From Puniceicoccaceae bacterium (GTDB lineage Bacteria > Verrucomicrobiota > Verrucomicrobiia > Opitutales > Oceanipulchritudinaceae), in the NCBI GenBank assembly GCA_040830765.1, contig JBFOMH010000012.1:31370-95369 (forward strand): a DNA stretch of 64,000 nt. Direction: 5' to 3'. Of this stretch, positions 1 through 64,000 are shown piece after piece. The notes under the pieces are model-generated. The model did no database searches, was not told the origin of the DNA, and was given only the letters and a program-made list of their open reading frames with translations. Both the position numbers and the translations under genes were made by a program. Positions within the stretch are counted from its first letter, which is position 1, and the number at the start of each line of letters is the position of its first letter.

Positions 1-2
1 CT

Positions 3-1064
3 TTCCATGTCGAACATGGTGCCCGGATGGTGCCATTCGCTGGTTGGGAAATGCCGGTCCAGTACACCTCAATTCTTGAAGAACACCGGGCCGTCCGCGA
101 ACAGGCGGGGCTGTTTGATGTCAGCCACATGGGGGAAGTGCGCGTCCATGGCGCAGATGCCCAGGCCTACCTGAACCACCTCGTGACCAATGATGTCACC
201 CGGCTCGAAACCGGAAAGGCCCTCTACACTGTCATGTGCTACCCGGACGGGGGCGTGGTCGATGACCTCATTATCTACCAGGTCGGGGATGAGGAATACC
301 TCCTCTGCATCAATGCCGCAAATGTGGAAAAGGATGTCGAGTGGATGGCCGGTGGTGTCCAGGGCTATGACTGCCTCGTCGATGATGTCTCCGGGACCTT
401 TGGCCAACTGGCCGTGCAGGGACCCAAGGCCATGGCCATTGTCAATGAGGTGACCGGACAGGACCTGTCCGGCCTCGGACGCTTCCATTTCATCCAAGGG
501 GACTTTTTCGAAACCCGCGCCCTCATCAGCCGGACCGGCTACACTGGCGAGGACGGCGTGGAGATCTACCTTCCGGAAGGCGAAACTTCGCGCGTCGCCA
601 ATCTCATCTACGAATCCGGCAAGGAACACGGCCTCAGCCTGACCGGACTAGGTGCCCGCGACAGCCTGCGGCTGGAGGCCGGTTATCCCCTCTACGGTCA
701 CGAAATCAGCAATACCATCGATCCCATCTCAGCCGGGCTCGGCTGGGTGGTCAAACTGGCCAAGACGACCGACTTCACCGGCCAGGAGGCTCTCCGCGAA
801 ATCAAGGAAACGGGCCCCGAAAAGAAGGTCGCCTTTTTCCGCATGGATGACCGGCGCATCGCCCGCCAGGGCACGCCTGTCCTCGACAAAACCGGTTATG
901 CGGTTGGGAAGGTCCTTTCCGGGACCCAGTCCCCAATGCTCAACAAGCCCATTGGTTCCGCCCGCGTCCCTGCCGAAATGGCCGTCCCGGGCGCCGAGCT
1001 CTTTGTCGATATCCGGGGCAACCACCTCCCCATCGAAATCGCCAAGCCGCCGCTGCATAAATGA
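3..1064 (+). CDS. gcvT: Glycine cleavage system aminomethyltransferase T (5' end lies upstream of the window)
   Basis: Frame open from the window edge ([21 protein letters not shown]); motifs [32 protein letters not shown]; gcvH follows. Confidence 0.96.
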
Positions 1065-1068
1065 TCAG

Positions 1069-1236
1069 CTACAGGCGAGACGCCTGTAGTCCTTTCATGG
1101 TTCCAATGGAGTACAGGCGTCCCGCCTGTACACGCCACCAGCCATCAGCCTCCAATGGAGTACAGGCGTCCCGCCTGTACGCGCCACTAGCCATCAGTTT
1201 CCCAACGGAGTACAGGCGTCTCGCCTGTACGCGCCG
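1069..1236. repeat. REP/BIME-like palindrome cluster: three tandem 49-50 bp units plus one inverted hairpin
   Basis: Units start at 1103, 1152 and 1202 (CCAAYGGAGTACAGGCGTCYCGCCTGTAC...), each with hairpin GTACAGGCG-3nt-CGCCTGTAC; oppositely oriented copy CTACAGGCGAGACGCCTGTAG at 1069-1089. Confidence 0.85.
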
Positions 1237-1299
1237 CATATGCGCCTTTTCCCGCATTTTGCTGTTGTCAGGAGGCACGGGGCTGCATTGAACATCCCC

Positions 1300-1680
1300 A
1301 TGAGCGACATTCCGGAAACCCTCAAGTACACCGCCGAGCATGAATGGGTCCGTCTCGAAGAGGATGGGACCGCCACAATCGGCATCACCGATTACGCCCA
1401 GTCCAGCCTTGGCGACATCACTTTCGTCGAGCTGCCTGAGGTCGATGAGTCCTTCTCCGCCGGGGAATCCTTCGGCGTTGTCGAATCGGTGAAAGCGGCC
1501 AGCGACCTTTACATGCCGGTCGCAGGCAAGGTCATCGCTGTCAATGACGCCCTCAGCAACGCGCCCGAGGCTGTCAATGGCGACCCCTATGGCGAGGCAT
1601 GGATGGTCCGCATCCAACTGGAGGACGCCGCCGACCTCGAGGGCCTGATGGACGCCGCGGCCTACGGGGAGATTATTTAG
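1300..1680 (+). CDS. gcvH: Glycine cleavage system H protein
   Basis: [31 protein letters not shown], lipoyl-lysine motif [11 protein letters not shown]. Confidence 0.96.
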
Positions 1681-1745
1681 GTTGATTCTTGGGCCAAGAG
1701 GCCCACAGTTGGCTGTTTTTTACCATCGTTCAATCCAAGCTATAT

Positions 1746-2057
1746 ATGGAAAACAACCTTATCTTCTTCGCCCAGTCCGGGGCACAGCAGGGCAGCCCCC
1801 TGATGCAGTTCCTGCCCTTTATCCTCCTGATGGTCGGTTTCTGGTTTCTCCTCATCCAGCCGCAGCGCAAAAAGCAGAAGGAACATGCCAATATGCTGAC
1901 CCAGCTCAAGCCGGGTGACAAGGTCATCACCGCAGGTGGAATCGCGGGCACGATCACGCACGTCAAGAAGGACCGCTTCCAGGTCAAAATCGACGACAAT
2001 ACCCGGATCGATGTCCTCAAGGGCTCCATCCAGGCGCTCGATACCACGGAAAGCTGA
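1746..2057 (+). CDS. yajC: Preprotein translocase subunit YajC
   Basis: TM segment then IQPQRKKQKEH..L..LKPGDKVITAGGI; directly upstream of secDF. Confidence 0.94.
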   Translation: MENNLIFFAQSGAQQGSPLMQFLPFILLMVGFWFLLIQPQRKKQKEHANMLTQLKPGDKVITAGGIAGTITHVKKDRFQVKIDDNTRIDVLKGSIQALDTTES

Positions 2058-2138
2058 GCATTTCCCCAACCAGCTGCTGTGCAGCAGGCTGCCCGGAGCT
2101 ACCCCCGCAAAACTCTCATTTAGATCTAAGCATTACAC

Positions 2139-4787
2139 ATGAACGGAACGAATCTTTTCAGGCTAGTCATCACCGTATTGCTCACCCTGTGGGCAGTCAC
2201 CGAGCTCATGCCACCGACCAGCACGCCCTTCGAGGAATACCTCATGGGCCAGGTTGTTGAAAACGTCAATGACGCTGGCGAGGTCGATAAGACCAAGGAA
2301 GAGAACCTGGCTGAATTCCAGGCTTTGGTTGAGCGCGCCAATGTCCTTGTGGCAGAGGCCGGCGGCGATGCCACTTCCCCGTACGCCACCCTCTACACGG
2401 CCCTGCTGCGTATGGCCAAGGATGAGCGTATTGATATCTCCCAATACTTTTCTGACATCCGCATCCAGGATATCCGCAACCTCGACAAGAAGAACAAGAT
2501 TCTCCTGACCGAGCTCCTGCGTCGCTCCAAGGGTGAAATCAGCCTCGGTCTCGACCTCAACGGCGGGGTCGCCATCACCTTTGAGGTGAATGAGGAGAGC
2601 CTCTCTGGTGACGGCCTGTTCCGTCAGCGCCAGTTGGAGGACGCCCGCGGGGTTATTCTTGATCGTGTTGACGGTCTTGGCGTGGCCGAGCCGGTTGTCC
2701 GCGTCAAGGGCTCCAACCTGATCGAAGTCCAGATGCCGGGCATCAACACCGAGGACAATCCCAACATCGCTGAAACCATTGGGGCCCCTGCCCTCCTGGA
2801 GTTCAAGTTGCTCCACCGGACAGCCCGCCCGGTCCCCGGCGCGGAACCGCCCTTGGGCTACGAGGTGAAGGTCCAGGAATTTGAAGATCCGGAAACGGGC
2901 GAAATCCGTGAAGAGGCCTTGTACCTCAAGATTATTCCGGTCATGACCGGGGAGATTATCGACGATGCCGGCCCGCAGATTAACCAGACGGGCGGCTACG
3001 AGGTCTCCATGAATTTCACCTCCGAAGGCCGCAAGCAATTCGCCGAGGTAACCGGACAGATTGCGGCCGAAAACACGGACTTCAGCATCGGCCGCATGGG
3101 AATTGTCCTCGACGGCAAGCTCATCTCCTCACCGACGGTCCGTGAGCGCATCAACAGTGATGCTGCCCGCATCACCGGCAGCTTCACCCAGCGGGAAGCT
3201 TTCGAACTGGCCAATGCCCTTAACAATCCGCTGGCCATTGAACTGGAAGTTGCGGAAATGTACGAAGTCGGCCCGACACTGGCCCGCGACGCCCGCGATA
3301 CCAGTATCCGTGCCGGCATGTATGGCGGCCTTCTGGTTGTTGTCTTCATGATCATCTACTACGGGGTGGCCGGTATCGTCTCGATGCTGACGGTTATCCT
3401 GAACCTGCTTCTCGTCATCGGCGCCCTGGCCAGCTTCGGAGCCACCATTACCCTTCCGGGTGTGGCCGCGCTCGTCCTGACCATCGGGATGGCCGTTGAC
3501 GCCAGCATCCTCATTTTCGAACGTATCCGGGAGGAAATAAACGCCGGCAAGAGCCTACACAACGCTCTCGTGGCCGGCTACGACAAGGCCTTCTCGACCA
3601 TTGTCGACGCCAACGTGACGACCCTTATCACCGCCCTCATCCTGGTCTGGCTGGGTAGCGGTCCGGTCCGTGGTTTCGGTGTCACGCTGAGTGCCGGTAT
3701 CATCGCCACCGTCTTCTGCAGCCTTGTCACCAGCCGTTTCATCCTCGAGGTCCTGGTGACCACCAACATCGTCAAGAAGTTGTTCCACTGGCAACTCTTC
3801 AAGAACACCAACTTCACTTTCCTCGATTATGCCAAGAAGGCCTTCATCTTCTCCTGGATTCTGGTCACCCTCGGGGTTGTTTCCTTCTACCTCCACCGGG
3901 ACCAGGCCTTCGGTATCGACTTCACCGGTGGTGACGAACTGACCATCCACTACGACCAGCAGCTGACTTCCGAACAGGTTGAGGCGGCCGCCGAGAATGC
4001 CCAGTTCATCACCGATGACGGGGACAGCATTGGCTACGGCGAAGTGAATGTCTTCTTCCAGACTCCGCTTGGCGCGGACGAGGAACTGATGATTGTGCAG
4101 ACCGAAATGGGCAAGGGTGAACAGTTCTTTGCCGCCCTCGAGGAAGCCTATCCGGAAGCCGGGCTGAGTGAAATCGGCCGGACCCAGATTGGTTCCGCGG
4201 TGGGCAGCGAGGTCACCCGCAGTGCGGTCATTTCCATCGTCGTGGCCCTGCTGGGCATCCTCACCTACATCGCCTTCCGCTTTGAGTTCGGTTATGGCCT
4301 CGGGGCGGTTGTCGCCACGGTGCACGACATGCTCATGACCATCGGTATCTTTGTCACCCTCGGGGAATTCCTCGGTATTGGCAGTGGACAATTCACCGCG
4401 CCGATGATTGCCGCCATCCTCATGACCGTTGGTTACTCCATCAATGACACCATTGTTGTCTTTGACCGCGTCCGTGAGGAACTGGAGCTGAATCCGGGCA
4501 TGAACCTCCGCAAGGTGGTCCACCAGTCCATCAACCGGGTCTTGAATCGGACAGTCCTGACCAGTTTGACCACCTTGTTCGCCTCCTTCACGTTGTTTAT
4601 CTTCGGGGCCGGGGTCATCAAGGACTTTGCCCTCGTCTTCCTGCTCGGCATTCTGACCGGTACATTCTCTTCGGTCTTCATCGCCAGCCCGGTTTTCTAC
4701 TGGTATCACAAGGGAGATCGGAAATCAGTCGAGAAGGGGGAAATCCTCCCCAGCTACGACTGGACAGCTGAAAAATCCAAAGGTTGA
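2139..4787 (+). CDS. secDF: Fused protein translocase subunit SecDF
   Basis: SecD motifs LGLDLNGG, GMAVDASILIFERIREE, TIVDANVTT; SecF motifs GIDFTGG, GYSINDTIVVFDRVRE. Confidence 0.96.
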   Translation: MNGTNLFRLVITVLLTLWAVTELMPPTSTPFEEYLMGQVVENVNDAGEVDKTKEENLAEFQALVERANVLVAEAGGDATSPYATLYTALLRMAKDERIDISQYFSDIRIQDIRNLDKKNKILLTELLRRSKGEISLGLDLNGGVAITFEVNEESLSGDGLFRQRQLEDARGVILDRVDGLGVAEPVVRVKGSNLIEVQMPGINTEDNPNIAETIGAPALLEFKLLHRTARPVPGAEPPLGYEVKVQEFEDPETGEIREEALYLKIIPVMTGEIIDDAGPQINQTGGYEVSMNFTSEGRKQFAEVTGQIAAENTDFSIGRMGIVLDGKLISSPTVRERINSDAARITGSFTQREAFELANALNNPLAIELEVAEMYEVGPTLARDARDTSIRAGMYGGLLVVVFMIIYYGVAGIVSMLTVILNLLLVIGALASFGATITLPGVAALVLTIGMAVDASILIFERIREEINAGKSLHNALVAGYDKAFSTIVDANVTTLITALILVWLGSGPVRGFGVTLSAGIIATVFCSLVTSRFILEVLVTTNIVKKLFHWQLFKNTNFTFLDYAKKAFIFSWILVTLGVVSFYLHRDQAFGIDFTGGDELTIHYDQQLTSEQVEAAAENAQFITDDGDSIGYGEVNVFFQTPLGADEELMIVQTEMGKGEQFFAALEEAYPEAGLSEIGRTQIGSAVGSEVTRSAVISIVVALLGILTYIAFRFEFGYGLGAVVATVHDMLMTIGIFVTLGEFLGIGSGQFTAPMIAAILMTVGYSINDTIVVFDRVREELELNPGMNLRKVVHQSINRVLNRTVLTSLTTLFASFTLFIFGAGVIKDFALVFLLGILTGTFSSVFIASPVFYWYHKGDRKSVEKGEILPSYDWTAEKSKG

Positions 4788-4813
4788 ACCAACTATCGGA
4801 GGTAAGCGCTTAA

Positions 4814-6529
4814 ATGCGGTGGATCAGGCCCTCGCTCAATCACGGGCAGGCAGGCCATGTTGCTCGCCAGTTTGGCATCAGCCAGGTGGTGGCCAACCTG
4901 CTTCTTAACCGGGGCCTCGCGGAACACGAACAGATCGAGCAATTCCTCAATCCGCGGCTGCAGTCGCTGGATGATCCCCTCAAGCTGACCAACATGCCGG
5001 AAGCGGTTGCCCGGGTCGAGCAGGCCTTGCAACGGCAGGAGTCCGTCCTCATTTTTGGCGATTACGATGTCGATGGCGTGACTTCGACGGTTTTCCTGAC
5101 CCATTTCCTGAGACAGTTCGGGCTCAATCCGTCATTTGTCGTTCCCAAGCGGCTCGAGGAAGGCTACGGGCTTTCGATGGATTCGCTGCAACGGGCCCTT
5201 TCCGATGGCAAACCGGATCTGCTCATCGCTGTCGATTGTGGGACCAGCAGCGCGGAGGAAATTGCCTGGCTGCGCCAACAGGGCATCTCCGTACTGGTAC
5301 TGGACCATCACACTTCCAAGGAAGCGTTGCCGGAGGATTGCCTGCTGGTAAATCCCCACGTCCACGACGGGGATGATGTGCCCTGGAAAAATCTCTGTTC
5401 GGTCGGTCTGGTCTTCAAGTTTTGCCATGCCTTTATCAAAGTGTTGCGCGACAAGGGCGATCACCTCGCCGAACAAACCGACCTCCGCGATTACCTCGAC
5501 CTTGTTGCCATGGGAACGGTGGCCGATCTCGTCCTGCTCGAGGGGGAAAACCGGATCCTTGTGAAGCACGGGCTGACCCGCCTGCGCCGCTGCCGGCGCC
5601 CGGGTGTCTGTGCCTTAATGGAAGTCGCGGGCATCCAGCTCGGCGAAGAGATTTCCCCCTTCGACATCGGATTCAAGATTGGTCCCCGTATCAATGCCAG
5701 TGGCCGACTCGACGATGCCACCATGCCCATTGACCTGCTGCTCAATGAGGATTGGACCAGCTGCAGCAAGTCCGCGCGTCTGCTCGATTCCTTTAACCGC
5801 GACCGCCAGGATATCGAGCGGGCCATTACCGAGGTCGCTGAAAGGCAGGTCACTGAGCAATTCGCCGATAACCAAGGCGTAATCCTCCATGGTGCCGACT
5901 GGCATACCGGGGTTGTCGGGATCGTGGCCAGCCGCATCGCCCGCAAGTTCAACCGCCCCGCACTCGTTCTCGGCTCCGACGGGGACGGATTGTTAAAAGG
6001 CTCCGGACGCAGTATCGAAGGCGTCGACCTGGTGGAAATCCTCAAGGGCTGCACCGAACACATTACCCAGTGGGGCGGCCATCCCATGGCCGTGGGACTG
6101 ACCGCGGAAGCGGATAAGATAGATGCCCTCCGGGAGGCATTTGATACCGCCCTTCAAAAGCAGTTTCCGGAAGGACTTCCCGAGCCGGTATTGAAAATCG
6201 ATGCCACAATGCAGGCCGATGAATTGACGGAATCCCTACTCGAGGAACTGAGCGCATTGGCACCATACGGACAGGGCAATCCGGAGCCTATCCTCGCTGT
6301 CACGGGTGTCTCCATCGGGAACATTTCACCCCTTGGAACCGGGCATATCCGCTTTAACATCGAGCGTGGCTACAACATGCCGCCGGTGGATGGCGTTGCC
6401 TGGGGAATGGCTGAAAATCCACCCCCGACGGGCATGCCGGTGGACCTTGCCGTACGCTACCACTGGCATACCTGGCGCGGCCGGAAGTCCCAGCGGGTCA
6501 CCCTGCTCGACTGGCGGCATTCCACCTGA
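4814..6529 (+). CDS. recJ: Single-stranded-DNA-specific exonuclease RecJ
   Basis: DHH motifs GDYDVDG, VDCG, LDHH, GTVAD, GPRINASGRL; DHHA1 GSGRS and GGHPMAVG. Confidence 0.95.
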   Translation: MRWIRPSLNHGQAGHVARQFGISQVVANLLLNRGLAEHEQIEQFLNPRLQSLDDPLKLTNMPEAVARVEQALQRQESVLIFGDYDVDGVTSTVFLTHFLRQFGLNPSFVVPKRLEEGYGLSMDSLQRALSDGKPDLLIAVDCGTSSAEEIAWLRQQGISVLVLDHHTSKEALPEDCLLVNPHVHDGDDVPWKNLCSVGLVFKFCHAFIKVLRDKGDHLAEQTDLRDYLDLVAMGTVADLVLLEGENRILVKHGLTRLRRCRRPGVCALMEVAGIQLGEEISPFDIGFKIGPRINASGRLDDATMPIDLLLNEDWTSCSKSARLLDSFNRDRQDIERAITEVAERQVTEQFADNQGVILHGADWHTGVVGIVASRIARKFNRPALVLGSDGDGLLKGSGRSIEGVDLVEILKGCTEHITQWGGHPMAVGLTAEADKIDALREAFDTALQKQFPEGLPEPVLKIDATMQADELTESLLEELSALAPYGQGNPEPILAVTGVSIGNISPLGTGHIRFNIERGYNMPPVDGVAWGMAENPPPTGMPVDLAVRYHWHTWRGRKSQRVTLLDWRHST

Positions 6530-6542
6530 ACCAAAACCCGGA

Positions 6543-7109
6543 TCAGCCGTCAATCTCCGGCGGTGCGGCAATCATGCCCTCGCAAAGCGCCTTGAGGTTA
6601 CTCAGGCCCTTTTCGTAGTTCATGCCGACAAACTTATCCATCAGCAGGACCATCCAACGGGCAAACAGCTTGTCCCCGACGTCACCCTCAAAGGTCCAGG
6701 TAACGGTTGTCGGGCCAATGGCGTCCTCGGCCGCCAGCAGAATCCGGCTGTAGGACGGGTTCTCCTCGTAGCCCTCGAAGGTCAGCTTGTACTTGATCAG
6801 GCTGGGCGCTTCCACCTCGACGATCTCCATGGTTCCATCTCCGGAGGTCTCACTCTGCCATGAATAAGAAGCGCCCAGGCCAACCCGGTTGTCGCCATAA
6901 GTGACTGTCATGTCAGGGTCCAACTCACCCCAGGGATCCCATTTGCGCCAGGCATCCAAGTCCGATACCTGACTGTAGACCAGTACCGCCGGGGCGGAAA
7001 TCTCAACCGACCGCTCCACATAATAGGCCTTGGGCAGGAAAAAGGAGACGACAATGAACAGGCCAAGCAGGCCACCAACGATGATTAAGAGCCACTTCAG
7101 GAATTTCAT
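6543..7109 (-). CDS. SRPBCC (START-like/polyketide cyclase) family membrane-anchored protein
   Basis: N-terminal TM; VERSVEISAP, W..WDPW...DP, YEKGLSNLKALCE pattern. Confidence 0.8.
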   Translation of the reverse strand: MKFLKWLLIIVGGLLGLFIVVSFFLPKAYYVERSVEISAPAVLVYSQVSDLDAWRKWDPWGELDPDMTVTYGDNRVGLGASYSWQSETSGDGTMEIVEVEAPSLIKYKLTFEGYEENPSYSRILLAAEDAIGPTTVTWTFEGDVGDKLFARWMVLLMDKFVGMNYEKGLSNLKALCEGMIAAPPEIDG

Positions 7110-7180
7110 AAGGGAATTTCCTAGGTAAAAGACCCCTCAAGGGCGAACAGAAAATATTTTACCGGAAATCCCACACAAAG

Positions 7181-7299
7181 GTAGTGAGCGCCTTTACGGC
7201 GCGACTCTCTTTCGCGGGGTAAACCCGCTCGCTACACGCACACGTAGTGAGCGCCTTTACGGCGCGACTCTCTTTCGCGGGGTAAACCCGCTCGCTACA
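7181..7299. repeat. Two identical tandem GTAG-type REP doublets (REPIN-like), period 63 bp
   Basis: GTAGTGAGCGCCTTTACGGCGCGACTCTCTTTCGCGGGGTAAACCCGCTCGCTACA at 7181 and 7244; each begins GTAG, ends CTAC(A) and folds as an imperfect hairpin. Confidence 0.85.
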
Positions 7300-7311
7300 A
7301 AACCGGGGTCC

Positions 7312-8847
7312 CTACCCCTGCATCCGTTCCGCCAGCCAGTTCTCGACTTCGTCCAGCTGGATGCGGACCTGCTCGGTGGTATCCCGATCGCGGATGGTCA
7401 CGGTGCCGTCCTTCTCAATGGTATCGAAATCAATCGTAATGCAGTACGGGGTCCCGATTTCATCCTGGCGCCGGTAACGGCGGCCAATGGCACCGGAAAC
7501 GTCCCAGGCCACGTTCCAGCGGCGCTGCAAGCGCTTGTAGAGCCCGCGGGCGGCCTCGACCAGCGGTGGCTTGTTCTTCAGGAGCGGGAAAACCGCCGCC
7601 TTGAACGGGGCCACCGAGGGATGGAACTTGAGAAGGGTCCGCGTTTCCGGGACGCCCTTGTCGTTAGGCACCTCGTCCTCGCAATAGGCGGCCGTGAGGA
7701 CGGCCAGTACTGTCCGGTCAACCCCGAGTGACGGCTCGACAACATGGGGAATGTACTTCTCCTTGCGTGCCTCGTCGAAGAATTCCATCGACTTGGTACT
7801 GTGCTTCTGGTGCTGGGTCAGGTCGAAATTCCCGCGGCAGGCAATCCCCCAGAGTTCCTGGACCCCAAACGGGAAGGTAAACATCAGGTCGGTTGTTCCC
7901 TTCGAGTAATGGGACAGCTTCTCCTGTGGGTGGACATCCTCGCTGACCATTTCCGCGGGTATCCCGATACTGACCAGCCATGCCTTGCAGGTGTCGATCC
8001 ATTCCCGGTAGACGCGCGGCCAGGTCTCCTCGTCCGGATCGATGAAGTATTCAATCTCCATCTGTTCGAATTCCCGGGACCGGAAGATGAAGTTACGCGG
8101 GGTGATTTCGTTCCGGAAGGCCTTCCCGATTTGAGCAATACCGAAGGGAATCTTCACCCGCCCGGTATCGACCACATTCTTGAAATTCTGGAAAATGCCC
8201 TGCGCGGTTTCGGGACGGAGATAGGAAGTTGCCGAGGCATCGGCCAACGGCCCCACCTGGGTCTCAAACATCAAATTGAACTGGCGCGGCGGGGTCAGCG
8301 TCCCGGGCTTGCCGGTCGCCGGGCTGGGAATGAGCTCGTACTCCTCCGGCTTGGCCTCCGTGTAGTCCTTGAGGACTATCGGGTCCAGCGTCCCCTGCAC
8401 CGCCTGCTTGCGCTTCATTTCGGCGGCCTTTTCCTCGGCCTCCTGTTGCATGGTGCCGTTTTCCTCGACGGAGACATAGCCAATGACCTCTCCATCGACA
8501 CTGACCGGGGAAAAGAAAAGCTGGTCTGCCCGGAAACGCTTCTTCGACTCCTTGCAATCGACCATCGGGTCGTTGAATCCGTCCACGTGCCCGCTGGCCC
8601 GCCAGATTTCCGGGTGCATGATGATCGTCGAATCGAGGCCGACGATGTCGTCCCGTTCGTGCACCATCGCCTTCCACCAGGCGTCCTTGACGTTTTTCTT
8701 CAGCTCGACCCCGAGCGGGCCGTAATCAAAAAAGCCGGCATAACCGCCATAGATTTCGCTGGATTGGAAGATGAATCCGCGCCGCTTGCACAGGGTGACA
8801 AGCGCATCGAGGGTCGGCAGGCTGCCTTGGGCATTTGTTTCAGACAT
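7312..8847 (-). CDS. glyQS: Glycine--tRNA ligase (alpha2 homodimeric type)
   Basis: [65 protein letters not shown]; start placed at MSETN (8847). Confidence 0.96.
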
Positions 8848-8892
8848 AAGCGGCAATAAATGGGTCCCGTGCCGGAATTGGTCAATATTCAA

Positions 8893-10284
8893 TTACGATG
8901 CGGCGCTGGCTCCAACCCGCTCCAGCCGTCGAAGGACGCAATCGCGCCCGAGGACCTCCAGCATGGGAAGGAAATCCGGGCCGCTGGAGACGCCACTGAC
9001 TGCAAAGCGGGTCAGCGGCCACCAGCGGAAGGGCTTCTCCTGATCGTGGGCAGTCGCAAGCGCATTGAAAGCGGCATCCAGCGAGGCAACGTTCCAGTCG
9101 CCTGCTTCCACCTTGGAGAGGGCGTCCTTCACCTGGCCGGCCAGCTCGGCCGGCTCCCCCTTCTTGAGGATCTTGTTTTTCGTCTTCTCATCCTCGGGAT
9201 AGTCATCGGTGAAGAAATAGCCACAGAACTCCGGCAACGCTTCCAGCGAGGTAATCTTCTCCTGGCAGATGGCCAGCACCCGTTGCAGGTGATCCTCGCT
9301 GTGGTCTTCAGCAATGAGGCCCTTCGCTGTCAGCACCGGCCGGGCAAACCAGGCATAAGTCTCAACCGGCAATTCCTTCAGGTACTGGAAATTGATGTGG
9401 GCGGTCTTGGCCTCGTCGAAACGGGCGGCTCCCTTCTGGATGTCCTTGATATCAAAGGCCTCGATGATCTCCCCGATATCCATGACCTCGCGGTCATCAC
9501 CAGGATTCCAGCCCAGCAGGGCGATGGCATTGCGCACCGCGGCGGGGAGGAAATAGCGTTCCTCGTATTCCTCAATGAGGGCCCCCTTGTCGCGCTTGCT
9601 CATTTTCCCCTTCCCCATTTTCGGGTCCTTCAAAATGAGCGGCAAGTGGGCAAACTGCGGCGGCTTGACCCCGAAGGCATTAAAAAGCTCAACATGCTTG
9701 CTGGTGTTGCTCAGGTGGTCTTCCCCGCGGATGACGTGGGTAATGCCCATGGCAATGTCGTCGACGACGTTGACAAAGTGAAAGGTCGGGCTGCCGTCGG
9801 AGCGGACAATGACGAAGTCCCGGCTTTCCGCCCGGACAACCTTGCCCCGGATGGCGTCATCAATTTCCACCGGTGCGGCCTTCACCTTCTCGATCTCCTT
9901 GCCGTGGTACTCGTCGAACTCGGTGTAGCGCTCCCCTTCCAACTTGAAAAAAGTGGCCCCTTCCTGCTCGTACGTCCGACCGGCTGCTTCCAGCTTGGCA
10001 AGGTATTCCTTGTAGATTTCGCTCCGCTGGCTCTGGAAATAAGGACCATGATCACCCCCGATCTCGGGGCCTTCATCCCAGTCCATACCCAGCCAGCGCA
10101 TGCCCTTGAGCAGGACTTCCAACGCTTCCTCGGTGTTGCGGGCAGCATCCGTATCCTCGATGCGGAGGATGAACTTTCCGCCGGTGTGGCGGGCATAAAG
10201 CCAGTTAAACAAGGCCGTGCGGGCGCTTCCAATATGGAAGAACCCGGTCGGGCTGGGGGCAAATCGTACGCGGACTTCTGACAT
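8893..10284 (-). CDS. gltX: Glutamate--tRNA ligase
   Basis: [15 protein letters not shown] (HIGH-like), [21 protein letters not shown]. Confidence 0.95.
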
Positions 10285-10350
10285 AAGGGGACAAGGTTGT
10301 TTGCCTTTCCGTTTGAATTCAAGGCCGATTCAAGGAATGTTACCGCCCAT

Positions 10351-11100
10351 ATGAACATCGAGGCCTATATTGACCGTCTGGAAGCAGCTGCTGGGCGCTG
10401 TGGATTCACCCTTTCCTTCTACGGCCAGATCGGCGAGTCCGGCCTGCCGGTGCTTGAACGCCAATCCGCCGAGGACGCTCCCCAGGTCTATATTTCCACC
10501 GGCGTGCACGGGGATGAACCGGCCGGGCCGATGGCCCTGCTCGAACTGCTGCGCCGCAAGGCCTTTCCTGATTCCGCCAATTATACCTTCTTTCCTATGG
10601 TCAACCCGACCGGACTTGCCGCCGGTACCCGGGAAAATGCGGACGGCGTTGACCTTAACCGCGATTACGGGCTCACACCGGTTGCTGAGGAAACCCGCAA
10701 CCAACTGGAATGGATTGGCCAGCGGCAATTTGACCTCTGTCTCTGCCTGCACGAGGACTACGATGGTGAAGGCTTCTACGTCTACGCCCATGAGGAAGCG
10801 ACTGATCCCAATGATTATGCAGGGATCGCGATCGAGGCCGCCGCGCCGCATACCGGAATCGATCCAAGGGAGGAAATCGACGAGATGCCGGCCAAGGATG
10901 GCCGCATGTTCCCACCCATGGATGTCATGGACAAGTCACGACAAGATTTGCCGGAGGCCCTGCGGCTACTCTTTCACCACGGTGCCAAGGCCAGTGTGAC
11001 TACGGAAACGCCCTCCTGCCAGCCCATTACCCAGCGTATCGAGGCCCAATGCGCGGTCGTTCAGGCCATCCTCAAGGCCTATCTCGAAAAACACGCCTAG
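10351..11100 (+). CDS. M14 family zinc metallocarboxypeptidase / succinylglutamate desuccinylase-like
   Basis: GVHGDEPAG, NPTG...TREN...DLNRDY, LHED zinc-ligand motifs. Confidence 0.85.
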   Translation: MNIEAYIDRLEAAAGRCGFTLSFYGQIGESGLPVLERQSAEDAPQVYISTGVHGDEPAGPMALLELLRRKAFPDSANYTFFPMVNPTGLAAGTRENADGVDLNRDYGLTPVAEETRNQLEWIGQRQFDLCLCLHEDYDGEGFYVYAHEEATDPNDYAGIAIEAAAPHTGIDPREEIDEMPAKDGRMFPPMDVMDKSRQDLPEALRLLFHHGAKASVTTETPSCQPITQRIEAQCAVVQAILKAYLEKHA

Positions 11101-11492
11101 ACCGTGAAGCGGGTGTGCTTGTTGATGCAGTCCTTGAGGATTCCCGAGTTGATCGGCTTGGTCATGAAATCATCAAGCCCCTTTTCCATCGCCTCGGCAT
11201 CACTTCCCCGCATCGCATCCGCCGTCAGGGCGACAATTGGCGGACATTTGTCACCAAGATCGCGCTTGATGATCTGAGTTGCTTCCACCCCGTCCATACC
11301 CGGCATGTGCAGGTCCATCAGGATCAGGTCGAAGGTCTCGGCCTTCGCTTTATCCACTGCCTCCTGCCCGCTCTCCGCCGTCTCGGCAGAAACTCCCAGC
11401 CGATTAAGTATCAACAAGGCCAGTTTCTGGTTAACCTTGTTGTCTTCAGCTAAAAGTATGCGGCAGGACTCACTGTTTTTTGGTTCATCCAT
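11097..11492 (-). CDS. Stand-alone response regulator receiver (CheY-like)
   Basis: ILLAEDNKVNQ, DLILMDLHMPGMDG, IVALTA, KP. Confidence 0.92.
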   Translation of the reverse strand: MDEPKNSESCRILLAEDNKVNQKLALLILNRLGVSAETAESGQEAVDKAKAETFDLILMDLHMPGMDGVEATQIIKRDLGDKCPPIVALTADAMRGSDAEAMEKGLDDFMTKPINSGILKDCINKHTRFTV

Positions 11493-11592
11493 TCAGTCGA
11501 TCAAGAATTCCTCTAAATACCTAGAGATTGTCGCTTCACATGTAAATGAAATAAAGCTGAAAAATAGTGGGTTTCTAATTATAAAACCCGGT

Positions 11593-12531
11593 CTACACCT
11601 CAGATATACCGCCGTCTGACACATCCAAAGCCGGCTTTTCCCACGCCACGGAATAATCCCGTCCGCTCTCAGACGGATTGCCTCCCGGTCCATACCCGGA
11701 GATATCCAATACGGATTCCAAGGGGACAAATTGTTCCTGGATGCCATCTTTGGATACCCTGAATTCCAGGAATCCCAGCGTGTCGTCCCCATCCGGCCAG
11801 CGGTCTCCCCACTGCGGAAAGGCCGTTGACGGTGCCATCTGAAAAACGATTCCCTCCACCTCGACACGCCGTCGGCAATGGATGTGTCCGGTAATGACCA
11901 GGTCTGCCCGTGTCCGCTTAAATGTATCGAACATCCGGCTACGGTGTGGCTCATCGACGCCAAAGTACCAGGCATTGCGGTCGGTCTCGACGTCCCAGTT
12001 TGGTTCCTCAAGGCGATCAATGAAGAGCGCCGGATGCATCATCCAGACGTGGTACTGCACCCCCGGATCCCGTTCCACGTTATCCATCCACTGCCACATT
12101 TCCAATTCTTCGGGCAGGCCTGAGCCGGCGAGGAAGGCATCAAAGGCACTGAACTGGACATTGCGGTGGACAAATGACCATGCGGACGGACCGAAGACGG
12201 AGCGGTAGTTGTCGATGTAACGCGGCTGCACGCTGACCGGATCACCGGGACGGAACTTGTTGCCGACCTCGTGATTGCCGGGGATGGCATACCAGGGAAA
12301 GGGCATGGCATCGAATTCTCCCCTCGCCAGCTCCAGCTCGAAGCGGTGGGTTGCCCCGTCGCGGGTCATGTCGCCACCGACGAGGAGTAGCTCCGGCTGA
12401 AGATCGAGGATCTGTCGCCGGGCGGTCTGCCAGTTGGCATTCCATGCCGGCTGAAAGCGATAGGAACGCGGTGTCCCGATGTGCATGTCGGTGACGTGGA
12501 TGAAGGTCCACTCATGGTCCGGCGCTGTCAT
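11593..12531 (-). CDS. Calcineurin-like metallophosphoesterase
   Basis: DMH, GGD, PGNHE, GHIH motifs; start overlaps the symporter stop (ATGA). Confidence 0.88.
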   Translation of the reverse strand: MTAPDHEWTFIHVTDMHIGTPRSYRFQPAWNANWQTARRQILDLQPELLLVGGDMTRDGATHRFELELARGEFDAMPFPWYAIPGNHEVGNKFRPGDPVSVQPRYIDNYRSVFGPSAWSFVHRNVQFSAFDAFLAGSGLPEELEMWQWMDNVERDPGVQYHVWMMHPALFIDRLEEPNWDVETDRNAWYFGVDEPHRSRMFDTFKRTRADLVITGHIHCRRRVEVEGIVFQMAPSTAFPQWGDRWPDGDDTLGFLEFRVSKDGIQEQFVPLESVLDISGYGPGGNPSESGRDYSVAWEKPALDVSDGGISEV

Positions 12532-14423
12532 GATTTCGTCCTTGGCCGCATCCGGTACATACCAAATCCGATGAGCAGGAGGAGCCCACTGATTCCGAGA
12601 ACAGAGCCGCGGGCGAGGTTGTTATCAGCCAATGGCAGGATGACCAGACAGAGGGCTCCCATGAACAGCGTCACCAGGCCGACGAGAGAGTAGCTCTTGA
12701 CAACATCATCCCCCTCGGCCTCCAGTTCCTTCTCCGGATCGATGGGGGTATTCAGTTTTTCAAAGAACTGGTCCACTACCGACTGGTCTTTTTCAATATC
12801 GCGGGCATGCCACTTGCCAAATCCGATGACCAGGAACCCGTAGGCCAGGGCCGCCCCAATCGGCCAGACCAGGCCATCCGCCCCGGCCTGCTGGCCAAGG
12901 AACCGGTACAGGATGAAAACTAGAATCCCAAAGCCGATACCAAGGACGATCACACCGGCCCGCGTCTTGCGGAACAGCATCCCCAGCGGCATGGAGGTGT
13001 AGAGGAACAGCACTCCAGCGGCGATGGTCAACAGGTACTGCACGCCGAGGGAATAGCCAAAGTAGAAGCGAATGGAGGTCGCCATGATCACCCCCGCCAG
13101 GATCGAGGCAATGCCACTCCAGCGGGTGATTCGCCGACTCCATAGCCCCGCCACCATGGGAATCGTCACCGGGATGCCAAACAGCCCCAGCACGATGTTG
13201 CTGATGGTGAACAACCCGAGGTCGCTATGAATGATCAGCAGCGCCATGACCACGGCAATGACACTCAGGCCGACGATGGTCAGCCGGCCAACGAGGAGGG
13301 TCTGCTTCTCGGTCGCGTTTGGCTTGAGTATCCCCTTGTAGATGTCCACTGAGACAATTGAGGAGACTGTGTTCCAGACACTGTCGAGGGCGGACATCGA
13401 GGCCGCCATCATGGCGGACAGGAACACCCCGACCATGCCGATGGGCAGGTACTGCATGACCACCGCGATGAAGATGTTTTCGTCAGGCTTGGTGACACTG
13501 GAGAAGTGGGCCAGCTCGCCTATGTCCGGGAAGAGGATGAGGCCCACCAGCGGCGGGACGCCAAAGAGAATGGGACTGGTCAGGAAGAGCGCGAAGCCGA
13601 GCCAGCCGACCTTCATGGCCGCCTTTTCGTCACGCACGCTGTAGAAGCGCTGGGCCTTGTCGCCGACCATGTTGCCGAAGACCCCGGCCACCATGAAGCC
13701 AATCAGGTAGTATTCGTTATAGACCGTGTTCCCCCGCACCACATGGTCGAACTCCAGCGGCGGCAGCGCTTTCAGGAACTCCAGCGGCGTCCCCACATCA
13801 CCGGATAAGAAGATCACCGGAATCAGCACCAGGCAGATGCAGAAAAGGATGATGAACTGGACCACATCCGTCACGCATACCGCCCAGAAGCCACCCGATA
13901 TCGTGTAGACGAGGATGAAGATTCCCGCCGCGATGATCATGATGTCGATCGCCGAGGGCATTCCCGGGAAAAGCGTCGGTGCACAGATCTTGGCCAGCGA
14001 GGCCAGGTGATGACCCGGCCAGTACATCATGCTGAGGATCATCATGATGCTCAGGAAAAGGTGCGTCGGCTTGTTATAGCGGGTCCGTACATACTCCACC
14101 GGCGAGGTTACCCGCGAACGCCGCCAGCGCCGGGCCGATAAAAGAAAGCCGACCAGGAAGCCGGCCGGCTTGACCGCGAAGAAGAGCACCCCGAACATGC
14201 CCGTGTTGTAGACAAAGCTCGCCGCCCCGGTGAACATCCAGGCCGAAAAGGTCGTCATGTAGAGCGAGACTCCGGCCGCCCACCAGGGAATGTGATTCCC
14301 CCCGACAAAGAACTCCTTCCCGCCCTTCATGAAGCGCGAAAAGGCAAACCCTATCCCGAGCATCAGCCCTAGATAGATGAAGATGACAATCAAGTCTATG
14401 TGCCGGATTTCAGCCACGCCCAA
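12528..14423 (-). CDS. Sodium:solute symporter (SSS family)
   Basis: EFFVGGNHIPWWAAGVSLYMTTFSA, GGFWAVCVTDVVQ, AASMSALDS; many TM helices; TTG start uncertain. Confidence 0.9.
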   Translation of the reverse strand: MGVAEIRHIDLIVIFIYLGLMLGIGFAFSRFMKGGKEFFVGGNHIPWWAAGVSLYMTTFSAWMFTGAASFVYNTGMFGVLFFAVKPAGFLVGFLLSARRWRRSRVTSPVEYVRTRYNKPTHLFLSIMMILSMMYWPGHHLASLAKICAPTLFPGMPSAIDIMIIAAGIFILVYTISGGFWAVCVTDVVQFIILFCICLVLIPVIFLSGDVGTPLEFLKALPPLEFDHVVRGNTVYNEYYLIGFMVAGVFGNMVGDKAQRFYSVRDEKAAMKVGWLGFALFLTSPILFGVPPLVGLILFPDIGELAHFSSVTKPDENIFIAVVMQYLPIGMVGVFLSAMMAASMSALDSVWNTVSSIVSVDIYKGILKPNATEKQTLLVGRLTIVGLSVIAVVMALLIIHSDLGLFTISNIVLGLFGIPVTIPMVAGLWSRRITRWSGIASILAGVIMATSIRFYFGYSLGVQYLLTIAAGVLFLYTSMPLGMLFRKTRAGVIVLGIGFGILVFILYRFLGQQAGADGLVWPIGAALAYGFLVIGFGKWHARDIEKDQSVVDQFFEKLNTPIDPEKELEAEGDDVVKSYSLVGLVTLFMGALCLVILPLADNNLARGSVLGISGLLLLIGFGMYRMRPRTKS

Positions 14424-14536
14424 AGCAATGGGCCAGAATGTGGCAATTTACGGCTTGCGGGGCAACAGGGAATTTACGAGCCAGAAAAACCTGATTCCGG
14501 TTACAGGTTGTCATTAGTGACACACAAGTCGTTCCT

Positions 14537-16558
14537 TCAATTCCCAGAGAACGAGGGGAATGAGTCTGGGGCAACGACGACTCGAACATCCTTCAGCGAG
14601 ATCCCATGAATATTCGTGGTATTCAGTCTCAGGACATAGGATCCCGGCTGGTCGAATATGACCGCAGTCGTGGGATTATGCCGATCGACAAACTCAGCCT
14701 CGCCCGGGCCGCTGATCAACTCCCAGTAACTTCTCGAGCTTCCGCTCACCTTTGCCGGTAACTCAAGCGTGGCTTTGGAAGTCCGGACAAGCGGTCCAAT
14801 TTCGATCACAGGAAGCGAGTTTCCCGTGAAGGCGATTTCCAGAATCGGCCGGCGCTCGGCTATCGTTACATCCGAAGCAAAGCACATCACCCCGTTGGCG
14901 CCTGCCTCTGCTTCAGGAGCCAGCAGGAGTAGATTGAGACTTTCCCCCGATCTGAGCGAATCGAGCGCGGTGGCCACCATCGCTGCACTGCTGGGAAAGG
15001 TCATGTATCCCGGAGTGTCCGGTCCTTCGGGGCCGAGGCTCGATAAGACTGATTCAAGAAAGTCGCCTCCCGGCATGGCCCAAGGTTTTCCTGGCTGGCT
15101 ATCCTTCCATGTTGAGCCGGTGCCAACGCCATCAACCCTGAACCCATCTCCATCGCCCTCCGAGAACTCACTTAATAGCTGCCGAATTTCAATTACCGGG
15201 GCCGCCCCCCCATAACTACCTTTTTTCCACAGTTTCAGTTCAACTGAATGGAGCTCGGCATCCGCAGGGAGTGCCCGGAGATCGAAGGAAAGCAATGAAC
15301 GGAGACGCTTGCCCTTCTGTTTTCCCACCCGCAGGTCATCATCGCGGCCCATGGTCTTGTCGGGCTCGGCTTCAGAAAGCGTTGTTGAGGCAGCCACCTG
15401 TCCGCTTACCCCGTGAATGAACTGCCGCACAACTGGCACAGCAACTGATACTGAAATAGTGGCTGCTTGAACGGGAGATTCAGCTACCGGCAGACACTGC
15501 AGGACGTAAGCGCCGGGCTCGGAGAACCGGGCAGATGTTGAGGGCGAGGCAGGGTCATCAAACTTGACCTCCCCCGGTCCCGAGGACTTAGACCATGCTA
15601 CAGAGGCCACCGACTCACTCCCCTGCCCCACAGCCTTGGCAAGCAACTGCAAGGCGTGATCCGTATCCGGCAGCGCGATGCCGTTGACGGGATCAGGACT
15701 CAGGATTTCAACCCCGACAACGGGCAGTTTCTCAAAGATACGTATGTAGTCATACTGTGTCTCAGCAGGCAGCTGGGTATCATCCACTGCCGTTGTCTTG
15801 GGACCAAGTTTCGCTGCAAGGCAGGACAACCAGACATTGAAATCATTGTGGGGGAACTGCGATGCCTCAGCCACCCGAACCAACTCGCCATTGAAAAAGT
15901 AGCGCAATTCGGTCGGGGTAAATTCCATTCCATAGACATGGAAATCCTCGGCAAGCGACACCTCGGGATAAATCTGCTTGGTTCCGATCTTGCGATGGAT
16001 ATGAGGCAACCATTGATGGGCGTCGACCTGGTAATGATGGGGATCTGACGAGTCATTCTCCACCACGTCCAACTCAATGTGGACGGAATCCCTGGGTAAA
16101 GTATTGAGCACCTTGTCTCGCATCATCCAGAAGGAGGAGTGCCAACCCTCTCCCTTCGGGGTCTTCATCCGCGTCTCGTAGTAACCATAGCGGAAGAGCC
16201 CCTTTGTTATGATACCCCCTCCGGTGTACTCCTTGCCGTTGGCCTGCTCCTTTCGCAAATGAATCCGGTAGAGCCCATCCGACTCGGAATTGTTGGCCGG
16301 GAGCATCGTGCTCCACAGCTTGGACCCGGTGCGATAGTACCACTTGGACTCGTCAATGGACCCGTCATTAAACTCATCCGACCAGGACAAACGGTATCCA
16401 TCCACCACATTCCCGTGCGGTTGTACGGCCGGATCGCTGGCCGGATCGATTCCCTGGCCAAAGCTGAATGGAGTAGCTGCGAGGTAAAACGAACTGAGGA
16501 ATAAACTCCTTACCAGTTGTTTCAGGTTCAGGGTAATGAGGGTAACAATCCTGGTCAT
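14537..16558 (-). CDS. Secreted GH16 glycoside hydrolase with PKD-like and DNRLRE-like accessory modules
   Basis: Signal peptide; WSDEFN, YGYYE, catalytic ELDVVE, FHVYGMEF; two WS(K/E)..GPG...F Ig-like modules flank an RSLLSFDL...RRPILEI module. Confidence 0.85.
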   Translation of the reverse strand: MTRIVTLITLNLKQLVRSLFLSSFYLAATPFSFGQGIDPASDPAVQPHGNVVDGYRLSWSDEFNDGSIDESKWYYRTGSKLWSTMLPANNSESDGLYRIHLRKEQANGKEYTGGGIITKGLFRYGYYETRMKTPKGEGWHSSFWMMRDKVLNTLPRDSVHIELDVVENDSSDPHHYQVDAHQWLPHIHRKIGTKQIYPEVSLAEDFHVYGMEFTPTELRYFFNGELVRVAEASQFPHNDFNVWLSCLAAKLGPKTTAVDDTQLPAETQYDYIRIFEKLPVVGVEILSPDPVNGIALPDTDHALQLLAKAVGQGSESVASVAWSKSSGPGEVKFDDPASPSTSARFSEPGAYVLQCLPVAESPVQAATISVSVAVPVVRQFIHGVSGQVAASTTLSEAEPDKTMGRDDDLRVGKQKGKRLRSLLSFDLRALPADAELHSVELKLWKKGSYGGAAPVIEIRQLLSEFSEGDGDGFRVDGVGTGSTWKDSQPGKPWAMPGGDFLESVLSSLGPEGPDTPGYMTFPSSAAMVATALDSLRSGESLNLLLLAPEAEAGANGVMCFASDVTIAERRPILEIAFTGNSLPVIEIGPLVRTSKATLELPAKVSGSSRSYWELISGPGEAEFVDRHNPTTAVIFDQPGSYVLRLNTTNIHGISLKDVRVVVAPDSFPSFSGN

Positions 16559-16592
16559 GATCAGGATTTTATAAAATAAAGTCTCTACTGAC

Positions 16593-16628
16593 TATGCATT
16601 ATACGGTGCTTCATATTCCTTTTTGGAC
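16593..16628 (-). promoter_or_regulatory. Tandem operator half-sites with -10 TAAAAT (16566-16571) upstream of the GH16 gene
   Basis: TATGCATTATACGGT (16593) and TATTCCTTTTTGGAC (16614), 21-bp period; same geometry as five other promoters. Confidence 0.55.
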
Positions 16629-16697
16629 CTTGTGCGATTCGACGACTCAGCGTCACGCAGCTTGGCCCGCTAGATATCTTTGGGAGCCACTTCCGCT

Positions 16698-17810
16698 TCA
16701 GTCTTTGGAATCCAATTCGTAATACGAAAGGGTATAAGGCTTGCTGTGGCCGGAGTTAACCATACCCGGGCTGCTCATGAGGTCAAAATTCGAAATCACG
16801 ACCTTGCCCTCGTAAACCATCAGGTCCGCCGGCTGATCGAGTTCTCCATTGGCACCATCATTATCCGGATACTCAGCCAGGACCTTGATTTCACCCTTTG
16901 GGCTCACTCGGTAGAGTCGATTCTTGGCAAAGGCCGCGCAATAGAGGTTGTCATCCGCATCCATACACATGCCATCTATCGCGGCATCGTTCGGAAGCTG
17001 GGCGTAAACCTCTTCACTTATCATTTCTCCAGCATCGTCCAGCTTGAGCTTATGGATCGTGCCGTCGCCCAGGTTGCCCACAAAAAGATTCCCTTCCTTG
17101 TCAAATGCGAGCCCGTCCAGCCCCATCCTACGCTCCTGGTTCTTCACGTTCACGGCGAAGACCAGATTCGTATCCTCTCTTGTATTGCTCACGGCCACAT
17201 TCCGGTCGGTGTAGGCAAAGCGATACACCCCGCCTGTCATACGGCCGGGCGCATACTGAGGCATTACTGGCTGGGTAACGTAAACTGCCCCATCCCGACA
17301 GCGAACCCCGTTAGGCGACTGCATGCCCATCGCAACCGTCTCCGTGCTCACCAGTCTATCGTCCTCGAATACCATCCGTAAAAGCCGGCCGCGGTTGGGG
17401 CCTTGGGTATCCGCCACGTACAAGGCTCCGTCCTCGCCATAGGCAATGCCCATCGGATTTGTTCGGTCCCCACCCTCGGGAAGGGGAATTTCAGCAAGCT
17501 TGGTTACCTTACCTTCGGACGTCACCTTAACCAGCACCCCCGGCTGGGACTGGTCCGCAAAGTTCGGACAGCTCAATGTCAGACTTCCGTCTGGCGCAAT
17601 GGCAAACGCATCGGGGGTCGGGCAATAGTCAGGTAATGTCGCGAACAGCTTTGTGGTCTGCAAAGAGCCTGGCGCTGCTGTGTCCTGAGTACCATAAAAT
17701 CGGTCCGCGCTTGATGCGCTAGCCGATTCAACTGCGATAGTTGGTTGTAATGCCACTAGGGACAAAGCAGCTCCCACGATAGTAGTTCGAGATATACTGT
17801 TTTTTCGCAT
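16698..17810 (-). CDS. SMP-30/gluconolactonase-like beta-propeller, secreted
   Basis: Start MRKNS with signal peptide; NPMGIAY, SPNGV, DGLAFDKEGNLFV, DGMCMDADDNLY propeller blades. Confidence 0.8.
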   Translation of the reverse strand: MRKNSISRTTIVGAALSLVALQPTIAVESASASSADRFYGTQDTAAPGSLQTTKLFATLPDYCPTPDAFAIAPDGSLTLSCPNFADQSQPGVLVKVTSEGKVTKLAEIPLPEGGDRTNPMGIAYGEDGALYVADTQGPNRGRLLRMVFEDDRLVSTETVAMGMQSPNGVRCRDGAVYVTQPVMPQYAPGRMTGGVYRFAYTDRNVAVSNTREDTNLVFAVNVKNQERRMGLDGLAFDKEGNLFVGNLGDGTIHKLKLDDAGEMISEEVYAQLPNDAAIDGMCMDADDNLYCAAFAKNRLYRVSPKGEIKVLAEYPDNDGANGELDQPADLMVYEGKVVISNFDLMSSPGMVNSGHSKPYTLSYYELDSKD

Positions 17811-17880
17811 AGGTTTTCTTAATCGGGTATCGTTCAGGGGTGAATGAATCGAAAAGGACGTGCGGGCAGTAAAACCGGAA

Positions 17881-19284
17881 TCAATAATCCGCAGCGGGAG
17901 GTTCGCTGAACTCAGTAGCTCGCCGGGCCGACCAAGCCTCCTCCTGGCGGCGTAAAAGGAAAAGCGGACGCTCCAATTCCATTTCCCAAGCGAACAGTTT
18001 TTTGAAGAGATCTGCCACGCGTTCGGGCTGGGCATGAGCCAGGTCATTTTGTTCGCCGGGATCCTCCGCTAGATTGTAGAGCTGGGCAGGGCGGTCAGGA
18101 AAACGGAGAAGTTTCCAGTCCCCGTGGCGAATGGCCGCGCGAGTCTCCATTTTCCAGTAGAGAGTTTCGTGCGGTCGGCCATCACGCTCGCCCAGGAGGA
18201 AGGGAGTCATGTCGATACCATCAAGACCCTCAATCTCAGAAGGATTACCGCCACCCGCCCGGACGAAAGTTGGAATCAGGTCGAGGGTGCTCAGGGGTTG
18301 TTCGTATACCTCCCCGGAGGGCAGTCGGGCTGGCCAGGCTATCAAACCAGGAACACGGATTCCGCCTTCGAGTTGCGTTCCTTTCACACCGGCAAAGGGA
18401 TAGTTGCTCGAACCGTTTCGATCCATTGGCCCCCCATTGTCATTCGTGAAAACGATGATCGTGTTTTCCAGCTCACCGAGGGCACGGAGTTTTTCAATGA
18501 TTTTCCCGCAAGCCCGGTCCAGTGACGCTGTCATCTGGGCGTTGATCCGCCGTTCGCCGGAGAGCTGAGGATAGGCGTCTTCATCTTCGGGAGCTGTCTG
18601 CATCGGAACGTGCGGTGCGGTGAAAGAAACGAAGGCAAAAAACGGGCGATCCCGGTTGCGCTCAATAAAGGCGCAGGTTTCGTCGGCGAGCACATCCGTA
18701 AGATAGCCTTGGTGTTCCCCGTAGTTCTCAAAGCCCCGCTCCATGAGATTTTCATGTGCCTGTTCTTCAGGGTTCTCGTAGGGAAAGTAGCTGCGTGCAC
18801 CGCCGCGGAATCCGTAAAACTCGTCGAAGCCCCTCAGGAAGGGATGGTAGCGGTCGGCGACACCCATGTGCCACTTCCCGAAGACGGCGGTTTGGTACCC
18901 CAGGTCCTGGAGGTAATCGCCCATTGTATCGAGATCAGTCGGCAGCCCCATTTCGTCACCCAGAAGTTTGCTACTGGAGCTCATAATTCCCGGGACGTTG
19001 ATTTCCTCGTATCCAAACCGTTGTTGGTATCGACCTGAAAGCATGCCAGCTCGTGACGGTCCGCATGTGGCGCCAGTAACGTAGAAATTGGATAATCGCA
19101 CGCCTGACTCGGCGAGCCGGTCGAGGTGCGGCGTTTCATGATGATGGCTGCCATGAAAGCCAAAGTCCCCGTAGCCTGCATCGTCGGCAAAGAGAAGAAT
19201 GATATTAGGTTTATCTATGGAGCCCGTTAGTGACGAAAGGCCGAGGGTGACGACTATCAGAGTCAGTTTAATCGGTATGTGCAT
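17881..19284 (-). CDS. Sulfatase (family S1)
   Basis: PNIILLFADDAGYGD, CGPSR, GKWHMG, DNGG; start MHIPIK with signal peptide. Confidence 0.94.
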   Translation of the reverse strand: MHIPIKLTLIVVTLGLSSLTGSIDKPNIILLFADDAGYGDFGFHGSHHHETPHLDRLAESGVRLSNFYVTGATCGPSRAGMLSGRYQQRFGYEEINVPGIMSSSSKLLGDEMGLPTDLDTMGDYLQDLGYQTAVFGKWHMGVADRYHPFLRGFDEFYGFRGGARSYFPYENPEEQAHENLMERGFENYGEHQGYLTDVLADETCAFIERNRDRPFFAFVSFTAPHVPMQTAPEDEDAYPQLSGERRINAQMTASLDRACGKIIEKLRALGELENTIIVFTNDNGGPMDRNGSSNYPFAGVKGTQLEGGIRVPGLIAWPARLPSGEVYEQPLSTLDLIPTFVRAGGGNPSEIEGLDGIDMTPFLLGERDGRPHETLYWKMETRAAIRHGDWKLLRFPDRPAQLYNLAEDPGEQNDLAHAQPERVADLFKKLFAWEMELERPLFLLRRQEEAWSARRATEFSEPPAADY

Positions 19285-19446
19285 ATCATTGATTCGAGTT
19301 GAAGGTGAAATTGTAACGCATTGGAAGAATACACTATGATCGCACGGCAAATCTTATTGAGGTTCAACTTCCAACAGGAACATGCCGAGAAGAATGGATG
19401 CGGGAACTTTCATAATGTCCGGTGTTAACTATTCGACGCTTTGGCG

Positions 19447-21759
19447 CTATTGGAATGAAATCACGATGTCGTCTGCATAACACCGGTCGCCGTTCCAGTT
19501 GCCTTGGGAGGTGAAGCGGAGCTCTGCTGCAGGGCCGAATAAGTACGCACTACTGTCAATGATAGCATTGCCGAAATAGCGCGTCCCGTTTGAGGAAAAA
19601 CTGGGATTGAGAAACTCGGCCACTGTCTCCCACGGACTGGCTGAAGAGGCCCTGAATTGCAGACTGATACCCTCTCCTGAACCGGCACCCTCGTAGACGT
19701 AGGTCAGTTCCACTTTGACCCGGGATTTGCCGACAAGGTTTAAAGTGGGGACAAGCGGCATGATGCCAGTCCGGGTGATCCTGACCGCAGAAGTGCCGCT
19801 GTAGGCGTAGGGTGTACTGTTAATCAATTGGACAAAGTCATCAGAGTCGTCCCAGTTGCCGATGCCGAAGTCAAAAAAGTCGAAATATAATTGGGTATAG
19901 GAGCTTACCTGAATTTCCAGCTGAGCCGTAGTTGCGCCCCCTGCCGCGTCCACTGCCTGTACATGGAAGGTATTCAGGCCGTTATCCCCGGAAGCGGGTG
20001 TCCCTGAGAGGGCTCCATTGTTTGAAACGGAGAGCCATGCAGGACCGGAAGCCTTGACGTAAGTAAAGGGATCACCCTCCGGATCAGTCGCTTCACCTGC
20101 AATGGATGAATTGTAGGTTTCGTTGACCGCTGCCTCTGGTCGGTAAATAAGACTGGAGGTGAACACTGGTGGCTGATTAACCGGTGTGCGGTCTACCACA
20201 TCCACAATGACAAACAAGCTGTCACCAACAGACGGAAGCACGACCAAATATTCCTGGACTGAACCATCATTGAGGGCGGGAATAACGGTCTGGTGAGTTG
20301 TCCAATGCTCAGGAGCCAAAGTGGAGGAAGTCCTGACGTGCGCAGCCAAAAAGGTATCGTTTCGCAAGCTGAAATGAAAGTTGAAGGTCTGTGGGTTTAT
20401 AAAGGGACGCACAGCCAACATTGAGGAACTGCCGGGATTACCACCAAATACATACTCGTACCAATCGTTATCAGAATCCCCATCCTTGTCATCCGCCTTC
20501 GAACCGGAAAGATTGTAGGTGCTGATGTAAGTGCTCAGGGGCCCGGGCTGGATGGAGACATGAAGCGTTGCGGTATCCTGTTTGTCGTAATCACTTACTT
20601 GGACAGTAAAGGCATTCGTACCAACATTACCCATGCCTGGAGTTCCGGAAAGAGTGCCGTCTTCAGCCACACTGAGCCAGCCGGGGCCGGAAACCTTGGA
20701 GAATGTCAGGGCGTCTCCCTCGGGATCGGTTGCATTGGCTGCAAGACTCCCGGAAATCGGCATCCCTTCGGTCGCACTACTGGAGACAGGATCGCTGGTA
20801 AATCTCGGGGCTTGATTCGGGGCACGCTGCCAGACCCGGATATAATCAACAACATACTCCACGTCCGGAGTATTGATACCCGGCACACCCCACCACGGGA
20901 AGATTTCCGAGTCAGCCCAGATGTGCTGCCCGGCAGTCAGTGGCCAACGTGTTGAGGGAACATAGGGTGGGTTAAGATAAACGCCGCTCTCTACATCGGT
21001 TTTCTTGACGTCGTAGTGAAGAACACCGTCAACATAGATCTTCACTCCTTGGTTATCCCATTCCGCCGCCACAATGTGAAATCCTTCACTGAAGTCGAAA
21101 TCCGGTGAGATATCCTTCGTTTGCGTCCAGGCATTGTTCGGATTCGATCCGTAATACCAGTCGTGAATGGAAGACCAAAGCTTGTTGTCCCTTTGTCCGA
21201 TACCGACACCTTCAAAGACATCAAGTTCCGCGCCACTACCGGTTGTCCAGAAAGCCCCCGTCGTGTACGCATTGGGTAACCGGCACCGGATTTCCATGTA
21301 CCCCTGGTTGAAGGTCTGCTTACTTGAAATACCACCTGTTGTATACTGAAACGGGTAGACACTTGGATCCGGGAAGTCGCGTGACTGCGGTTTCCAGTCA
21401 TAGTCCGGCTCGTACTTGGTGGTGATCTTCAGGAAGCCCCCGTCTACGCGAACGTTGCCAGGGGAGAATTGCCAACCCGTATCCCAGTTGTCGCCCAAAG
21501 CCGTACTGTACCCACGCCCGACAAAATTTGAGCGATATTCCCCATTCCTGCCCTGGACAAGCCACTTGTTTTCGTCGACACCCGTACCATCGGGCTGGGT
21601 GCCGCTGAATTCATCGCTCATATTGCCCAGCAGAATCCAATTGCCCTGATTTGTCGGATCGGTGTGCGGATAGGGTTGTGCGACCAGCACACCACTTACC
21701 ATCAAAGTGAAAATGGTAACATTCAGAAAGCTGACGATATGCAAGTACTTGAAATTCAT
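19447..21759 (-). CDS. Multimodular GH16 with two Ig/cadherin-like repeats
   Basis: SDEFSG, catalytic ELDVFE, YIRVWQ; two repeats ATDPEGD.LT..K.SGP.WLSV...G.LSGTP. Confidence 0.88.
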   Translation of the reverse strand: MNFKYLHIVSFLNVTIFTLMVSGVLVAQPYPHTDPTNQGNWILLGNMSDEFSGTQPDGTGVDENKWLVQGRNGEYRSNFVGRGYSTALGDNWDTGWQFSPGNVRVDGGFLKITTKYEPDYDWKPQSRDFPDPSVYPFQYTTGGISSKQTFNQGYMEIRCRLPNAYTTGAFWTTGSGAELDVFEGVGIGQRDNKLWSSIHDWYYGSNPNNAWTQTKDISPDFDFSEGFHIVAAEWDNQGVKIYVDGVLHYDVKKTDVESGVYLNPPYVPSTRWPLTAGQHIWADSEIFPWWGVPGINTPDVEYVVDYIRVWQRAPNQAPRFTSDPVSSSATEGMPISGSLAANATDPEGDALTFSKVSGPGWLSVAEDGTLSGTPGMGNVGTNAFTVQVSDYDKQDTATLHVSIQPGPLSTYISTYNLSGSKADDKDGDSDNDWYEYVFGGNPGSSSMLAVRPFINPQTFNFHFSLRNDTFLAAHVRTSSTLAPEHWTTHQTVIPALNDGSVQEYLVVLPSVGDSLFVIVDVVDRTPVNQPPVFTSSLIYRPEAAVNETYNSSIAGEATDPEGDPFTYVKASGPAWLSVSNNGALSGTPASGDNGLNTFHVQAVDAAGGATTAQLEIQVSSYTQLYFDFFDFGIGNWDDSDDFVQLINSTPYAYSGTSAVRITRTGIMPLVPTLNLVGKSRVKVELTYVYEGAGSGEGISLQFRASSASPWETVAEFLNPSFSSNGTRYFGNAIIDSSAYLFGPAAELRFTSQGNWNGDRCYADDIVISFQ

Positions 21760-21803
21760 GAGATCAATGTTTGAGCATTACCGTTCAAGGTAACAAACCG
21801 ACT

Positions 21804-22778
21804 TCACCCGGCTTTCTTTTGCCACACCCGGACGTATTCGATTTCAAACTCGACCATTCCGTCGCCTTTGGTGGCCTCGTCTTCATTCAACTCCAGGTCC
21901 TCCGCGCTGGTAGGAATGCCATGCCAGGGGAAGATTTCCATATCGAGCCATATCCGGATGGGAACCGTGGCCACATAGCCGTTGTAGTTCTTGCCCACGT
22001 CGCGGTTCTCGCGCGCCCATGCAGTTGCTTCCTCGGCCGTCACGCTGGAGAACAACTTCCCATCGACATAGTATTTAATTCCCTTTGCGTCCCATTCGAC
22101 TCCATAGACATGGAAGTCATCGGCGACCCGGAAACCAAGATCCTTGCGCTCCGTGTAAGCCGGCTTCCCGTTCAACTTGTCCCAGTCCCGGATCGACCAC
22201 CAGAGCTGGCTGTCGAGGTGGGACTTCTGGCGACCGTCCCCGTACTGCTCGAAGAAATCGAATTCGAATTTTTCGCCCATCGACCAGAATCCGCTGGTGA
22301 CCTGGGCATCGGCGGCCTTGCTCTTGATCTCAATGTATCCATAGAGGAACGGTTTGCGCGACCGGATGCAGGCCGTGGTGATATTTTCATACGGCAGGGG
22401 GTCGCCGAAGACCGGTTTACGTATCTCATCACTGAAGGGAAAGTCGGGTTCCCACTTTGTCTGCAGCTTCAGCTTTCCATCATCCAGGCGATAGTTCCTT
22501 CCGGAGAATTGGGAAGGTGCCCTGCCCTTCCAAACCCACTTCCTGGGGAAATCCGGATCCACGTAGCGTGGCTTCCCTTTCTTGAACTTGCCGACAATGA
22601 ACCAGCGATCCTCGTCGAGGGTTTCGTCTTCAAATTCATCGCTAACGACATCGTCATAGAACCAACCACCAGTATTCTCTGGATCCGAGAGGGGAAGTAC
22701 GTTGGGGACTTCTGCAATTACCGAAGTAGCCAGCGTAAGGAGACAGATTCCCAAGGAAACTGTGAGAAGATTTTTCAT
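21804..22778 (-). CDS. GH16 glycoside hydrolase (red-algal galactanase-like)
   Basis: Signal peptide; PLSDPENTGGW, SDEFE, WKGRAPSQF, FLYGYIE, EFDFFE, EYVRVWQK. Confidence 0.88.
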   Translation of the reverse strand: MKNLLTVSLGICLLTLATSVIAEVPNVLPLSDPENTGGWFYDDVVSDEFEDETLDEDRWFIVGKFKKGKPRYVDPDFPRKWVWKGRAPSQFSGRNYRLDDGKLKLQTKWEPDFPFSDEIRKPVFGDPLPYENITTACIRSRKPFLYGYIEIKSKAADAQVTSGFWSMGEKFEFDFFEQYGDGRQKSHLDSQLWWSIRDWDKLNGKPAYTERKDLGFRVADDFHVYGVEWDAKGIKYYVDGKLFSSVTAEEATAWARENRDVGKNYNGYVATVPIRIWLDMEIFPWHGIPTSAEDLELNEDEATKGDGMVEFEIEYVRVWQKKAG

Positions 22779-22805
22779 GATATAGCTCTTTCTGGCTAAA
22801 CTTGC

Positions 22806-24227
22806 CTATTTCTTGACGATGCGAATATCGTCGATGTAGAGGCAGCCTTTACCTTCCGGCACACTGGTCTTGCCAAAGCGAAAACGCAGGCGATCATATG
22901 GACCCGATGCCGAGGTGCGCTCAAAGGTTTGCTTAAGGGTGACCCACTTTCCTTTTTCAACCCCGGTAAGGTCGATGCGCTCGAGCTTCAAGCCGGGATC
23001 GGCCAGGCTGACATCAAAGTACTCGAGGCTGCAGTTCTCCTCGAGGTAGACTTGAAGGGAGAATTCGAAGGTCCCGCAAGGGATGTCAACTGCCTTTGCC
23101 GGGGTCTCGATAGCGAGGTCTCCAATCAGGTTGTCCGGATTGAACTTGAGGCTCTTGCGTCCCTTGGCAGCTATCCCCTTGACAATGGAGAAGTGGGCCA
23201 GTTCGTGCTCCCCGATTCTCCAGAACTTCTGATACTCGTTGTTCTCACTGCTCTCCGGAAGGAGATCGAGAGGAATAGGATACTCGTCGTCAAAGAGGAT
23301 GGGTCCTTCGAAGCCGAAAAATTGCGGGGCGAGGAGATTCTCCTGCGGCTTCTGCCAGACCCGGACATAATCGATTTCATAGTCCACCGGAAGTTCCTCC
23401 GCATGCGGGAGACCCAGCCAGACAAAAATTTCGGAATCAAACCAGATTTCCAGAGGGTTATTGAGCACCCAGCTGATGCCCTCCTTTTCCTGGGTCGTCT
23501 CGTAGACGAGTTTTCCATCCAGATAGACCTTGAGGTAGTCCTCACCCCACTCGCAGCCATAGACATGGAATTCATCCGCGACCCGGAAGGGCAGCTTGTC
23601 CTTGTAGCCGAAGCGACGGGTCGGTCGCTTGGCCGGCGGGGACCAGTCGTGGATGGACAACTTCCAGGTGTCTTCATGGATGTCGCCTTGGATCTTCGGG
23701 TTCCCCATCTGCTCGTAGATGTCCAACTCGGACTCGTAACCGATGGCCCAGAAGGAACTGGTCATGGCGGCATCGCCCGCCTTTGTCCGGACTTCCATGT
23801 AACCGTAAAGGAAACGGCGTTTGGTGATGACGCCTGCGGTTGTTACTGGCATCGGCTTGCCTTCCCAGACACCATAGGTGTCGTTGCGCGTACCATCGGC
23901 ATACGATTCACTGGCGAAGGGATAGTCGGGCTCCCATTGCGTCCGCAACTTGAGCATGCCATCTTCGACGATGACATTGTGGGGAACAAACTGGGACGGC
24001 GGTCGGCCCTTCCAGATGTAGTACTCATTATTGTCACCCTGAACAAACCACTTGGAGCGATCGATTTCGGTGCCGTTGAACTCGTCACTGACGGACTCGT
24101 TAAGGATCCAGCCACCTGTATTTTCAGGGTCGGAAAGCGGAAGCGGTCCAGCCTGTAAGGCGCTGGATAGTGAGGCCAGAAGGATCCCGGGCAAAAGTAA
24201 CCGGAGGTGATTTGAGAGAGATTGCAT
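22806..24227 (-). CDS. GH16 glycoside hydrolase with C-terminal CBM-like domain
   Basis: PLSDPENTGGW, WKGRPPSQF, ELDIYE, DYVRVWQK; C-terminal jelly-roll-like module ending LYIDDIRI. Confidence 0.88.
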   Translation of the reverse strand: MQSLSNHLRLLLPGILLASLSSALQAGPLPLSDPENTGGWILNESVSDEFNGTEIDRSKWFVQGDNNEYYIWKGRPPSQFVPHNVIVEDGMLKLRTQWEPDYPFASESYADGTRNDTYGVWEGKPMPVTTAGVITKRRFLYGYMEVRTKAGDAAMTSSFWAIGYESELDIYEQMGNPKIQGDIHEDTWKLSIHDWSPPAKRPTRRFGYKDKLPFRVADEFHVYGCEWGEDYLKVYLDGKLVYETTQEKEGISWVLNNPLEIWFDSEIFVWLGLPHAEELPVDYEIDYVRVWQKPQENLLAPQFFGFEGPILFDDEYPIPLDLLPESSENNEYQKFWRIGEHELAHFSIVKGIAAKGRKSLKFNPDNLIGDLAIETPAKAVDIPCGTFEFSLQVYLEENCSLEYFDVSLADPGLKLERIDLTGVEKGKWVTLKQTFERTSASGPYDRLRFRFGKTSVPEGKGCLYIDDIRIVKK

Positions 24228-24260
24228 TATTATATTAGGTTTCGAATTAAAGGTAGGGAC

Positions 24261-26249
24261 TTATTTATCTCCATGGTTCCAGAGAACCGGAAGAAAGACT
24301 GTCATCTCGGCTGCTCCCCGATTGCTCCAGGCATAGTAGGGAATGAATTGTGCGGTGTATCCGTTGAATTCAGGCCTCTTGACCGGGTTGTACATGCCGT
24401 CGCCATGGTCCTTGCGCAAGAGGACCTTCCCGTGGATGGTAGCCAGACCACCAAGAAAATGTGGCTGATGTTTCAGGGTGAGTTCGGACTCCCCTGGAAG
24501 ATAGACATCGACAATGCCCGCTTCATCCGGGAGGTCCGGCGATTCGATGCAATAGACCACCGGACCCCGCTTGATAGCGACCTGGTTGCGCACTTCCTCG
24601 ATCCGGGTATGGCCCTCGATTAGCTTGATATCCATTGGCAGGACGAGTTCGATCAGATCGCCCGCCCTCCAATTGCGCTTCAATTGGGCGAATGTCCCGG
24701 GGACCAAATCAACTCCGGCATCTTCGCCGTTTATGGCAAGCGTACAGTCCGTCGCCCAGTCCGGAATCCGGAGAAGGATTTCAAACGGGTCCTCCTTGCA
24801 GGCATCGATGGTAATTCGAATGGTGCCGTCCCAAGGATAGTCGGTCTCCTGCGTTAATTGAAGTTCAGAACCATCGGCAAGGGCGGTGGAAAGCTGGTTC
24901 CCTCCGTAAAGATTCACCGAGACTCCATTCTCTGTCAGGCTGTAGGCCCAGGAAGAGGACTTGGCAACAGTGCGAACCAGGTTGGGCGGACAGCAGAAAC
25001 AGTACAGGTAAGGCAAGCGGTCCGGCGACTCCGTGTTCATGGTTGAGTAGTCCCGCGCTCCATCAATCTTCCGTAATGGATTGGCGTAATAATACTTCGT
25101 CCCGCAGGCACTGATTCCGGAAAGACCGCTGTTGTGGAGGACTAATTCCATGATATCCGCATACTTGGACTCACCCTTGATTCCGAGCATGCGGTAACTA
25201 AACATGGCATTGCAGATATTGGCGCAGGTCTCGTTATAGGCGGTCATGTTGGGCATCATGTACTCGTCGATGAAGCCTTCCTCGATCATGTCCCGCCGCG
25301 AAGAAGCACCATAATGAGTCTGCCCAAGGGCCCCGGTGGCATACATCTTTTTCCGGGTGACATTTTCCCAGAGCCGGTCGAGGGCATCAATGAGAGCTTG
25401 CTCGCCTGTTTCCGCGTAAACATCAGCAGCCCCGGCATAGTAATAGAGGGCCAGCACAGCATGACCGACGGCCTCGGTTTCCTCACGCAGGGGTATGCGC
25501 TCCTGAACCATATCTCCGATTGGATAGCCCTCCGTGGAGGCGTCATGAACCATCTCGGATTGGCCACGGTTGTTGATGAAAATTTCAGCCAGCTGGAGGT
25601 AGCGCTTGTCCTTGACGGTCCGATACAGCTCTACAAGGCCCATGATCTGGGTCTGGTTAAATCCGAACCGCATCAACTCAGGGGGACACGGCATAAAGCG
25701 CTCGCAAAGCAGGTCCGCGTTCTTGATCGCGATGTCGAGGAAGTTCCGCTTCCCCGTCATCCGGTGATGAATACAGGCTGCCGTGTACAGATGGCCGCAG
25801 TTGTACATCTCGTGGTACTTCCGGTTCGAGAAGTGACCAATGTCATTTATCTGAATATAGGCATGGAGGTAACCATCTTGCTCCTGGGCCTGGCCGATAA
25901 TGCCGATGACCTCGTCCAAGTCCGTGGCGAGCGACTCATCCCTATTCAGGGCATAAACGTAGCTGGCGGCCTCGATCCACTTGTAGAAATCACCGTCATG
26001 CCAGAATTCGCCCTGGTGCTCACCCTCTTTCAGTCCGGCGGCAATTTTTAAGTTGTTCAAGGCATGACCGGTATCCCCTTTAAGCAAGTCACCCATGTAG
26101 GGAACCATGACCTCCTCGCAGAGCTTGGTCTTGTCGGCCCAAAAGCCCTTGATCCATCGGCAGTCGCCGTGGTTGATGCCCTTCAACCGGACGTGCGGGC
26201 TGGAGGAGTTGTCGATGATGGCTCGGGAACTGGGTACGGTTGAATCCAT
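24261..26249 (-). CDS. GH127 glycoside hydrolase (candidate 3,6-anhydro-D-galactosidase)
   Basis: HEMYNCGHL, GHAV, YNETCA, CFCCPPN, RGPVVYC, IPYYAWSNRG family motifs. Confidence 0.9.
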   Translation of the reverse strand: MDSTVPSSRAIIDNSSSPHVRLKGINHGDCRWIKGFWADKTKLCEEVMVPYMGDLLKGDTGHALNNLKIAAGLKEGEHQGEFWHDGDFYKWIEAASYVYALNRDESLATDLDEVIGIIGQAQEQDGYLHAYIQINDIGHFSNRKYHEMYNCGHLYTAACIHHRMTGKRNFLDIAIKNADLLCERFMPCPPELMRFGFNQTQIMGLVELYRTVKDKRYLQLAEIFINNRGQSEMVHDASTEGYPIGDMVQERIPLREETEAVGHAVLALYYYAGAADVYAETGEQALIDALDRLWENVTRKKMYATGALGQTHYGASSRRDMIEEGFIDEYMMPNMTAYNETCANICNAMFSYRMLGIKGESKYADIMELVLHNSGLSGISACGTKYYYANPLRKIDGARDYSTMNTESPDRLPYLYCFCCPPNLVRTVAKSSSWAYSLTENGVSVNLYGGNQLSTALADGSELQLTQETDYPWDGTIRITIDACKEDPFEILLRIPDWATDCTLAINGEDAGVDLVPGTFAQLKRNWRAGDLIELVLPMDIKLIEGHTRIEEVRNQVAIKRGPVVYCIESPDLPDEAGIVDVYLPGESELTLKHQPHFLGGLATIHGKVLLRKDHGDGMYNPVKRPEFNGYTAQFIPYYAWSNRGAAEMTVFLPVLWNHGDK

Positions 26250-26264
26250 GATCAGAAAGAGTTG

Positions 26265-27833
26265 TTACTTCTTCGCCATTGCTTCCTGAATCTCCTCGAT
26301 ACTCATGTTCTTGGTCTCGATGAGTGTGAAGAACAGGATAGTCATCCCCACGGCCACGGTAACCGCATAAAAGAGGAGGATGGTGCTCATGCCCATATTC
26401 TCCAATTGCCAGGGGAAAAACTTCTGTACAACGTAATTGGTCAGGCTGGTGACGATAGTGAAAAACGGGATAGCGATCCCGCGGACGGAAATGGGAAAGA
26501 GTTCCGAGAACAGCACCCACATCACCGGACCAACGGAAAACTGGAAGGCGGCAATGAAACTGAGGATGCCAATGAGAACCAGGGTAGCATTCATCGTAAC
26601 CGCATTCTCGAGCAGGATACTTTGGTACTTCTGGGCCTCGGTTGTCCCGAGTGCTTCGTCCAATGCCCGCTTGAAAGCGATATCACTGTCGTACTGCACA
26701 CCGATCATCGGTGCCAGGCGGGACGCGTCCGGGATTTCCTCCAGATTGGCAATGGATTCCGGCGTGAGAGTATAGGTGGCCTGGTGAAAGTTATAGGAAG
26801 AAACCCCGAGGCTGATGATGACCCAGAGCATTCCACCAATGACCATGGGCCGGCGCCCAATCTTGTCGATGAGCAGCAATCCCAAGGTAGTGAAAACCAC
26901 ACTGATCAGGCCCACCCAGATTGCCTGGGAAAAAGCGGCATCGGTACCGATTCCCAGTTGCTTGAAGACCGTCTGGGCATAAAAGAGGATGGCATTGATC
27001 CCGGTGGCTTGCTGGGCAATGGCAATCGTCAGGGCGATGATGAACGTAAGGCGCATCGAATTTCCAAATAGCTCCTTCAACTGGGCCTTGATCGTCCCCT
27101 CATCCGCGCTCCGGAGAAGGCTTTCCTTCATTTCCACGATATGATGCTCAACCGCGGCCTCATCTGGCAGCAGCTTGCGTAATGTCCGTTTGGAATCCTC
27201 CACCCTTTCTCGCAGAAACAGCCAGGAGGGGCTTTCCGGAATAATCAGGACCAGAAGAAACCAAATGATCGCCACCGGAATTTCCGAGCCCAGCATCCAG
27301 CGCCAAATGTAGGTGTCGATACCCAAGGCCTGCACCCATCCGGCACCAGAACCCGCCCATTGGTAGATCCAGAGGTTGACGAAGTAAGCCCCGGACAAGC
27401 CGACCACAATATTGAACTGGGTCATGAAGACCAGCTTCCCGCGCCACTTCGGTGGAGCGATTTCTCCAATGTACATGGAGGCCAGGGAAATCGAGCTAAA
27501 GGCCAGGCCACCAAGAAACCGGGCCACCACCAGCACTTCGTAACTGGGAGCATAGGCGGATGCCACGGCCGAGATGAGATAGAGGGCAGCAACTGTCAGG
27601 ATGGCCTTCTTGCGGCCAAAGCGATCACAGATGTAGCCGGCAAAGGGCAATGCTATCAGCACCCCGAGAGCGGGCGCGCTGACCACCGTCCCCAGTTGGA
27701 TGGAGGTGAGGCCAAACTCCTCAACAAGATAGTCGGTCGTGCCGGCAATGAGGGCGGCATCGAGCCCGAAGAGGAATCCGCCCATGGCGACGATGGCGGC
27801 GTAAATAAAGGCATTCAGGTTTTGGGATTTCAT
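26265..27833 (-). CDS. MFS sugar porter
   Basis: GGFLFGLD, DRFGRK, YIGEIAPPKWRG, PESP, QQATGIN, SELFP, ETK motifs. Confidence 0.93.
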   Translation of the reverse strand: MKSQNLNAFIYAAIVAMGGFLFGLDAALIAGTTDYLVEEFGLTSIQLGTVVSAPALGVLIALPFAGYICDRFGRKKAILTVAALYLISAVASAYAPSYEVLVVARFLGGLAFSSISLASMYIGEIAPPKWRGKLVFMTQFNIVVGLSGAYFVNLWIYQWAGSGAGWVQALGIDTYIWRWMLGSEIPVAIIWFLLVLIIPESPSWLFLRERVEDSKRTLRKLLPDEAAVEHHIVEMKESLLRSADEGTIKAQLKELFGNSMRLTFIIALTIAIAQQATGINAILFYAQTVFKQLGIGTDAAFSQAIWVGLISVVFTTLGLLLIDKIGRRPMVIGGMLWVIISLGVSSYNFHQATYTLTPESIANLEEIPDASRLAPMIGVQYDSDIAFKRALDEALGTTEAQKYQSILLENAVTMNATLVLIGILSFIAAFQFSVGPVMWVLFSELFPISVRGIAIPFFTIVTSLTNYVVQKFFPWQLENMGMSTILLFYAVTVAVGMTILFFTLIETKNMSIEEIQEAMAKK

Positions 27834-27913
27834 AGGAGTAGTAAGATGTACGGGGTCTTTGGATTCATAGGTTAACAGGCTAAATCGTTCAATCAGCAAA
27901 GCAGACCCGCCTA

Positions 27914-30466
27914 TCAGGGCCAAACGAAGGTCGTGTCGTAGTGTGGCATCCCGCGGTTGTCCCATTCGGTCTCGGCAGAGGTACTGTCAAACCAGAGTGG
28001 ACGGATGTGGTCTCCTGCCCAGACAGCGCCTTCCCCGACCATGCTACTAAGGATTTCCGGGTAAGTGCCGCTCAGATCGGTCCCTTCATACCCGGGCACA
28101 GAAACATCATAGAGTCCCCATGAACCCGTTGATCGGTGCAGGGTGGCCTTCCATTGGTCCTGACGTATGCCAACGTCCGTAAAGCCGGTGGAACCAAAGC
28201 CCACATTGTAGCGCACTGCGTAAATGGGCTCTCCAGGCCGTGGACTGCGGTCAGCAATCAGGCTGTACCAGATGTCCTTGCCGTCCAGCTCCTTGCCCTC
28301 GGGAATACTTGCGCCAGCCAGACGGGCAAAGGTCGGATAGAAGTCCAAGGCGGTTACCGGATGCACATAATCATCACCGGAAGTGATGACCCCCGGCCAG
28401 TGCATAATCATTGGAACACGGAAACCGCCCTCCCAGGTATCCCCCTTGCGTCCACGTAGAGGAGCATTCCTCCCCTGCCCTGCTGTGTCCGTACGGCCCC
28501 CGTTATCGCTCAGGAAGACAATCAAGGTGTTGTCATACTGGCCGGTCGCCTTGAGGGCGTCGACCACCTGGCCGATCCCGCGGTCCATGGAATAGACCAT
28601 GGCGGAGTAGACCTGCCGGGATGTGTAAGAATCACTGGGCCCAAAGAGGGCGGCCAAGTCAGCGTTCTTCGCCTGCAGTGGTGTGTGGGGTGCATTGTAG
28701 GATAGGAACAGGAAAAAAGGATCCGCATCAGCTGCCGCATCCGTGACAAAATCCACCGCCTTCAAGCTGAGCCAGTCCGTCAGGTAGAAATCACTTCCCG
28801 GATAGTCCGGATCATTCTCCACAATGACCTCAGACCCGTTTTCCATTAGATCGGTCCGGTAATCGTTTCTTCCCGGAGCCACCGGATCATAGGGCGGGAA
28901 GTAGTTTTTACCACCCCCGAGGAAGCCATAGAAGTAATCAAATCCCCGGTTATTGGGATGGGAATCGGCCGTATGCCCGAGGTGCCACTTCCCGATGATG
29001 CCGGTGTGATATCCAACCTCCTGTAGCAGCGTGCTGAAGAGGGTTTCACTGGTTGGGATGCCCTGGTCAGAATAAGCACCATTGCCACCGTTGTAGTTGG
29101 GCAGGTTGTAAGGCCCACCGAATTCATGCGGATAGCGCCCAGCCATCAAGCCCATGCGGCTGGGACCACAGAATGGGTGGACAACATAGGCGGAACTGAA
29201 AACAACGCCCTGGGAAGCAAGTGAATCCAGTTTTGGTGTCTGGATGTCCGCTTCCGGGGTCGGCGTGAATCCGACATCCGAATAGCCAAGGTCATCCGCG
29301 AGAATCAAAAGGATATTGGGCCGCCGTGCTGGGTCCTCAATTCTTGTCCGGCAAAAGATCCGGTTGTCTGGACCCAAGGCAACGGTCCGATTCACCTCGT
29401 CGTAATCCGGATGGGTTGACGTATCTGAAGTTTCCGTATCCCAGCTGGAATTCCATTCCGCTGCAGCCGGATCGTCGCTCCATTCAGCATGAATTCTCAA
29501 CCCAGGAATGTCACTATTTGGCTCAACAGTGCTAAAGCGTACATCGCCAGCGGATTTCTGGGTCACAATTGGTGGATTACCCCGGTCGGCTGGGTCCTTG
29601 GGATTGCCACCATCAACAAATTCCAGCGCATCCTCGCGCCCGTCCCCATCGGCATCATCGGAAGGATTCCCGCTAAGTCCGTTATCCCGGACAAACGTCA
29701 CCCATGCCGGTTGCTCCACCGGCTTTGGCGGAGGTGGATCAATATTCCCGGAGGTGGTTACTTCAAAGTAGTCAAGGGCAATGCCGCCGACTCCGGTCGT
29801 GTTGCCCTCGAAGTAAAAGCCAACCGCTTTCACATCAGCGAAGCTGGAGACAGTAGTAGCCGTTGAGCCAATGTTTGAGGTTCCATCTGACTGTGGAGTA
29901 AATTCATACCATGTAGCAACCGTGGCATCTGGGATCGTATCAATGTCTGAGAATCCAGTTCCCACGGAAAAGGGTCCACTGATGTACCAGGAATCATCGC
30001 TGGCCTGAAAGATGAAGCGAATGGATCCGTCTGTGGTGCTGAAGCGGTAAGGCTCGATGGCAAAGGAACTCAGGACATTGTCTTCATTGGCAAGGAACTG
30101 GGGGCTTTCCCAAACACCAATGGCCTTGAACAGGTGCGCTGTCTCGGAACGCAGTTGCAACTGATCGCGGCCTGAGCCCGCATCGAGGATTCGTGAGCGG
30201 GTGGTTGATTCACTGGTAGCGGCATTAAAGTTCGGGGTCGCGCCAGTGGTGTCAGGATAATAACTGGCTGTACCCGCAATGGGATTGACGATACTGCCTG
30301 ACAGGTAAGAGTCCCCGACTGAGAAAAGGCTGTTCCCGGAGGCCAGGGCCGTACCGCCTTCAATCCCCCACTTGACTATGGTCCCTGCCGGGCAAAGGCT
30401 GGTGGCAGCCACTGTCAAAAACCAGCATAAGAGGGCCTTGGTTTTCAAGGTGCGGGTACGGATCAT
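27914..30466 (-). CDS. Multimodular sulfatase (unknown N-terminal domain + TSP3-like module + S1 sulfatase)
   Basis: Signal peptide; DDADGDGREDALEFVDGGNP; PNILLILADDLGYSD, CGPSR, GKWHLG. Confidence 0.9.
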   Translation of the reverse strand: MIRTRTLKTKALLCWFLTVAATSLCPAGTIVKWGIEGGTALASGNSLFSVGDSYLSGSIVNPIAGTASYYPDTTGATPNFNAATSESTTRSRILDAGSGRDQLQLRSETAHLFKAIGVWESPQFLANEDNVLSSFAIEPYRFSTTDGSIRFIFQASDDSWYISGPFSVGTGFSDIDTIPDATVATWYEFTPQSDGTSNIGSTATTVSSFADVKAVGFYFEGNTTGVGGIALDYFEVTTSGNIDPPPPKPVEQPAWVTFVRDNGLSGNPSDDADGDGREDALEFVDGGNPKDPADRGNPPIVTQKSAGDVRFSTVEPNSDIPGLRIHAEWSDDPAAAEWNSSWDTETSDTSTHPDYDEVNRTVALGPDNRIFCRTRIEDPARRPNILLILADDLGYSDVGFTPTPEADIQTPKLDSLASQGVVFSSAYVVHPFCGPSRMGLMAGRYPHEFGGPYNLPNYNGGNGAYSDQGIPTSETLFSTLLQEVGYHTGIIGKWHLGHTADSHPNNRGFDYFYGFLGGGKNYFPPYDPVAPGRNDYRTDLMENGSEVIVENDPDYPGSDFYLTDWLSLKAVDFVTDAAADADPFFLFLSYNAPHTPLQAKNADLAALFGPSDSYTSRQVYSAMVYSMDRGIGQVVDALKATGQYDNTLIVFLSDNGGRTDTAGQGRNAPLRGRKGDTWEGGFRVPMIMHWPGVITSGDDYVHPVTALDFYPTFARLAGASIPEGKELDGKDIWYSLIADRSPRPGEPIYAVRYNVGFGSTGFTDVGIRQDQWKATLHRSTGSWGLYDVSVPGYEGTDLSGTYPEILSSMVGEGAVWAGDHIRPLWFDSTSAETEWDNRGMPHYDTTFVWP

Positions 30467-30548
30467 GATAAGGTGTGTTAAAGGATTGGGAATTGTTCCA
30501 CAATAAGCTGGAACTCCAATAGCTTACAGGCAAAACAGCCTAACCGTA

Positions 30549-30584
30549 TATGCACATTCTGGCAGAGCTTATGCCACTTCTCGC
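30549..30584 (-). promoter_or_regulatory. Tandem operator half-sites with -10 TAAGCT (30521-30526) upstream of the modular sulfatase
   Basis: TATGCACATTCTGGC (30549) and TATGCCACTTCTCGC (30570), 21-bp period. Confidence 0.65.
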
Positions 30585-30600
30585 CAACTCCTGAAAAGTG

Positions 30601-30957
30601 TCAGGTTTCCTCTGGCAATGGGTAGAAATCCAGTAATAACTCGCCTTGGGGCGCAAGGCGGATCAATTCCACCTTGCGCGAAGCATCTAACTCGCCAACC
30701 GGGTGCTGCACGAACAGGGCCTTAAGGGGAATCACATCGCAGCGGTTGATGGTCCTAACTGCAGTGCCCGTTTCCTCATATAACCGGAGGATTGTCTGCC
30801 CCTTCCAGAACACACCTAATTCCCCGCCAATGATACCGGTCTCCTTATTATACTCCAGGGCACGGTTAATAACCCCGGCCCGGTTAGCAGCCAGTACCGT
30901 GCTAAAAATGAATAAACTGAAGAAATACAATTGGTTTCGATATCTCATGATGATCAC
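30601..30957 (-). CDS. Hypothetical protein (possibly a gene remnant)
   Basis: 118-aa ORF with signal-like N-terminus in an otherwise empty AT-richer gap; no recognisable motif. Confidence 0.35.
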   Translation of the reverse strand: MIIMRYRNQLYFFSLFIFSTVLAANRAGVINRALEYNKETGIIGGELGVFWKGQTILRLYEETGTAVRTINRCDVIPLKALFVQHPVGELDASRKVELIRLAPQGELLLDFYPLPEET

Positions 30958-31053
30958 GACAAGGCCCCGAAGTCTGGCTTAACCAGTGCCCGGACTCCGC
31001 TTTTCCGGATAATCCTTCACAAATCAAGGCTGATTTCCCGAATTGGGAAAACT

Positions 31054-31116
31054 GCCAAAAAGTGAATATGTGCCCCCTAAAAGTGTATATATCTTTTGAC
31101 CTGAATCCTGTACTCT
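31054..31116 (+). promoter_or_regulatory. Tandem operator half-sites plus -10 TACTCT
   Basis: GCCAAAAAGTGAATA (31054) and CCCTAAAAGTGTATA (31075); -10 at 31111. Confidence 0.65.
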
Positions 31117-31164
31117 AAACGGACTGCAAAGTACCTCAATAACCTGATCAAACCCTCAAAATTC

Positions 31165-32043
31165 ATGAACAAATATACAAAACTCACACTCCTTCTCTCG
31201 ATGGTCATGGGAATGGCCACCAGTATGGTATCCGCACAACTCACCTTGGTTACCATCATCGGTGATTCCGTTGGCAATGCCAACTTCGAGGACACCAGTC
31301 TCTCCGCGAGCACTGGAGGCACTCCCTACTCCCAAATTCCTTTCTGGGAAAACATGAACGAGGCATCCGATCCGAATTTTCGGGTCACCCAAGGCATGGC
31401 CGGTCATCCCCTCAACGATGCGGATCTCGGCGGGACTCCAGGGACCAATATCTACGGGGCCTTCCTTTTCAAGGACCGCTTCTCAGGCAATTCGACCGGC
31501 TACACCATGAAGGCTGGTGACATCTTTGGGCTGAAGTTCGACATCTCCCATCATGGTGGTGCAGCAGCATGGGCCGACGGTGGTGATGTAGAAGCTATTA
31601 TGTTCACCACCGATGCAACCGTTGATGCTCTCTACAACATGACCGAGGATCCGAACTTCATGCAACTGGCCAGCTTTACGTACACGATCCTGGAGGAACC
31701 CTTCTGGAACATGGACGTCTCAGCCGGTACGTTCTACATCGCTTCCGAAGCAGATGCCGGCAAGAAGGTTTATGTGGCCTTCACCCTCCGCACGTCAGGT
31801 GCCAATTCCCCCTTCCCGCGCCTTGATAATGTTGTCTGGCAGGTCTTCACAACCGACACCGGTCCCACTGACTGGAACGGCTTCCCGATTGCAGGTGATG
31901 GGGTATCCGTCGACACCGGCAACTTCCTTGGCTGGATTGACATAAGTGCCGATCCCTGGCTCTGGGTCTATGCCACCAACAACTATATCTACACTTCGGA
32001 AGGCTTTAACGAATCCGGCGGCTGGGCCTACTGGCTCAAATAA
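31165..32043 (+). CDS. Secreted protein of unknown function with Trp/Tyr-rich C-terminal domain; paralog of the next gene
   Basis: Signal peptide; ~200-aa domain shared with 32251-32985; tail DTGNFLGWIDISADPWLWVY...GGWAYWLK. Confidence 0.8.
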   Translation: MNKYTKLTLLLSMVMGMATSMVSAQLTLVTIIGDSVGNANFEDTSLSASTGGTPYSQIPFWENMNEASDPNFRVTQGMAGHPLNDADLGGTPGTNIYGAFLFKDRFSGNSTGYTMKAGDIFGLKFDISHHGGAAAWADGGDVEAIMFTTDATVDALYNMTEDPNFMQLASFTYTILEEPFWNMDVSAGTFYIASEADAGKKVYVAFTLRTSGANSPFPRLDNVVWQVFTTDTGPTDWNGFPIAGDGVSVDTGNFLGWIDISADPWLWVYATNNYIYTSEGFNESGGWAYWLK

Positions 32044-32073
32044 GCTGCGAATCCATTTATCATAAGTAGTCGT

Positions 32074-32102
32074 CAATCCCCCGGGCAACCGGGGGATTTT
32101 TT
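32074..32102 (+). terminator. Rho-independent terminator
   Basis: AATCCCCCGG-GCAA-CCGGGGGATT followed by T-run. Confidence 0.9.
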
Positions 32103-32113
32103 GTGCCACGAGT

Positions 32114-32176
32114 CCAAAAATGTGCACATCCAATGACAAAATAGGTATAGCGGAAATCCCCCTATTTCCCTATAAT
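32114..32176 (+). promoter_or_regulatory. Tandem operator half-sites plus -10 TATAAT
   Basis: CCAAAAATGTGCACA (32114) and GACAAAATAGGTATA (32135); TATAAT at 32171. Confidence 0.6.
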
Positions 32177-32250
32177 TTATCCTGTTAGCCACGCCTTCAC
32201 CCCTAAAATAAAATCACACATCCTAAAATACATCAATCAAAGGACCAATC

Positions 32251-32985
32251 ATGCTAGCGAAATCAAAATTGCTCCTGCCAATATTAGTTACCTGCCTGGT
32301 GGGAAGTGTCTCCACCGCTCAAGTCACGATTATTGGCGGTTCAATTGGCAACGGTGACTTCGAGGACACCAGCCTCTCCGCCTCAACATCAGGAGTTCCC
32401 TATTCTTTGACTCCGGCTTGGGAAAATATCAATGAAGACACCGATCCGAACTTCCGGGTAACCCAAGGGTTGGCCGGTCATCCGGACAATGCGGTGCCGG
32501 GCACAAATGTTTTTGGTGCCTTCTTATTCCTGGACCGGCTTTCGGGAAACACCACCGGATACAGTCTGGTTGACGGTGACACCCTCTCATTGAGCTTCGA
32601 TGTCTCACGTCATGGCGGCAGCTGGGTGGGCGATGAGTTTGTCCAAGCTGTCCTGTACACGACTACAGCAACAGTCGACGCAAGCTATAACACGACGACC
32701 GATGTCAACTATTCCGAACTAGCGACCTTCAACTACACAATACTGGCAGATCCTTTCTGGCAGGTTGATGTTAGTAACGCTAACTTGTTCACGGCAGGAC
32801 CTGCAGATGCAGGGAAAACTGTCTATCTTGCCTTCACCCTCCAGGGTGGTGATGCCAGTTCTCCATTTCCAAGAATTGACAATGTCGAGCTGACTGCAAC
32901 CCCGGTTCCGGAGCCGGGTACATTTGTCATCCTCTCCGGCATTGCCGCGCTTGGTTTGGTGATGTATCGGCGACGCAAGGCCTAG
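32251..32985 (+). CDS. PEP-CTERM sorting domain protein
   Basis: Signal peptide; C-terminus VPEPGTFVILSGIAALGLVMYRRRKA. Confidence 0.92.
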   Translation: MLAKSKLLLPILVTCLVGSVSTAQVTIIGGSIGNGDFEDTSLSASTSGVPYSLTPAWENINEDTDPNFRVTQGLAGHPDNAVPGTNVFGAFLFLDRLSGNTTGYSLVDGDTLSLSFDVSRHGGSWVGDEFVQAVLYTTTATVDASYNTTTDVNYSELATFNYTILADPFWQVDVSNANLFTAGPADAGKTVYLAFTLQGGDASSPFPRIDNVELTATPVPEPGTFVILSGIAALGLVMYRRRKA

Positions 32986-33028
32986 TCTTTGGGATTATTG
33001 TTTAGAGTTATCGAATAATTCTGTTTCA

Positions 33029-33057
33029 CAATCCCCCGGGCAACCGGGGGATTTTTT
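33029..33057 (+). terminator. Rho-independent terminator, identical to 32074-32102
   Basis: CAATCCCCCGGGCAACCGGGGGATTTTTT. Confidence 0.9.
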
Positions 33058-33191
33058 ATGCCAAAATATCAAGGTGCACAGGCATTCCCGCCCACCTCGG
33101 AGGGAGACCACCCCCGGCTACCGCTACCAGGTCCCTTCCGGGCCGTTTTTTAACTCTGAATTAGTCCCTTAAGCGGGTTTGGCATAACCAA

Positions 33192-34751
33192 TCAAAATTG
33201 GAGTTGCGTTAGTTCGGCTTGAACCTCGAGCTCCCGGACGCCCTCCCCTGCCTTGATCCGGTCGAGCAAGTGCTTCAATGAAGCCGCGACTTCAGGATAA
33301 TCTGCGATGACGTTGCTTTGTTCGCCAGGATCCTCCTGCAGGTTGTAAAGCGTGTCGACTTTGGGATCGTGAGCTTGCACCCACTTTCCACTGTAGGCGG
33401 GAATGTACTTCCATGGACCAAGACGGATAGCAGGGCCCCGGCATTCCTCAATGAGCAATTCCGTTCCTTCAGGATCCTGACCGAGAAGAGCACCCAACAC
33501 GTTGCGGCTGTCCCTGGCCTCGGCAGCTTTGAGCTCAATGCCCAGCAGGTCGGCGAAGGATGCCGGGAAGTCGATTTGCGAAATTGTGGCAGCGGATGAT
33601 TGTCCCGGGGAAATCTTCCCCGGCCAGCGGATGATCAATGGAACCCGGGTCCCACCCTCGTAGATTTGGAACTTGCCGCCCCGCCATGGGCCGGAGGCAT
33701 CATAGGTACGGCGACCCACGTGTTCCCCCACGTTGCCGCTCTGTTGGTCTTTGTGATTCACCGGACCGTTGTCGCTGGTGAAGATGACAATAGTGTTTTC
33801 CTTCAACCCGAGACGCTCAATGACTCCAAGGATTTTACCGACGGACCAGTCCAGCTGCACCATGACATCCCCTCGCTTTCCGTAGTCAGACTGCTTTACA
33901 TGGCGCTCATTCGGCGTAAATGGGTAGTGAATGTCCTGGGAGGAAAAATAGAGGAAGAAGGGCTGCTCCCGGTGAGTCTCGATAAAGTCGGTGGCCCGCG
34001 CGACAAATTCCTCTGCCATGGTGTAATCATCCCAGAGGGCGGACTTGCCTCCTGAAGTGTAGCCAATTCGGCCCAGCCCGTTGACAATGCTCTGGTAGAA
34101 GACATTCGGGTCATTGGCCCGTGCGTCCGGATAGGCCGTGCTACCCGGTATGTTGACGGATGCGTAGGTGTTTCCGACGTGAATTGGATCTTCAGGATCT
34201 AGATTCACGACGCGATGTCCCTCGACATAGACACAAGGAACCCGGTCATTGGTATTGGGGAGAAGAAAGGCGTAATCGAAACCAACCTCCAGCGGTCCGG
34301 GTTTCAACTCGCCATTCCAGTCGATGCGCTGCTCCCGTTCACCAAACCCGAGGTGCCACTTCCCGACGATCCCGGTCGCGTATCCCGCCTTTTTGAAAAT
34401 TTGCGGGAGGGTAATGTAATGCGCCGGTACCGTGAGGTTTCCGTTCGGGGGAAGGACATTCACGTTGTGTCGGAAGGCATGCACGCCCGTCAGCATGGAA
34501 AAGCGGGAGGGTGTGCAGGTAGCCGCACTGCTATGGCCGTCCGTGAAATTAATTCCCTCTTCGGCCAGCCGGTCGATATTCGGGGTTGGCAATCCTGCCG
34601 GGCCGCCATTCGCGCCGATGTCCGCGTGGCCGACATCATCCCCGTAAATAATGACGACATTCGGTTGCTCTCTTGCCTGTGCGCCATGCAGGCTACCTGA
34701 CAAAAGCAAACAGGCACCTTGGAGAACCAATTGCCTCCAAAAGCTGCTCAT
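33192..34751 (-). CDS. Sulfatase (arylsulfatase-like, family S1)
   Basis: PNVVIIYGDDVG, CTPSR, GKWHLG, SDNG. Confidence 0.93.
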   Translation of the reverse strand: MSSFWRQLVLQGACLLLSGSLHGAQAREQPNVVIIYGDDVGHADIGANGGPAGLPTPNIDRLAEEGINFTDGHSSAATCTPSRFSMLTGVHAFRHNVNVLPPNGNLTVPAHYITLPQIFKKAGYATGIVGKWHLGFGEREQRIDWNGELKPGPLEVGFDYAFLLPNTNDRVPCVYVEGHRVVNLDPEDPIHVGNTYASVNIPGSTAYPDARANDPNVFYQSIVNGLGRIGYTSGGKSALWDDYTMAEEFVARATDFIETHREQPFFLYFSSQDIHYPFTPNERHVKQSDYGKRGDVMVQLDWSVGKILGVIERLGLKENTIVIFTSDNGPVNHKDQQSGNVGEHVGRRTYDASGPWRGGKFQIYEGGTRVPLIIRWPGKISPGQSSAATISQIDFPASFADLLGIELKAAEARDSRNVLGALLGQDPEGTELLIEECRGPAIRLGPWKYIPAYSGKWVQAHDPKVDTLYNLQEDPGEQSNVIADYPEVAASLKHLLDRIKAGEGVRELEVQAELTQLQF

Positions 34752-36628
34752 TATTCGATTACCCGGTTGACGCCCTCAATCACCAGTTCCTTTTGCTCCC
34801 CGTTGCTCCAGGTAATGATCGCGGAGTCAACAACCGAACACTCACCCAGCCCAAGGTGGAGATGAGTATCCACATTGTGCCCGAAGGCGCTTGAGGAGGA
34901 CCCGACAACGCGGCGGTAGACATTGCCTCCAGCCTTCAATTCAAGCACCGCCCCGTTGGCCGGCGCCTTGCCGGAGGGAGATGTGCCCACTCTGACGATC
35001 AGGTAATTGCCCTTTTCCGACTCCGGCAGGGAGTTGGTAAAGAGGTGCCAGCGTCCGCGCTCGTTGGAATAGATGAGATCCAGATCCCCGTCCTGATCAT
35101 AATCAAACGCTTCCGCCCCGCCACCGGTGGCCCCCAGCTCCGCTGAGTGGATGCCGTGATTTGTGGATTCCGTGAAGGTCTTGCCTCCCTGGTTGAGGAG
35201 GAGGATCTGTTTGGTTGTCTTCGATGGGTCCCCATGCCGGATGACAATGATATCCGTCCACCCGTCGTTATTGAAGTCCCCAACAGCAGCGCTCGAGGCC
35301 TGCTCGGGAATCGAAACGCCCAACTCTTCCGTCACATCGACAAAGACTCCATCCCGGTTCTCGAACAGTCTGGCCGGCATGTCCGCATTGCCGGTTACTT
35401 CCGGCTGAGATACCACATTGTGAACCACCCCGGTTGTCGGGGAATTGGTATGGCCACCGATGCGCCAGGCTTCTTCACCAACATAGCCGATGTAAAGTCC
35501 CTTGTCAGCGCGCTCCTCCGGCCAGCCTGCGGCCTCCGATGCCTTCAGGGAGAAGTCCTTGTGCCCGTGCTTGTCGACGTCGAACGTCAGCAGGCGCTTG
35601 TCTTCACCAAGAAATACATCGTGATGCGGATAGGCCGTCTGCAGGTTCTCCATCTTGAAATCACCCTCAATCTTCAGGTCCTCGTAAAGGAAGGGCTTGA
35701 ATCGGGTAAAGAAGGCGAAGCGCCCATGGCACTCATCGAAATAAGTCTTGGGATCGAACGGATAGTCCGCCCGGGTCAGGAAGAGATCAAAGTCCCCGTC
35801 GTTGTCAAAATCGATTTCCGATATACTTGAAACAAAGTCGGTGTGGCGCAACTCGCCGAGGACATCAACCGTCACATTGTCGAAGTCAAATCCCTCCCCA
35901 CCCCGGGCGAGTAACATGTTGTCCCCACCGTAGAATAGAATGTCGATAACACCATCCTGGTCATAGTCAGTGACCAATGCCCGGAAAGACATCCATGCGG
36001 TCTGGGGGAGGTTGCCAAGAAAAGTAAACTCCCCTTCCTCCGCACTGGCATACAGGTGGTTGGCGCCCTCGGTCTGTTCCTTGAGCGGAAAGGCTGTCAG
36101 GATGAGGTCAAGATCCCCGTCGTTGTTGATGTCGACCAGCTTGGTCGCCCGTCCGCGGGACTTCTCGAAGTAGGAATCGAAGTTGCCTTCCTCAATGGAC
36201 CGGTCCTTTCGGACATGATAGACAAACGGGGTGCTGGGCTTGTTTCCACCACCGCCTCCAGGGGAAATAATCAAGTCCATCCGCCCATCGCGGTCGAGAT
36301 CGGCAACGGATGTGCCATGGGTGTCACCCGTAACAATCTCCACCGGCTCAGAAAACGTTCCCTCATCGTTCCAGTACAAAAGGGCATGCAATCCGTGCTC
36401 CGTAATCAGGACATCCATCCAGCCGTCCTGATCCAAGTCAGCAATGAGCGGATTGTCCCACTTGCGCCGCGAGCGATCCTCGAAGTCAATGACATCATGG
36501 GATTCAACGAAAACCGTCGGTGCCTGAACAGTTTCCTGCCCTTCCTTTCCGGCACCACCGGGTAAAGCCTGACCGGTAATTAATAAACTGGCCATGATAG
36601 TTAGGGTAAGCGTCTTTCTCATGATCAA
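34751..36628 (-). CDS. CRTAC1/ASPIC-UnbV family protein with FG-GAP repeats
   Basis: Repeated D.D.DG..D(L/I) motifs; C-terminal HLHLGLG....VD...ITWSNG ASPIC/UnbV pattern. Confidence 0.85.
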   Translation of the reverse strand: MIMRKTLTLTIMASLLITGQALPGGAGKEGQETVQAPTVFVESHDVIDFEDRSRRKWDNPLIADLDQDGWMDVLITEHGLHALLYWNDEGTFSEPVEIVTGDTHGTSVADLDRDGRMDLIISPGGGGGNKPSTPFVYHVRKDRSIEEGNFDSYFEKSRGRATKLVDINNDGDLDLILTAFPLKEQTEGANHLYASAEEGEFTFLGNLPQTAWMSFRALVTDYDQDGVIDILFYGGDNMLLARGGEGFDFDNVTVDVLGELRHTDFVSSISEIDFDNDGDFDLFLTRADYPFDPKTYFDECHGRFAFFTRFKPFLYEDLKIEGDFKMENLQTAYPHHDVFLGEDKRLLTFDVDKHGHKDFSLKASEAAGWPEERADKGLYIGYVGEEAWRIGGHTNSPTTGVVHNVVSQPEVTGNADMPARLFENRDGVFVDVTEELGVSIPEQASSAAVGDFNNDGWTDIIVIRHGDPSKTTKQILLLNQGGKTFTESTNHGIHSAELGATGGGAEAFDYDQDGDLDLIYSNERGRWHLFTNSLPESEKGNYLIVRVGTSPSGKAPANGAVLELKAGGNVYRRVVGSSSSAFGHNVDTHLHLGLGECSVVDSAIITWSNGEQKELVIEGVNRVIE

Positions 36629-37501
36629 TTACTTGAGTTTAAGCGGTATCACCACCCGCTTCTCGACTGGTTGGCCCAGCTTCACAGCAGGAAGGAACAG
36701 CCAGTCCTCAATGGATTCAGAAAGGTGGGCTTGGAGGGCCTCTGGAACAGAGTCCTCGAAGGAGTAGTTACTTACCTGGCCGTCCGGTCCGATCACCAGT
36801 TTGACATTAACCGAGTAAGTCCCCTCGGTGGCCGGGAGCAGGTTATCCTCAGGCTTGGAAACCGGCGTATGGAAGGGTCGCAACGGACTGTCTCCTGCCC
36901 CTACATTGAACAGGTGCCGGTCCAGCTGAACAGCGAAGGCCTCCTCGACCGTGGCGTCTCGCAAATCGGTGCGATCAACGTTGTAGAGCTCCTTGCCAAG
37001 GTGATAAATGTGGAGCATCCAGTCATCTTCGGGAATCTTGGTGGAGCGGAAGTTCAGCCGGAGGACCTGTTCCTCACCCGTCAGGTTGAAGGCCGGGGAA
37101 TGATTATTGGCCATGAAGGTGTTTCCGTTTGGTGCCGTCAGGAGAAAACTGACAATGGCAAAGGCATCCTCCAGGGCATGGCTGGATTGCAGCTTTACTT
37201 CGAGTGTCAGGCCATTGTCACGGGATACGGTCTCTAAGGAGCTAATCTTAACGAACTGGTCGTTGACGGTTCTAGTCGGCGCGCATCGCATCCAGCCATT
37301 GGTGGAGATCCCAAGGCCCTCATCGGTCATGATCACTGGCTTGTAGCCATTGATGCCGACGGCCGGATGCCACTGGTCGTCACTCCCCTTCGAGGTCAAT
37401 TTCCATGAGGAGAATGATTTAAAGGCTCCATCAACAAGTTGCAGGGAGAGGGTTACAGCCAGAAGGCAAAGCAAGAGGGATTTACAGCGTGTAGTAAACA
37501 T
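36629..37501 (-). CDS. Protein with C-terminal TonB domain
   Basis: C-terminus V.VKLVIGPDGQV...W.FLPAVKLGQPV..RVVIPL; N-terminal hydrophobic signal/anchor. Confidence 0.7.
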   Translation of the reverse strand: MFTTRCKSLLLCLLAVTLSLQLVDGAFKSFSSWKLTSKGSDDQWHPAVGINGYKPVIMTDEGLGISTNGWMRCAPTRTVNDQFVKISSLETVSRDNGLTLEVKLQSSHALEDAFAIVSFLLTAPNGNTFMANNHSPAFNLTGEEQVLRLNFRSTKIPEDDWMLHIYHLGKELYNVDRTDLRDATVEEAFAVQLDRHLFNVGAGDSPLRPFHTPVSKPEDNLLPATEGTYSVNVKLVIGPDGQVSNYSFEDSVPEALQAHLSESIEDWLFLPAVKLGQPVEKRVVIPLKLK

Positions 37502-37539
37502 GTCGAATTCCGAGGTATGGAGTGGTATTTCAGTTGTTG

Positions 37540-37570
37540 AAATAGTCCCGGCCGCTTGAGCGACCGGGAC
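37540..37570 (-). terminator. Probable terminator hairpin after the EF-hand gene
   Basis: Minus strand GTCCCGGTCGC-TCAA-GCGGCCGGGAC followed by TATTT. Confidence 0.6.
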
Positions 37571-37592
37571 CGATGGAAGCGTTCAGGCCCAA

Positions 37593-38048
37593 CTAACCCT
37601 GGGATTTCTTCCAGTTATCCCAATAAACCTTTCTTTCCTTGCCAGTGACGATGCCGTCATTGTCCGTATCCATCTTGTCGAACAAGGCATCCGCGTTGGC
37701 TTGATTGAAGCGCCAGCCATTCTTTTTGGCTTTCTTCTTTTCCATGGCATAAAATTCTTCTCGATCGAAATCGGTTGGTCCCTTGGCCTTGGCGTTTTTC
37801 TGGGCAGCCCAATCGTCCCAGTACATCTTGCGCTCCTGACCGGTCAGGATGCCATCGCCATCGGCATCCATTTTATCAAACAATTTGTCGGCATTCTTCT
37901 GGCTGTACTTCCAACCACCTTTTTCGGCCTTGATCTTTTCCTTCTCATAGAACTCTTCCCGATCGAAGTCGGTCGGACCCTTTTCAGCTGCGCTGGCGAT
38001 CGCCGGGAAAAACAGACAGAAGGCTGCAAATAATACTAATAACTTCAT
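37593..38048 (-). CDS. Small secreted protein with two 66-aa EF-hand-containing repeats
   Basis: Signal peptide MKLLVLF; two KGPTDFDREEFY...LFDKMD.D.DGI.TG.ERK.YWD repeats. Confidence 0.8.
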   Translation of the reverse strand: MKLLVLFAAFCLFFPAIASAAEKGPTDFDREEFYEKEKIKAEKGGWKYSQKNADKLFDKMDADGDGILTGQERKMYWDDWAAQKNAKAKGPTDFDREEFYAMEKKKAKKNGWRFNQANADALFDKMDTDNDGIVTGKERKVYWDNWKKSQG

Positions 38049-38136
38049 AATTTTGAACTCCTTGATTACGTTTGTTGTGTAGTGGATGAGTGGATTCGTA
38101 TCCGGTCCCAATATACCGGATGCTCTCCTGTAAAGT

Positions 38137-39750
38137 TCAGCTGCCGGGCGGTTGGTTGCCCTCCCATCCGGTATTAAACTGACGGATCAAGTTCTGGACT
38201 AGTTGAGGATGATCGGAAGCCACGTTGATGGTCTCCAGTGGATCCGTCTCATGGTCGTATAATTCGACAAAAACCGGTTCGGCACACGGAGCCTCGATGT
38301 CCTTCCATAGGACAAGCCGGTAGCGGTCTGTCCGCATCGTGTAGCCCATGAGCCGGTTCTCAAAGAGGTCCCGGTCCCAGGCATCTCCCTGCTGGGCAAT
38401 GATGCGCTCCTCCACCTCATCAATCAAGGGACCAAAGAAGGTTTCCCGCATGCTCGGGGCCAAAGGCCGGGCGGCCCATTCCCGGAGAGCCGGATTGGGG
38501 AACTGGCTGAACGCGGCTTGTTCCCATGGCTGTGCGGGATTTTCAAGGAGTGGAACGAAGCTCGTTCCCTCGAGATGTTCCGGTTGCGGTAGACCTGCCA
38601 GTTCACAAAGGGTTGGATACATATCGACCAGCTCGACCAGAGCGTCCGTCTTGATACCACGTGCGCTATCCGCCATGTCCGGTGTCCAGATCATCATCGG
38701 AACCCGGGTGGCGATTTCGTAGTTGGTGGCCTTGCCCCAGATACCCATGTCACCGAGGTGCCAACCATGGTCACCCCACATTATAATGATAGTGTTCTCC
38801 CGCAGGCCCTCCTCTTCAAGGGCAGCCAACATTCGTCCAATCTGGGCATCGATGTAACTGGCGCAGGCAAGGTAGGCATGCATCAGCGTACGGGCCAATT
38901 CACCCTCGATGTTGCCGGTCTTCGGAATCCCGTCACGGACCCGCAGCTCAAAGGAAGCATGAAGGCCCATTTCGGCTCCATTTACCGGGCCCTTTGTCTG
39001 TTCAGCCATTGGAATCTGCTCCGGATCGTAATAATCCCAGTACTTCTTGGGGGCGATGAAATCGAGGTGCGGCTTGTAATAGCCAAGCCCGAGGAAGAAC
39101 GGCTTTCCGCTGGCTGCCATTTCCTTCATGGTGGCAATGGCCACGTCTGTGTTGTAACCGTCCCGATAAGCCTGGTCGGGCACATCGGCACACTCGTAGG
39201 CAGGACCCTGGACCAGTCCGGTCTGGCCAACGCCCACCCAGTACTTCGCCTCGAGGATTTCCTTGTTCCGTTTCAGGATAGCCCGGTTTTCCGGCAGGGC
39301 ATAGGGATTAAAGGGACGGGGAAGATCCACCTCGGCCGGTTCCCGGCTCCATGAGTACTCCACATCCGAGTGGGCAAGGTTGTGGTAAATCTTGCCCACC
39401 TGCACGGCTTCATAACCATTGGCAATGAAGTGCTGCGACAGCGTGACAATGTCCGGATTCTTTTCCCGGAACTTGGCTGAATTCTCGATAATCCCGATTG
39501 TGTCAGGGCGCGCTCCGGTCATCAGGCTGGCCCTCGAGGGGCCGCAGATGGCCTCCTGGCAATAAGCACGGTTAAACAGCAGGCCCTGACTGGCCAGTTG
39601 GTCGAGATTCGGCGTGACCGCAATCTCGGAACCATAGCACCCCAGTTCGGGACGCAAATCGTCAACGGCAATGAAAAGGATATTCGGCTGGGTCGATGCG
39701 GACGCACTGGCCGCCAAGGCGAGGAGGAGAAACTGTATGATATATTTCAT
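38137..39750 (-). CDS. Sulfatase (iduronate-2-sulfatase-like)
   Basis: PNILFIAVDDLRPELGCYG, CGPSR, YYKPHL, GDHGWHLG, LVELVDMYPTL. Confidence 0.93.
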   Translation of the reverse strand: MKYIIQFLLLALAASASASTQPNILFIAVDDLRPELGCYGSEIAVTPNLDQLASQGLLFNRAYCQEAICGPSRASLMTGARPDTIGIIENSAKFREKNPDIVTLSQHFIANGYEAVQVGKIYHNLAHSDVEYSWSREPAEVDLPRPFNPYALPENRAILKRNKEILEAKYWVGVGQTGLVQGPAYECADVPDQAYRDGYNTDVAIATMKEMAASGKPFFLGLGYYKPHLDFIAPKKYWDYYDPEQIPMAEQTKGPVNGAEMGLHASFELRVRDGIPKTGNIEGELARTLMHAYLACASYIDAQIGRMLAALEEEGLRENTIIIMWGDHGWHLGDMGIWGKATNYEIATRVPMMIWTPDMADSARGIKTDALVELVDMYPTLCELAGLPQPEHLEGTSFVPLLENPAQPWEQAAFSQFPNPALREWAARPLAPSMRETFFGPLIDEVEERIIAQQGDAWDRDLFENRLMGYTMRTDRYRLVLWKDIEAPCAEPVFVELYDHETDPLETINVASDHPQLVQNLIRQFNTGWEGNQPPGS

Positions 39751-39790
39751 TACTCAAAGGCCGCTGGACACAGCTGATAGCTCCTTGCCG

Positions 39791-41269
39791 TTAATCAATC
39801 TGGAAGGTTTCGTCAAAGCGCGGCATCTCCTTGTCATACCACTTGTCCCGTGCCGGGAGTTCGTGATGCCACTTGGGCTCGGTGTGCGTACGGCTCCATG
39901 CCTCCAGCTCTTTCGCGATGGACCTGACCAGTTCCGGATGTTTCTTACTCAAGTCCTTTGTCTCACCCAGGTCCTTGCTCATGTCGAAAAGCTTCCAGGG
40001 ACGATTGTAGACCCGGATAACCTTCCAGTTGTCCTGGCGAGCCCCAACATCGGTGTAGCCAAGCCGGTGCCGCATGACGTAGATGGTCTTTCCTTTACGG
40101 GCACTTTCACCAGCAGTGAAAGCATCCCACAAATCGACCCCGTCAAGCTCCTTGCCTTCAGGGATATCCGCCCCGGCGAGGCGGGCAAATGTGGGATAGA
40201 AATCCAGCGTCGAAACCGGATGGTCATAGGTCTGACCGGCAGCAACACCCTTGGGCCAGTGAAAGAACATGGGGGTGCGGAACCCGCCCTCCCAGGTATC
40301 CCCTTTGCCACCCCGCAGGGGCTGATTGGCACCGCCCTGGTCGAGACGGCCGCCATTGTCACTGAGGAAAATAATCAGGGTGTTGTCCAGTTTACCCACT
40401 TCGCCAAGAGCCTCCACGACCCGGCCAACGCCTTCATCAACAGAATGGACCATAGCCGCATAGACCCGCCGCTTTTCATCCTTAATGTGGGAATAGAGGG
40501 CAATGTCTTCCTCCTTGGCCTCCAGCGGCGTGTGGGGAGCATTATAAGCAAGGTAGAGGAAGAAGGGCTGGTCCTTGGTGGCGGCATCCTTGATAAAACG
40601 GACGGCCTCCCGGGACAGGGCATCGGTTATGTATTCAGTCTCATCCACCTCTTGACCATTGTGCTCCAGCGGCAGGAGGTAATCAAAAATATGCTTGTTA
40701 CCCGCTGCCACCTGGCGCTCGTAGGCAGCCTTGAATTGCTCGGGAAAGTAATTGTGTCCACCCCCGAGGAATCCGTAGAAGTCGTCGAATCCACGGTTGT
40801 TGGGGTGGTAGGGTGCTGTAATTCCCATGTGCCACTTGCCGACAATACCGGTGTAGTATCCAGCATCCTGAAGGACGGTGCTAAACAGCGGTTCATTGAC
40901 GGGAACACCAAGACGGTTGTACTCCTCAATCCCGTGTGAAAGATTTGGTAGGTTGAACGGAGCACCGAATTCGTGAGGGTAACGACCGGTCATCAATCCC
41001 ATCCGGCTCGGACCGCAAAACGGGTGGATATTATAGGCGGATGTCAGGACTGTCCCCTGCTCGGCCAGTTTATCCAGCTCCGGGGTACGGATATCAGGAG
41101 AGCCATTGAAGCTGACGTCGGCATAACCCAAGTCATCACAAAGAATCAGGATGATATTGGGCCGCTCGGCCTCGCCGGCGAATAGGCCGGTAGCGAGCAG
41201 TAATTGTACAAGCATACCCGGAAGAAAGAGTCGGAATCCGATCAGTGGTTTAGATTTGAAGGCTTCCAT
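39791..41269 (-). CDS. Sulfatase (family S1), paralog of the catalytic domain in 27914-30466
   Basis: PNIILILCDDLGYAD, HPFCGPSRMGLMTGRYPHEFG. Confidence 0.94.
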   Translation of the reverse strand: MEAFKSKPLIGFRLFLPGMLVQLLLATGLFAGEAERPNIILILCDDLGYADVSFNGSPDIRTPELDKLAEQGTVLTSAYNIHPFCGPSRMGLMTGRYPHEFGAPFNLPNLSHGIEEYNRLGVPVNEPLFSTVLQDAGYYTGIVGKWHMGITAPYHPNNRGFDDFYGFLGGGHNYFPEQFKAAYERQVAAGNKHIFDYLLPLEHNGQEVDETEYITDALSREAVRFIKDAATKDQPFFLYLAYNAPHTPLEAKEEDIALYSHIKDEKRRVYAAMVHSVDEGVGRVVEALGEVGKLDNTLIIFLSDNGGRLDQGGANQPLRGGKGDTWEGGFRTPMFFHWPKGVAAGQTYDHPVSTLDFYPTFARLAGADIPEGKELDGVDLWDAFTAGESARKGKTIYVMRHRLGYTDVGARQDNWKVIRVYNRPWKLFDMSKDLGETKDLSKKHPELVRSIAKELEAWSRTHTEPKWHHELPARDKWYDKEMPRFDETFQID

Positions 41270-41417
41270 AAGGGCGAAGGTCGTTAGTGGTGTTAGGTGG
41301 ATTCAGGGCAGGAAGGACATGCCGGTAAACTGACCGGCACATCCCCCCTTGTTAACCTGCCTCTTAACGAGACCCTAAATCCAAATTAATAAAGCGGTGT
41401 ATTGGTAGCAAATGCTC

Positions 41418-44400
41418 TTACCAGCTGAAGTTGCTGGTCAGGATAAACTCACGTTGCGGAGCCAGGCGGGTCCGCGAGTACTGGCTGATGACGCCTTCCA
41501 GTTCCGGCGGAAGAACCCCGTGAAGGGCCACCGGGATAGTGTCCTTCTCCGATGCCATGACGTTGCGGACACGCAGGTTGATGTACCATTCCCCGTATTT
41601 CCGGAAGAACGGCATCCGGTAACCAACCCACAGGTCGAGGTAGTCTTGCGAAGGAGCGAAAACTGGATTCTCAATATCTCCAACGAGATTACCGTCTTCA
41701 TTCTCAATCAGCGGAAATCCGACCGAGACCTTGTCTTCCCACCGGTAGGCAGCACCGACGGAAAGGCCACGCAGCTTTTCATGCTGGAAATTATAATTGG
41801 TCACGATGTTGAAGCGCCATTCCCGCTGCTCCGGCGAAACGGTACCTTCAGCCGCCTGGATGGTGCGGTACGGGATGAAGATGAACTGGTCAAAGCGATC
41901 CGTCCAGGACCAGTAGGCTCCATCCGGATTGTTTGGACGGTAGAGGGCATCCTCCTCCGGATTGACATACCATGCGGATCCCTGGATGCGGGCCGGGAGG
42001 TCACCGAAGGTAACCGTATCAAAACCTGGAATGACCGTATTGAGCCACTTTTCCCGGTCTTCTGCCAAGCGACGACCGTAGGGCGCAACATTGGTGACAA
42101 TGGTTTCCTGACGGGCCACATTGAAGTGGATGCGCCAGTACGGCTTTGGATTGTAGGTCACTTCAATCTCCACGCCTTCGGAGGCGATGTCCCTTGTTTC
42201 GGAACCGCGCTGGGCGGCGCCAAAGACAAAGCCGCTACGGAGGCCGGTCGCCTCGTCAATTTTCCATTCCCGCTGGCCGTAAACTTCGAGCTCACCAGGA
42301 GTAAGGGCCTTGACCATCTCGTCGGCGATGAGATACATGAAGTCCCGCCGGCGTTGGTCATCCTCATTGTTGACAGCCATGTTGAAAGCATCGACCGCCC
42401 AGCGGTTGGCTCCCCAAAGCAACTGGAAGGCGGTATCCTTCTCCGGATTAGGGGCATGCAACATGGTTGTTTCATACCAATTCACCCGCACGTTGAGCTT
42501 GTTGTCAAACGAGCTGGTGGAGAAGCCCCACTCCTTAGTCTCACCGGAAGGATTGGGGATGGAAACATTGTCCCAGGAGATGCGCCCGGGCTGCAGCTGG
42601 AAGTTGGAGGACTCGGCATAGTGGAAGCTGAGTTCAGTCCCAGCCCATTCGGTCCATTTGACCGGCACGTGCAGGACAGCACCATAGCTCCAGCGGTCCT
42701 CACGAGTCCGGGTGTAGGGATCGGTACGGGTACCGTCTGAATTGAAGTTCCACTCGGATAGCGGACGATCGATGAGCTGGACATCGTTCTGGTCGGTAGG
42801 CGGGTTGCCCCACTCATAACTGTCGACGGTGTCGGAACGATAACCAATGGTAGTGATCAGGTGGTGCTTGAGGAATGCACCCTGCCAGACCGCGGCAAGG
42901 GACTCCACGGTTGTTTCGCTGGCAAAGGCCCCATCCTGGACGACGGCCTTGACCGGAATGTCCCGCGTGATCAACTGTCCCTCGGTTACTGGATCATTTC
43001 CCGGATCCCAGAAGGTCATCGGAATCGACCTTCCATCCAGCCACAGATCAGCTGAAGTGGGAGGCGTCAGCTTGACGTCTTCCACGGATTGAATGTCCGA
43101 GCCGAGAAGGGAATCGCCAAGGTAGACAACGGGATACACTTCCCCGAAGTCATTACGGTAGCTGGTACCAGCGCCGATTGCTTCCCGGAATTGCGGATCC
43201 GTGAAGACCTGGTTCAGCATGTGGCTGGAATAGAAACGCTTGTTATGGTCGTACAGACCCGTGAGGGTGTGGTTACCAAGCAAGGTTCCCAGCCGGCCTT
43301 CGAAGGTTTCCTCGAAGTCATGCTTGAAGTAACCGGTTACCCGGGTGGTCTCCAGTTCGGTGTAGTTGATGTTGCGACCGCGCCTGGCCAAGGCAAAGGG
43401 ACGGCCGAAGTTCGGGTTCTCCATGCCATTGGGAAGGTACTTGTTGATATCCACCGAAACGGAAGAGAACCACCGGAACTGCATCGGAGTGAAGAAATCA
43501 TTGTAGAAATCCTGATAGTCGTAGGCGACTTCGATGCCCGCCTTGTCATCGAGGATTTCCTGATCAATAGCCACGTTGTAAGTGGTGAAGTCGGAATTAA
43601 AGTCGGCCACGGATCCGGCAATCATGTTTTTACCCCAGTTGAATCCATCCAGGTTCTGGAAACCGGGATAGCGCATGTTGTCATAGTAGGCCGAGATGGG
43701 CGGTACACCCATGAGGTGACGGTAGGCATTTTGTCCATCTCCCATCATGGAAAGGGCATCACCGGCAGCCAAGGCTGTTTCAGGAATCTTACCCTGGTAT
43801 CCATTGGCGGTCGGCAATCTGGATCCTCCGTCACCAAAGGGAACAACACCCTGTTGGAAGAAAATGGGTGTGGCGATAATCTGGCCCTTCGTGGAGCCAG
43901 GCAAGGTCGGCAGTGGCGGCACACCGACCCTCTGTTCAAAGAGATTCCATGTCCAGTCACCTTCACCGAAGAAAGTTCCGTCAGGACGCTGTACAAACAC
44001 CTGCGCCTGGGTGAAATTATCCAATGTCAAATCCTCCGGATAGACCTCATCGAGGACGCCATCGAGGTTTTTATCGACCTTGATACCGGTCGGGAGGAAG
44101 TTGCCGTTCTCGTCCCGTGGGTGGCCGATGCCGGTTGCCAGGCTGGTGTCAACGATCGGTTTGCCCATCATGAACCAAGGAGTCATTGCTTCCATCGGGC
44201 TGAAGATGTCAGGGCGGTTGGCACTGATGACGCCCCGTTCAATGTTGCCCCGGATCGTTGTCGTCTTGGTTGGCCGCCATTGGATGGCGCCATAGATGCG
44301 CACGGTATCCTCAAAAGCCGGCTCCTGATAGTACTTGCGGTCGTTCTTGAGGGCGGCAAAGCGCACGGAAAGAACATCTTCCTTGATCACCTTATTGATG

Positions 44401-45053
44401 TTCAGGGAAGTCCGGAAGGAGCCAAAGTCATCAATCCGCACCTGGAAGAATCCCCGGTCGTTAAACAGGGCACCCTCGACATTGTTGTTGATAATCCCGG
44501 CCGGGCTTCCCAATCCGAAAAGAATGGCGTTTGAACCACGGTTGATTTCGACGCTATTGGTATTGTAAGCGTCATAGGGAATAACCGTCCGGTAATAGTT
44601 CCGGGTCAGGTCTGCGCTGAACAAGCCCCGGATACGCTGTGATGCCTGCGGGTTGGAGCGGGTGGCCGCGCTGGTCAAGCCAAAGGAGTCATCCGTCTCC
44701 CCACCAAAGTTACCGCCGGCTCCCGCAACTTCGGTGTTTGTCGTGTAGACAAGAAGTTCCGTGGCGTTGGTTGCACCGACGTCCTCCATGAAATCCTTGG
44801 TAATGACCTGCACACTGGTCCCAATGTCGCGCAATGACGTCCGGATGCGGGTCCCGGCAAGCGTACTTGACGCATTATAACCTTCATTCTGGCTTGCATC
44901 GACAACGAAAGGGCTGAGTTCAAATACCTCTTCGTCAGTATCTGTATTGGCTGCCGTACTTTCCTGGGCATGCAGGGACATTTGCAACGGGAGAAGACCC
45001 AGCAGCGCAACAGCTAGTTGCACAGATGGGAGATTGGTATATTTGGTCTTCAT
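41418..45053 (-). CDS. TonB-dependent receptor (Opitutae-type)
   Basis: EEVFELSPFVV, TLAGTRIRTSLRDIG plug start, RGSNAILFGLGSPAGIIN, C-terminal aromatic residue (FILTSNFSW). Confidence 0.93.
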   Translation of the reverse strand: MKTKYTNLPSVQLAVALLGLLPLQMSLHAQESTAANTDTDEEVFELSPFVVDASQNEGYNASSTLAGTRIRTSLRDIGTSVQVITKDFMEDVGATNATELLVYTTNTEVAGAGGNFGGETDDSFGLTSAATRSNPQASQRIRGLFSADLTRNYYRTVIPYDAYNTNSVEINRGSNAILFGLGSPAGIINNNVEGALFNDRGFFQVRIDDFGSFRTSLNINKVIKEDVLSVRFAALKNDRKYYQEPAFEDTVRIYGAIQWRPTKTTTIRGNIERGVISANRPDIFSPMEAMTPWFMMGKPIVDTSLATGIGHPRDENGNFLPTGIKVDKNLDGVLDEVYPEDLTLDNFTQAQVFVQRPDGTFFGEGDWTWNLFEQRVGVPPLPTLPGSTKGQIIATPIFFQQGVVPFGDGGSRLPTANGYQGKIPETALAAGDALSMMGDGQNAYRHLMGVPPISAYYDNMRYPGFQNLDGFNWGKNMIAGSVADFNSDFTTYNVAIDQEILDDKAGIEVAYDYQDFYNDFFTPMQFRWFSSVSVDINKYLPNGMENPNFGRPFALARRGRNINYTELETTRVTGYFKHDFEETFEGRLGTLLGNHTLTGLYDHNKRFYSSHMLNQVFTDPQFREAIGAGTSYRNDFGEVYPVVYLGDSLLGSDIQSVEDVKLTPPTSADLWLDGRSIPMTFWDPGNDPVTEGQLITRDIPVKAVVQDGAFASETTVESLAAVWQGAFLKHHLITTIGYRSDTVDSYEWGNPPTDQNDVQLIDRPLSEWNFNSDGTRTDPYTRTREDRWSYGAVLHVPVKWTEWAGTELSFHYAESSNFQLQPGRISWDNVSIPNPSGETKEWGFSTSSFDNKLNVRVNWYETTMLHAPNPEKDTAFQLLWGANRWAVDAFNMAVNNEDDQRRRDFMYLIADEMVKALTPGELEVYGQREWKIDEATGLRSGFVFGAAQRGSETRDIASEGVEIEVTYNPKPYWRIHFNVARQETIVTNVAPYGRRLAEDREKWLNTVIPGFDTVTFGDLPARIQGSAWYVNPEEDALYRPNNPDGAYWSWTDRFDQFIFIPYRTIQAAEGTVSPEQREWRFNIVTNYNFQHEKLRGLSVGAAYRWEDKVSVGFPLIENEDGNLVGDIENPVFAPSQDYLDLWVGYRMPFFRKYGEWYINLRVRNVMASEKDTIPVALHGVLPPELEGVISQYSRTRLAPQREFILTSNFSW

Positions 45054-45230
45054 GGGTAGTGCCTTGATATGGTAGTGGTTAGTCGCTGTTAAGCAGGTTT
45101 TGGAATAATTCGGTGTTTATCAGCAAGTGCCCGTTTGCGGTAGAACTTGCTCGATCGTGTATTGGGTTGAAATTGGGGTCATGGGAGGTGATTCTGGATG
45201 CCTATATTAACCAACTCCAAGGGGAAGGTA

Positions 45231-45268
45231 TATACACTTTCTGGTACTCGATGTATCAATTTTCCGAC
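45231..45268 (-). promoter_or_regulatory. Operator half-sites with -10 TAATAT (45204-45209) upstream of the TBDR
   Basis: TATACACTTTCTGGT (45231), weaker TATCAATTTTCCGAC (45254); extra site GATGCTTTTTCTGGC at 45365. Confidence 0.6.
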
Positions 45269-45430
45269 TGGCGCATCCTGTCGGCCCATTCAAGGGATGG
45301 CCTTTATACAATTGGGAAACATGGAATATAGCTAAATAATGGCGCAAAAACTCCCAGAATGTTTGATGCTTTTTCTGGCACATTCCTATTATTGGACAAT
45401 AAGTTGGCATCACTTGTTCCGAGGAGGTTG

Positions 45431-46519
45431 TCACCGGACTACCCGGCCGGATGCTGACCCGCCCATAAGGGCCTCGACTTCGGACCGGGTTGAATAATTG
45501 AAATCGCCCTTGATGGAGTGCTTTAAACAGGAGGCAGCAACGGCATAGCGAACCGCTGTCGCCGGCTCGGAAAGTTCAGGTGTTGTCAGGGCGAAAATGA
45601 GCCCGCCGGCGAAGGAGTCCCCACCCCCGACACGGTCCACGATGTTCTTTATCTGGTAGGAGCAGTAACTGCCATCCTTGTCGAGAGGAGCAAAGTGAGC
45701 ACTGTCCGAATCCCTGTCATAGAGCATGGCCCCCCAGTTGTTGTGGGTGGCGGACAAGCTCTCCCGCAAGGTGATGGCCACTTTCGCTACATTCGGGAAT
45801 TGGGATACGACTTGACGGGCAACATCCGGGTAGCGGGAGGTCTCCAGCTCGCCGGAATCAACATCCGTATCGCCAGCCTGGATACCCAGCACATCATGGC
45901 AGTCCTCCTCGTTGGCGATAATTACATCAATAAATGGCAGAATGCCGCGCATCGTCTCCTCGGCCAGTTCCCGTGCCGCGGTACCAGGTCTCCATTGCCA
46001 CAGCTTCTTGCGGAAATTCAGATCAATGGAAACGGTACACCCTGCCTCCTTGGCCTTATGCGCGGCAACCAGGGTGGCTTCGGCAGCCGATTTTGACAAG
46101 GCAGGAGTAATCCCGCTAAGGTGGAGCCACTGGGCATCGGTAAAGATTCCGTTCCAGTCATATTCCTCCGCCGGGGTGATGGCTATGGCCGAGTCGGCCC
46201 GGTCGTAAATGACGTTGCTGGGGCGCTGATTGGCACCGGTCTCGAGAAAGTAAAGTCCCAAGCGGCCACTCTCGGTGCGCAGGATGTACTTTGTATCGAT
46301 ACCGACAGCCCGCAGGGTGTCCATGGTTGCCTCGGCCAGGGCATGTTTGGGAAGAGCGGTAACATAACGGGCTTCTCCCCCGAAGTTACAGATGGAGGCA
46401 GCTACACTGGCTTCGGCCCCGGCGTAGGTAACTTCCAGGTCCCTGGCCTGTCGCAGGCGCAGGTTACCCGGCGATGCCAGGCGGCACATGATTTCCCCGA
46501 AGGTAACAACTTTTTTCAT
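45431..46519 (-). CDS. PfkB-family 2-keto-3-deoxy sugar acid kinase (KdgK-like)
   Basis: VVTFGEIM.RL, GAEASVA, LSGITPAL, DLNFRKKLW, VDRVGGGDSF. Confidence 0.92.
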   Translation of the reverse strand: MKKVVTFGEIMCRLASPGNLRLRQARDLEVTYAGAEASVAASICNFGGEARYVTALPKHALAEATMDTLRAVGIDTKYILRTESGRLGLYFLETGANQRPSNVIYDRADSAIAITPAEEYDWNGIFTDAQWLHLSGITPALSKSAAEATLVAAHKAKEAGCTVSIDLNFRKKLWQWRPGTAARELAEETMRGILPFIDVIIANEEDCHDVLGIQAGDTDVDSGELETSRYPDVARQVVSQFPNVAKVAITLRESLSATHNNWGAMLYDRDSDSAHFAPLDKDGSYCSYQIKNIVDRVGGGDSFAGGLIFALTTPELSEPATAVRYAVAASCLKHSIKGDFNYSTRSEVEALMGGSASGRVVR

Positions 46520-47172
46520 GAATGGTTTTCCTGTGCTAATAAATTCGCTACATGTGTCGCTCGCTCGCGAATGGCAGCCCAATCCTCATTCCTGACCAAG
46601 TCACCCTGGACAATCCATGATCCGCCGACTGCCGGTACATCCGGTTCGCTGAGCCATTCCTGCATGTTGTTTTCGTTAATTCCCCCAAGCGGGAAGTAAC
46701 GGATTCCGAGATGCCGGTAAGGCGCTGCCATGCTGCGCAGGTAGGCCAATCCGCCAGCAGCCTCGGCTGGGAAGAACTTGACGAAGCGACAGCCTAGTTC
46801 AATGGCCTGCTCCAGTTCGGTGGGTGTCGCTATCCCCGGGGCAAACGGTAAACCGGCCGCCTTGGATGCTTCAATCACCCGTGGATTCATGCCGGGAGCC
46901 ACACCAAAAGCGGCTCCTGCTTCCTTGACTTGTTTTACCTGTTCAGGTGTCAGGATAGTCCCCACTCCGAGGAGTATTTCCGGAACATCGGCAGCAATGG
47001 CTCGAATTCCCTCCAAACCGGCCTCGGTTCGCAGGGTAAGCTCGATGGCGCTAATCCCGCCCTCAAGCAGGGCCCGGGCCACCGGTACGGCGGACTCCGC
47101 ACGCTCGACCGAAAATCCGGCGACCACTCCGGGATGGCCAAGCTTCGCAATCAACTGTTCTGGGAATGCCAC
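46516..47172 (-). CDS. eda: KDPG/KDPGal aldolase (Eda family)
   Basis: IELTLRT, GVGTIL, PGIATPTE, KFFPAE, PLGGI, VGGSW; GTG start at 47172 inferred. Confidence 0.9.
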   Translation of the reverse strand: MAFPEQLIAKLGHPGVVAGFSVERAESAVPVARALLEGGISAIELTLRTEAGLEGIRAIAADVPEILLGVGTILTPEQVKQVKEAGAAFGVAPGMNPRVIEASKAAGLPFAPGIATPTELEQAIELGCRFVKFFPAEAAGGLAYLRSMAAPYRHLGIRYFPLGGINENNMQEWLSEPDVPAVGGSWIVQGDLVRNEDWAAIRERATHVANLLAQENHS

Positions 47173-47206
47173 TATTTGATCCCGCTCAGGGCTGCGTACG
47201 ATTTGA

Positions 47207-48616
47207 TTAATCCTCAATGAGGACGGAAACACGTTTCAAGGTCAGGTACTCCTCAAGGCTGTAGCGGGAACAATCCTTGCCTACCCCACTCTGCTTGAGG
47301 CCTCCATGCGGCAATTGGACCGAGTAATGCGGCTCATTGACACAGACGCTGCCGGCCTTGATGTCCCGTGCGGCCCGCAAACCCTTGCCGAGGTCACGAG
47401 TAAAGACGTAAGCGGCCAGTCCATATTCAGTGTTATTGGCCATGGCAATTTCATCATCCGCATCGGTATACTTGATAATAGACAGCACCGGTCCAAAAAC
47501 CTCTTGACGGGCAATATCCATCGATTCGGTGACATCGCGGAGGATGGTCGGTTCCATGAAATATCCCGGGCCATCGACTACTTTGCCACCACAGACCAGT
47601 TCGGCACCATCCCCAATGGCAGCACCAACCAGCCCGAGGATTCCCTGCCGGGCCTTATCGGTCATGACCGGGCCTACCTGGACTGCCTTGGCCAGCTCGC
47701 CAGCCTTGGCGACGAAAGCCTCATAAACGGACTCATGGACGAAGCAGCGGTTGGGGGAAACGCAAACCTGCCCGCAGTTGGCAAACTTGAGGTTGACGAT
47801 CTTCTCCGCCGCGTCTTCCACATTAGCGTCCGGATAAACGACGACCGGTGCATTGCCACCCAACTCAACGGAGAAGTGCTTAACAGTGGTGCAGGATGCT
47901 TCCATGACTTCCAGCCCTGCCCTGGTTGAGCCAATCATGGTCACCAGGGCGGGTATGTCGCTTTGCAGGATCTTGTCAGTAACCCCGTGATCGGTCGTCG
48001 TAATCATGTTCACGACCCCGTCCGGTATACCGGCTTCCCTGGCCAGGTAAGCCACTTCCAGCGAGGCCAGCGGGGTCAACGTTGCCGGCTTGATGATCGC
48101 GCTGCACCCGGACGCAAGGACCGGCCCAAGCTTGTAGCCAACATTCAGTAAGGGAAAGTTCCATGCCAGGAAACCAACCGCCACCCCGAGGGGCTGACGC
48201 TGGATGTAATGCAGGAAGCGGCCGTCAGGGTCATGCAGGACCGGCTGGTCCAGGCGTTCCGCCTCCTCGACAAAGAAACGCAGACAGGTCGTCAACATGC
48301 CGAAGTCGTATTCGGCGTTATCCCGCGGTTTGCCCGTCTCTTCGATTAGGAGGCCGATAATCCGTTCCTGGTTGGCCTCCAGGATGTCGGCATACCTCAG
48401 GATGATGACTCTGCGCTCAGCAGGTGACAGGGCGGACCATTTGTCGAATCCACTTTCAGCCGCCGCCAGGCAGTCGTCCACATGGGTGGCATCAAATTCG
48501 GGGACCTGGCCGATAACCTGACCGGTGGCGGGATTGACCACTTCAATGGCGGCTTCCGTTTCCACGGCTTTGCCGTTTATCAGCATGGGATAGGATTTTT
48601 CTGTTAGGACTTTCAT
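47207..48616 (-). CDS. NAD(P)-dependent aldehyde dehydrogenase (candidate 3,6-anhydrogalactose dehydrogenase)
   Basis: WNFP, IKP, GST, ELGGNAP, catalytic GQVC, EVFGP, GG.KQSG.G. Confidence 0.92.
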   Translation of the reverse strand: MKVLTEKSYPMLINGKAVETEAAIEVVNPATGQVIGQVPEFDATHVDDCLAAAESGFDKWSALSPAERRVIILRYADILEANQERIIGLLIEETGKPRDNAEYDFGMLTTCLRFFVEEAERLDQPVLHDPDGRFLHYIQRQPLGVAVGFLAWNFPLLNVGYKLGPVLASGCSAIIKPATLTPLASLEVAYLAREAGIPDGVVNMITTTDHGVTDKILQSDIPALVTMIGSTRAGLEVMEASCTTVKHFSVELGGNAPVVVYPDANVEDAAEKIVNLKFANCGQVCVSPNRCFVHESVYEAFVAKAGELAKAVQVGPVMTDKARQGILGLVGAAIGDGAELVCGGKVVDGPGYFMEPTILRDVTESMDIARQEVFGPVLSIIKYTDADDEIAMANNTEYGLAAYVFTRDLGKGLRAARDIKAGSVCVNEPHYSVQLPHGGLKQSGVGKDCSRYSLEEYLTLKRVSVLIED

Positions 48617-49755
48617 TCTGTAGTATGAACGGTGAATTGTTTCATGGCGGTCCGGTCCGGTTCCACTCCCAGGCCGGGCGATTCCGGGACCGTGACGGTG
48701 CCGTTGATAATGGAAAGGGATTGCGTGAACATCTCATCCCGCATCGGATTCGGGGTGCGGTCGACCTCCAGACGCGGTGGTTCTACCTCAGCCCGGCCCG
48801 GTTCGACATTGGAAGAGGCAAGAAAGTGCGTTGCCGATGCCAGGTTCAACTGGGTCCCCCAGGCATGCGGGACCACATTGACCCCATGGGAGGAGGCGAT
48901 GGCCCGGATCTTGAGGGCCTCCGTTGGTCCGCCACAATAGGCCAAGTCCGGCTGGATGTATTGAACTCTCCCACGGGTGATCAACTCCTGAAATCCCCAT
49001 CGGGTCTGTTCGCACTCCCCGGTTGCCAGAGGAACATCGACCTTCTCCGAAAGGCTCTTAAACAGGCTCAGGTTTTCCGGGGAGAGCGGTTCCTCGAACC
49101 AGCGGAATCCGCACTCCTCAAGGATACGCCCAACGCGGATTGCCTCCGGCAGGTCAAAGGCGTGGTTGGAATCAGCCATCAGTTGGACCTCCGGGAAGGC
49201 CTTGCGCATTTCCCGGATCTGCTCTTCGTCAAACGCCAGGTTCTTGCCAACTTTGATTTTCAGGGCGCTGAAGCCGGCCTGGACGTAGGTGCTGGCCTCA
49301 TCAATAATTACCCGCAGCAGTTCCGCTTCCGACACCTTGCGGAAATACATGCCCGTGGCATAGCAAGGTACTTCACTGCGCAGCCGTCCCCCCATAAGCT
49401 CGGAAGCAGATACATCGAGCAGCTTTCCCTTCAGGTCCAGCAGGGCCATATCGATTCCGGAAATGGCCCCCATCATGATGCCCTTGCGGGCAAAATCGAG
49501 GGAAGCCCGCCAGCAGTGAGACCAGGCAGCCTCGTTTTTCAAGGGATCCCATCCCTTCAAAAGCGGTGCATAGAAGCTCTCGATGGCGCTTTGCGTTACG
49601 GTAGCGGGTCCGTAGCACTCTCCCCAGCCGGAAGCCCCGGAATCATCGACTACCTCAACCAGCAGCGCATTGCGCTTGTCATAGTGCCACTGGGAGAACC
49701 CGAATGGTTCGTCCAGGGTATGCTGCAGGTGGTATGTCCGGATGCGCTCGATCAT
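48613..49755 (-). CDS. Mandelate racemase/enolase-superfamily enzyme (candidate 3,6-anhydrogalactonate cycloisomerase)
   Basis: GWGE, SGIDMALLDLKGK, KIKVG, DSN, WFEEP, GE, QPD, PH, PGLG. Confidence 0.9.
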   Translation of the reverse strand: MIERIRTYHLQHTLDEPFGFSQWHYDKRNALLVEVVDDSGASGWGECYGPATVTQSAIESFYAPLLKGWDPLKNEAAWSHCWRASLDFARKGIMMGAISGIDMALLDLKGKLLDVSASELMGGRLRSEVPCYATGMYFRKVSEAELLRVIIDEASTYVQAGFSALKIKVGKNLAFDEEQIREMRKAFPEVQLMADSNHAFDLPEAIRVGRILEECGFRWFEEPLSPENLSLFKSLSEKVDVPLATGECEQTRWGFQELITRGRVQYIQPDLAYCGGPTEALKIRAIASSHGVNVVPHAWGTQLNLASATHFLASSNVEPGRAEVEPPRLEVDRTPNPMRDEMFTQSLSIINGTVTVPESPGLGVEPDRTAMKQFTVHTTE

Positions 49756-49916
49756 TATTCGGCGGGACTAAGGGATTTGAGGACGGGGAAGAGATTTTTG
49801 CTGGAACAGGGCATTATTCAAATTCTGGCAAGGGCAGGAGTGTGTATCAATTTGTCCCGGCTTCCCTTGGGAAACCGTTTGATGATGAAATAATACCCCT
49901 AATTCAGCATTGCGTA

Positions 49917-49952
49917 TATACACAATCTGGCATTAATTATCCACATTCTGAC
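49917..49952 (-). promoter_or_regulatory. Tandem operator half-sites with -10 TATTAT (49890-49895) for the catabolic operon, abutting the regulator start codon
   Basis: TATACACAATCTGGC (49917) and TATCCACATTCTGAC (49938), 21-bp period; extra site TATTCAAATTCTGGC at 49815. Confidence 0.7.
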
Positions 49953-50855
49953 ATGAACTTTAAAGATCCTTCCATGCGGACTGCCCTGGTCGAAAACTCC
50001 ATCGACCTCCTTGCCAAGTTAAGGGATTCAACGGGTATTACCTCGGCCATGGCGATAATGGCTGACAATATGCATGAGGGCATTGTTTTGGCCTCCTTGC
50101 CCGGTAAAATGGACCACTGTTACGTCCCCCGGGTCGGATTTCACTTCCACTTGCACTGCACGGCTCCGGGAAAAGCCCTGTTATCCCATCTGCCGGAATC
50201 CGAACTGGCCAAAATCCTCCCCCACTTGCCCTATGATACCTTCACCTCGGCGACCTGTCATGATCCCAACAGTTTGGGACAAGCTGTCAGCGAATCGGCC
50301 AAGCACGGATACGCGATTGATATCAGTGAGTATGTCACGGGCGTCAATTGTGTCGCCAGTTGCATACCATGGGAAGGCAAGCGGCCTTTGGCGGCCATTT
50401 GGATCACGGCCCTCGAGATGGACCTGCCCAAGGAAGAGTTGCCCAAGTTCGGGGCCAAGGTAAAGGCTATCGCCAGGGAAATGTCCGTCCGGTTAAAAAG
50501 TGTCGCTGGCACGCAGTCCATCCATCTCGATTCGATGGTCAAAAGTACCAAGGAATTTATCGATCTCCATTTCCTCAATCCGGATGCCATTGAGGAATAT
50601 ATCGAGGACTTGCCCATCAGCAGTGGATGGCTCAGGAAGTCCTTTCGCAAGAAGTACGGTATCAGCCCCGTCAAGTACCGGCAAAAACTGATCATGGAAC
50701 GGGCCCAGCGCCTGCTCAAAAACACCTTTCTAAGCGTCAAGGAAATCGCCTTCCAGTTGCACTTCGACAATCAGAACTACTTCTCTCGCGTCTTCAAGAC
50801 ACAGGTCGGGGTTTCCCCGCAGATCTACAGGGAAAAGGCCAAGGACAAGGGCTGA
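49953..50855 (+). CDS. Transcriptional regulator: N-terminal IclR-type effector domain + C-terminal AraC HTH
   Basis: LHCTAPGKALL, GYAIDISEYVTGVNCVA (IclR-ED); AQRLLKNTFLSVKEIAFQLHFDNQNYFSRVFK..GVSP..YR (AraC). Confidence 0.85.
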   Translation: MNFKDPSMRTALVENSIDLLAKLRDSTGITSAMAIMADNMHEGIVLASLPGKMDHCYVPRVGFHFHLHCTAPGKALLSHLPESELAKILPHLPYDTFTSATCHDPNSLGQAVSESAKHGYAIDISEYVTGVNCVASCIPWEGKRPLAAIWITALEMDLPKEELPKFGAKVKAIAREMSVRLKSVAGTQSIHLDSMVKSTKEFIDLHFLNPDAIEEYIEDLPISSGWLRKSFRKKYGISPVKYRQKLIMERAQRLLKNTFLSVKEIAFQLHFDNQNYFSRVFKTQVGVSPQIYREKAKDKG

Positions 50856-50869
50856 GGGACTTTACCCCC

Positions 50870-51391
50870 CTACTCCGTATCAATCACCTGCTCTACTTCC
50901 TCCGGCTTCAGTGGCCGGAAGCTGAACTTGTAGCCGGCATAGATGGCCAGGCCATAGAAAAGGAGGTCCATCGGATGGAAGGCTTCCATCATGATTTCCG
51001 GGATGTAGGCGTAATCGATGGCGAAGAGGAGTTCGAAGAATCCGAGCCCTTCCTGGATGCTGACAAAGCCGACAATGGCAAAGAAGTTGCCCAGCACGCA
51101 ACCGAGGAGCGCAAAGGCCCCGCCGATGATGCCGTATTGCATGTTGATGCCCTTGCCGAGAATCCGGACCGCAAAGCCGACCAGGAAGCCAATCCCGATC
51201 GCCACCCAGCCAATCTGGTATTCGGTCGCAATCGTGATCCCGGCCCAGATTGCCGCCCCGACAATGGAGGCCACCAGGCCCGCCACCAGTGCCCCGACAA
51301 GGCTCTGTTTCATCTCCAGCTCCGCAATGAGCTGGCTGTATCTCTCAATGTTCACGGTCGGTTCGACAGGGGGTACGCTTTCATCGCTCAT
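50870..51391 (-). CDS. Conserved-looking membrane protein of unknown function
   Basis: Gly-rich TM helices; ends DLLFYGLAIYAGYKFS. Confidence 0.75.
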   Translation of the reverse strand: MSDESVPPVEPTVNIERYSQLIAELEMKQSLVGALVAGLVASIVGAAIWAGITIATEYQIGWVAIGIGFLVGFAVRILGKGINMQYGIIGGAFALLGCVLGNFFAIVGFVSIQEGLGFFELLFAIDYAYIPEIMMEAFHPMDLLFYGLAIYAGYKFSFRPLKPEEVEQVIDTE

Positions 51392-51494
51392 GAAAGGAGG
51401 AATATCAGCCTGGAACGCTAATGGCAACGCCTTACTTGCCTGCCTGCCGAGGTCTGCAGGCCCGGCTCCTTAAGTATAAACACTATCCCTCCGC

Positions 51495-52400
51495 TTACCG
51501 CGGGCCAATGGCGATGAAGCTGAATCCGCCAGCCCAAGCCCGGTTAAAAGACGTGGCCGGCCTCCCGTTGCCCTGCCACATGTAGATGACACAGCGATTG
51601 GGTTCCCAAACGCCTACGGAAATGGTGTAGGGCCGGTCGCCAAAATGCTCGGGTGAAAAGACCACCGCAGGGGTTGTCGGAAAGGCTTCCGTAAAGATGA
51701 CATCAAATCGGCCGTCACTGCTGTTGTTGCGAATTACCGAAAAGCCTTCTCCAACCCGGATGACGGGTTGCCCGTTGACGATATCAACGACTCCACGGAT
51801 GATCCGCATATTGCCGCTGGCCCCCACCGCGCTCAAGGCGGCCAGCGGACCCATGTTGACACTGCCGTCGACGTTAACGTCCCCGTCGACATTGACCACG
51901 GCATCATCCTCGACCTCGGGGGCACCATTGACATCGAGCGTGCCGCGGACCTCAACCGTCTTGGGCTCCTCGTGCTTGAAGAGGACGGTGCTGTTGAAGT
52001 CGTCTGCGCGGAAGGCATGCAAGCTTGTCAGGGATGGCAATAGTTCCTGACGCGGGAGCGGATCGTCGGTCCCAACTTTCAGCTCAAGATACTTATTGCC
52101 GGGGGAGATGCTGAACACATCGCCGAGGTTCCGCTGGGGATTGTTGTTGTCGCTTGGACCAAGGATGACGTTGAAGCGGCCGTCGAGCAGGTCCGCAATA
52201 ATGACCTGGTCACCCCACAACTTGTTCCCCCCCACGGAGGCGTCCCAGAGGGAGAAAGTAATGACGGCGGAGGCATCGGTCACCGGGTCGCCGGCAGCGT
52301 CGGTGAGACGGCCTTGGTAATTGACCTGGGCGGTCGCCATTGTCGCCAGCAGCAAGAGGCCGGCCAGGGCGCTAAAATGAGTTTTCGTATTCTTGGTCAT
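51495..52400 (-). CDS. Secreted tail-fibre-like protein
   Basis: Signal peptide; VNYQGRLTDAAG.P...FSLWD...GG..LW...DGRFNVILG N-domain; V.V.G beta-repeat shaft; C-terminal FDVIF..AF..TPAV...FSFIAIG fibre-tip-like domain. Confidence 0.65.
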   Translation of the reverse strand: MTKNTKTHFSALAGLLLLATMATAQVNYQGRLTDAAGDPVTDASAVITFSLWDASVGGNKLWGDQVIIADLLDGRFNVILGPSDNNNPQRNLGDVFSISPGNKYLELKVGTDDPLPRQELLPSLTSLHAFRADDFNSTVLFKHEEPKTVEVRGTLDVNGAPEVEDDAVVNVDGDVNVDGSVNMGPLAALSAVGASGNMRIIRGVVDIVNGQPVIRVGEGFSVIRNNSSDGRFDVIFTEAFPTTPAVVFSPEHFGDRPYTISVGVWEPNRCVIYMWQGNGRPATSFNRAWAGGFSFIAIGPR

Positions 52401-52421
52401 GACAATGATGGGTTGAATGAA

Positions 52422-55400
52422 TTATTCGACGGTTATCAGGGCGCGCTCGTAATACTGGTGGTCAATAATGATCTGGATATCGATCAGGTCATCGATAATG
52501 AACTGGTTGGGGTCGATGACCAGCCTCCAACGGGTAGCGGCAACGCTTAGTTCCTTGAAGGTTGTAATCTGGAAGCCGGTATCCGCATCGATGCGTTCGA
52601 CTACTTCTGGCACTTCGACCGACTGGGAACTGAAGGCAAAAATCTTGCGGACGCTCCGCCGGTCGAAGACATCAAAGACACCGTCGAAATCGGAATCCTG
52701 ATAGAAACGGAACGGAGCAACAACGAATTCACCGGGAAAGTCGACCTTCCGGGCCACCGGATTGATGCTGACGCCGGTGCTGCGGTCAGGCGCTGGTGGT
52801 ACGCGGGTCCTGAAAAATGTATTACCCGAATAACTCAACGTGCCACCGATGCCATTGTTTCCGGGAATAGTGGGAACCAGGCTCCCCCTGACCATCGCGC
52901 CATCCTCGAACATGAAGTGAACGGCTATCTGGACAACCTTGTCCCGGTAGATTCCAGAAGCGATATCATTCAGGTCTGTGTAATCCGGACCCTTGAAAAA
53001 CTGCCCGATCTCCAAGAGCGTACTGAAGTCGATGGCAATCCTGCCGTTCACGCCTCCTCCAGGACTGGCCGTGGTTTGCTTTTCCCGAAGGATATCACGG
53101 AAGCGCTGCTGCTTGGTGACCATTTTTCTTTTCTTCGGGTCATAGCGAAAGCCCTTGTCAGGGGGAAACGCGCCAAATTCACGATTCACATCGTCAGGAT
53201 TCGGGGTCAGGATGTTGTCCCGCATGGAGATAGTGACCCGGTCAACGGCACCCGAGGCGAACGTCCCGCGGTCCTGGTCGAAGGCCTGCATGTTTCGGTA
53301 AATGTCATCGAGTTCATTGGCATTCCGGGCCTTGAAAATAGTCTCCAGGTTGTAGATTTCACCTGAACCGGTATCCTCGAAGCTGAACCTTTCCTGATAT
53401 TTGTATTCGAGAGCCCTGACGGTGTAGAAAAGCCACCGCTGGGCCCGCCGGAAGGCCGCATCGGCTTCCAGGATGGCGTTTTCCGCCCGCAGGTAATGGA
53501 TTGGATCGGCGTGGTAGCTGTTGGCCAAGAGGGCGCGATCGTCATTGAGGTAATCCTCAAGCCGTTCAATCTCGCGCAGCAGGGCCGTTCGGTCGGCGAT
53601 GGCCTGCCCCAGGGCAGCGGTGTTGTCCCGCTTCTCCAGTAGCAGGGCATGCGCTTCCCTCCGGACAGCTCCCAGTTCAAGTTTCGATTGCTGGACCGTC
53701 AAGGGCAGCTCCGCAGTCGCCAGCTTCGTTTCGAAGGCGATGGCTGCATTATCAATTTGCTTCTCCCTGTTGGCAATGACCGCGCTGGCGAGTGCTTGTT
53801 CCCCGGCGTTGACAACTGCTGCGGTCGCCGTGATCCCACCAAATTCCGGAGATTGCGCGGTGGCGTAAATTCCCGATGTCAAAGCATCGGCTGCCGCAGC
53901 CGTGGCTGAAAAGAAGGCAATTTCATCCCATGCACTGGATGTCGTTCCAAGATAATCGGCCTCGGCAGATGTAATGGAATCGTCGATACCCTCGGCAATC
54001 GTCACGGCTTCAGCCGCGTCAAGGAGGTTTTGCTCCAGTTCCGCCTGCAGGAGCTTCAATGTTTCATTCTGGTCGATGAGCTTATTGATCAATCGCTCCG
54101 CATCGGCCAGTTCGCTGGGGTTGGTCGGATGCGGGTTAATGCCGTCCCAGCCGTTGACCCCTTCATTGTAGTCGTATCCCGTGACCTCGACGAACCGCAG
54201 GGCAAATTCATCCTCAAGTTTGTCCAACTCCAGGGCAGTCTGGGTCGCGGTCTGGCGGTAATTGGCGTAGGTCTGGATGGCGCCGCCGCCCGTCTCCGGA
54301 TTCTCCGGATCCCCGAGCTCTTCCAGCGCCACCGCCAGTGGTCCGATTGGATCGCCATTTTCATCCGTCTTCTTCAGGAGCTCCGAAAGAATATCGTAGG
54401 TGTCGAAGTTGTCCCCACTGGGGGGAGCAAGAATCAGGAAATCCGGATCCAGTCCGAGGATGTTGGCCGTGCCGTTGACAAATCCCCGCAACCGGCTGCT
54501 GACATTCAGTGCTGTATCGACAAGGGAGTAGGCTTGGCGAACTCCACTGGACTCCAGGGCCGGGTCCTCAAAATCGACGGTCGGGAAAATGCCCTTGATA
54601 AGGGTGAACGTATTGACATCCGGCCCCTGGACCTGGGTCAGAAGCTGGCGCGCTTCCGTCTCGTCGCCGGGATTGCGGCGCAGTGCCAGCAATCTGGCCA
54701 ATTCGGTCTTGGCCTGCATAAGCTGCCCGTGTACGGACACGAGGGTGCGGTAATCCTTGTAGCCGGCGAAGATTTGACCGTTAGCGGGATCCGGGTCCGC
54801 CACCAGCAGGACACCTTCATCCGTGGTATAGGTCAGGTCATCCTGAGTCTGGCTCCTTGCCGGGACCCGGGTGGCAAAGATGAAGTAGCCGAAGGGCGCT
54901 CCGGTGAATGCCGGGATGTAGTCACCCGGCTCGACGCCTTCCTCGCTAAAGGAGAGGAATTCCATATACCAGGCAACAGCTGTTCCAAAGACATCGATTA
55001 ACTCGCGGTAGAGCTCAATTTCATCATCGATGACAAAAGGATTGTTGCGGACGCTGAGGCCAAGCCGGACGGTGGCGAGTTCCGCTTTCTGCTTCCGGGC
55101 GAACTGGCTCTCTGCTACCGCGAGATCGTGATAGATATTCAGCAGGGCAATCTGCAGCTCCTGATTGAGCGGGGCACTGGCGAGGGCCTTCCGCAATATC
55201 TCAATCTGGGCACGGGCGGCGATTCGGTCGTCATCCGTAAACCAGGAGGCGGAATTCTCCGCATCTTCAAAAGTGTTTAGGGCAGCCCCTTCCGCATCGT
55301 TGTAGAGAAGCCACTTGTAGCGGAAGGCTCCCCCCTGGGCGGGGTCCTCCATCTGGGAACGCGTCAAGGTGACCCCTTCTGCCCGGTAGCCCGGGGGATA

Positions 55401-55721
55401 GAGGATGTCGTAGACGCCGCTCTGGTCCGGTTTGCGCAGGACAAAGTCCCCCGCCGGCCCGAAGGACTGCACGGTCGCCAGCGGGTGCCCCCACTTCGCC
55501 TCGGAGAGGTAAATGCCGTTGGAACCGGGACCCTTGTCTTCCGGCGCAATAACACCATCGATGAAGTAAACCCCACCCGCTTCTCCGGGTCCGGTCGAGT
55601 TCTGGTAGTCCGGCCGGATGAAGGTAGTTGGATCGATGGCCATGAGAATCCCACTACAAAACACACCGGCCAGAACAAGGGCCGCTGTCGATTGTCGTGT
55701 TCTCAGTCGCGCGAACTTCAT
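52422..55721 (-). CDS. Large secreted coiled-coil protein, TcA/alpha-pore-forming-toxin-like architecture (tentative)
   Basis: 1099-aa ORF with signal peptide; heptad-rich helices flanking an Ala/Gly hydrophobic hairpin; beta-rich C-terminus; ATGA overlap with the upstream gene. The ORF is secure, the function tentative. Confidence 0.6.
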   Translation of the reverse strand: MKFARLRTRQSTAALVLAGVFCSGILMAIDPTTFIRPDYQNSTGPGEAGGVYFIDGVIAPEDKGPGSNGIYLSEAKWGHPLATVQSFGPAGDFVLRKPDQSGVYDILYPPGYRAEGVTLTRSQMEDPAQGGAFRYKWLLYNDAEGAALNTFEDAENSASWFTDDDRIAARAQIEILRKALASAPLNQELQIALLNIYHDLAVAESQFARKQKAELATVRLGLSVRNNPFVIDDEIELYRELIDVFGTAVAWYMEFLSFSEEGVEPGDYIPAFTGAPFGYFIFATRVPARSQTQDDLTYTTDEGVLLVADPDPANGQIFAGYKDYRTLVSVHGQLMQAKTELARLLALRRNPGDETEARQLLTQVQGPDVNTFTLIKGIFPTVDFEDPALESSGVRQAYSLVDTALNVSSRLRGFVNGTANILGLDPDFLILAPPSGDNFDTYDILSELLKKTDENGDPIGPLAVALEELGDPENPETGGGAIQTYANYRQTATQTALELDKLEDEFALRFVEVTGYDYNEGVNGWDGINPHPTNPSELADAERLINKLIDQNETLKLLQAELEQNLLDAAEAVTIAEGIDDSITSAEADYLGTTSSAWDEIAFFSATAAAADALTSGIYATAQSPEFGGITATAAVVNAGEQALASAVIANREKQIDNAAIAFETKLATAELPLTVQQSKLELGAVRREAHALLLEKRDNTAALGQAIADRTALLREIERLEDYLNDDRALLANSYHADPIHYLRAENAILEADAAFRRAQRWLFYTVRALEYKYQERFSFEDTGSGEIYNLETIFKARNANELDDIYRNMQAFDQDRGTFASGAVDRVTISMRDNILTPNPDDVNREFGAFPPDKGFRYDPKKRKMVTKQQRFRDILREKQTTASPGGGVNGRIAIDFSTLLEIGQFFKGPDYTDLNDIASGIYRDKVVQIAVHFMFEDGAMVRGSLVPTIPGNNGIGGTLSYSGNTFFRTRVPPAPDRSTGVSINPVARKVDFPGEFVVAPFRFYQDSDFDGVFDVFDRRSVRKIFAFSSQSVEVPEVVERIDADTGFQITTFKELSVAATRWRLVIDPNQFIIDDLIDIQIIIDHQYYERALITVE

Positions 55722-57058
55722 TGGGCAGAAAGAAATGGGCTTTCCTCGAACGGCATCACCGGAACATCCCGGATAAGAACGAGGGTACCCGACTGGGTAC
55801 GGTTGAGGTAGGTCTTGGATGGATCATCGAGGAAAACCTCCTCGGTGAAGGTGCCTAAAATCCTGGCCCCCGGACCAATTGCCTGGTCGGACTCGGAGTC
55901 ATCCGCTTCCAGGGTCAGGATCCGGCGCATGGCTCCATTGATCAAGCTGAAGCCATTGAAATCCGATGTTTCCACTGGCATGGCTGGCGACACCGCCCGG
56001 AATTGCTCTGCCGTATCGATGACATCCGTTGCTTGCCAAAACCCCTCTGGCGTATCCGGGACAAGTCCGTTGCTGAGCGAACTTTGGCCACCGTCCAACT
56101 CCGGCATTCCATCTTCACTCCCAACGACAAATGCGATCTCGCTTCCCTGTCCGGATTGCCTGAGAATGCGTAAACGGAACAACCGCTCGGAAGTCGCATC
56201 CTTGGCCACTCCTGTCCAATAGGCATCGTTATCAAAGAGCAGAACCGTGTGGGAGGCCCGGCCGGCCCGGCGGTAAAACGAGCCCGGTGGCGGCTCCGCA
56301 CTGAGGTCGATGAGCAGCCGCCGCACGTCCTTGATGACAAGATCATCGACAATGGAGATGTCGATCGTCGCCTCGGTTCCGTTGACGAGAATTGTCCCGC
56401 TGAGGGCTGTATAATCCTCCCCAGCGATGGCGGTGCTGCTGGCACTGACACTATAGGCCACGTTGCCCGTAAAGAATTCATCGAATTCCAGGGTGACCGT
56501 ATGGGTGGTGGCATCCCCTTCCGTAAAAGAGGAGAGCGACTCCTTGAACTGGACCGCCGGCAGGTCGGCCAGCGTGGGGAAGACTTCCGCATTCAAGGGA
56601 TCGGTCCCGAGGGAGATCTCCAGCCCATCATTGAATCCGTCCCAGTCGGTGTCGAAGCGGGCCGGGTCGGTAGCGGGTGTCTCCGGGTCCTCCTCGTAGG
56701 CGGTAGGGAGTCCGTCGTTATCCGGATCCAGGCCGGTGCCGAGTACCAGACCGACGACCTGGAAGAACTGTCCGTCGACCTTCTCCAGTGGAATCCGTGC
56801 CTGGAACTGGTTACTGCCCAGCTCGGAAAAGGTAGCCCCGAAGTCCTCATACCAGCTCTGCAGCGCTTCTGAATAGAGGACTTCCAGACCGGCGATTTCC
56901 GTTCCCATCGGCTTGAGATCAACAAGGACCATCCCCTGCTCCACCCGGACATCGATTACCTCGACATCCGCAGTTAGGGTCCCAGAAGCAAAAACCAGAC
57001 AGGCAATCACGAATAGACGCAGATGACGGAACCGGAGACTGTCTTTCAATCTTCGCAT
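55718..57058 (-). CDS. Secreted protein with TSP3-like Ca-binding repeats and Calx-beta domain
   Basis: DPDNDGL, DTDWDGFNDGLEISLGTDPL; TAIAGEDY..LSGT....GTEATIDISIVDD. Confidence 0.78.
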   Translation of the reverse strand: MRRLKDSLRFRHLRLFVIACLVFASGTLTADVEVIDVRVEQGMVLVDLKPMGTEIAGLEVLYSEALQSWYEDFGATFSELGSNQFQARIPLEKVDGQFFQVVGLVLGTGLDPDNDGLPTAYEEDPETPATDPARFDTDWDGFNDGLEISLGTDPLNAEVFPTLADLPAVQFKESLSSFTEGDATTHTVTLEFDEFFTGNVAYSVSASSTAIAGEDYTALSGTILVNGTEATIDISIVDDLVIKDVRRLLIDLSAEPPPGSFYRRAGRASHTVLLFDNDAYWTGVAKDATSERLFRLRILRQSGQGSEIAFVVGSEDGMPELDGGQSSLSNGLVPDTPEGFWQATDVIDTAEQFRAVSPAMPVETSDFNGFSLINGAMRRILTLEADDSESDQAIGPGARILGTFTEEVFLDDPSKTYLNRTQSGTLVLIRDVPVMPFEESPFLSAQ

Positions 57059-57210
57059 GCAGAGAGGACTGCTAGGAAATTAGGCGGCTGCCTGATAAAA
57101 TCAATGAAATTCCCTAATAGCGCTCATCAGGCCCGCTAAAACGCAAAGTGTACCATAAGACTGCTCCCGCCTTGGCATCCAACAGGCCAAATGGGTAGGA
57201 ATGGTCTACC

Positions 57211-59349
57211 ATGCCAACCCATGCCTGTTTCATTAACCATGCATCCAGTCTAACTCGGTGGACCCTTCTCGTGCTCGGTACACTGGCCTTGCAACTGGTC
57301 TCAAGTGCCGAAGACCCACCCGCCTTCAGCTTCTCCACCGAGGTCAAGCGGCCGGACATGACCAGGGAGGCCAAGGACACCGCCCCGAAGTACAACCCGA
57401 CGGCCCACATCCGCAAAACGACGAAGGAGGAAGCAGGCAACTACACGAAAAGGGACCTCCTGCAGAAGCGTTATTCTGGTGAGGCAATTCTCGGGGCGAT
57501 TATCGATCCGACTACCTTCCGTCCCTACCCGCCGGCCGGTGATGCCGCCTACCAGGCCCTGCCGGAAGAGGAACGGGCCGCCATCATCGAGGCGGCGGAG
57601 GCATTCCTCGATCACGACTGGCCGACCCTGCGGGCCACCGACTACCTGCACTTCTATGAGACCGGTTCACAGGTTGGTTTCCAGAAGATATACATGGACC
57701 GCCTGAAGACGCTCGAGACGCTCCTTTATGCCGAAATCCTGGAAGGTGAAGGCCGCTTTGTCCGGGACATTGCCAATGGGGTCTGGGCGCTCTGTGAGCA
57801 GACGTCTCTGGCCCAGCCGGCCCACTTGAACGTCGAGCTGCCCGGTGCGGGTATGCCTTCCCTCGACCACCCCATCCTTGCCCTCCTGGCCTGCGAGGCG
57901 GCTGTCCTCATGGCCACTGCGGATTACTTCTTCAGGGAAGAACTGGATGCCCTCCACCCAGAGTTCCGCAAGCGGATGCGCTACGAGGTCAACCGCCAGA
58001 TCCTGACCCCCTACCTCGAGCGGACCGACTACTGGTGGATGGCCTATGAGAAGCCCTTTACCAACAACTGGAATCCCTGGATCACTTCCAACTACCTGCT
58101 CTGCGCCATCGTCTTCAGCGAGTCCCGGGAGGAACTGGTTCCCCACGTCGTCAAGGCCGTCGATGTCCTCGACCGCTTTCTCAACGTCTATCCGGAGGAC
58201 GGGGGCTGCGAGGAAGGCCCCGCCTACTGGAACCATGCCGGTGGCCGTCTCCTTGATTGCCTTGAGTTGCTGGGTGCGGCGACAGGCGGCCTGATTGATC
58301 TCTACGACGAGCCGCTGGTCCGCGAGATGGGCGAATTCATGTGGTACAGCAGCATCCATCCGCCCTGGTATGTGAACTTCGCTGATGCCTTTGCCCGCTA
58401 CACCCCGGAGGCAACCACCCTTTTCCGCTACGGCAAGGCGGTCGGGAGTGAGAACCTGATGGCCTTCGCCACCACCATGCCGGTCAAGCCCTACCTCTCC
58501 AGTTGGCGGCTCGAGAGCGTCTATTTCCGCCAGTTGCCGGCCATCGCCATTCGGAAGGAATTGCTGGATTACGATCGCCCATTCGAGCCCTCCACCTTCG
58601 TTGCCCTGCCCGACCTCGAGACCGCCTATGTCCGCCAGAGCACGGATACCGGCAGCGGTTTCTACCTTGCCGCCAAGGGAGGCTATAACGCCGAGAGCCA
58701 CAATCATAACGATATCGGCAACTTCATCATCTTCCTCGATGGCGAGCCGCTGCTCATCGACACCGGCGTCGGCACCTATACCTCCAAGACCTTCAGCGAA
58801 CAGCGTTACGAAATCTGGTCCATGCAGAGCAGCTACCACAACCTCCCCGACATCAATGGCCAGCCGCAGCCACACATGATCCAGTGGCGTAGTGACTTTT
58901 TTGAGACACGGCATTCAGAGGATGGGGCGACGATCAAGATCGGCATCACCTCCGCCTATCCGGAGGCGGCCAACCTGGCCGACTATACCCGCACCCTGCG
59001 GTTTGACCGCTCCAGTGAACGGATCTCCATACTCGATTCCTTCGCCTTTCGCGATGGCAACGAATCCGCTGGCAGGAATTCCATCACCTTCCACTTCATG
59101 ACCCACCATGTCCCCTCCCCCGGCAGTGAACCGGGACAGGTCCTCCTGACCCATCCGGAGACCGGCACCGACCGGGCCATCCTCAGTTGCCCAACGGACC
59201 TCGGGATTTCGATTAACAAGATCGTCCTTAAGGATCCCCGCATGGCCGAAAGCCGGGGCGACACCCTCTACCGGATCGTCGTCCAGGCGGAAGTGCCCGG
59301 GGAATCCCTCACCACCGGCTTCCAGTTCAGCATTGGCCGTGCAGAATAG
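57211..59349 (+). CDS. Heparinase II/III-domain protein (putative polysaccharide lyase)
   Basis: NNWNPWI, DGGCEEGPAYW, KGGYNAESHNHNDIGNF, DTGVGTY, W.MQSSYHN.P. Confidence 0.85.
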   Translation: MPTHACFINHASSLTRWTLLVLGTLALQLVSSAEDPPAFSFSTEVKRPDMTREAKDTAPKYNPTAHIRKTTKEEAGNYTKRDLLQKRYSGEAILGAIIDPTTFRPYPPAGDAAYQALPEEERAAIIEAAEAFLDHDWPTLRATDYLHFYETGSQVGFQKIYMDRLKTLETLLYAEILEGEGRFVRDIANGVWALCEQTSLAQPAHLNVELPGAGMPSLDHPILALLACEAAVLMATADYFFREELDALHPEFRKRMRYEVNRQILTPYLERTDYWWMAYEKPFTNNWNPWITSNYLLCAIVFSESREELVPHVVKAVDVLDRFLNVYPEDGGCEEGPAYWNHAGGRLLDCLELLGAATGGLIDLYDEPLVREMGEFMWYSSIHPPWYVNFADAFARYTPEATTLFRYGKAVGSENLMAFATTMPVKPYLSSWRLESVYFRQLPAIAIRKELLDYDRPFEPSTFVALPDLETAYVRQSTDTGSGFYLAAKGGYNAESHNHNDIGNFIIFLDGEPLLIDTGVGTYTSKTFSEQRYEIWSMQSSYHNLPDINGQPQPHMIQWRSDFFETRHSEDGATIKIGITSAYPEAANLADYTRTLRFDRSSERISILDSFAFRDGNESAGRNSITFHFMTHHVPSPGSEPGQVLLTHPETGTDRAILSCPTDLGISINKIVLKDPRMAESRGDTLYRIVVQAEVPGESLTTGFQFSIGRAE

Positions 59350-59514
59350 GGGTAATCGGGTAAAAATAGCGCCTTCATGAAAAATTTAGCGGTCGTAACC
59401 TGATTTTCGCAAACGCCGCATTGACGAATAGGGAATAATGCCTATTCGTACTTTTAAGGCTCCAACGTGGGCTGTTCCTAACAACAGAAAAATACAACTT
59501 CAGGGATAGTGATT

Positions 59515-60219
59515 ATGAATAAAAGGTTACTTATTGCTGCCGGCAGCCTGCTGGCGCTCGTCTCAACCGCCACGGCCCAAGTGCTGCAAACGGCCACCAC
59601 CTCCAACAACATTGAACCCGGTGGTCCGGGTGACAGAACAGAGTACTACGGGTCCGGTGCCGATGATGGCTTCGAGGAATATGGCATTGCCACCTTTACC
59701 ACTTTCACCGGAGCCCAATTCGGCGGATCCCTGACCGACATCACCAGCGCTACCTACAGCCTCACGGTCAACGACCGGAGCTTCAGCGATGGCACGCAGT
59801 TCCGCCTCGTCCTCTCCACCGACCAGTTCGGGGGCAATTATTCCGCACTCAGTTTTGATAGTGCCTTCAATGCTGAAAATGGACTCAATCCCGCCCACTA
59901 TACCAATCCGGTTCATGACCTTGGCGTCTACGACCTCGGTGCCGATATGGGTACCTTCCCCGGTGGGACTGTGCTCGACTTTTCCCTTAATCTCGATGCC
60001 TCGGCCGAGAGCGCCCTCATTGCAGCCATCAATGCCGGTAACGAGTTCAGCCTCAGCATCCATGCCGTCAATGTCTCCGACGACATTACCTTCTCCGGAG
60101 TTGGCAACACCTTCGACCCGGGTGATCCGGCCCTGACGATTGTCCCGGAGCCGTCCACCTACGCCATGCTCCTCGGCCTTGCCGGGCTCGCCCTGGTCAT
60201 GATCCGGCGCCGCCGCTAA
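59515..60219 (+). CDS. PEP-CTERM sorting domain protein
   Basis: Signal peptide; C-terminus VPEPSTYAMLLGLAGLALVMIRRRR. Confidence 0.93.
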   Translation: MNKRLLIAAGSLLALVSTATAQVLQTATTSNNIEPGGPGDRTEYYGSGADDGFEEYGIATFTTFTGAQFGGSLTDITSATYSLTVNDRSFSDGTQFRLVLSTDQFGGNYSALSFDSAFNAENGLNPAHYTNPVHDLGVYDLGADMGTFPGGTVLDFSLNLDASAESALIAAINAGNEFSLSIHAVNVSDDITFSGVGNTFDPGDPALTIVPEPSTYAMLLGLAGLALVMIRRRR

Positions 60220-60241
60220 GGCTACATCCAGTTTTTCCACC

Positions 60242-60272
60242 AAACCCCATCGCCCCGGCGGTGGGGTTTTTT
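60242..60272 (+). terminator. Rho-independent terminator
   Basis: AAACCCCATCGCC-C-CGGCGGTGGGGTTT hairpin followed by T-run. Confidence 0.85.
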
Positions 60273-60276
60273 GTTA

Positions 60277-60404
60277 TAACCACGGAATACGCGAAACACA
60301 CGAAACCCAATCCCCCTTCCGTGCTATTCCGTGTCTTCCGTGGTTGAAATCCCCATTCGCGGCATCCTAGTTAAATTCAGGCACCCGCTGGCCTTGCCCG
60401 GCGC
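60277..60404. repeat. Array repeat copy 1 (~125 bp)
   Basis: AACCACGG...CCGTGGTT hairpin + GAAATCCCCATTCGCGGCATCCTAGTTAAATTCAGGCACCCGCTGGCCTTGCCCG. Confidence 0.92.
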
Positions 60405-60473
60405 AACAACGTCCTCAGCATAAGGGGCATGTCCTTTCTTGACGCCCCCCGCTCCGTATATACATTGTATCGT

Positions 60474-60713
60474 ATGAAGACACGAGTGGCGAAGTGGGGC
60501 AACAGCCTGGCGTTGCGGCTGCCGAAGGCGCTGGCGGAGACGCACGGCCTGGAGGCGGGGAGCGAAGTGGAGTTGACCGAAGAAGGAGACGTTATCCTGT
60601 TGCGCCGGACCGGAAAGCGATACGAGCTGGCGGAGTTATTGAAGGGCGTGAGGCCGGGCAACCGGCACAGCGAAGTGGAGACAGGTGAACCCGTTGGGAA
60701 GGAAGCCTGGTGA
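60474..60713 (+). CDS. mazE: AbrB/MazE-family antitoxin
   Basis: MKTRVAKWGNSLALRLPK, YELAELL, GEPVGKEAW; GTGA overlap with toxin. Confidence 0.92.
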   Translation: MKTRVAKWGNSLALRLPKALAETHGLEAGSEVELTEEGDVILLRRTGKRYELAELLKGVRPGNRHSEVETGEPVGKEAW

Positions 60714-61048
60714 GCCGCTATGTTCCCAGTTCGGGAGATTTGGTCTGGTTGACGTTCACCCCGCAAGCCGGCCATGAGCAAGCTGGCCATCGGCCGGCAC
60801 TTGTCATATCGCAAAAGAGCTACAACCAGCGGACCGGCCTGGCGTTGTTTTGCCCACTCACCTCCCGGGCAAAGGGCTACCCGTTTGAGGTGGAATGCAG
60901 GGGAACGAAAGTGAATGGGGTCGTCCTTGCCGATCAGGTCAAGAGCCTTGACTGGAAGGTCCGTAATGCCAGGCGTATTGAATCCGCACCCGATGGGGTC
61001 CTGGAAGAGGCACTAGCCAAGCTGAAGGCACTGCTCCCAGCGGATTGA
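60710..61048 (+). CDS. mazF: MazF/PemK-family endoribonuclease toxin
   Basis: GDLVWLTFTPQAGHEQAGHRPALVIS, CPLTS, KGYPFEV, DQVKSLDW. Confidence 0.94.
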   Translation: MSRYVPSSGDLVWLTFTPQAGHEQAGHRPALVISQKSYNQRTGLALFCPLTSRAKGYPFEVECRGTKVNGVVLADQVKSLDWKVRNARRIESAPDGVLEEALAKLKALLPAD

Positions 61049-61082
61049 GAATTCCATTCGCGCCCTTCGTAGTTTCTATTTG

Positions 61083-61205
61083 TAACCACGAAATACACGA
61101 AACACACGAAACCATTCCCCCTTCCGTGCTATTCCGTGTCTTCCGTGGTTAAAATCCCCATTAGCGGCATCCTAGTTAAATTCAGGCACCCGCTGCCCTT
61201 GCCCG
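61083..61205. repeat. Array repeat copy 2
   Basis: Near-identical to 60277-60400. Confidence 0.92.
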
Positions 61206-61268
61206 CTGCCCATGTCTCGCCACAGGATCGGCTTTGACATGTTCTCCACGAAATTCGAAACTGTCCGG

Positions 61269-61427
61269 ATGAAGCGATTTACCGCGGTCATCGAGCGCTG
61301 TACCGATACCGGCCTTTATGTTGGCTATGTCCCGGGACTCCCCGGCGCTCATACCCAGGCCGCTTCCCTCGATGAACTGAAAAGCAATCTCGAAGAGGTT
61401 ATCGCCCTCATATTAAACCACAGATAA
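61269..61427 (+). pseudogene. HicB-family antitoxin, apparently truncated; no hicA partner
   Basis: MKRFTAVIERCTDTGLYVGYVPGLPGAHTQAASLDELKSNLEEVIALIL; the frame runs into repeat copy 3 and stops at 52 aa. Confidence 0.7.
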
Positions 61428-61535
61428 CACGAATCCCTCGAATCCAATCCCCCTTCCGTGTTTTCTGTGTCTTCCGTGGTTGAAATCCCCAATCGCGGCA
61501 TCGTAGTTAAATTCAGGCACCCGCAACCCTTGCCG
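61415..61535. repeat. Array repeat copy 3 (left arm diverged)
   Basis: AAACCAC...TCTTCCGTGGTTGAAATCCCCAATCGCGGCATCGTAGTTAAATTCAGGCACCCGCAACCCTTGCCG. Confidence 0.9.
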
Positions 61536-61602
61536 CAGCGACTGCTGATTCCGATCCTCTCAATCCTGTCCGGATTGCTTGACACCTCGTTTTGAATTCA
61601 GC

Positions 61603-61938
61603 ATGTTAGATTTCAAGTTCTTTGAGTACGATTCCCAAAAGAGCGCCAGCAACCTGGCCAAGCATGGAATCGATTTTGAAGAAGCCCGGGAGCTGTGGAG
61701 CGGTCCCTGCGTGGAATACTCCCTGCCCTATTCCCATGAAAAGCGCTTCATGGTGATCGGTCGCCTGGGCGACAAATTCTGGAGCGCTACCATTACTTAT
61801 CGTCATGAAGTCATCCGCATCATCTCAGTCCGCCGGGCACGCCAAAAGGAAATTGCCCAATGGAAGCACCATATCCATCAGGAAGGGCCATGTAACCAGC
61901 CTCGACGGGAAACAGACGATCCCCCTTCAGGAGTTTGA
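61603..61938 (+). CDS. BrnT-family toxin
   Basis: FEYDSQKSASNLAKHGIDFEEA, EKRF, IRIISVRRAR..E. Confidence 0.88.
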   Translation: MLDFKFFEYDSQKSASNLAKHGIDFEEARELWSGPCVEYSLPYSHEKRFMVIGRLGDKFWSATITYRHEVIRIISVRRARQKEIAQWKHHIHQEGPCNQPRRETDDPPSGV

Positions 61939-62158
61939 CCGCCTGTTTGACGAGGGTTCGGATGCCATTGATGCATTTATCGACTATGCCAACCCGCGCA
62001 TCCGCCACGGGGGTGCCCGGCCTGGCGCCGGTCGCAAGCCCTCCGGCCGGCGCCAGTTCACAATCCGGCTAAAACCGGAGATTCATGCCAAGCTGAAACA
62101 ACGCGCCCGCGCCCGCCAGCAAACTCTCGCCGAATACATCGAGAGCTTCGCCGGATAA
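61853..62158 (+). CDS. BrnA-like/ribbon-helix-helix antitoxin (start uncertain)
   Basis: EFDRLFDEG..I, GGARPGAGRKP, TIRLKPEIHAKLKQRA...TLAEYI; overlaps brnT 3' end. Confidence 0.7.
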   Translation: MPNGSTISIRKGHVTSLDGKQTIPLQEFDRLFDEGSDAIDAFIDYANPRIRHGGARPGAGRKPSGRRQFTIRLKPEIHAKLKQRARARQQTLAEYIESFAG

Positions 62159-62163
62159 GGGAG

Positions 62164-62219
62164 AAACCACTCGTACAATTCCTAGTTAAATTCGGGTACC
62201 CGCCGCCCTTGCCCGGCGC
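62164..62219. repeat. Array repeat copy 4 (hairpin absent, core retained)
   Basis: AAACCAC-9nt-TCCTAGTTAAATTCGGGTACCCGCCGCCCTTGCCCGGCGC. Confidence 0.85.
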
Positions 62220-62316
62220 CCAGTCCGGCCCGAAGAATATGCGCATGCCCGAGGCTCCTCACCTTCGTCACGACAAACCGTTTGACGCGACGTATAGTTT
62301 TTCTAATATGTACGTC

Positions 62317-62553
62317 ATGCAGCGAAAACTGACACTACGGATGGACGACGCGGTCATTCGCAAGGCCAAGCGGCTGGCGCGGAAGCGGGGTCAGTCGGTC
62401 TCCAGACTGGTCAGTGACTACGTGACCCGGGCCATTGAGGACGACAGAACGGCTCTTCCGCCGCAGACCGCTGCGATGGTTGGCATCCTCGGCAAGTCGA
62501 CCGATCTCACCGAAGCCGACTACCGGAAACATCTGGAGGAGAAACACCTGTGA
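62317..62553 (+). CDS. Ribbon-helix-helix antitoxin (DUF6364-like)
   Basis: MQRKLTLRMDDAVIRKAKRLARKRGQSVSRLVSDY, DYRKHLEEKHL; GTGA overlap with PIN gene. Confidence 0.85.
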   Translation: MQRKLTLRMDDAVIRKAKRLARKRGQSVSRLVSDYVTRAIEDDRTALPPQTAAMVGILGKSTDLTEADYRKHLEEKHL

Positions 62554-62948
62554 AGGTGATGCTCGACACGAATGTCATCCTTGATGTCTGGTTGGCCCGG
62601 GAACCCTTCTGGCGCGACTCCGCCAACCTCCTTGCCCGGATCGAGCGTAAGGAGCTGACGGGCGTCATCTGTCCGACCACTGTCACCACCCTACATTATT
62701 TGGCCCGGAAGGCCCTTGGCGAGCGCAAGGCCCGGCGCCTGGTCGGACAGCTGCTCGGCCTCTGCACAGTCGGCCGGGTCTCGGGGAAGACCCTGGAAAC
62801 CGCCCTCGAGAGCAAGGTCAAGGACTTCGAGGATGCCGTCATTGAGGCTGTCGCCCAGTCCAGCCGCGTCGATGTCATTGCCACCCGCGATCTGCGCGAC
62901 TTCCGTCACTCCCGCATCCCCGTCCGCGAACCCGACAAGGTGGACTGA
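62550..62948 (+). CDS. PIN-domain (VapC-like) toxin
   Basis: VMLDTNVILD, DFEDAV, IATRD.RDF. Confidence 0.9.
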   Translation: MKVMLDTNVILDVWLAREPFWRDSANLLARIERKELTGVICPTTVTTLHYLARKALGERKARRLVGQLLGLCTVGRVSGKTLETALESKVKDFEDAVIEAVAQSSRVDVIATRDLRDFRHSRIPVREPDKVD

Positions 62949-63074
62949 CTGGATTGATTAGCCTTGCTTTAGTGCCTAATCAGCCATTCTAATGAGGTAT
63001 GCCCGAATGGCACCCGCAGGCCAGCGCTTAGGAGGCGTAGCGGCCCGTTGAATCACCGAACCAAGGATACGTAC

Positions 63075-64000
63075 ATGAAGACGCACATTTCCCCATTCCT
63101 GAAGAGAACCGCCACCGCCCTGGCCTTGTTAATCCTGGCAGTCCCGCTCCACGCCGGAAGCGAGGGCGGCCAGCTGTTTGAGGACCTTGGCGATTACCGC
63201 CGGGACATGACGACCGATTCGGCGGAGGCCCAGGCCCTGTTCGACCAGGGGATCCAGCTCCTTTATGGATTTAACCACGACGAAGCGATCCGCTCCTTCC
63301 ATCTCGCGGCGGAGAAGGATCCCACCGCGGCCATGCCATGGTGGGGCATCGCCTATGCCCACGGGGTCAATATCAACGACCCGCAAATGACCGATGAGCG
63401 CTCCAAGGCGGCCCGCGAGGCAGCCGACAAGGCAATCGCCCTTGCCGGTTCGGCGACACCCGAGGAGAAGGCGCTCATCAAGGCGGTCTCTGCCCGTTAC
63501 GAGTGGCCGGCCCCTGAGGACCGCAAGCCCCTCGACCAGGCCTACGCCGATGCCATGCAGAAGGCCTGGGAGGCATTCCCCGATGATGTCGATATCGGGT
63601 CCATCTACGCCGACGCCCTGATGAACCTGCAACCGTGGGATTACTGGACCCATGATGGCGAGCCGAAGGGCCGGGTCCTGGAAATCGTCGAGGTGCTGGA
63701 GGATGTGCTGTCCAAGAACAAGGACCACCCGGGCGCCAACCATTTCTATATCCACACCGTCGAGGCCTCGAAGAATCCCGACCGCGCGGTTCCCGCTGCC
63801 GACCGTCTGAGCACCCTCGTACCGGGCTCCGGACACCTGGTGCACATGCCCTCGCATATTTACATCCGGGTCGGCCGCTATGCCGATGCCGTCGATTCCA
63901 ACAAGCAGGCCGTCGAGGTGGACCGGGCCTATTTTAAAATCGCCCCACCCCCGTCGATTTATGCCATTTACTACGCCCACAACCTGCACTTCCTCTGCTA
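63075..64000 (+). CDS. Secreted TPR-repeat protein (runs off the window end; absent from the ORF track)
   Basis: ATG at 63075 after AAGGA; MKTHISPFLK signal, AQALFDQG..LLYGFNHDEAIRSF, WWGIAYA.G.NIN, HPGANHFYIH..E, GHLVHMPSHIY. Confidence 0.88.
   Translation, partial: MKTHISPFLKRTATALALLILAVPLHAGSEGGQLFEDLGDYRRDMTTDSAEAQALFDQGIQLLYGFNHDEAIRSFHLAAEKDPTAAMPWWGIAYAHGVNINDPQMTDERSKAAREAADKAIALAGSATPEEKALIKAVSARYEWPAPEDRKPLDQAYADAMQKAWEAFPDDVDIGSIYADALMNLQPWDYWTHDGEPKGRVLEIVEVLEDVLSKNKDHPGANHFYIHTVEASKNPDRAVPAADRLSTLVPGSGHLVHMPSHIYIRVGRYADAVDSNKQAVEVDRAYFKIAPPPSIYAIYYAHNLHFLC

Follow-up and report, generated by a model that had tools for sequence, protein, structure and literature searches.

The window studied here, a 64,000-nucleotide stretch of a marine Opitutales chromosome, carries four small toxin–antitoxin (TA) modules in a row, each with a hairpin-bearing repeat of ~130 bases. 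On the left lie a heparinase II/III-like gene (57211–59349, + strand; Pfam Hepar_II_III_C, 1.5e-12) and, between it and the first repeat unit, a gene for a PEP-CTERM protein (59509–60219, +; Pfam PEP-CTERM, 1.6e-05), and on the right lies a gene for a TPR-repeat protein (63075–64000, +) that runs off the window. The first module consists of mazE (60474–60713, +; Pfam MazE_antitoxin, 2e-14) and mazF (60710–61048, +; Pfam PemK/MazF, 3e-26), preceded by a promoter-like site at 60439–60466 (+) in the promoter scan. The second is a truncated hicB-like antitoxin gene (61269–61427, +) encoding a 52-aa UPF0150/HicB-like fragment (Pfam 2.5e-05, under the curated cut-off), with a TTGACA box at 61234–61239; a Pfam search of the window ORFs found no hicA in this module. 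The third comprises brnT (61603–61938, +; Pfam BrnT, 8e-22) and an overlapping RHH antitoxin ORF with an uncertain start codon (61805–62158, +; RHH ‘HicB family’ C-terminus, 2e-04), with a TTGACA box at 61579–61584 that, like the one before hicB, was read from the sequence. The fourth encodes a DUF6364 antitoxin (62317–62553, +; Pfam 4e-20) and a PIN_3 toxin (62550–62948, +; Pfam 4e-23) behind a promoter-like site at 62282–62309 (+; promoter scan). Every module is provided with a promoter-like TTGAC box of its own. Neighbouring small genes for an antitoxin and a toxin, bearing the family domains of type II systems, were found for MazEF, BrnTA and the VapBC-like PIN pair, while HicA was found only in a sister genome (L007, below).

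Three full repeat units (60266–60400, 61050–61205 and 61409–61536) and one hairpin-less unit (62162–62215) separate these modules, all of which are co-oriented on the + strand and belong to four mutually unrelated families by Pfam. The repeat search returned a 97-nt family with copies at 60304–60400, 61109–61205 and 61440–61536, the latter two 95% and 78% identical to the first, and a 43-nt family that adds a fourth copy at 62180–62222; an nhmmer profile of the unit recovered the three full units with E-values of 1e-46 to 8e-43 and the core-only copy with 8.6e-07. The order within a unit is a 23-nt ‘M’ box, a T-rich spacer, a hairpin of 55–69 nt (3 + 3 heptads), a second M box, a core and CCCTTGCC. 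The 21-nt core pattern (TAGTTAAATTCRGGYACCCGC, up to three mismatches) matched four times, always on the + strand between 60368 and 62203, and nowhere else in the 64 kb, with no match in 100 shuffles (none expected). These searches confirmed the original prediction of a repeat-punctuated array of co-oriented, unrelated TA modules, and its claim that conservation ends at CCTTGCC(C)G also held, as the alignment of the units has a sharp right edge there followed by ~12 nt that are only weakly GC-patterned. The repeat is conserved and structured as predicted, but larger and more composite than the ~120 bp given there, since an additional upstream M-left box of 21–23 nt brings full units to ~135–165 bp.

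Individual units vary in their parts. The unit 1 hairpin (60278–60345, closed by AAC...GTT) has three CACGRAA heptads in its left arm and three TTCCGTG heptads in its right, at 9–10 bp spacing, and is followed (60351–60400, +) by the M-right box (60351–60372), the core (60368–60388) and the right edge ending in CCTTGCCCG. Its M-left position is occupied by a terminator-like GC hairpin with a 12-pair stem and a T run, 3′ of the PEP-CTERM gene (60242–60269, +), which can be aligned loosely with the M-left boxes as a weaker copy. Unit 2 has an M-left box (CCATTCGCG-N7-TAGTT, an exact pattern match) at 61054–61074 (+), 5 nt past the mazF stop codon; the core profile matched here at 61050–61074 with an E-value of 0.34, which is among its three best matches outside the seven units from which it was built, all three at M-left positions. 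The hairpin of unit 2 (61084–61150) has z-scores of −4.1 for the top strand and −4.8 for the bottom strand, and its M-right box, core (61173–61193) and right edge occupy 61156–61205 (+). Unit 3 (61409–61536, +) is without M-left and begins ATATTAAACCAC, with its hairpin at 61416–61481 and core at 61504–61524; the truncated hicB ORF continues into this unit and finds its stop codon there. Unit 4 (62162–62215, +; core profile E 7.6e-15) consists of the foot AACCAC, one diverged M box (62167–62187, 18 of 21 pattern positions), a core with two substitutions (62183–62203) and CCCTTGCCCG, and looks like a unit that lost its hairpin by deletion between ..CCAC and ..CCAT. That the core is kept in all four window units although unit 4 has lost its hairpin argues for constraint on the core. 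A possible remnant at 63009 had also been proposed: the 13/14 match is real and would belong to a doubtful, degenerate terminal unit (CCATTC ... GGCACCCGCAGGCC; 62985–63022, +), but the assignment is unproven, as a comparable 13/14 match lies at 55476 on the − strand, and nhmmer did not report the remnant with the unit profile to E 10 or the core profile to E 50.

Seven related loci (L001–L007, ~109 kb) were fetched via the heparinase gene, which together with the 64-kb window gives ~173 kb, and within this the array was found in two genomes only, that of the window and L007. An exact search for the 21-mer core in 185,579 species genomes gave no match, not even to the source genome. L007 is a Puniceicoccaceae MAG whose upstream core genes are 93–98% identical in DNA to those of the window. 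Its array lies at the syntenic locus and consists of unit A, an RCC1-repeat gene (1207 aa, 3.6 kb), unit B, an intact hicB–hicA pair (HicA, Pfam 3e-18) and unit C, so that the cross-strain comparison finds RCC1 and hicBA in one genome against mazEF, truncated hicB, brnTA and PIN in the other. The flanks differ as well: the heparinase gene is an unusually divergent allele, with ~76% of its DNA identical to L007 where the genes upstream reach 93–98%, the PEP-CTERM gene has no tblastn match in L001–L007 and is absent from the L007 locus, and the TPR gene was not found in L007 within 8.4 kb downstream. The only module common to both arrays is hicB, whose promoter and coding DNA show four mismatches in 194 columns (98% identity), while the units to its left (window unit 2 and L007 unit B) are 71% identical. 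The switch from this non-orthologous DNA (71%) to 98% identity lies ~12 nt past the unit right edge, CCCTTGCCCG, so the unit acts like a 3′ end belonging to its left-hand module, as in integron cassettes. The derived characters ATAACACGAAT and GTGTTTTCTGTG are found in window unit 3 and L007 unit C only, and unit 3 is also the best window hairpin match of unit C (0.82); as both lie to the right of hicB(A), this too indicates that the unit travels with its left-hand module. These presumed orthologues are, however, only 76–82% identical, far under the 93–98% background, implying that the units evolve fast or are converted, which makes the 71% identity of unit 2 and unit B a less telling argument. 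Some junctions are also imprecise. Homology of the window hicB to the intact L007 gene stops at ...GCCCTCAT (61411), within the coding sequence, and a hicA 3′ remnant precedes L007 unit B with the same 35-nt spacer that separates the intact hicA stop codon from its M-left box, and abuts the RCC1 gene, so that the array must owe part of its shape to illegitimate events.

The repeated unit and the differing modules of the sister genome suggest that genes are swapped here at an integron-like site of a so far undescribed kind. Our best reading, to which we give a probability of roughly 0.45, is that the unit is the site at which an enzyme acting in trans recombines the cassettes of an array. This would be a chromosomal cassette array of the Opitutales/Puniceicoccaceae in which a cassette is a self-promoted small module plus its 3′ composite unit, and the unit would most likely be where a site-specific recombinase acts, the gene for which lies in another part of the genome. 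The crossover would fall at or just beyond the unit right edge, in which case modules would be excised, inserted and replaced as blocks of genes plus 3′ site, much like integron cassettes, and the TA modules may help to stabilise the array. We infer the enzyme, and likewise the strand or form of the site that it would use, the bottom strand being the better folded. The bias towards the bottom strand, like the sharp breakpoints at the hairpin feet, may be compatible with an HUH nuclease as well as with a tyrosine recombinase that works on folded DNA. The wider proposition, of an undescribed Verrucomicrobiota system in which a trans-acting enzyme, neither IntI/attC nor XerCD/dif, captures, excises and exchanges self-promoted modules, the 3.6-kb RCC1-repeat gene as well as TA pairs, at a chromosomal hotspot through ~130–165-bp 3′ sites, is possible but is put forward only tentatively. 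The original prediction of an undescribed gene-capture or shuffling array therefore stands in part: the different modules in L007 and the identity switch at the unit edge speak for it, but some module ends are imprecise. The finding of no recombinase gene among the 124 window ORFs scanned, hairpin covariation at the level of shuffles and a putative crossover lacking an inverted-repeat core site also count against the reading as a recombination site.

The serious rival is a dispersed REPIN/MITE-like repeat, that is, a non-autonomous element (REPIN/BIME-, MITE- or PATE-like) that colonised the spacers of a TA island, with the module differences arising by ordinary homologous or illegitimate recombination at a hypervariable locus; we think this unlikely, though it deserves real weight. 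REP/REPIN–RAYT, BIME/ERIC and MITE families are imperfect palindromes of ~60–130 nt, extragenic and often downstream of genes; they are homogenised within a genome and mobilised in trans (REPINs by an HUH enzyme). The hairpin here has 28-nt inverted arms like those of a small foldback element, and window units 1 and 2 are 94–95% identical against 59–82% for cross-genome unit pairs, in keeping with fast evolution and within-genome homogenisation. The imprecise hicB and hicA junctions fit equally, the diverged heparinase allele suggests homologous replacement of the whole region, and 124 window ORFs (50 plus 74 of at least 110 aa) yielded neither a recombinase nor a transposase nor an HUH domain, which agrees with the earlier statement that the window holds no recombinase. 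REP/REPIN/MITE families are, however, dispersed in tens to hundreds of copies, whereas all seven copies seen in the ~173 kb lie in the two syntenic arrays, with none by unit or core profile in the other 62 kb of the window, in L001–L006 or in the rest of L007. The non-palindromic stretch of 55 nt on the right-hand side equals the hairpin in conservation and is still present in unit 4, which has no hairpin, and the identity switch falls at the unit edge. A MITE proper was rejected: the arms are inverted repeats, but the hairpin-foot flanks (TTAT/GAAA, TTGT/AAAA, ATTA/GAAA, ATTA/TAAA, TGAT/AAAA and ATTC/TAAT) differ and contain no constant target-site duplication. An IS200/IS605-derived PATE, which has a subterminal hairpin at each end, was also rejected, as the junctions carry a single hairpin each or, in the case of junction 4, none.

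A second alternative, rather improbable in our view, is a true integron, in which the hairpins would be attC sites that have diverged and the locus a CALIN with IntI encoded elsewhere. Verrucomicrobia do encode integrons, Coraliomargarita akajimensis (Puniceicoccales) being described with an In0 and a complete integron with three attC sites; the same source places half of CALINs in genomes without IntI (PMC4889954). TA cassettes are given as typical of chromosomal integrons (PMC4889954; PMC13108822). The hairpins are of suitable length (55–69 nt) and the AAC...GTT triplet that defines attC (PMC4889954; PMC5027507) closes five of six, L007 unit B having ACC. The bottom strand folds better in all six hairpins from the window and L007 (RNA fold energies of −20.5 to −34.1 kcal/mol for the minus strand vs −12.9 to −24.7), with 11 G:T pairs against two on the top strand, a top-strand GC skew of −0.15 to −0.39 and hence the stability, G:T mispairs and purine (G) enrichment of an attC bottom strand in 6/6, an asymmetry reported for attC sites by Nivina et al. 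(2016; PMC5027507). Against this, only one of six R″ sequences matches RYYYAAC and none of the six R′ sequences (GTTGAAA, GTTAAAA, GTTGAAA, GTTTAAA, GTTAAAA and GTTTAAT) matches GTTRRRY. The consensus bottom-strand fold has nine continuous pairs from the triplet and then a 2 × 2 loop, and the MFE folds have 10–11; the stem continues unbroken from the triplet for 9–10 bp and so lacks an unpaired central spacer, in contrast to the C. akajimensis attC sites, for which 5-nt non-complementary spacers are described (PMC4889954). Extrahelical bases of attC lie on the arm opposite the bottom-strand AAC (PMC5027507), whereas four of six hairpins here have one surplus unpaired base on the bottom-strand 5′ (AAC) arm and two have equal arms. 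Nor is the cassette boundary at G|TT: the 98% identity of hicB starts ~68 nt right of the hairpin GTT and ~45 nt right of the core GTTAAAT, and a G|TT crossover would assign to the hicB cassette 68 nt that are ~70% rather than 98% identical. The M boxes and core are also without attC counterpart. A canonical attC was therefore rejected on the missing spacer, the failed R-box consensus and the boundary away from GTT.

A dif or pdif site was rejected as well. The dif site is described as 28 bp with two 11-bp arms, palindromic inner parts and a 6-bp centre (PMC6449649). The best conserved 11-N6–8-11 dyads in the M/core region score 6–8 of 11, which is at shuffle level (of 500 shuffles 307 scored 7 and 102 scored 8, the observed score being the mode), and the dyad scan saw no inverted-repeat core site at the putative crossover. 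All units (4/4 in the window and 3/3 in L007) are direct repeats on the gene strand and not the inverted flanking pairs of pdif. Fold, R-box and dyad tests thus agree with the earlier claim that the repeat is neither a canonical attC nor a canonical dif.

There is little to recommend the idea that the unit acts in cis on expression (as a 3′ stabiliser or insulator hairpin with an upstream operator common to the modules, or as an antisense RNA) and is copied with the TA modules without taking part in DNA rearrangement. The hairpin does lie in the 3′ UTR of every module with the core 30–70 nt before the next promoter, and the minus-strand RNA fold is much the stronger. Rfam, however, gave no family match to the unit at E up to 1 (the sole hit, E 0.39, is a chance match inside the DUF6364 gene), and ARAGORN returned no tRNA or tmRNA gene. 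Neither strand has a T run behind the hairpin, the promoter scan found no promoter-like site inside the unit, and GGCAC...TTGC, read from the sequence, is 4 nt too widely spaced for the sigma-54 consensus. Hairpin covariation was not significant, the observed values being reached by 147–237 of 500 shuffles, and block-wise turnover at unit edges would be left unexplained. Least probable of all is that the units are functionless, passive leftovers of a tandem spacer duplication with genes later replaced inside the copies, for although units 1 and 2 are nearly identical and the hicA 3′ end plus unit is duplicated in L007, four unrelated TA families lie between the copies, the core has been kept 4/4 while adjoining bases diverged, and the family is older than the split of the two genomes yet still tied to module borders.

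A recombination site served in trans would place this array beside several known systems. It resembles integron arrays and CALINs in its co-oriented small cassettes with a 3′ hairpin site, sites highly similar within the array, self-promoted TA cassettes (PMC5027507 describes those of integrons as departing from the rule that cassettes lack promoters), content that differs between close relatives and an enzyme that need not adjoin. Its AAC/GTT triplet at the hairpin base and its more stable, G:T-paired bottom strand are those of attC, but it differs in the absent spacer, the R boxes, the reversed placement of extrahelical bases and the boundary ~68 nt right of the hairpin, as well as in its two M boxes, 21-nt core and heptad periodicity in the arms, and no intI was seen in the window. 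As with the XerC/XerD-dependent pdif modules of Acinetobacter, a repeated site marks the borders of small modules, TA pairs among them, and for pdif modules the recombinases are reported to be encoded elsewhere and the content shuffled between replicons (PMC6449649; PMC13141974); pdif sites are, however, 28 bp (11-6-11), inverted and plasmid-borne, whereas the units here are ~130 bp, direct and chromosomal. The M–hairpin–M layout resembles the NIME/dRS3 arrays and minimal mobile elements of Neisseria, although phylum and sequences are different. There, short dRS3 boxes, which are inverted repeats and phage integration targets, flank repeat units of 50–150 bp arrayed beside variable cassettes between conserved genes; we know of no dRS3-type phage or Piv-type enzyme for the present array. 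To our knowledge bacteria have two established means of stockpiling small accessory genes between recombination sites, namely integrons and dif modules. If the reading as a trans-served recombination site is true, a third site type in another phylum would mean that cassette arrays have evolved repeatedly, and a new site/recombinase pair would be on offer, for which the 21-mer core and unit profile provide a handle for finding the enzyme by co-occurrence. Even on a more modest reading, the locus is a clean natural case of block-wise turnover of addiction/defence modules between two genomes that are ~95% identical.

Repeat finding, pattern matching and an nhmmer profile search agreed in placing three full copies (w1–w3, with hairpins at 60278–60345, 61084–61150 and 61416–61481) and one hairpin-less copy (unit 4, 62162–62215) of a composite repeat unit of about 130 bp in the array at 60.2–63.0 kb of the window. 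It is flanked on the left by heparinase II/III-like and PEP-CTERM genes and on the right by a TPR gene (Pfam), and sulfatase, GH16 and TonB-receptor genes are abundant in the chromosome around it. The 21-nt core of the unit (TAGTTAAATTCRGGYACCCGC) occurs four times in the window, always on the plus strand and always inside the array's 1.9 kb, and was absent from 100 shuffles. The array noticed in the original prediction is real and non-random; the remnant proposed at 63009 was supported by neither the unit profile nor the core profile. The modules between the units are mazE/mazF, a 52-aa HicB-like fragment, brnT with an RHH antitoxin, and DUF6364 with PIN_3. A promoter scan found a promoter-like site in two of the four, and TTGACA boxes are legible in the sequence of the other two. 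The RHH antitoxin ORF that follows brnT overlaps it at 61805–61938: the one candidate ATG/GTG/TTG start of this ORF is 134 nt within brnT and out of frame with it. The absence of a recombinase from the window was confirmed, as none of 124 window ORFs (50, and in addition every one of the 74 others that reach 110 aa) carries a recombinase, transposase or HUH domain. As a separate matter, choosing the longest ORF leads to misannotation in this GC-rich window: at 8896–10284 (minus), 1240–1677 (plus), 21807–22778 (minus) and 48616–49755 (minus) the real genes are encoded on the other strand or in a frame that overlaps the longest ORF; their products are glutamyl/glutaminyl-tRNA synthetase, GcvH, a GH16 and an enolase-superfamily enzyme.

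The layout of the unit comes from an alignment of all four window units and three more (L7A, L7B and L7C) from the corresponding locus of a sister Puniceicoccaceae MAG (L007, JBFOLZ010000056.1). It runs M-left box, T-rich spacer of about 9 nt, hairpin, M-right box, 21-nt core and then CCCTTGCC(C)G. M-left is a box of 21–23 nt (consensus CCCCATTCGCGCCATTCGTAGTT) and M-right is the same box repeated; when a profile of M-right plus core was searched, its top three matches beyond the seven source units were exactly the three M-left positions (window 61050–61074, L007 16128–16151 and L007 16802–16824; E 0.16–0.34). Both w3 and L7A are without M-left and start with ATATTAAACCAC. The hairpin (55–69 nt, closed by AAC...GTT) has arms of three heptads each, with CACGRAA making up the left arm and TTCCGTG or ATTCGTG the right one, at a spacing of 9–10 bp. 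Unit 4 reads as a palindrome deletion that has left the core, one M box and the foot AACCAC in place. The minus (bottom) strand folds more stably than the top in all six hairpin copies, with DNA and RNA parameters alike (consensus fold −22.8 versus −14.6 kcal/mol), with 11 G:T pairs in the bottom strand versus two in the top, and the GC skew of the top strand is negative in each copy (6/6). Pairing is conserved in 91.7% of cells versus 35–46% when slid; covariation in the hairpin was not significant and not above shuffles, so the data fit a folded single strand or inverted duplex protein-binding sites alike.

Related loci were retrieved with the heparinase protein, and their sources were all Opitutales, Opitutaceae or Puniceicoccaceae MAGs. 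Core genes at window 51.8–57.2 kb are 93–98% identical in DNA in L007, where the order downstream of the heparinase gene is unit A (starting 13 bp past the stop codon), an RCC1-repeat gene, a hicA 3′ remnant, unit B, intact hicB and hicA, unit C and a convergent Ig/PKD-domain gene. The mazEF, brnTA, DUF6364/PIN, PEP-CTERM and TPR genes were not found in the L007 locus. The comparison of relatives to which the original prediction had pointed thus shows one repeat family occupying a common locus, with different contents, in two close relatives; six more distant syntenic loci (L001–L006) have no units, no arrays and no TA genes of the array's families. The hicA remnant duplicates the last ~30 nt of hicA and the next ~45 nt (L007 16066–16140 versus 16738–16812, 76% identity) directly after the RCC1-repeat gene and just upstream of unit B, and is a relic of a second hicBA module. 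The heparinase gene itself is only about 76% identical to that of L007 in DNA (73–85%, window 57201–58993) and 75% in protein, and homology ends 60 bp ahead of its stop codon; it looks like a diverged allele adjoining the variable array, as if imported by homologous replacement. Its upstream neighbours have 96–98% protein identity to L007. A second low-identity patch (11131–12018, 74–81% inside a stretch of 85–97%) surrounds a response-regulator gene (11100–11492, minus) and the 5′ end of a metallophosphatase gene. Elsewhere, a block of about 37 kb (14446–51802; sulfatases, GH16, GH127, TonB-dependent receptor, sugar transporters, KDPG aldolase/kinase and IclR/AraC regulator) is missing in L007, in which its flanks (10233–14446 and 51802–59288) are 366 bp apart. 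This is a polysaccharide-utilisation island showing presence/absence between close relatives, and its edges yielded no repeat unit.

The hicB module common to the two genomes locates the block boundaries. Over 194 aligned columns, from its promoter region through the coding sequence to the point at which the window copy is truncated, it has four mismatches (98% identity). The unit to its left (w2 versus L7B) is 71% identical between genomes and differs in hairpin subtype (TTCCGTG arms in the window, ATTCGTG arms in L007), and identity jumps from about 70% to 98% within about 12 nt past CCCTTGCCCG. Right of hicB(A), the unit has derived characters that are common to the window and L007 and present in no other copy. 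The simplest account would be that each unit belongs to its left-hand module and that exchange occurs at the unit's right edge, a grammar shared with integron cassettes, in which the site is attached to the module on its left. On this account w2 would have arrived with mazEF, L7B with an earlier hicBA copy that has left behind its hicA tail and the 35-nt spacer, and w3 and L7C would be the hicBA module's own site. As w3 and L7C are only 76–82% identical, units diverge or undergo conversion quickly. Some ends are imprecise: the window hicB is cut at ...CTCAT, beside a look-alike of the spacer, and in L007 the RCC1 gene adjoins the hicA remnant. The M boxes may be attL/attR of each module: each of the two L007 modules has one variant in common between its boxes (GTCGTT with GTCGTT; TTCGTAGTT with TTCGTAGTT), but neither of the two window modules that allow the comparison does.

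We tentatively favour, at a probability of roughly 0.45, a cassette array in which the 3′ units may be recombination sites of an enzyme encoded elsewhere, working in an integron-like manner with a site that fails the attC tests. It is possible, if rather unlikely, that the unit is a dispersed selfish repeat (of a REP, REPIN or MITE family) seen here in a locus-restricted view. However, all copies found within the ~173 kb examined belong to the two syntenic arrays, conservation is as high in the non-palindromic right half as in the hairpin, and the hairpin feet carry no constant duplication, on which ground a MITE reading of the hairpin was also rejected. The exact core had no match in 185,579 species genomes, a set from which the source genome carrying this core is missing, and the 47-aa peptide of the open frame crossing the unit gave no candidate in a search that depends on gene callers, which may not call such ORFs. 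With the whole array blastn gave a single plasmid match (201 bp, 68%, inside mazF, Novosphingobium plasmid) and nothing in phages. A non-exhaustive literature search returned integron and dif-module papers only, none of those listed being on Puniceicoccaceae.

A divergent true integron or CALIN is improbable. Set against the attC features defined in the relevant passages of Cury et al. 2016 (PMC4889954) and Nivina et al. 2016 (PMC5027507), the unit hairpin is attC-like in its AAC/GTT triplet (5/6), its size and its more stable bottom strand with G:T pairs (6/6). It differs in that the R-box consensus is not reproduced (1/6 and 0/6), there is no unpaired central spacer, the extrahelical bases are not on the attC side and the cassette boundary is not at G|TT. 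In Coraliomargarita akajimensis (Puniceicoccales), the attC sites covered in the former paper are ordinary (56–60 nt, 5-nt spacers; PMC4889954) and do not resemble the unit. Whereas dif modules are described in passages of PMC6449649 as bounded by inverted sites, the array units are all direct repeats. No 11-N6-8-11 dyad was found above shuffles, and a dif/pdif reading was rejected; with the R-box, spacer, extrahelical base and boundary also failing, the view that the repeat is neither canonical attC nor dif was upheld. A sigma-54 promoter reading of GGCAC..TTGC was rejected by eye, its spacing being 4 nt longer than the sigma-54 consensus. A tRNA T-arm reading of GGTTGAAATCC was likewise rejected, since a G occupies the position at which the T-arm has an invariant C and ARAGORN finds nothing; nor did the unit match Rfam, tRNA or tmRNA models (Rfam, ARAGORN). 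That the unit is an expression element seems very unlikely, and its spread by passive duplication comes last.

The cores are identical or nearly so in all four window copies and have drifted in L007, a pattern that fits a system under continuing constraint in the window's genome and in decay in L007. The RCC1-repeat protein encoded between two L007 units (12428–16051; 1207 aa, 19 RCC1 repeats and a TSP3 repeat) is far larger than the TA modules and unrelated to them, so addiction modules are not the array's sole cargo.
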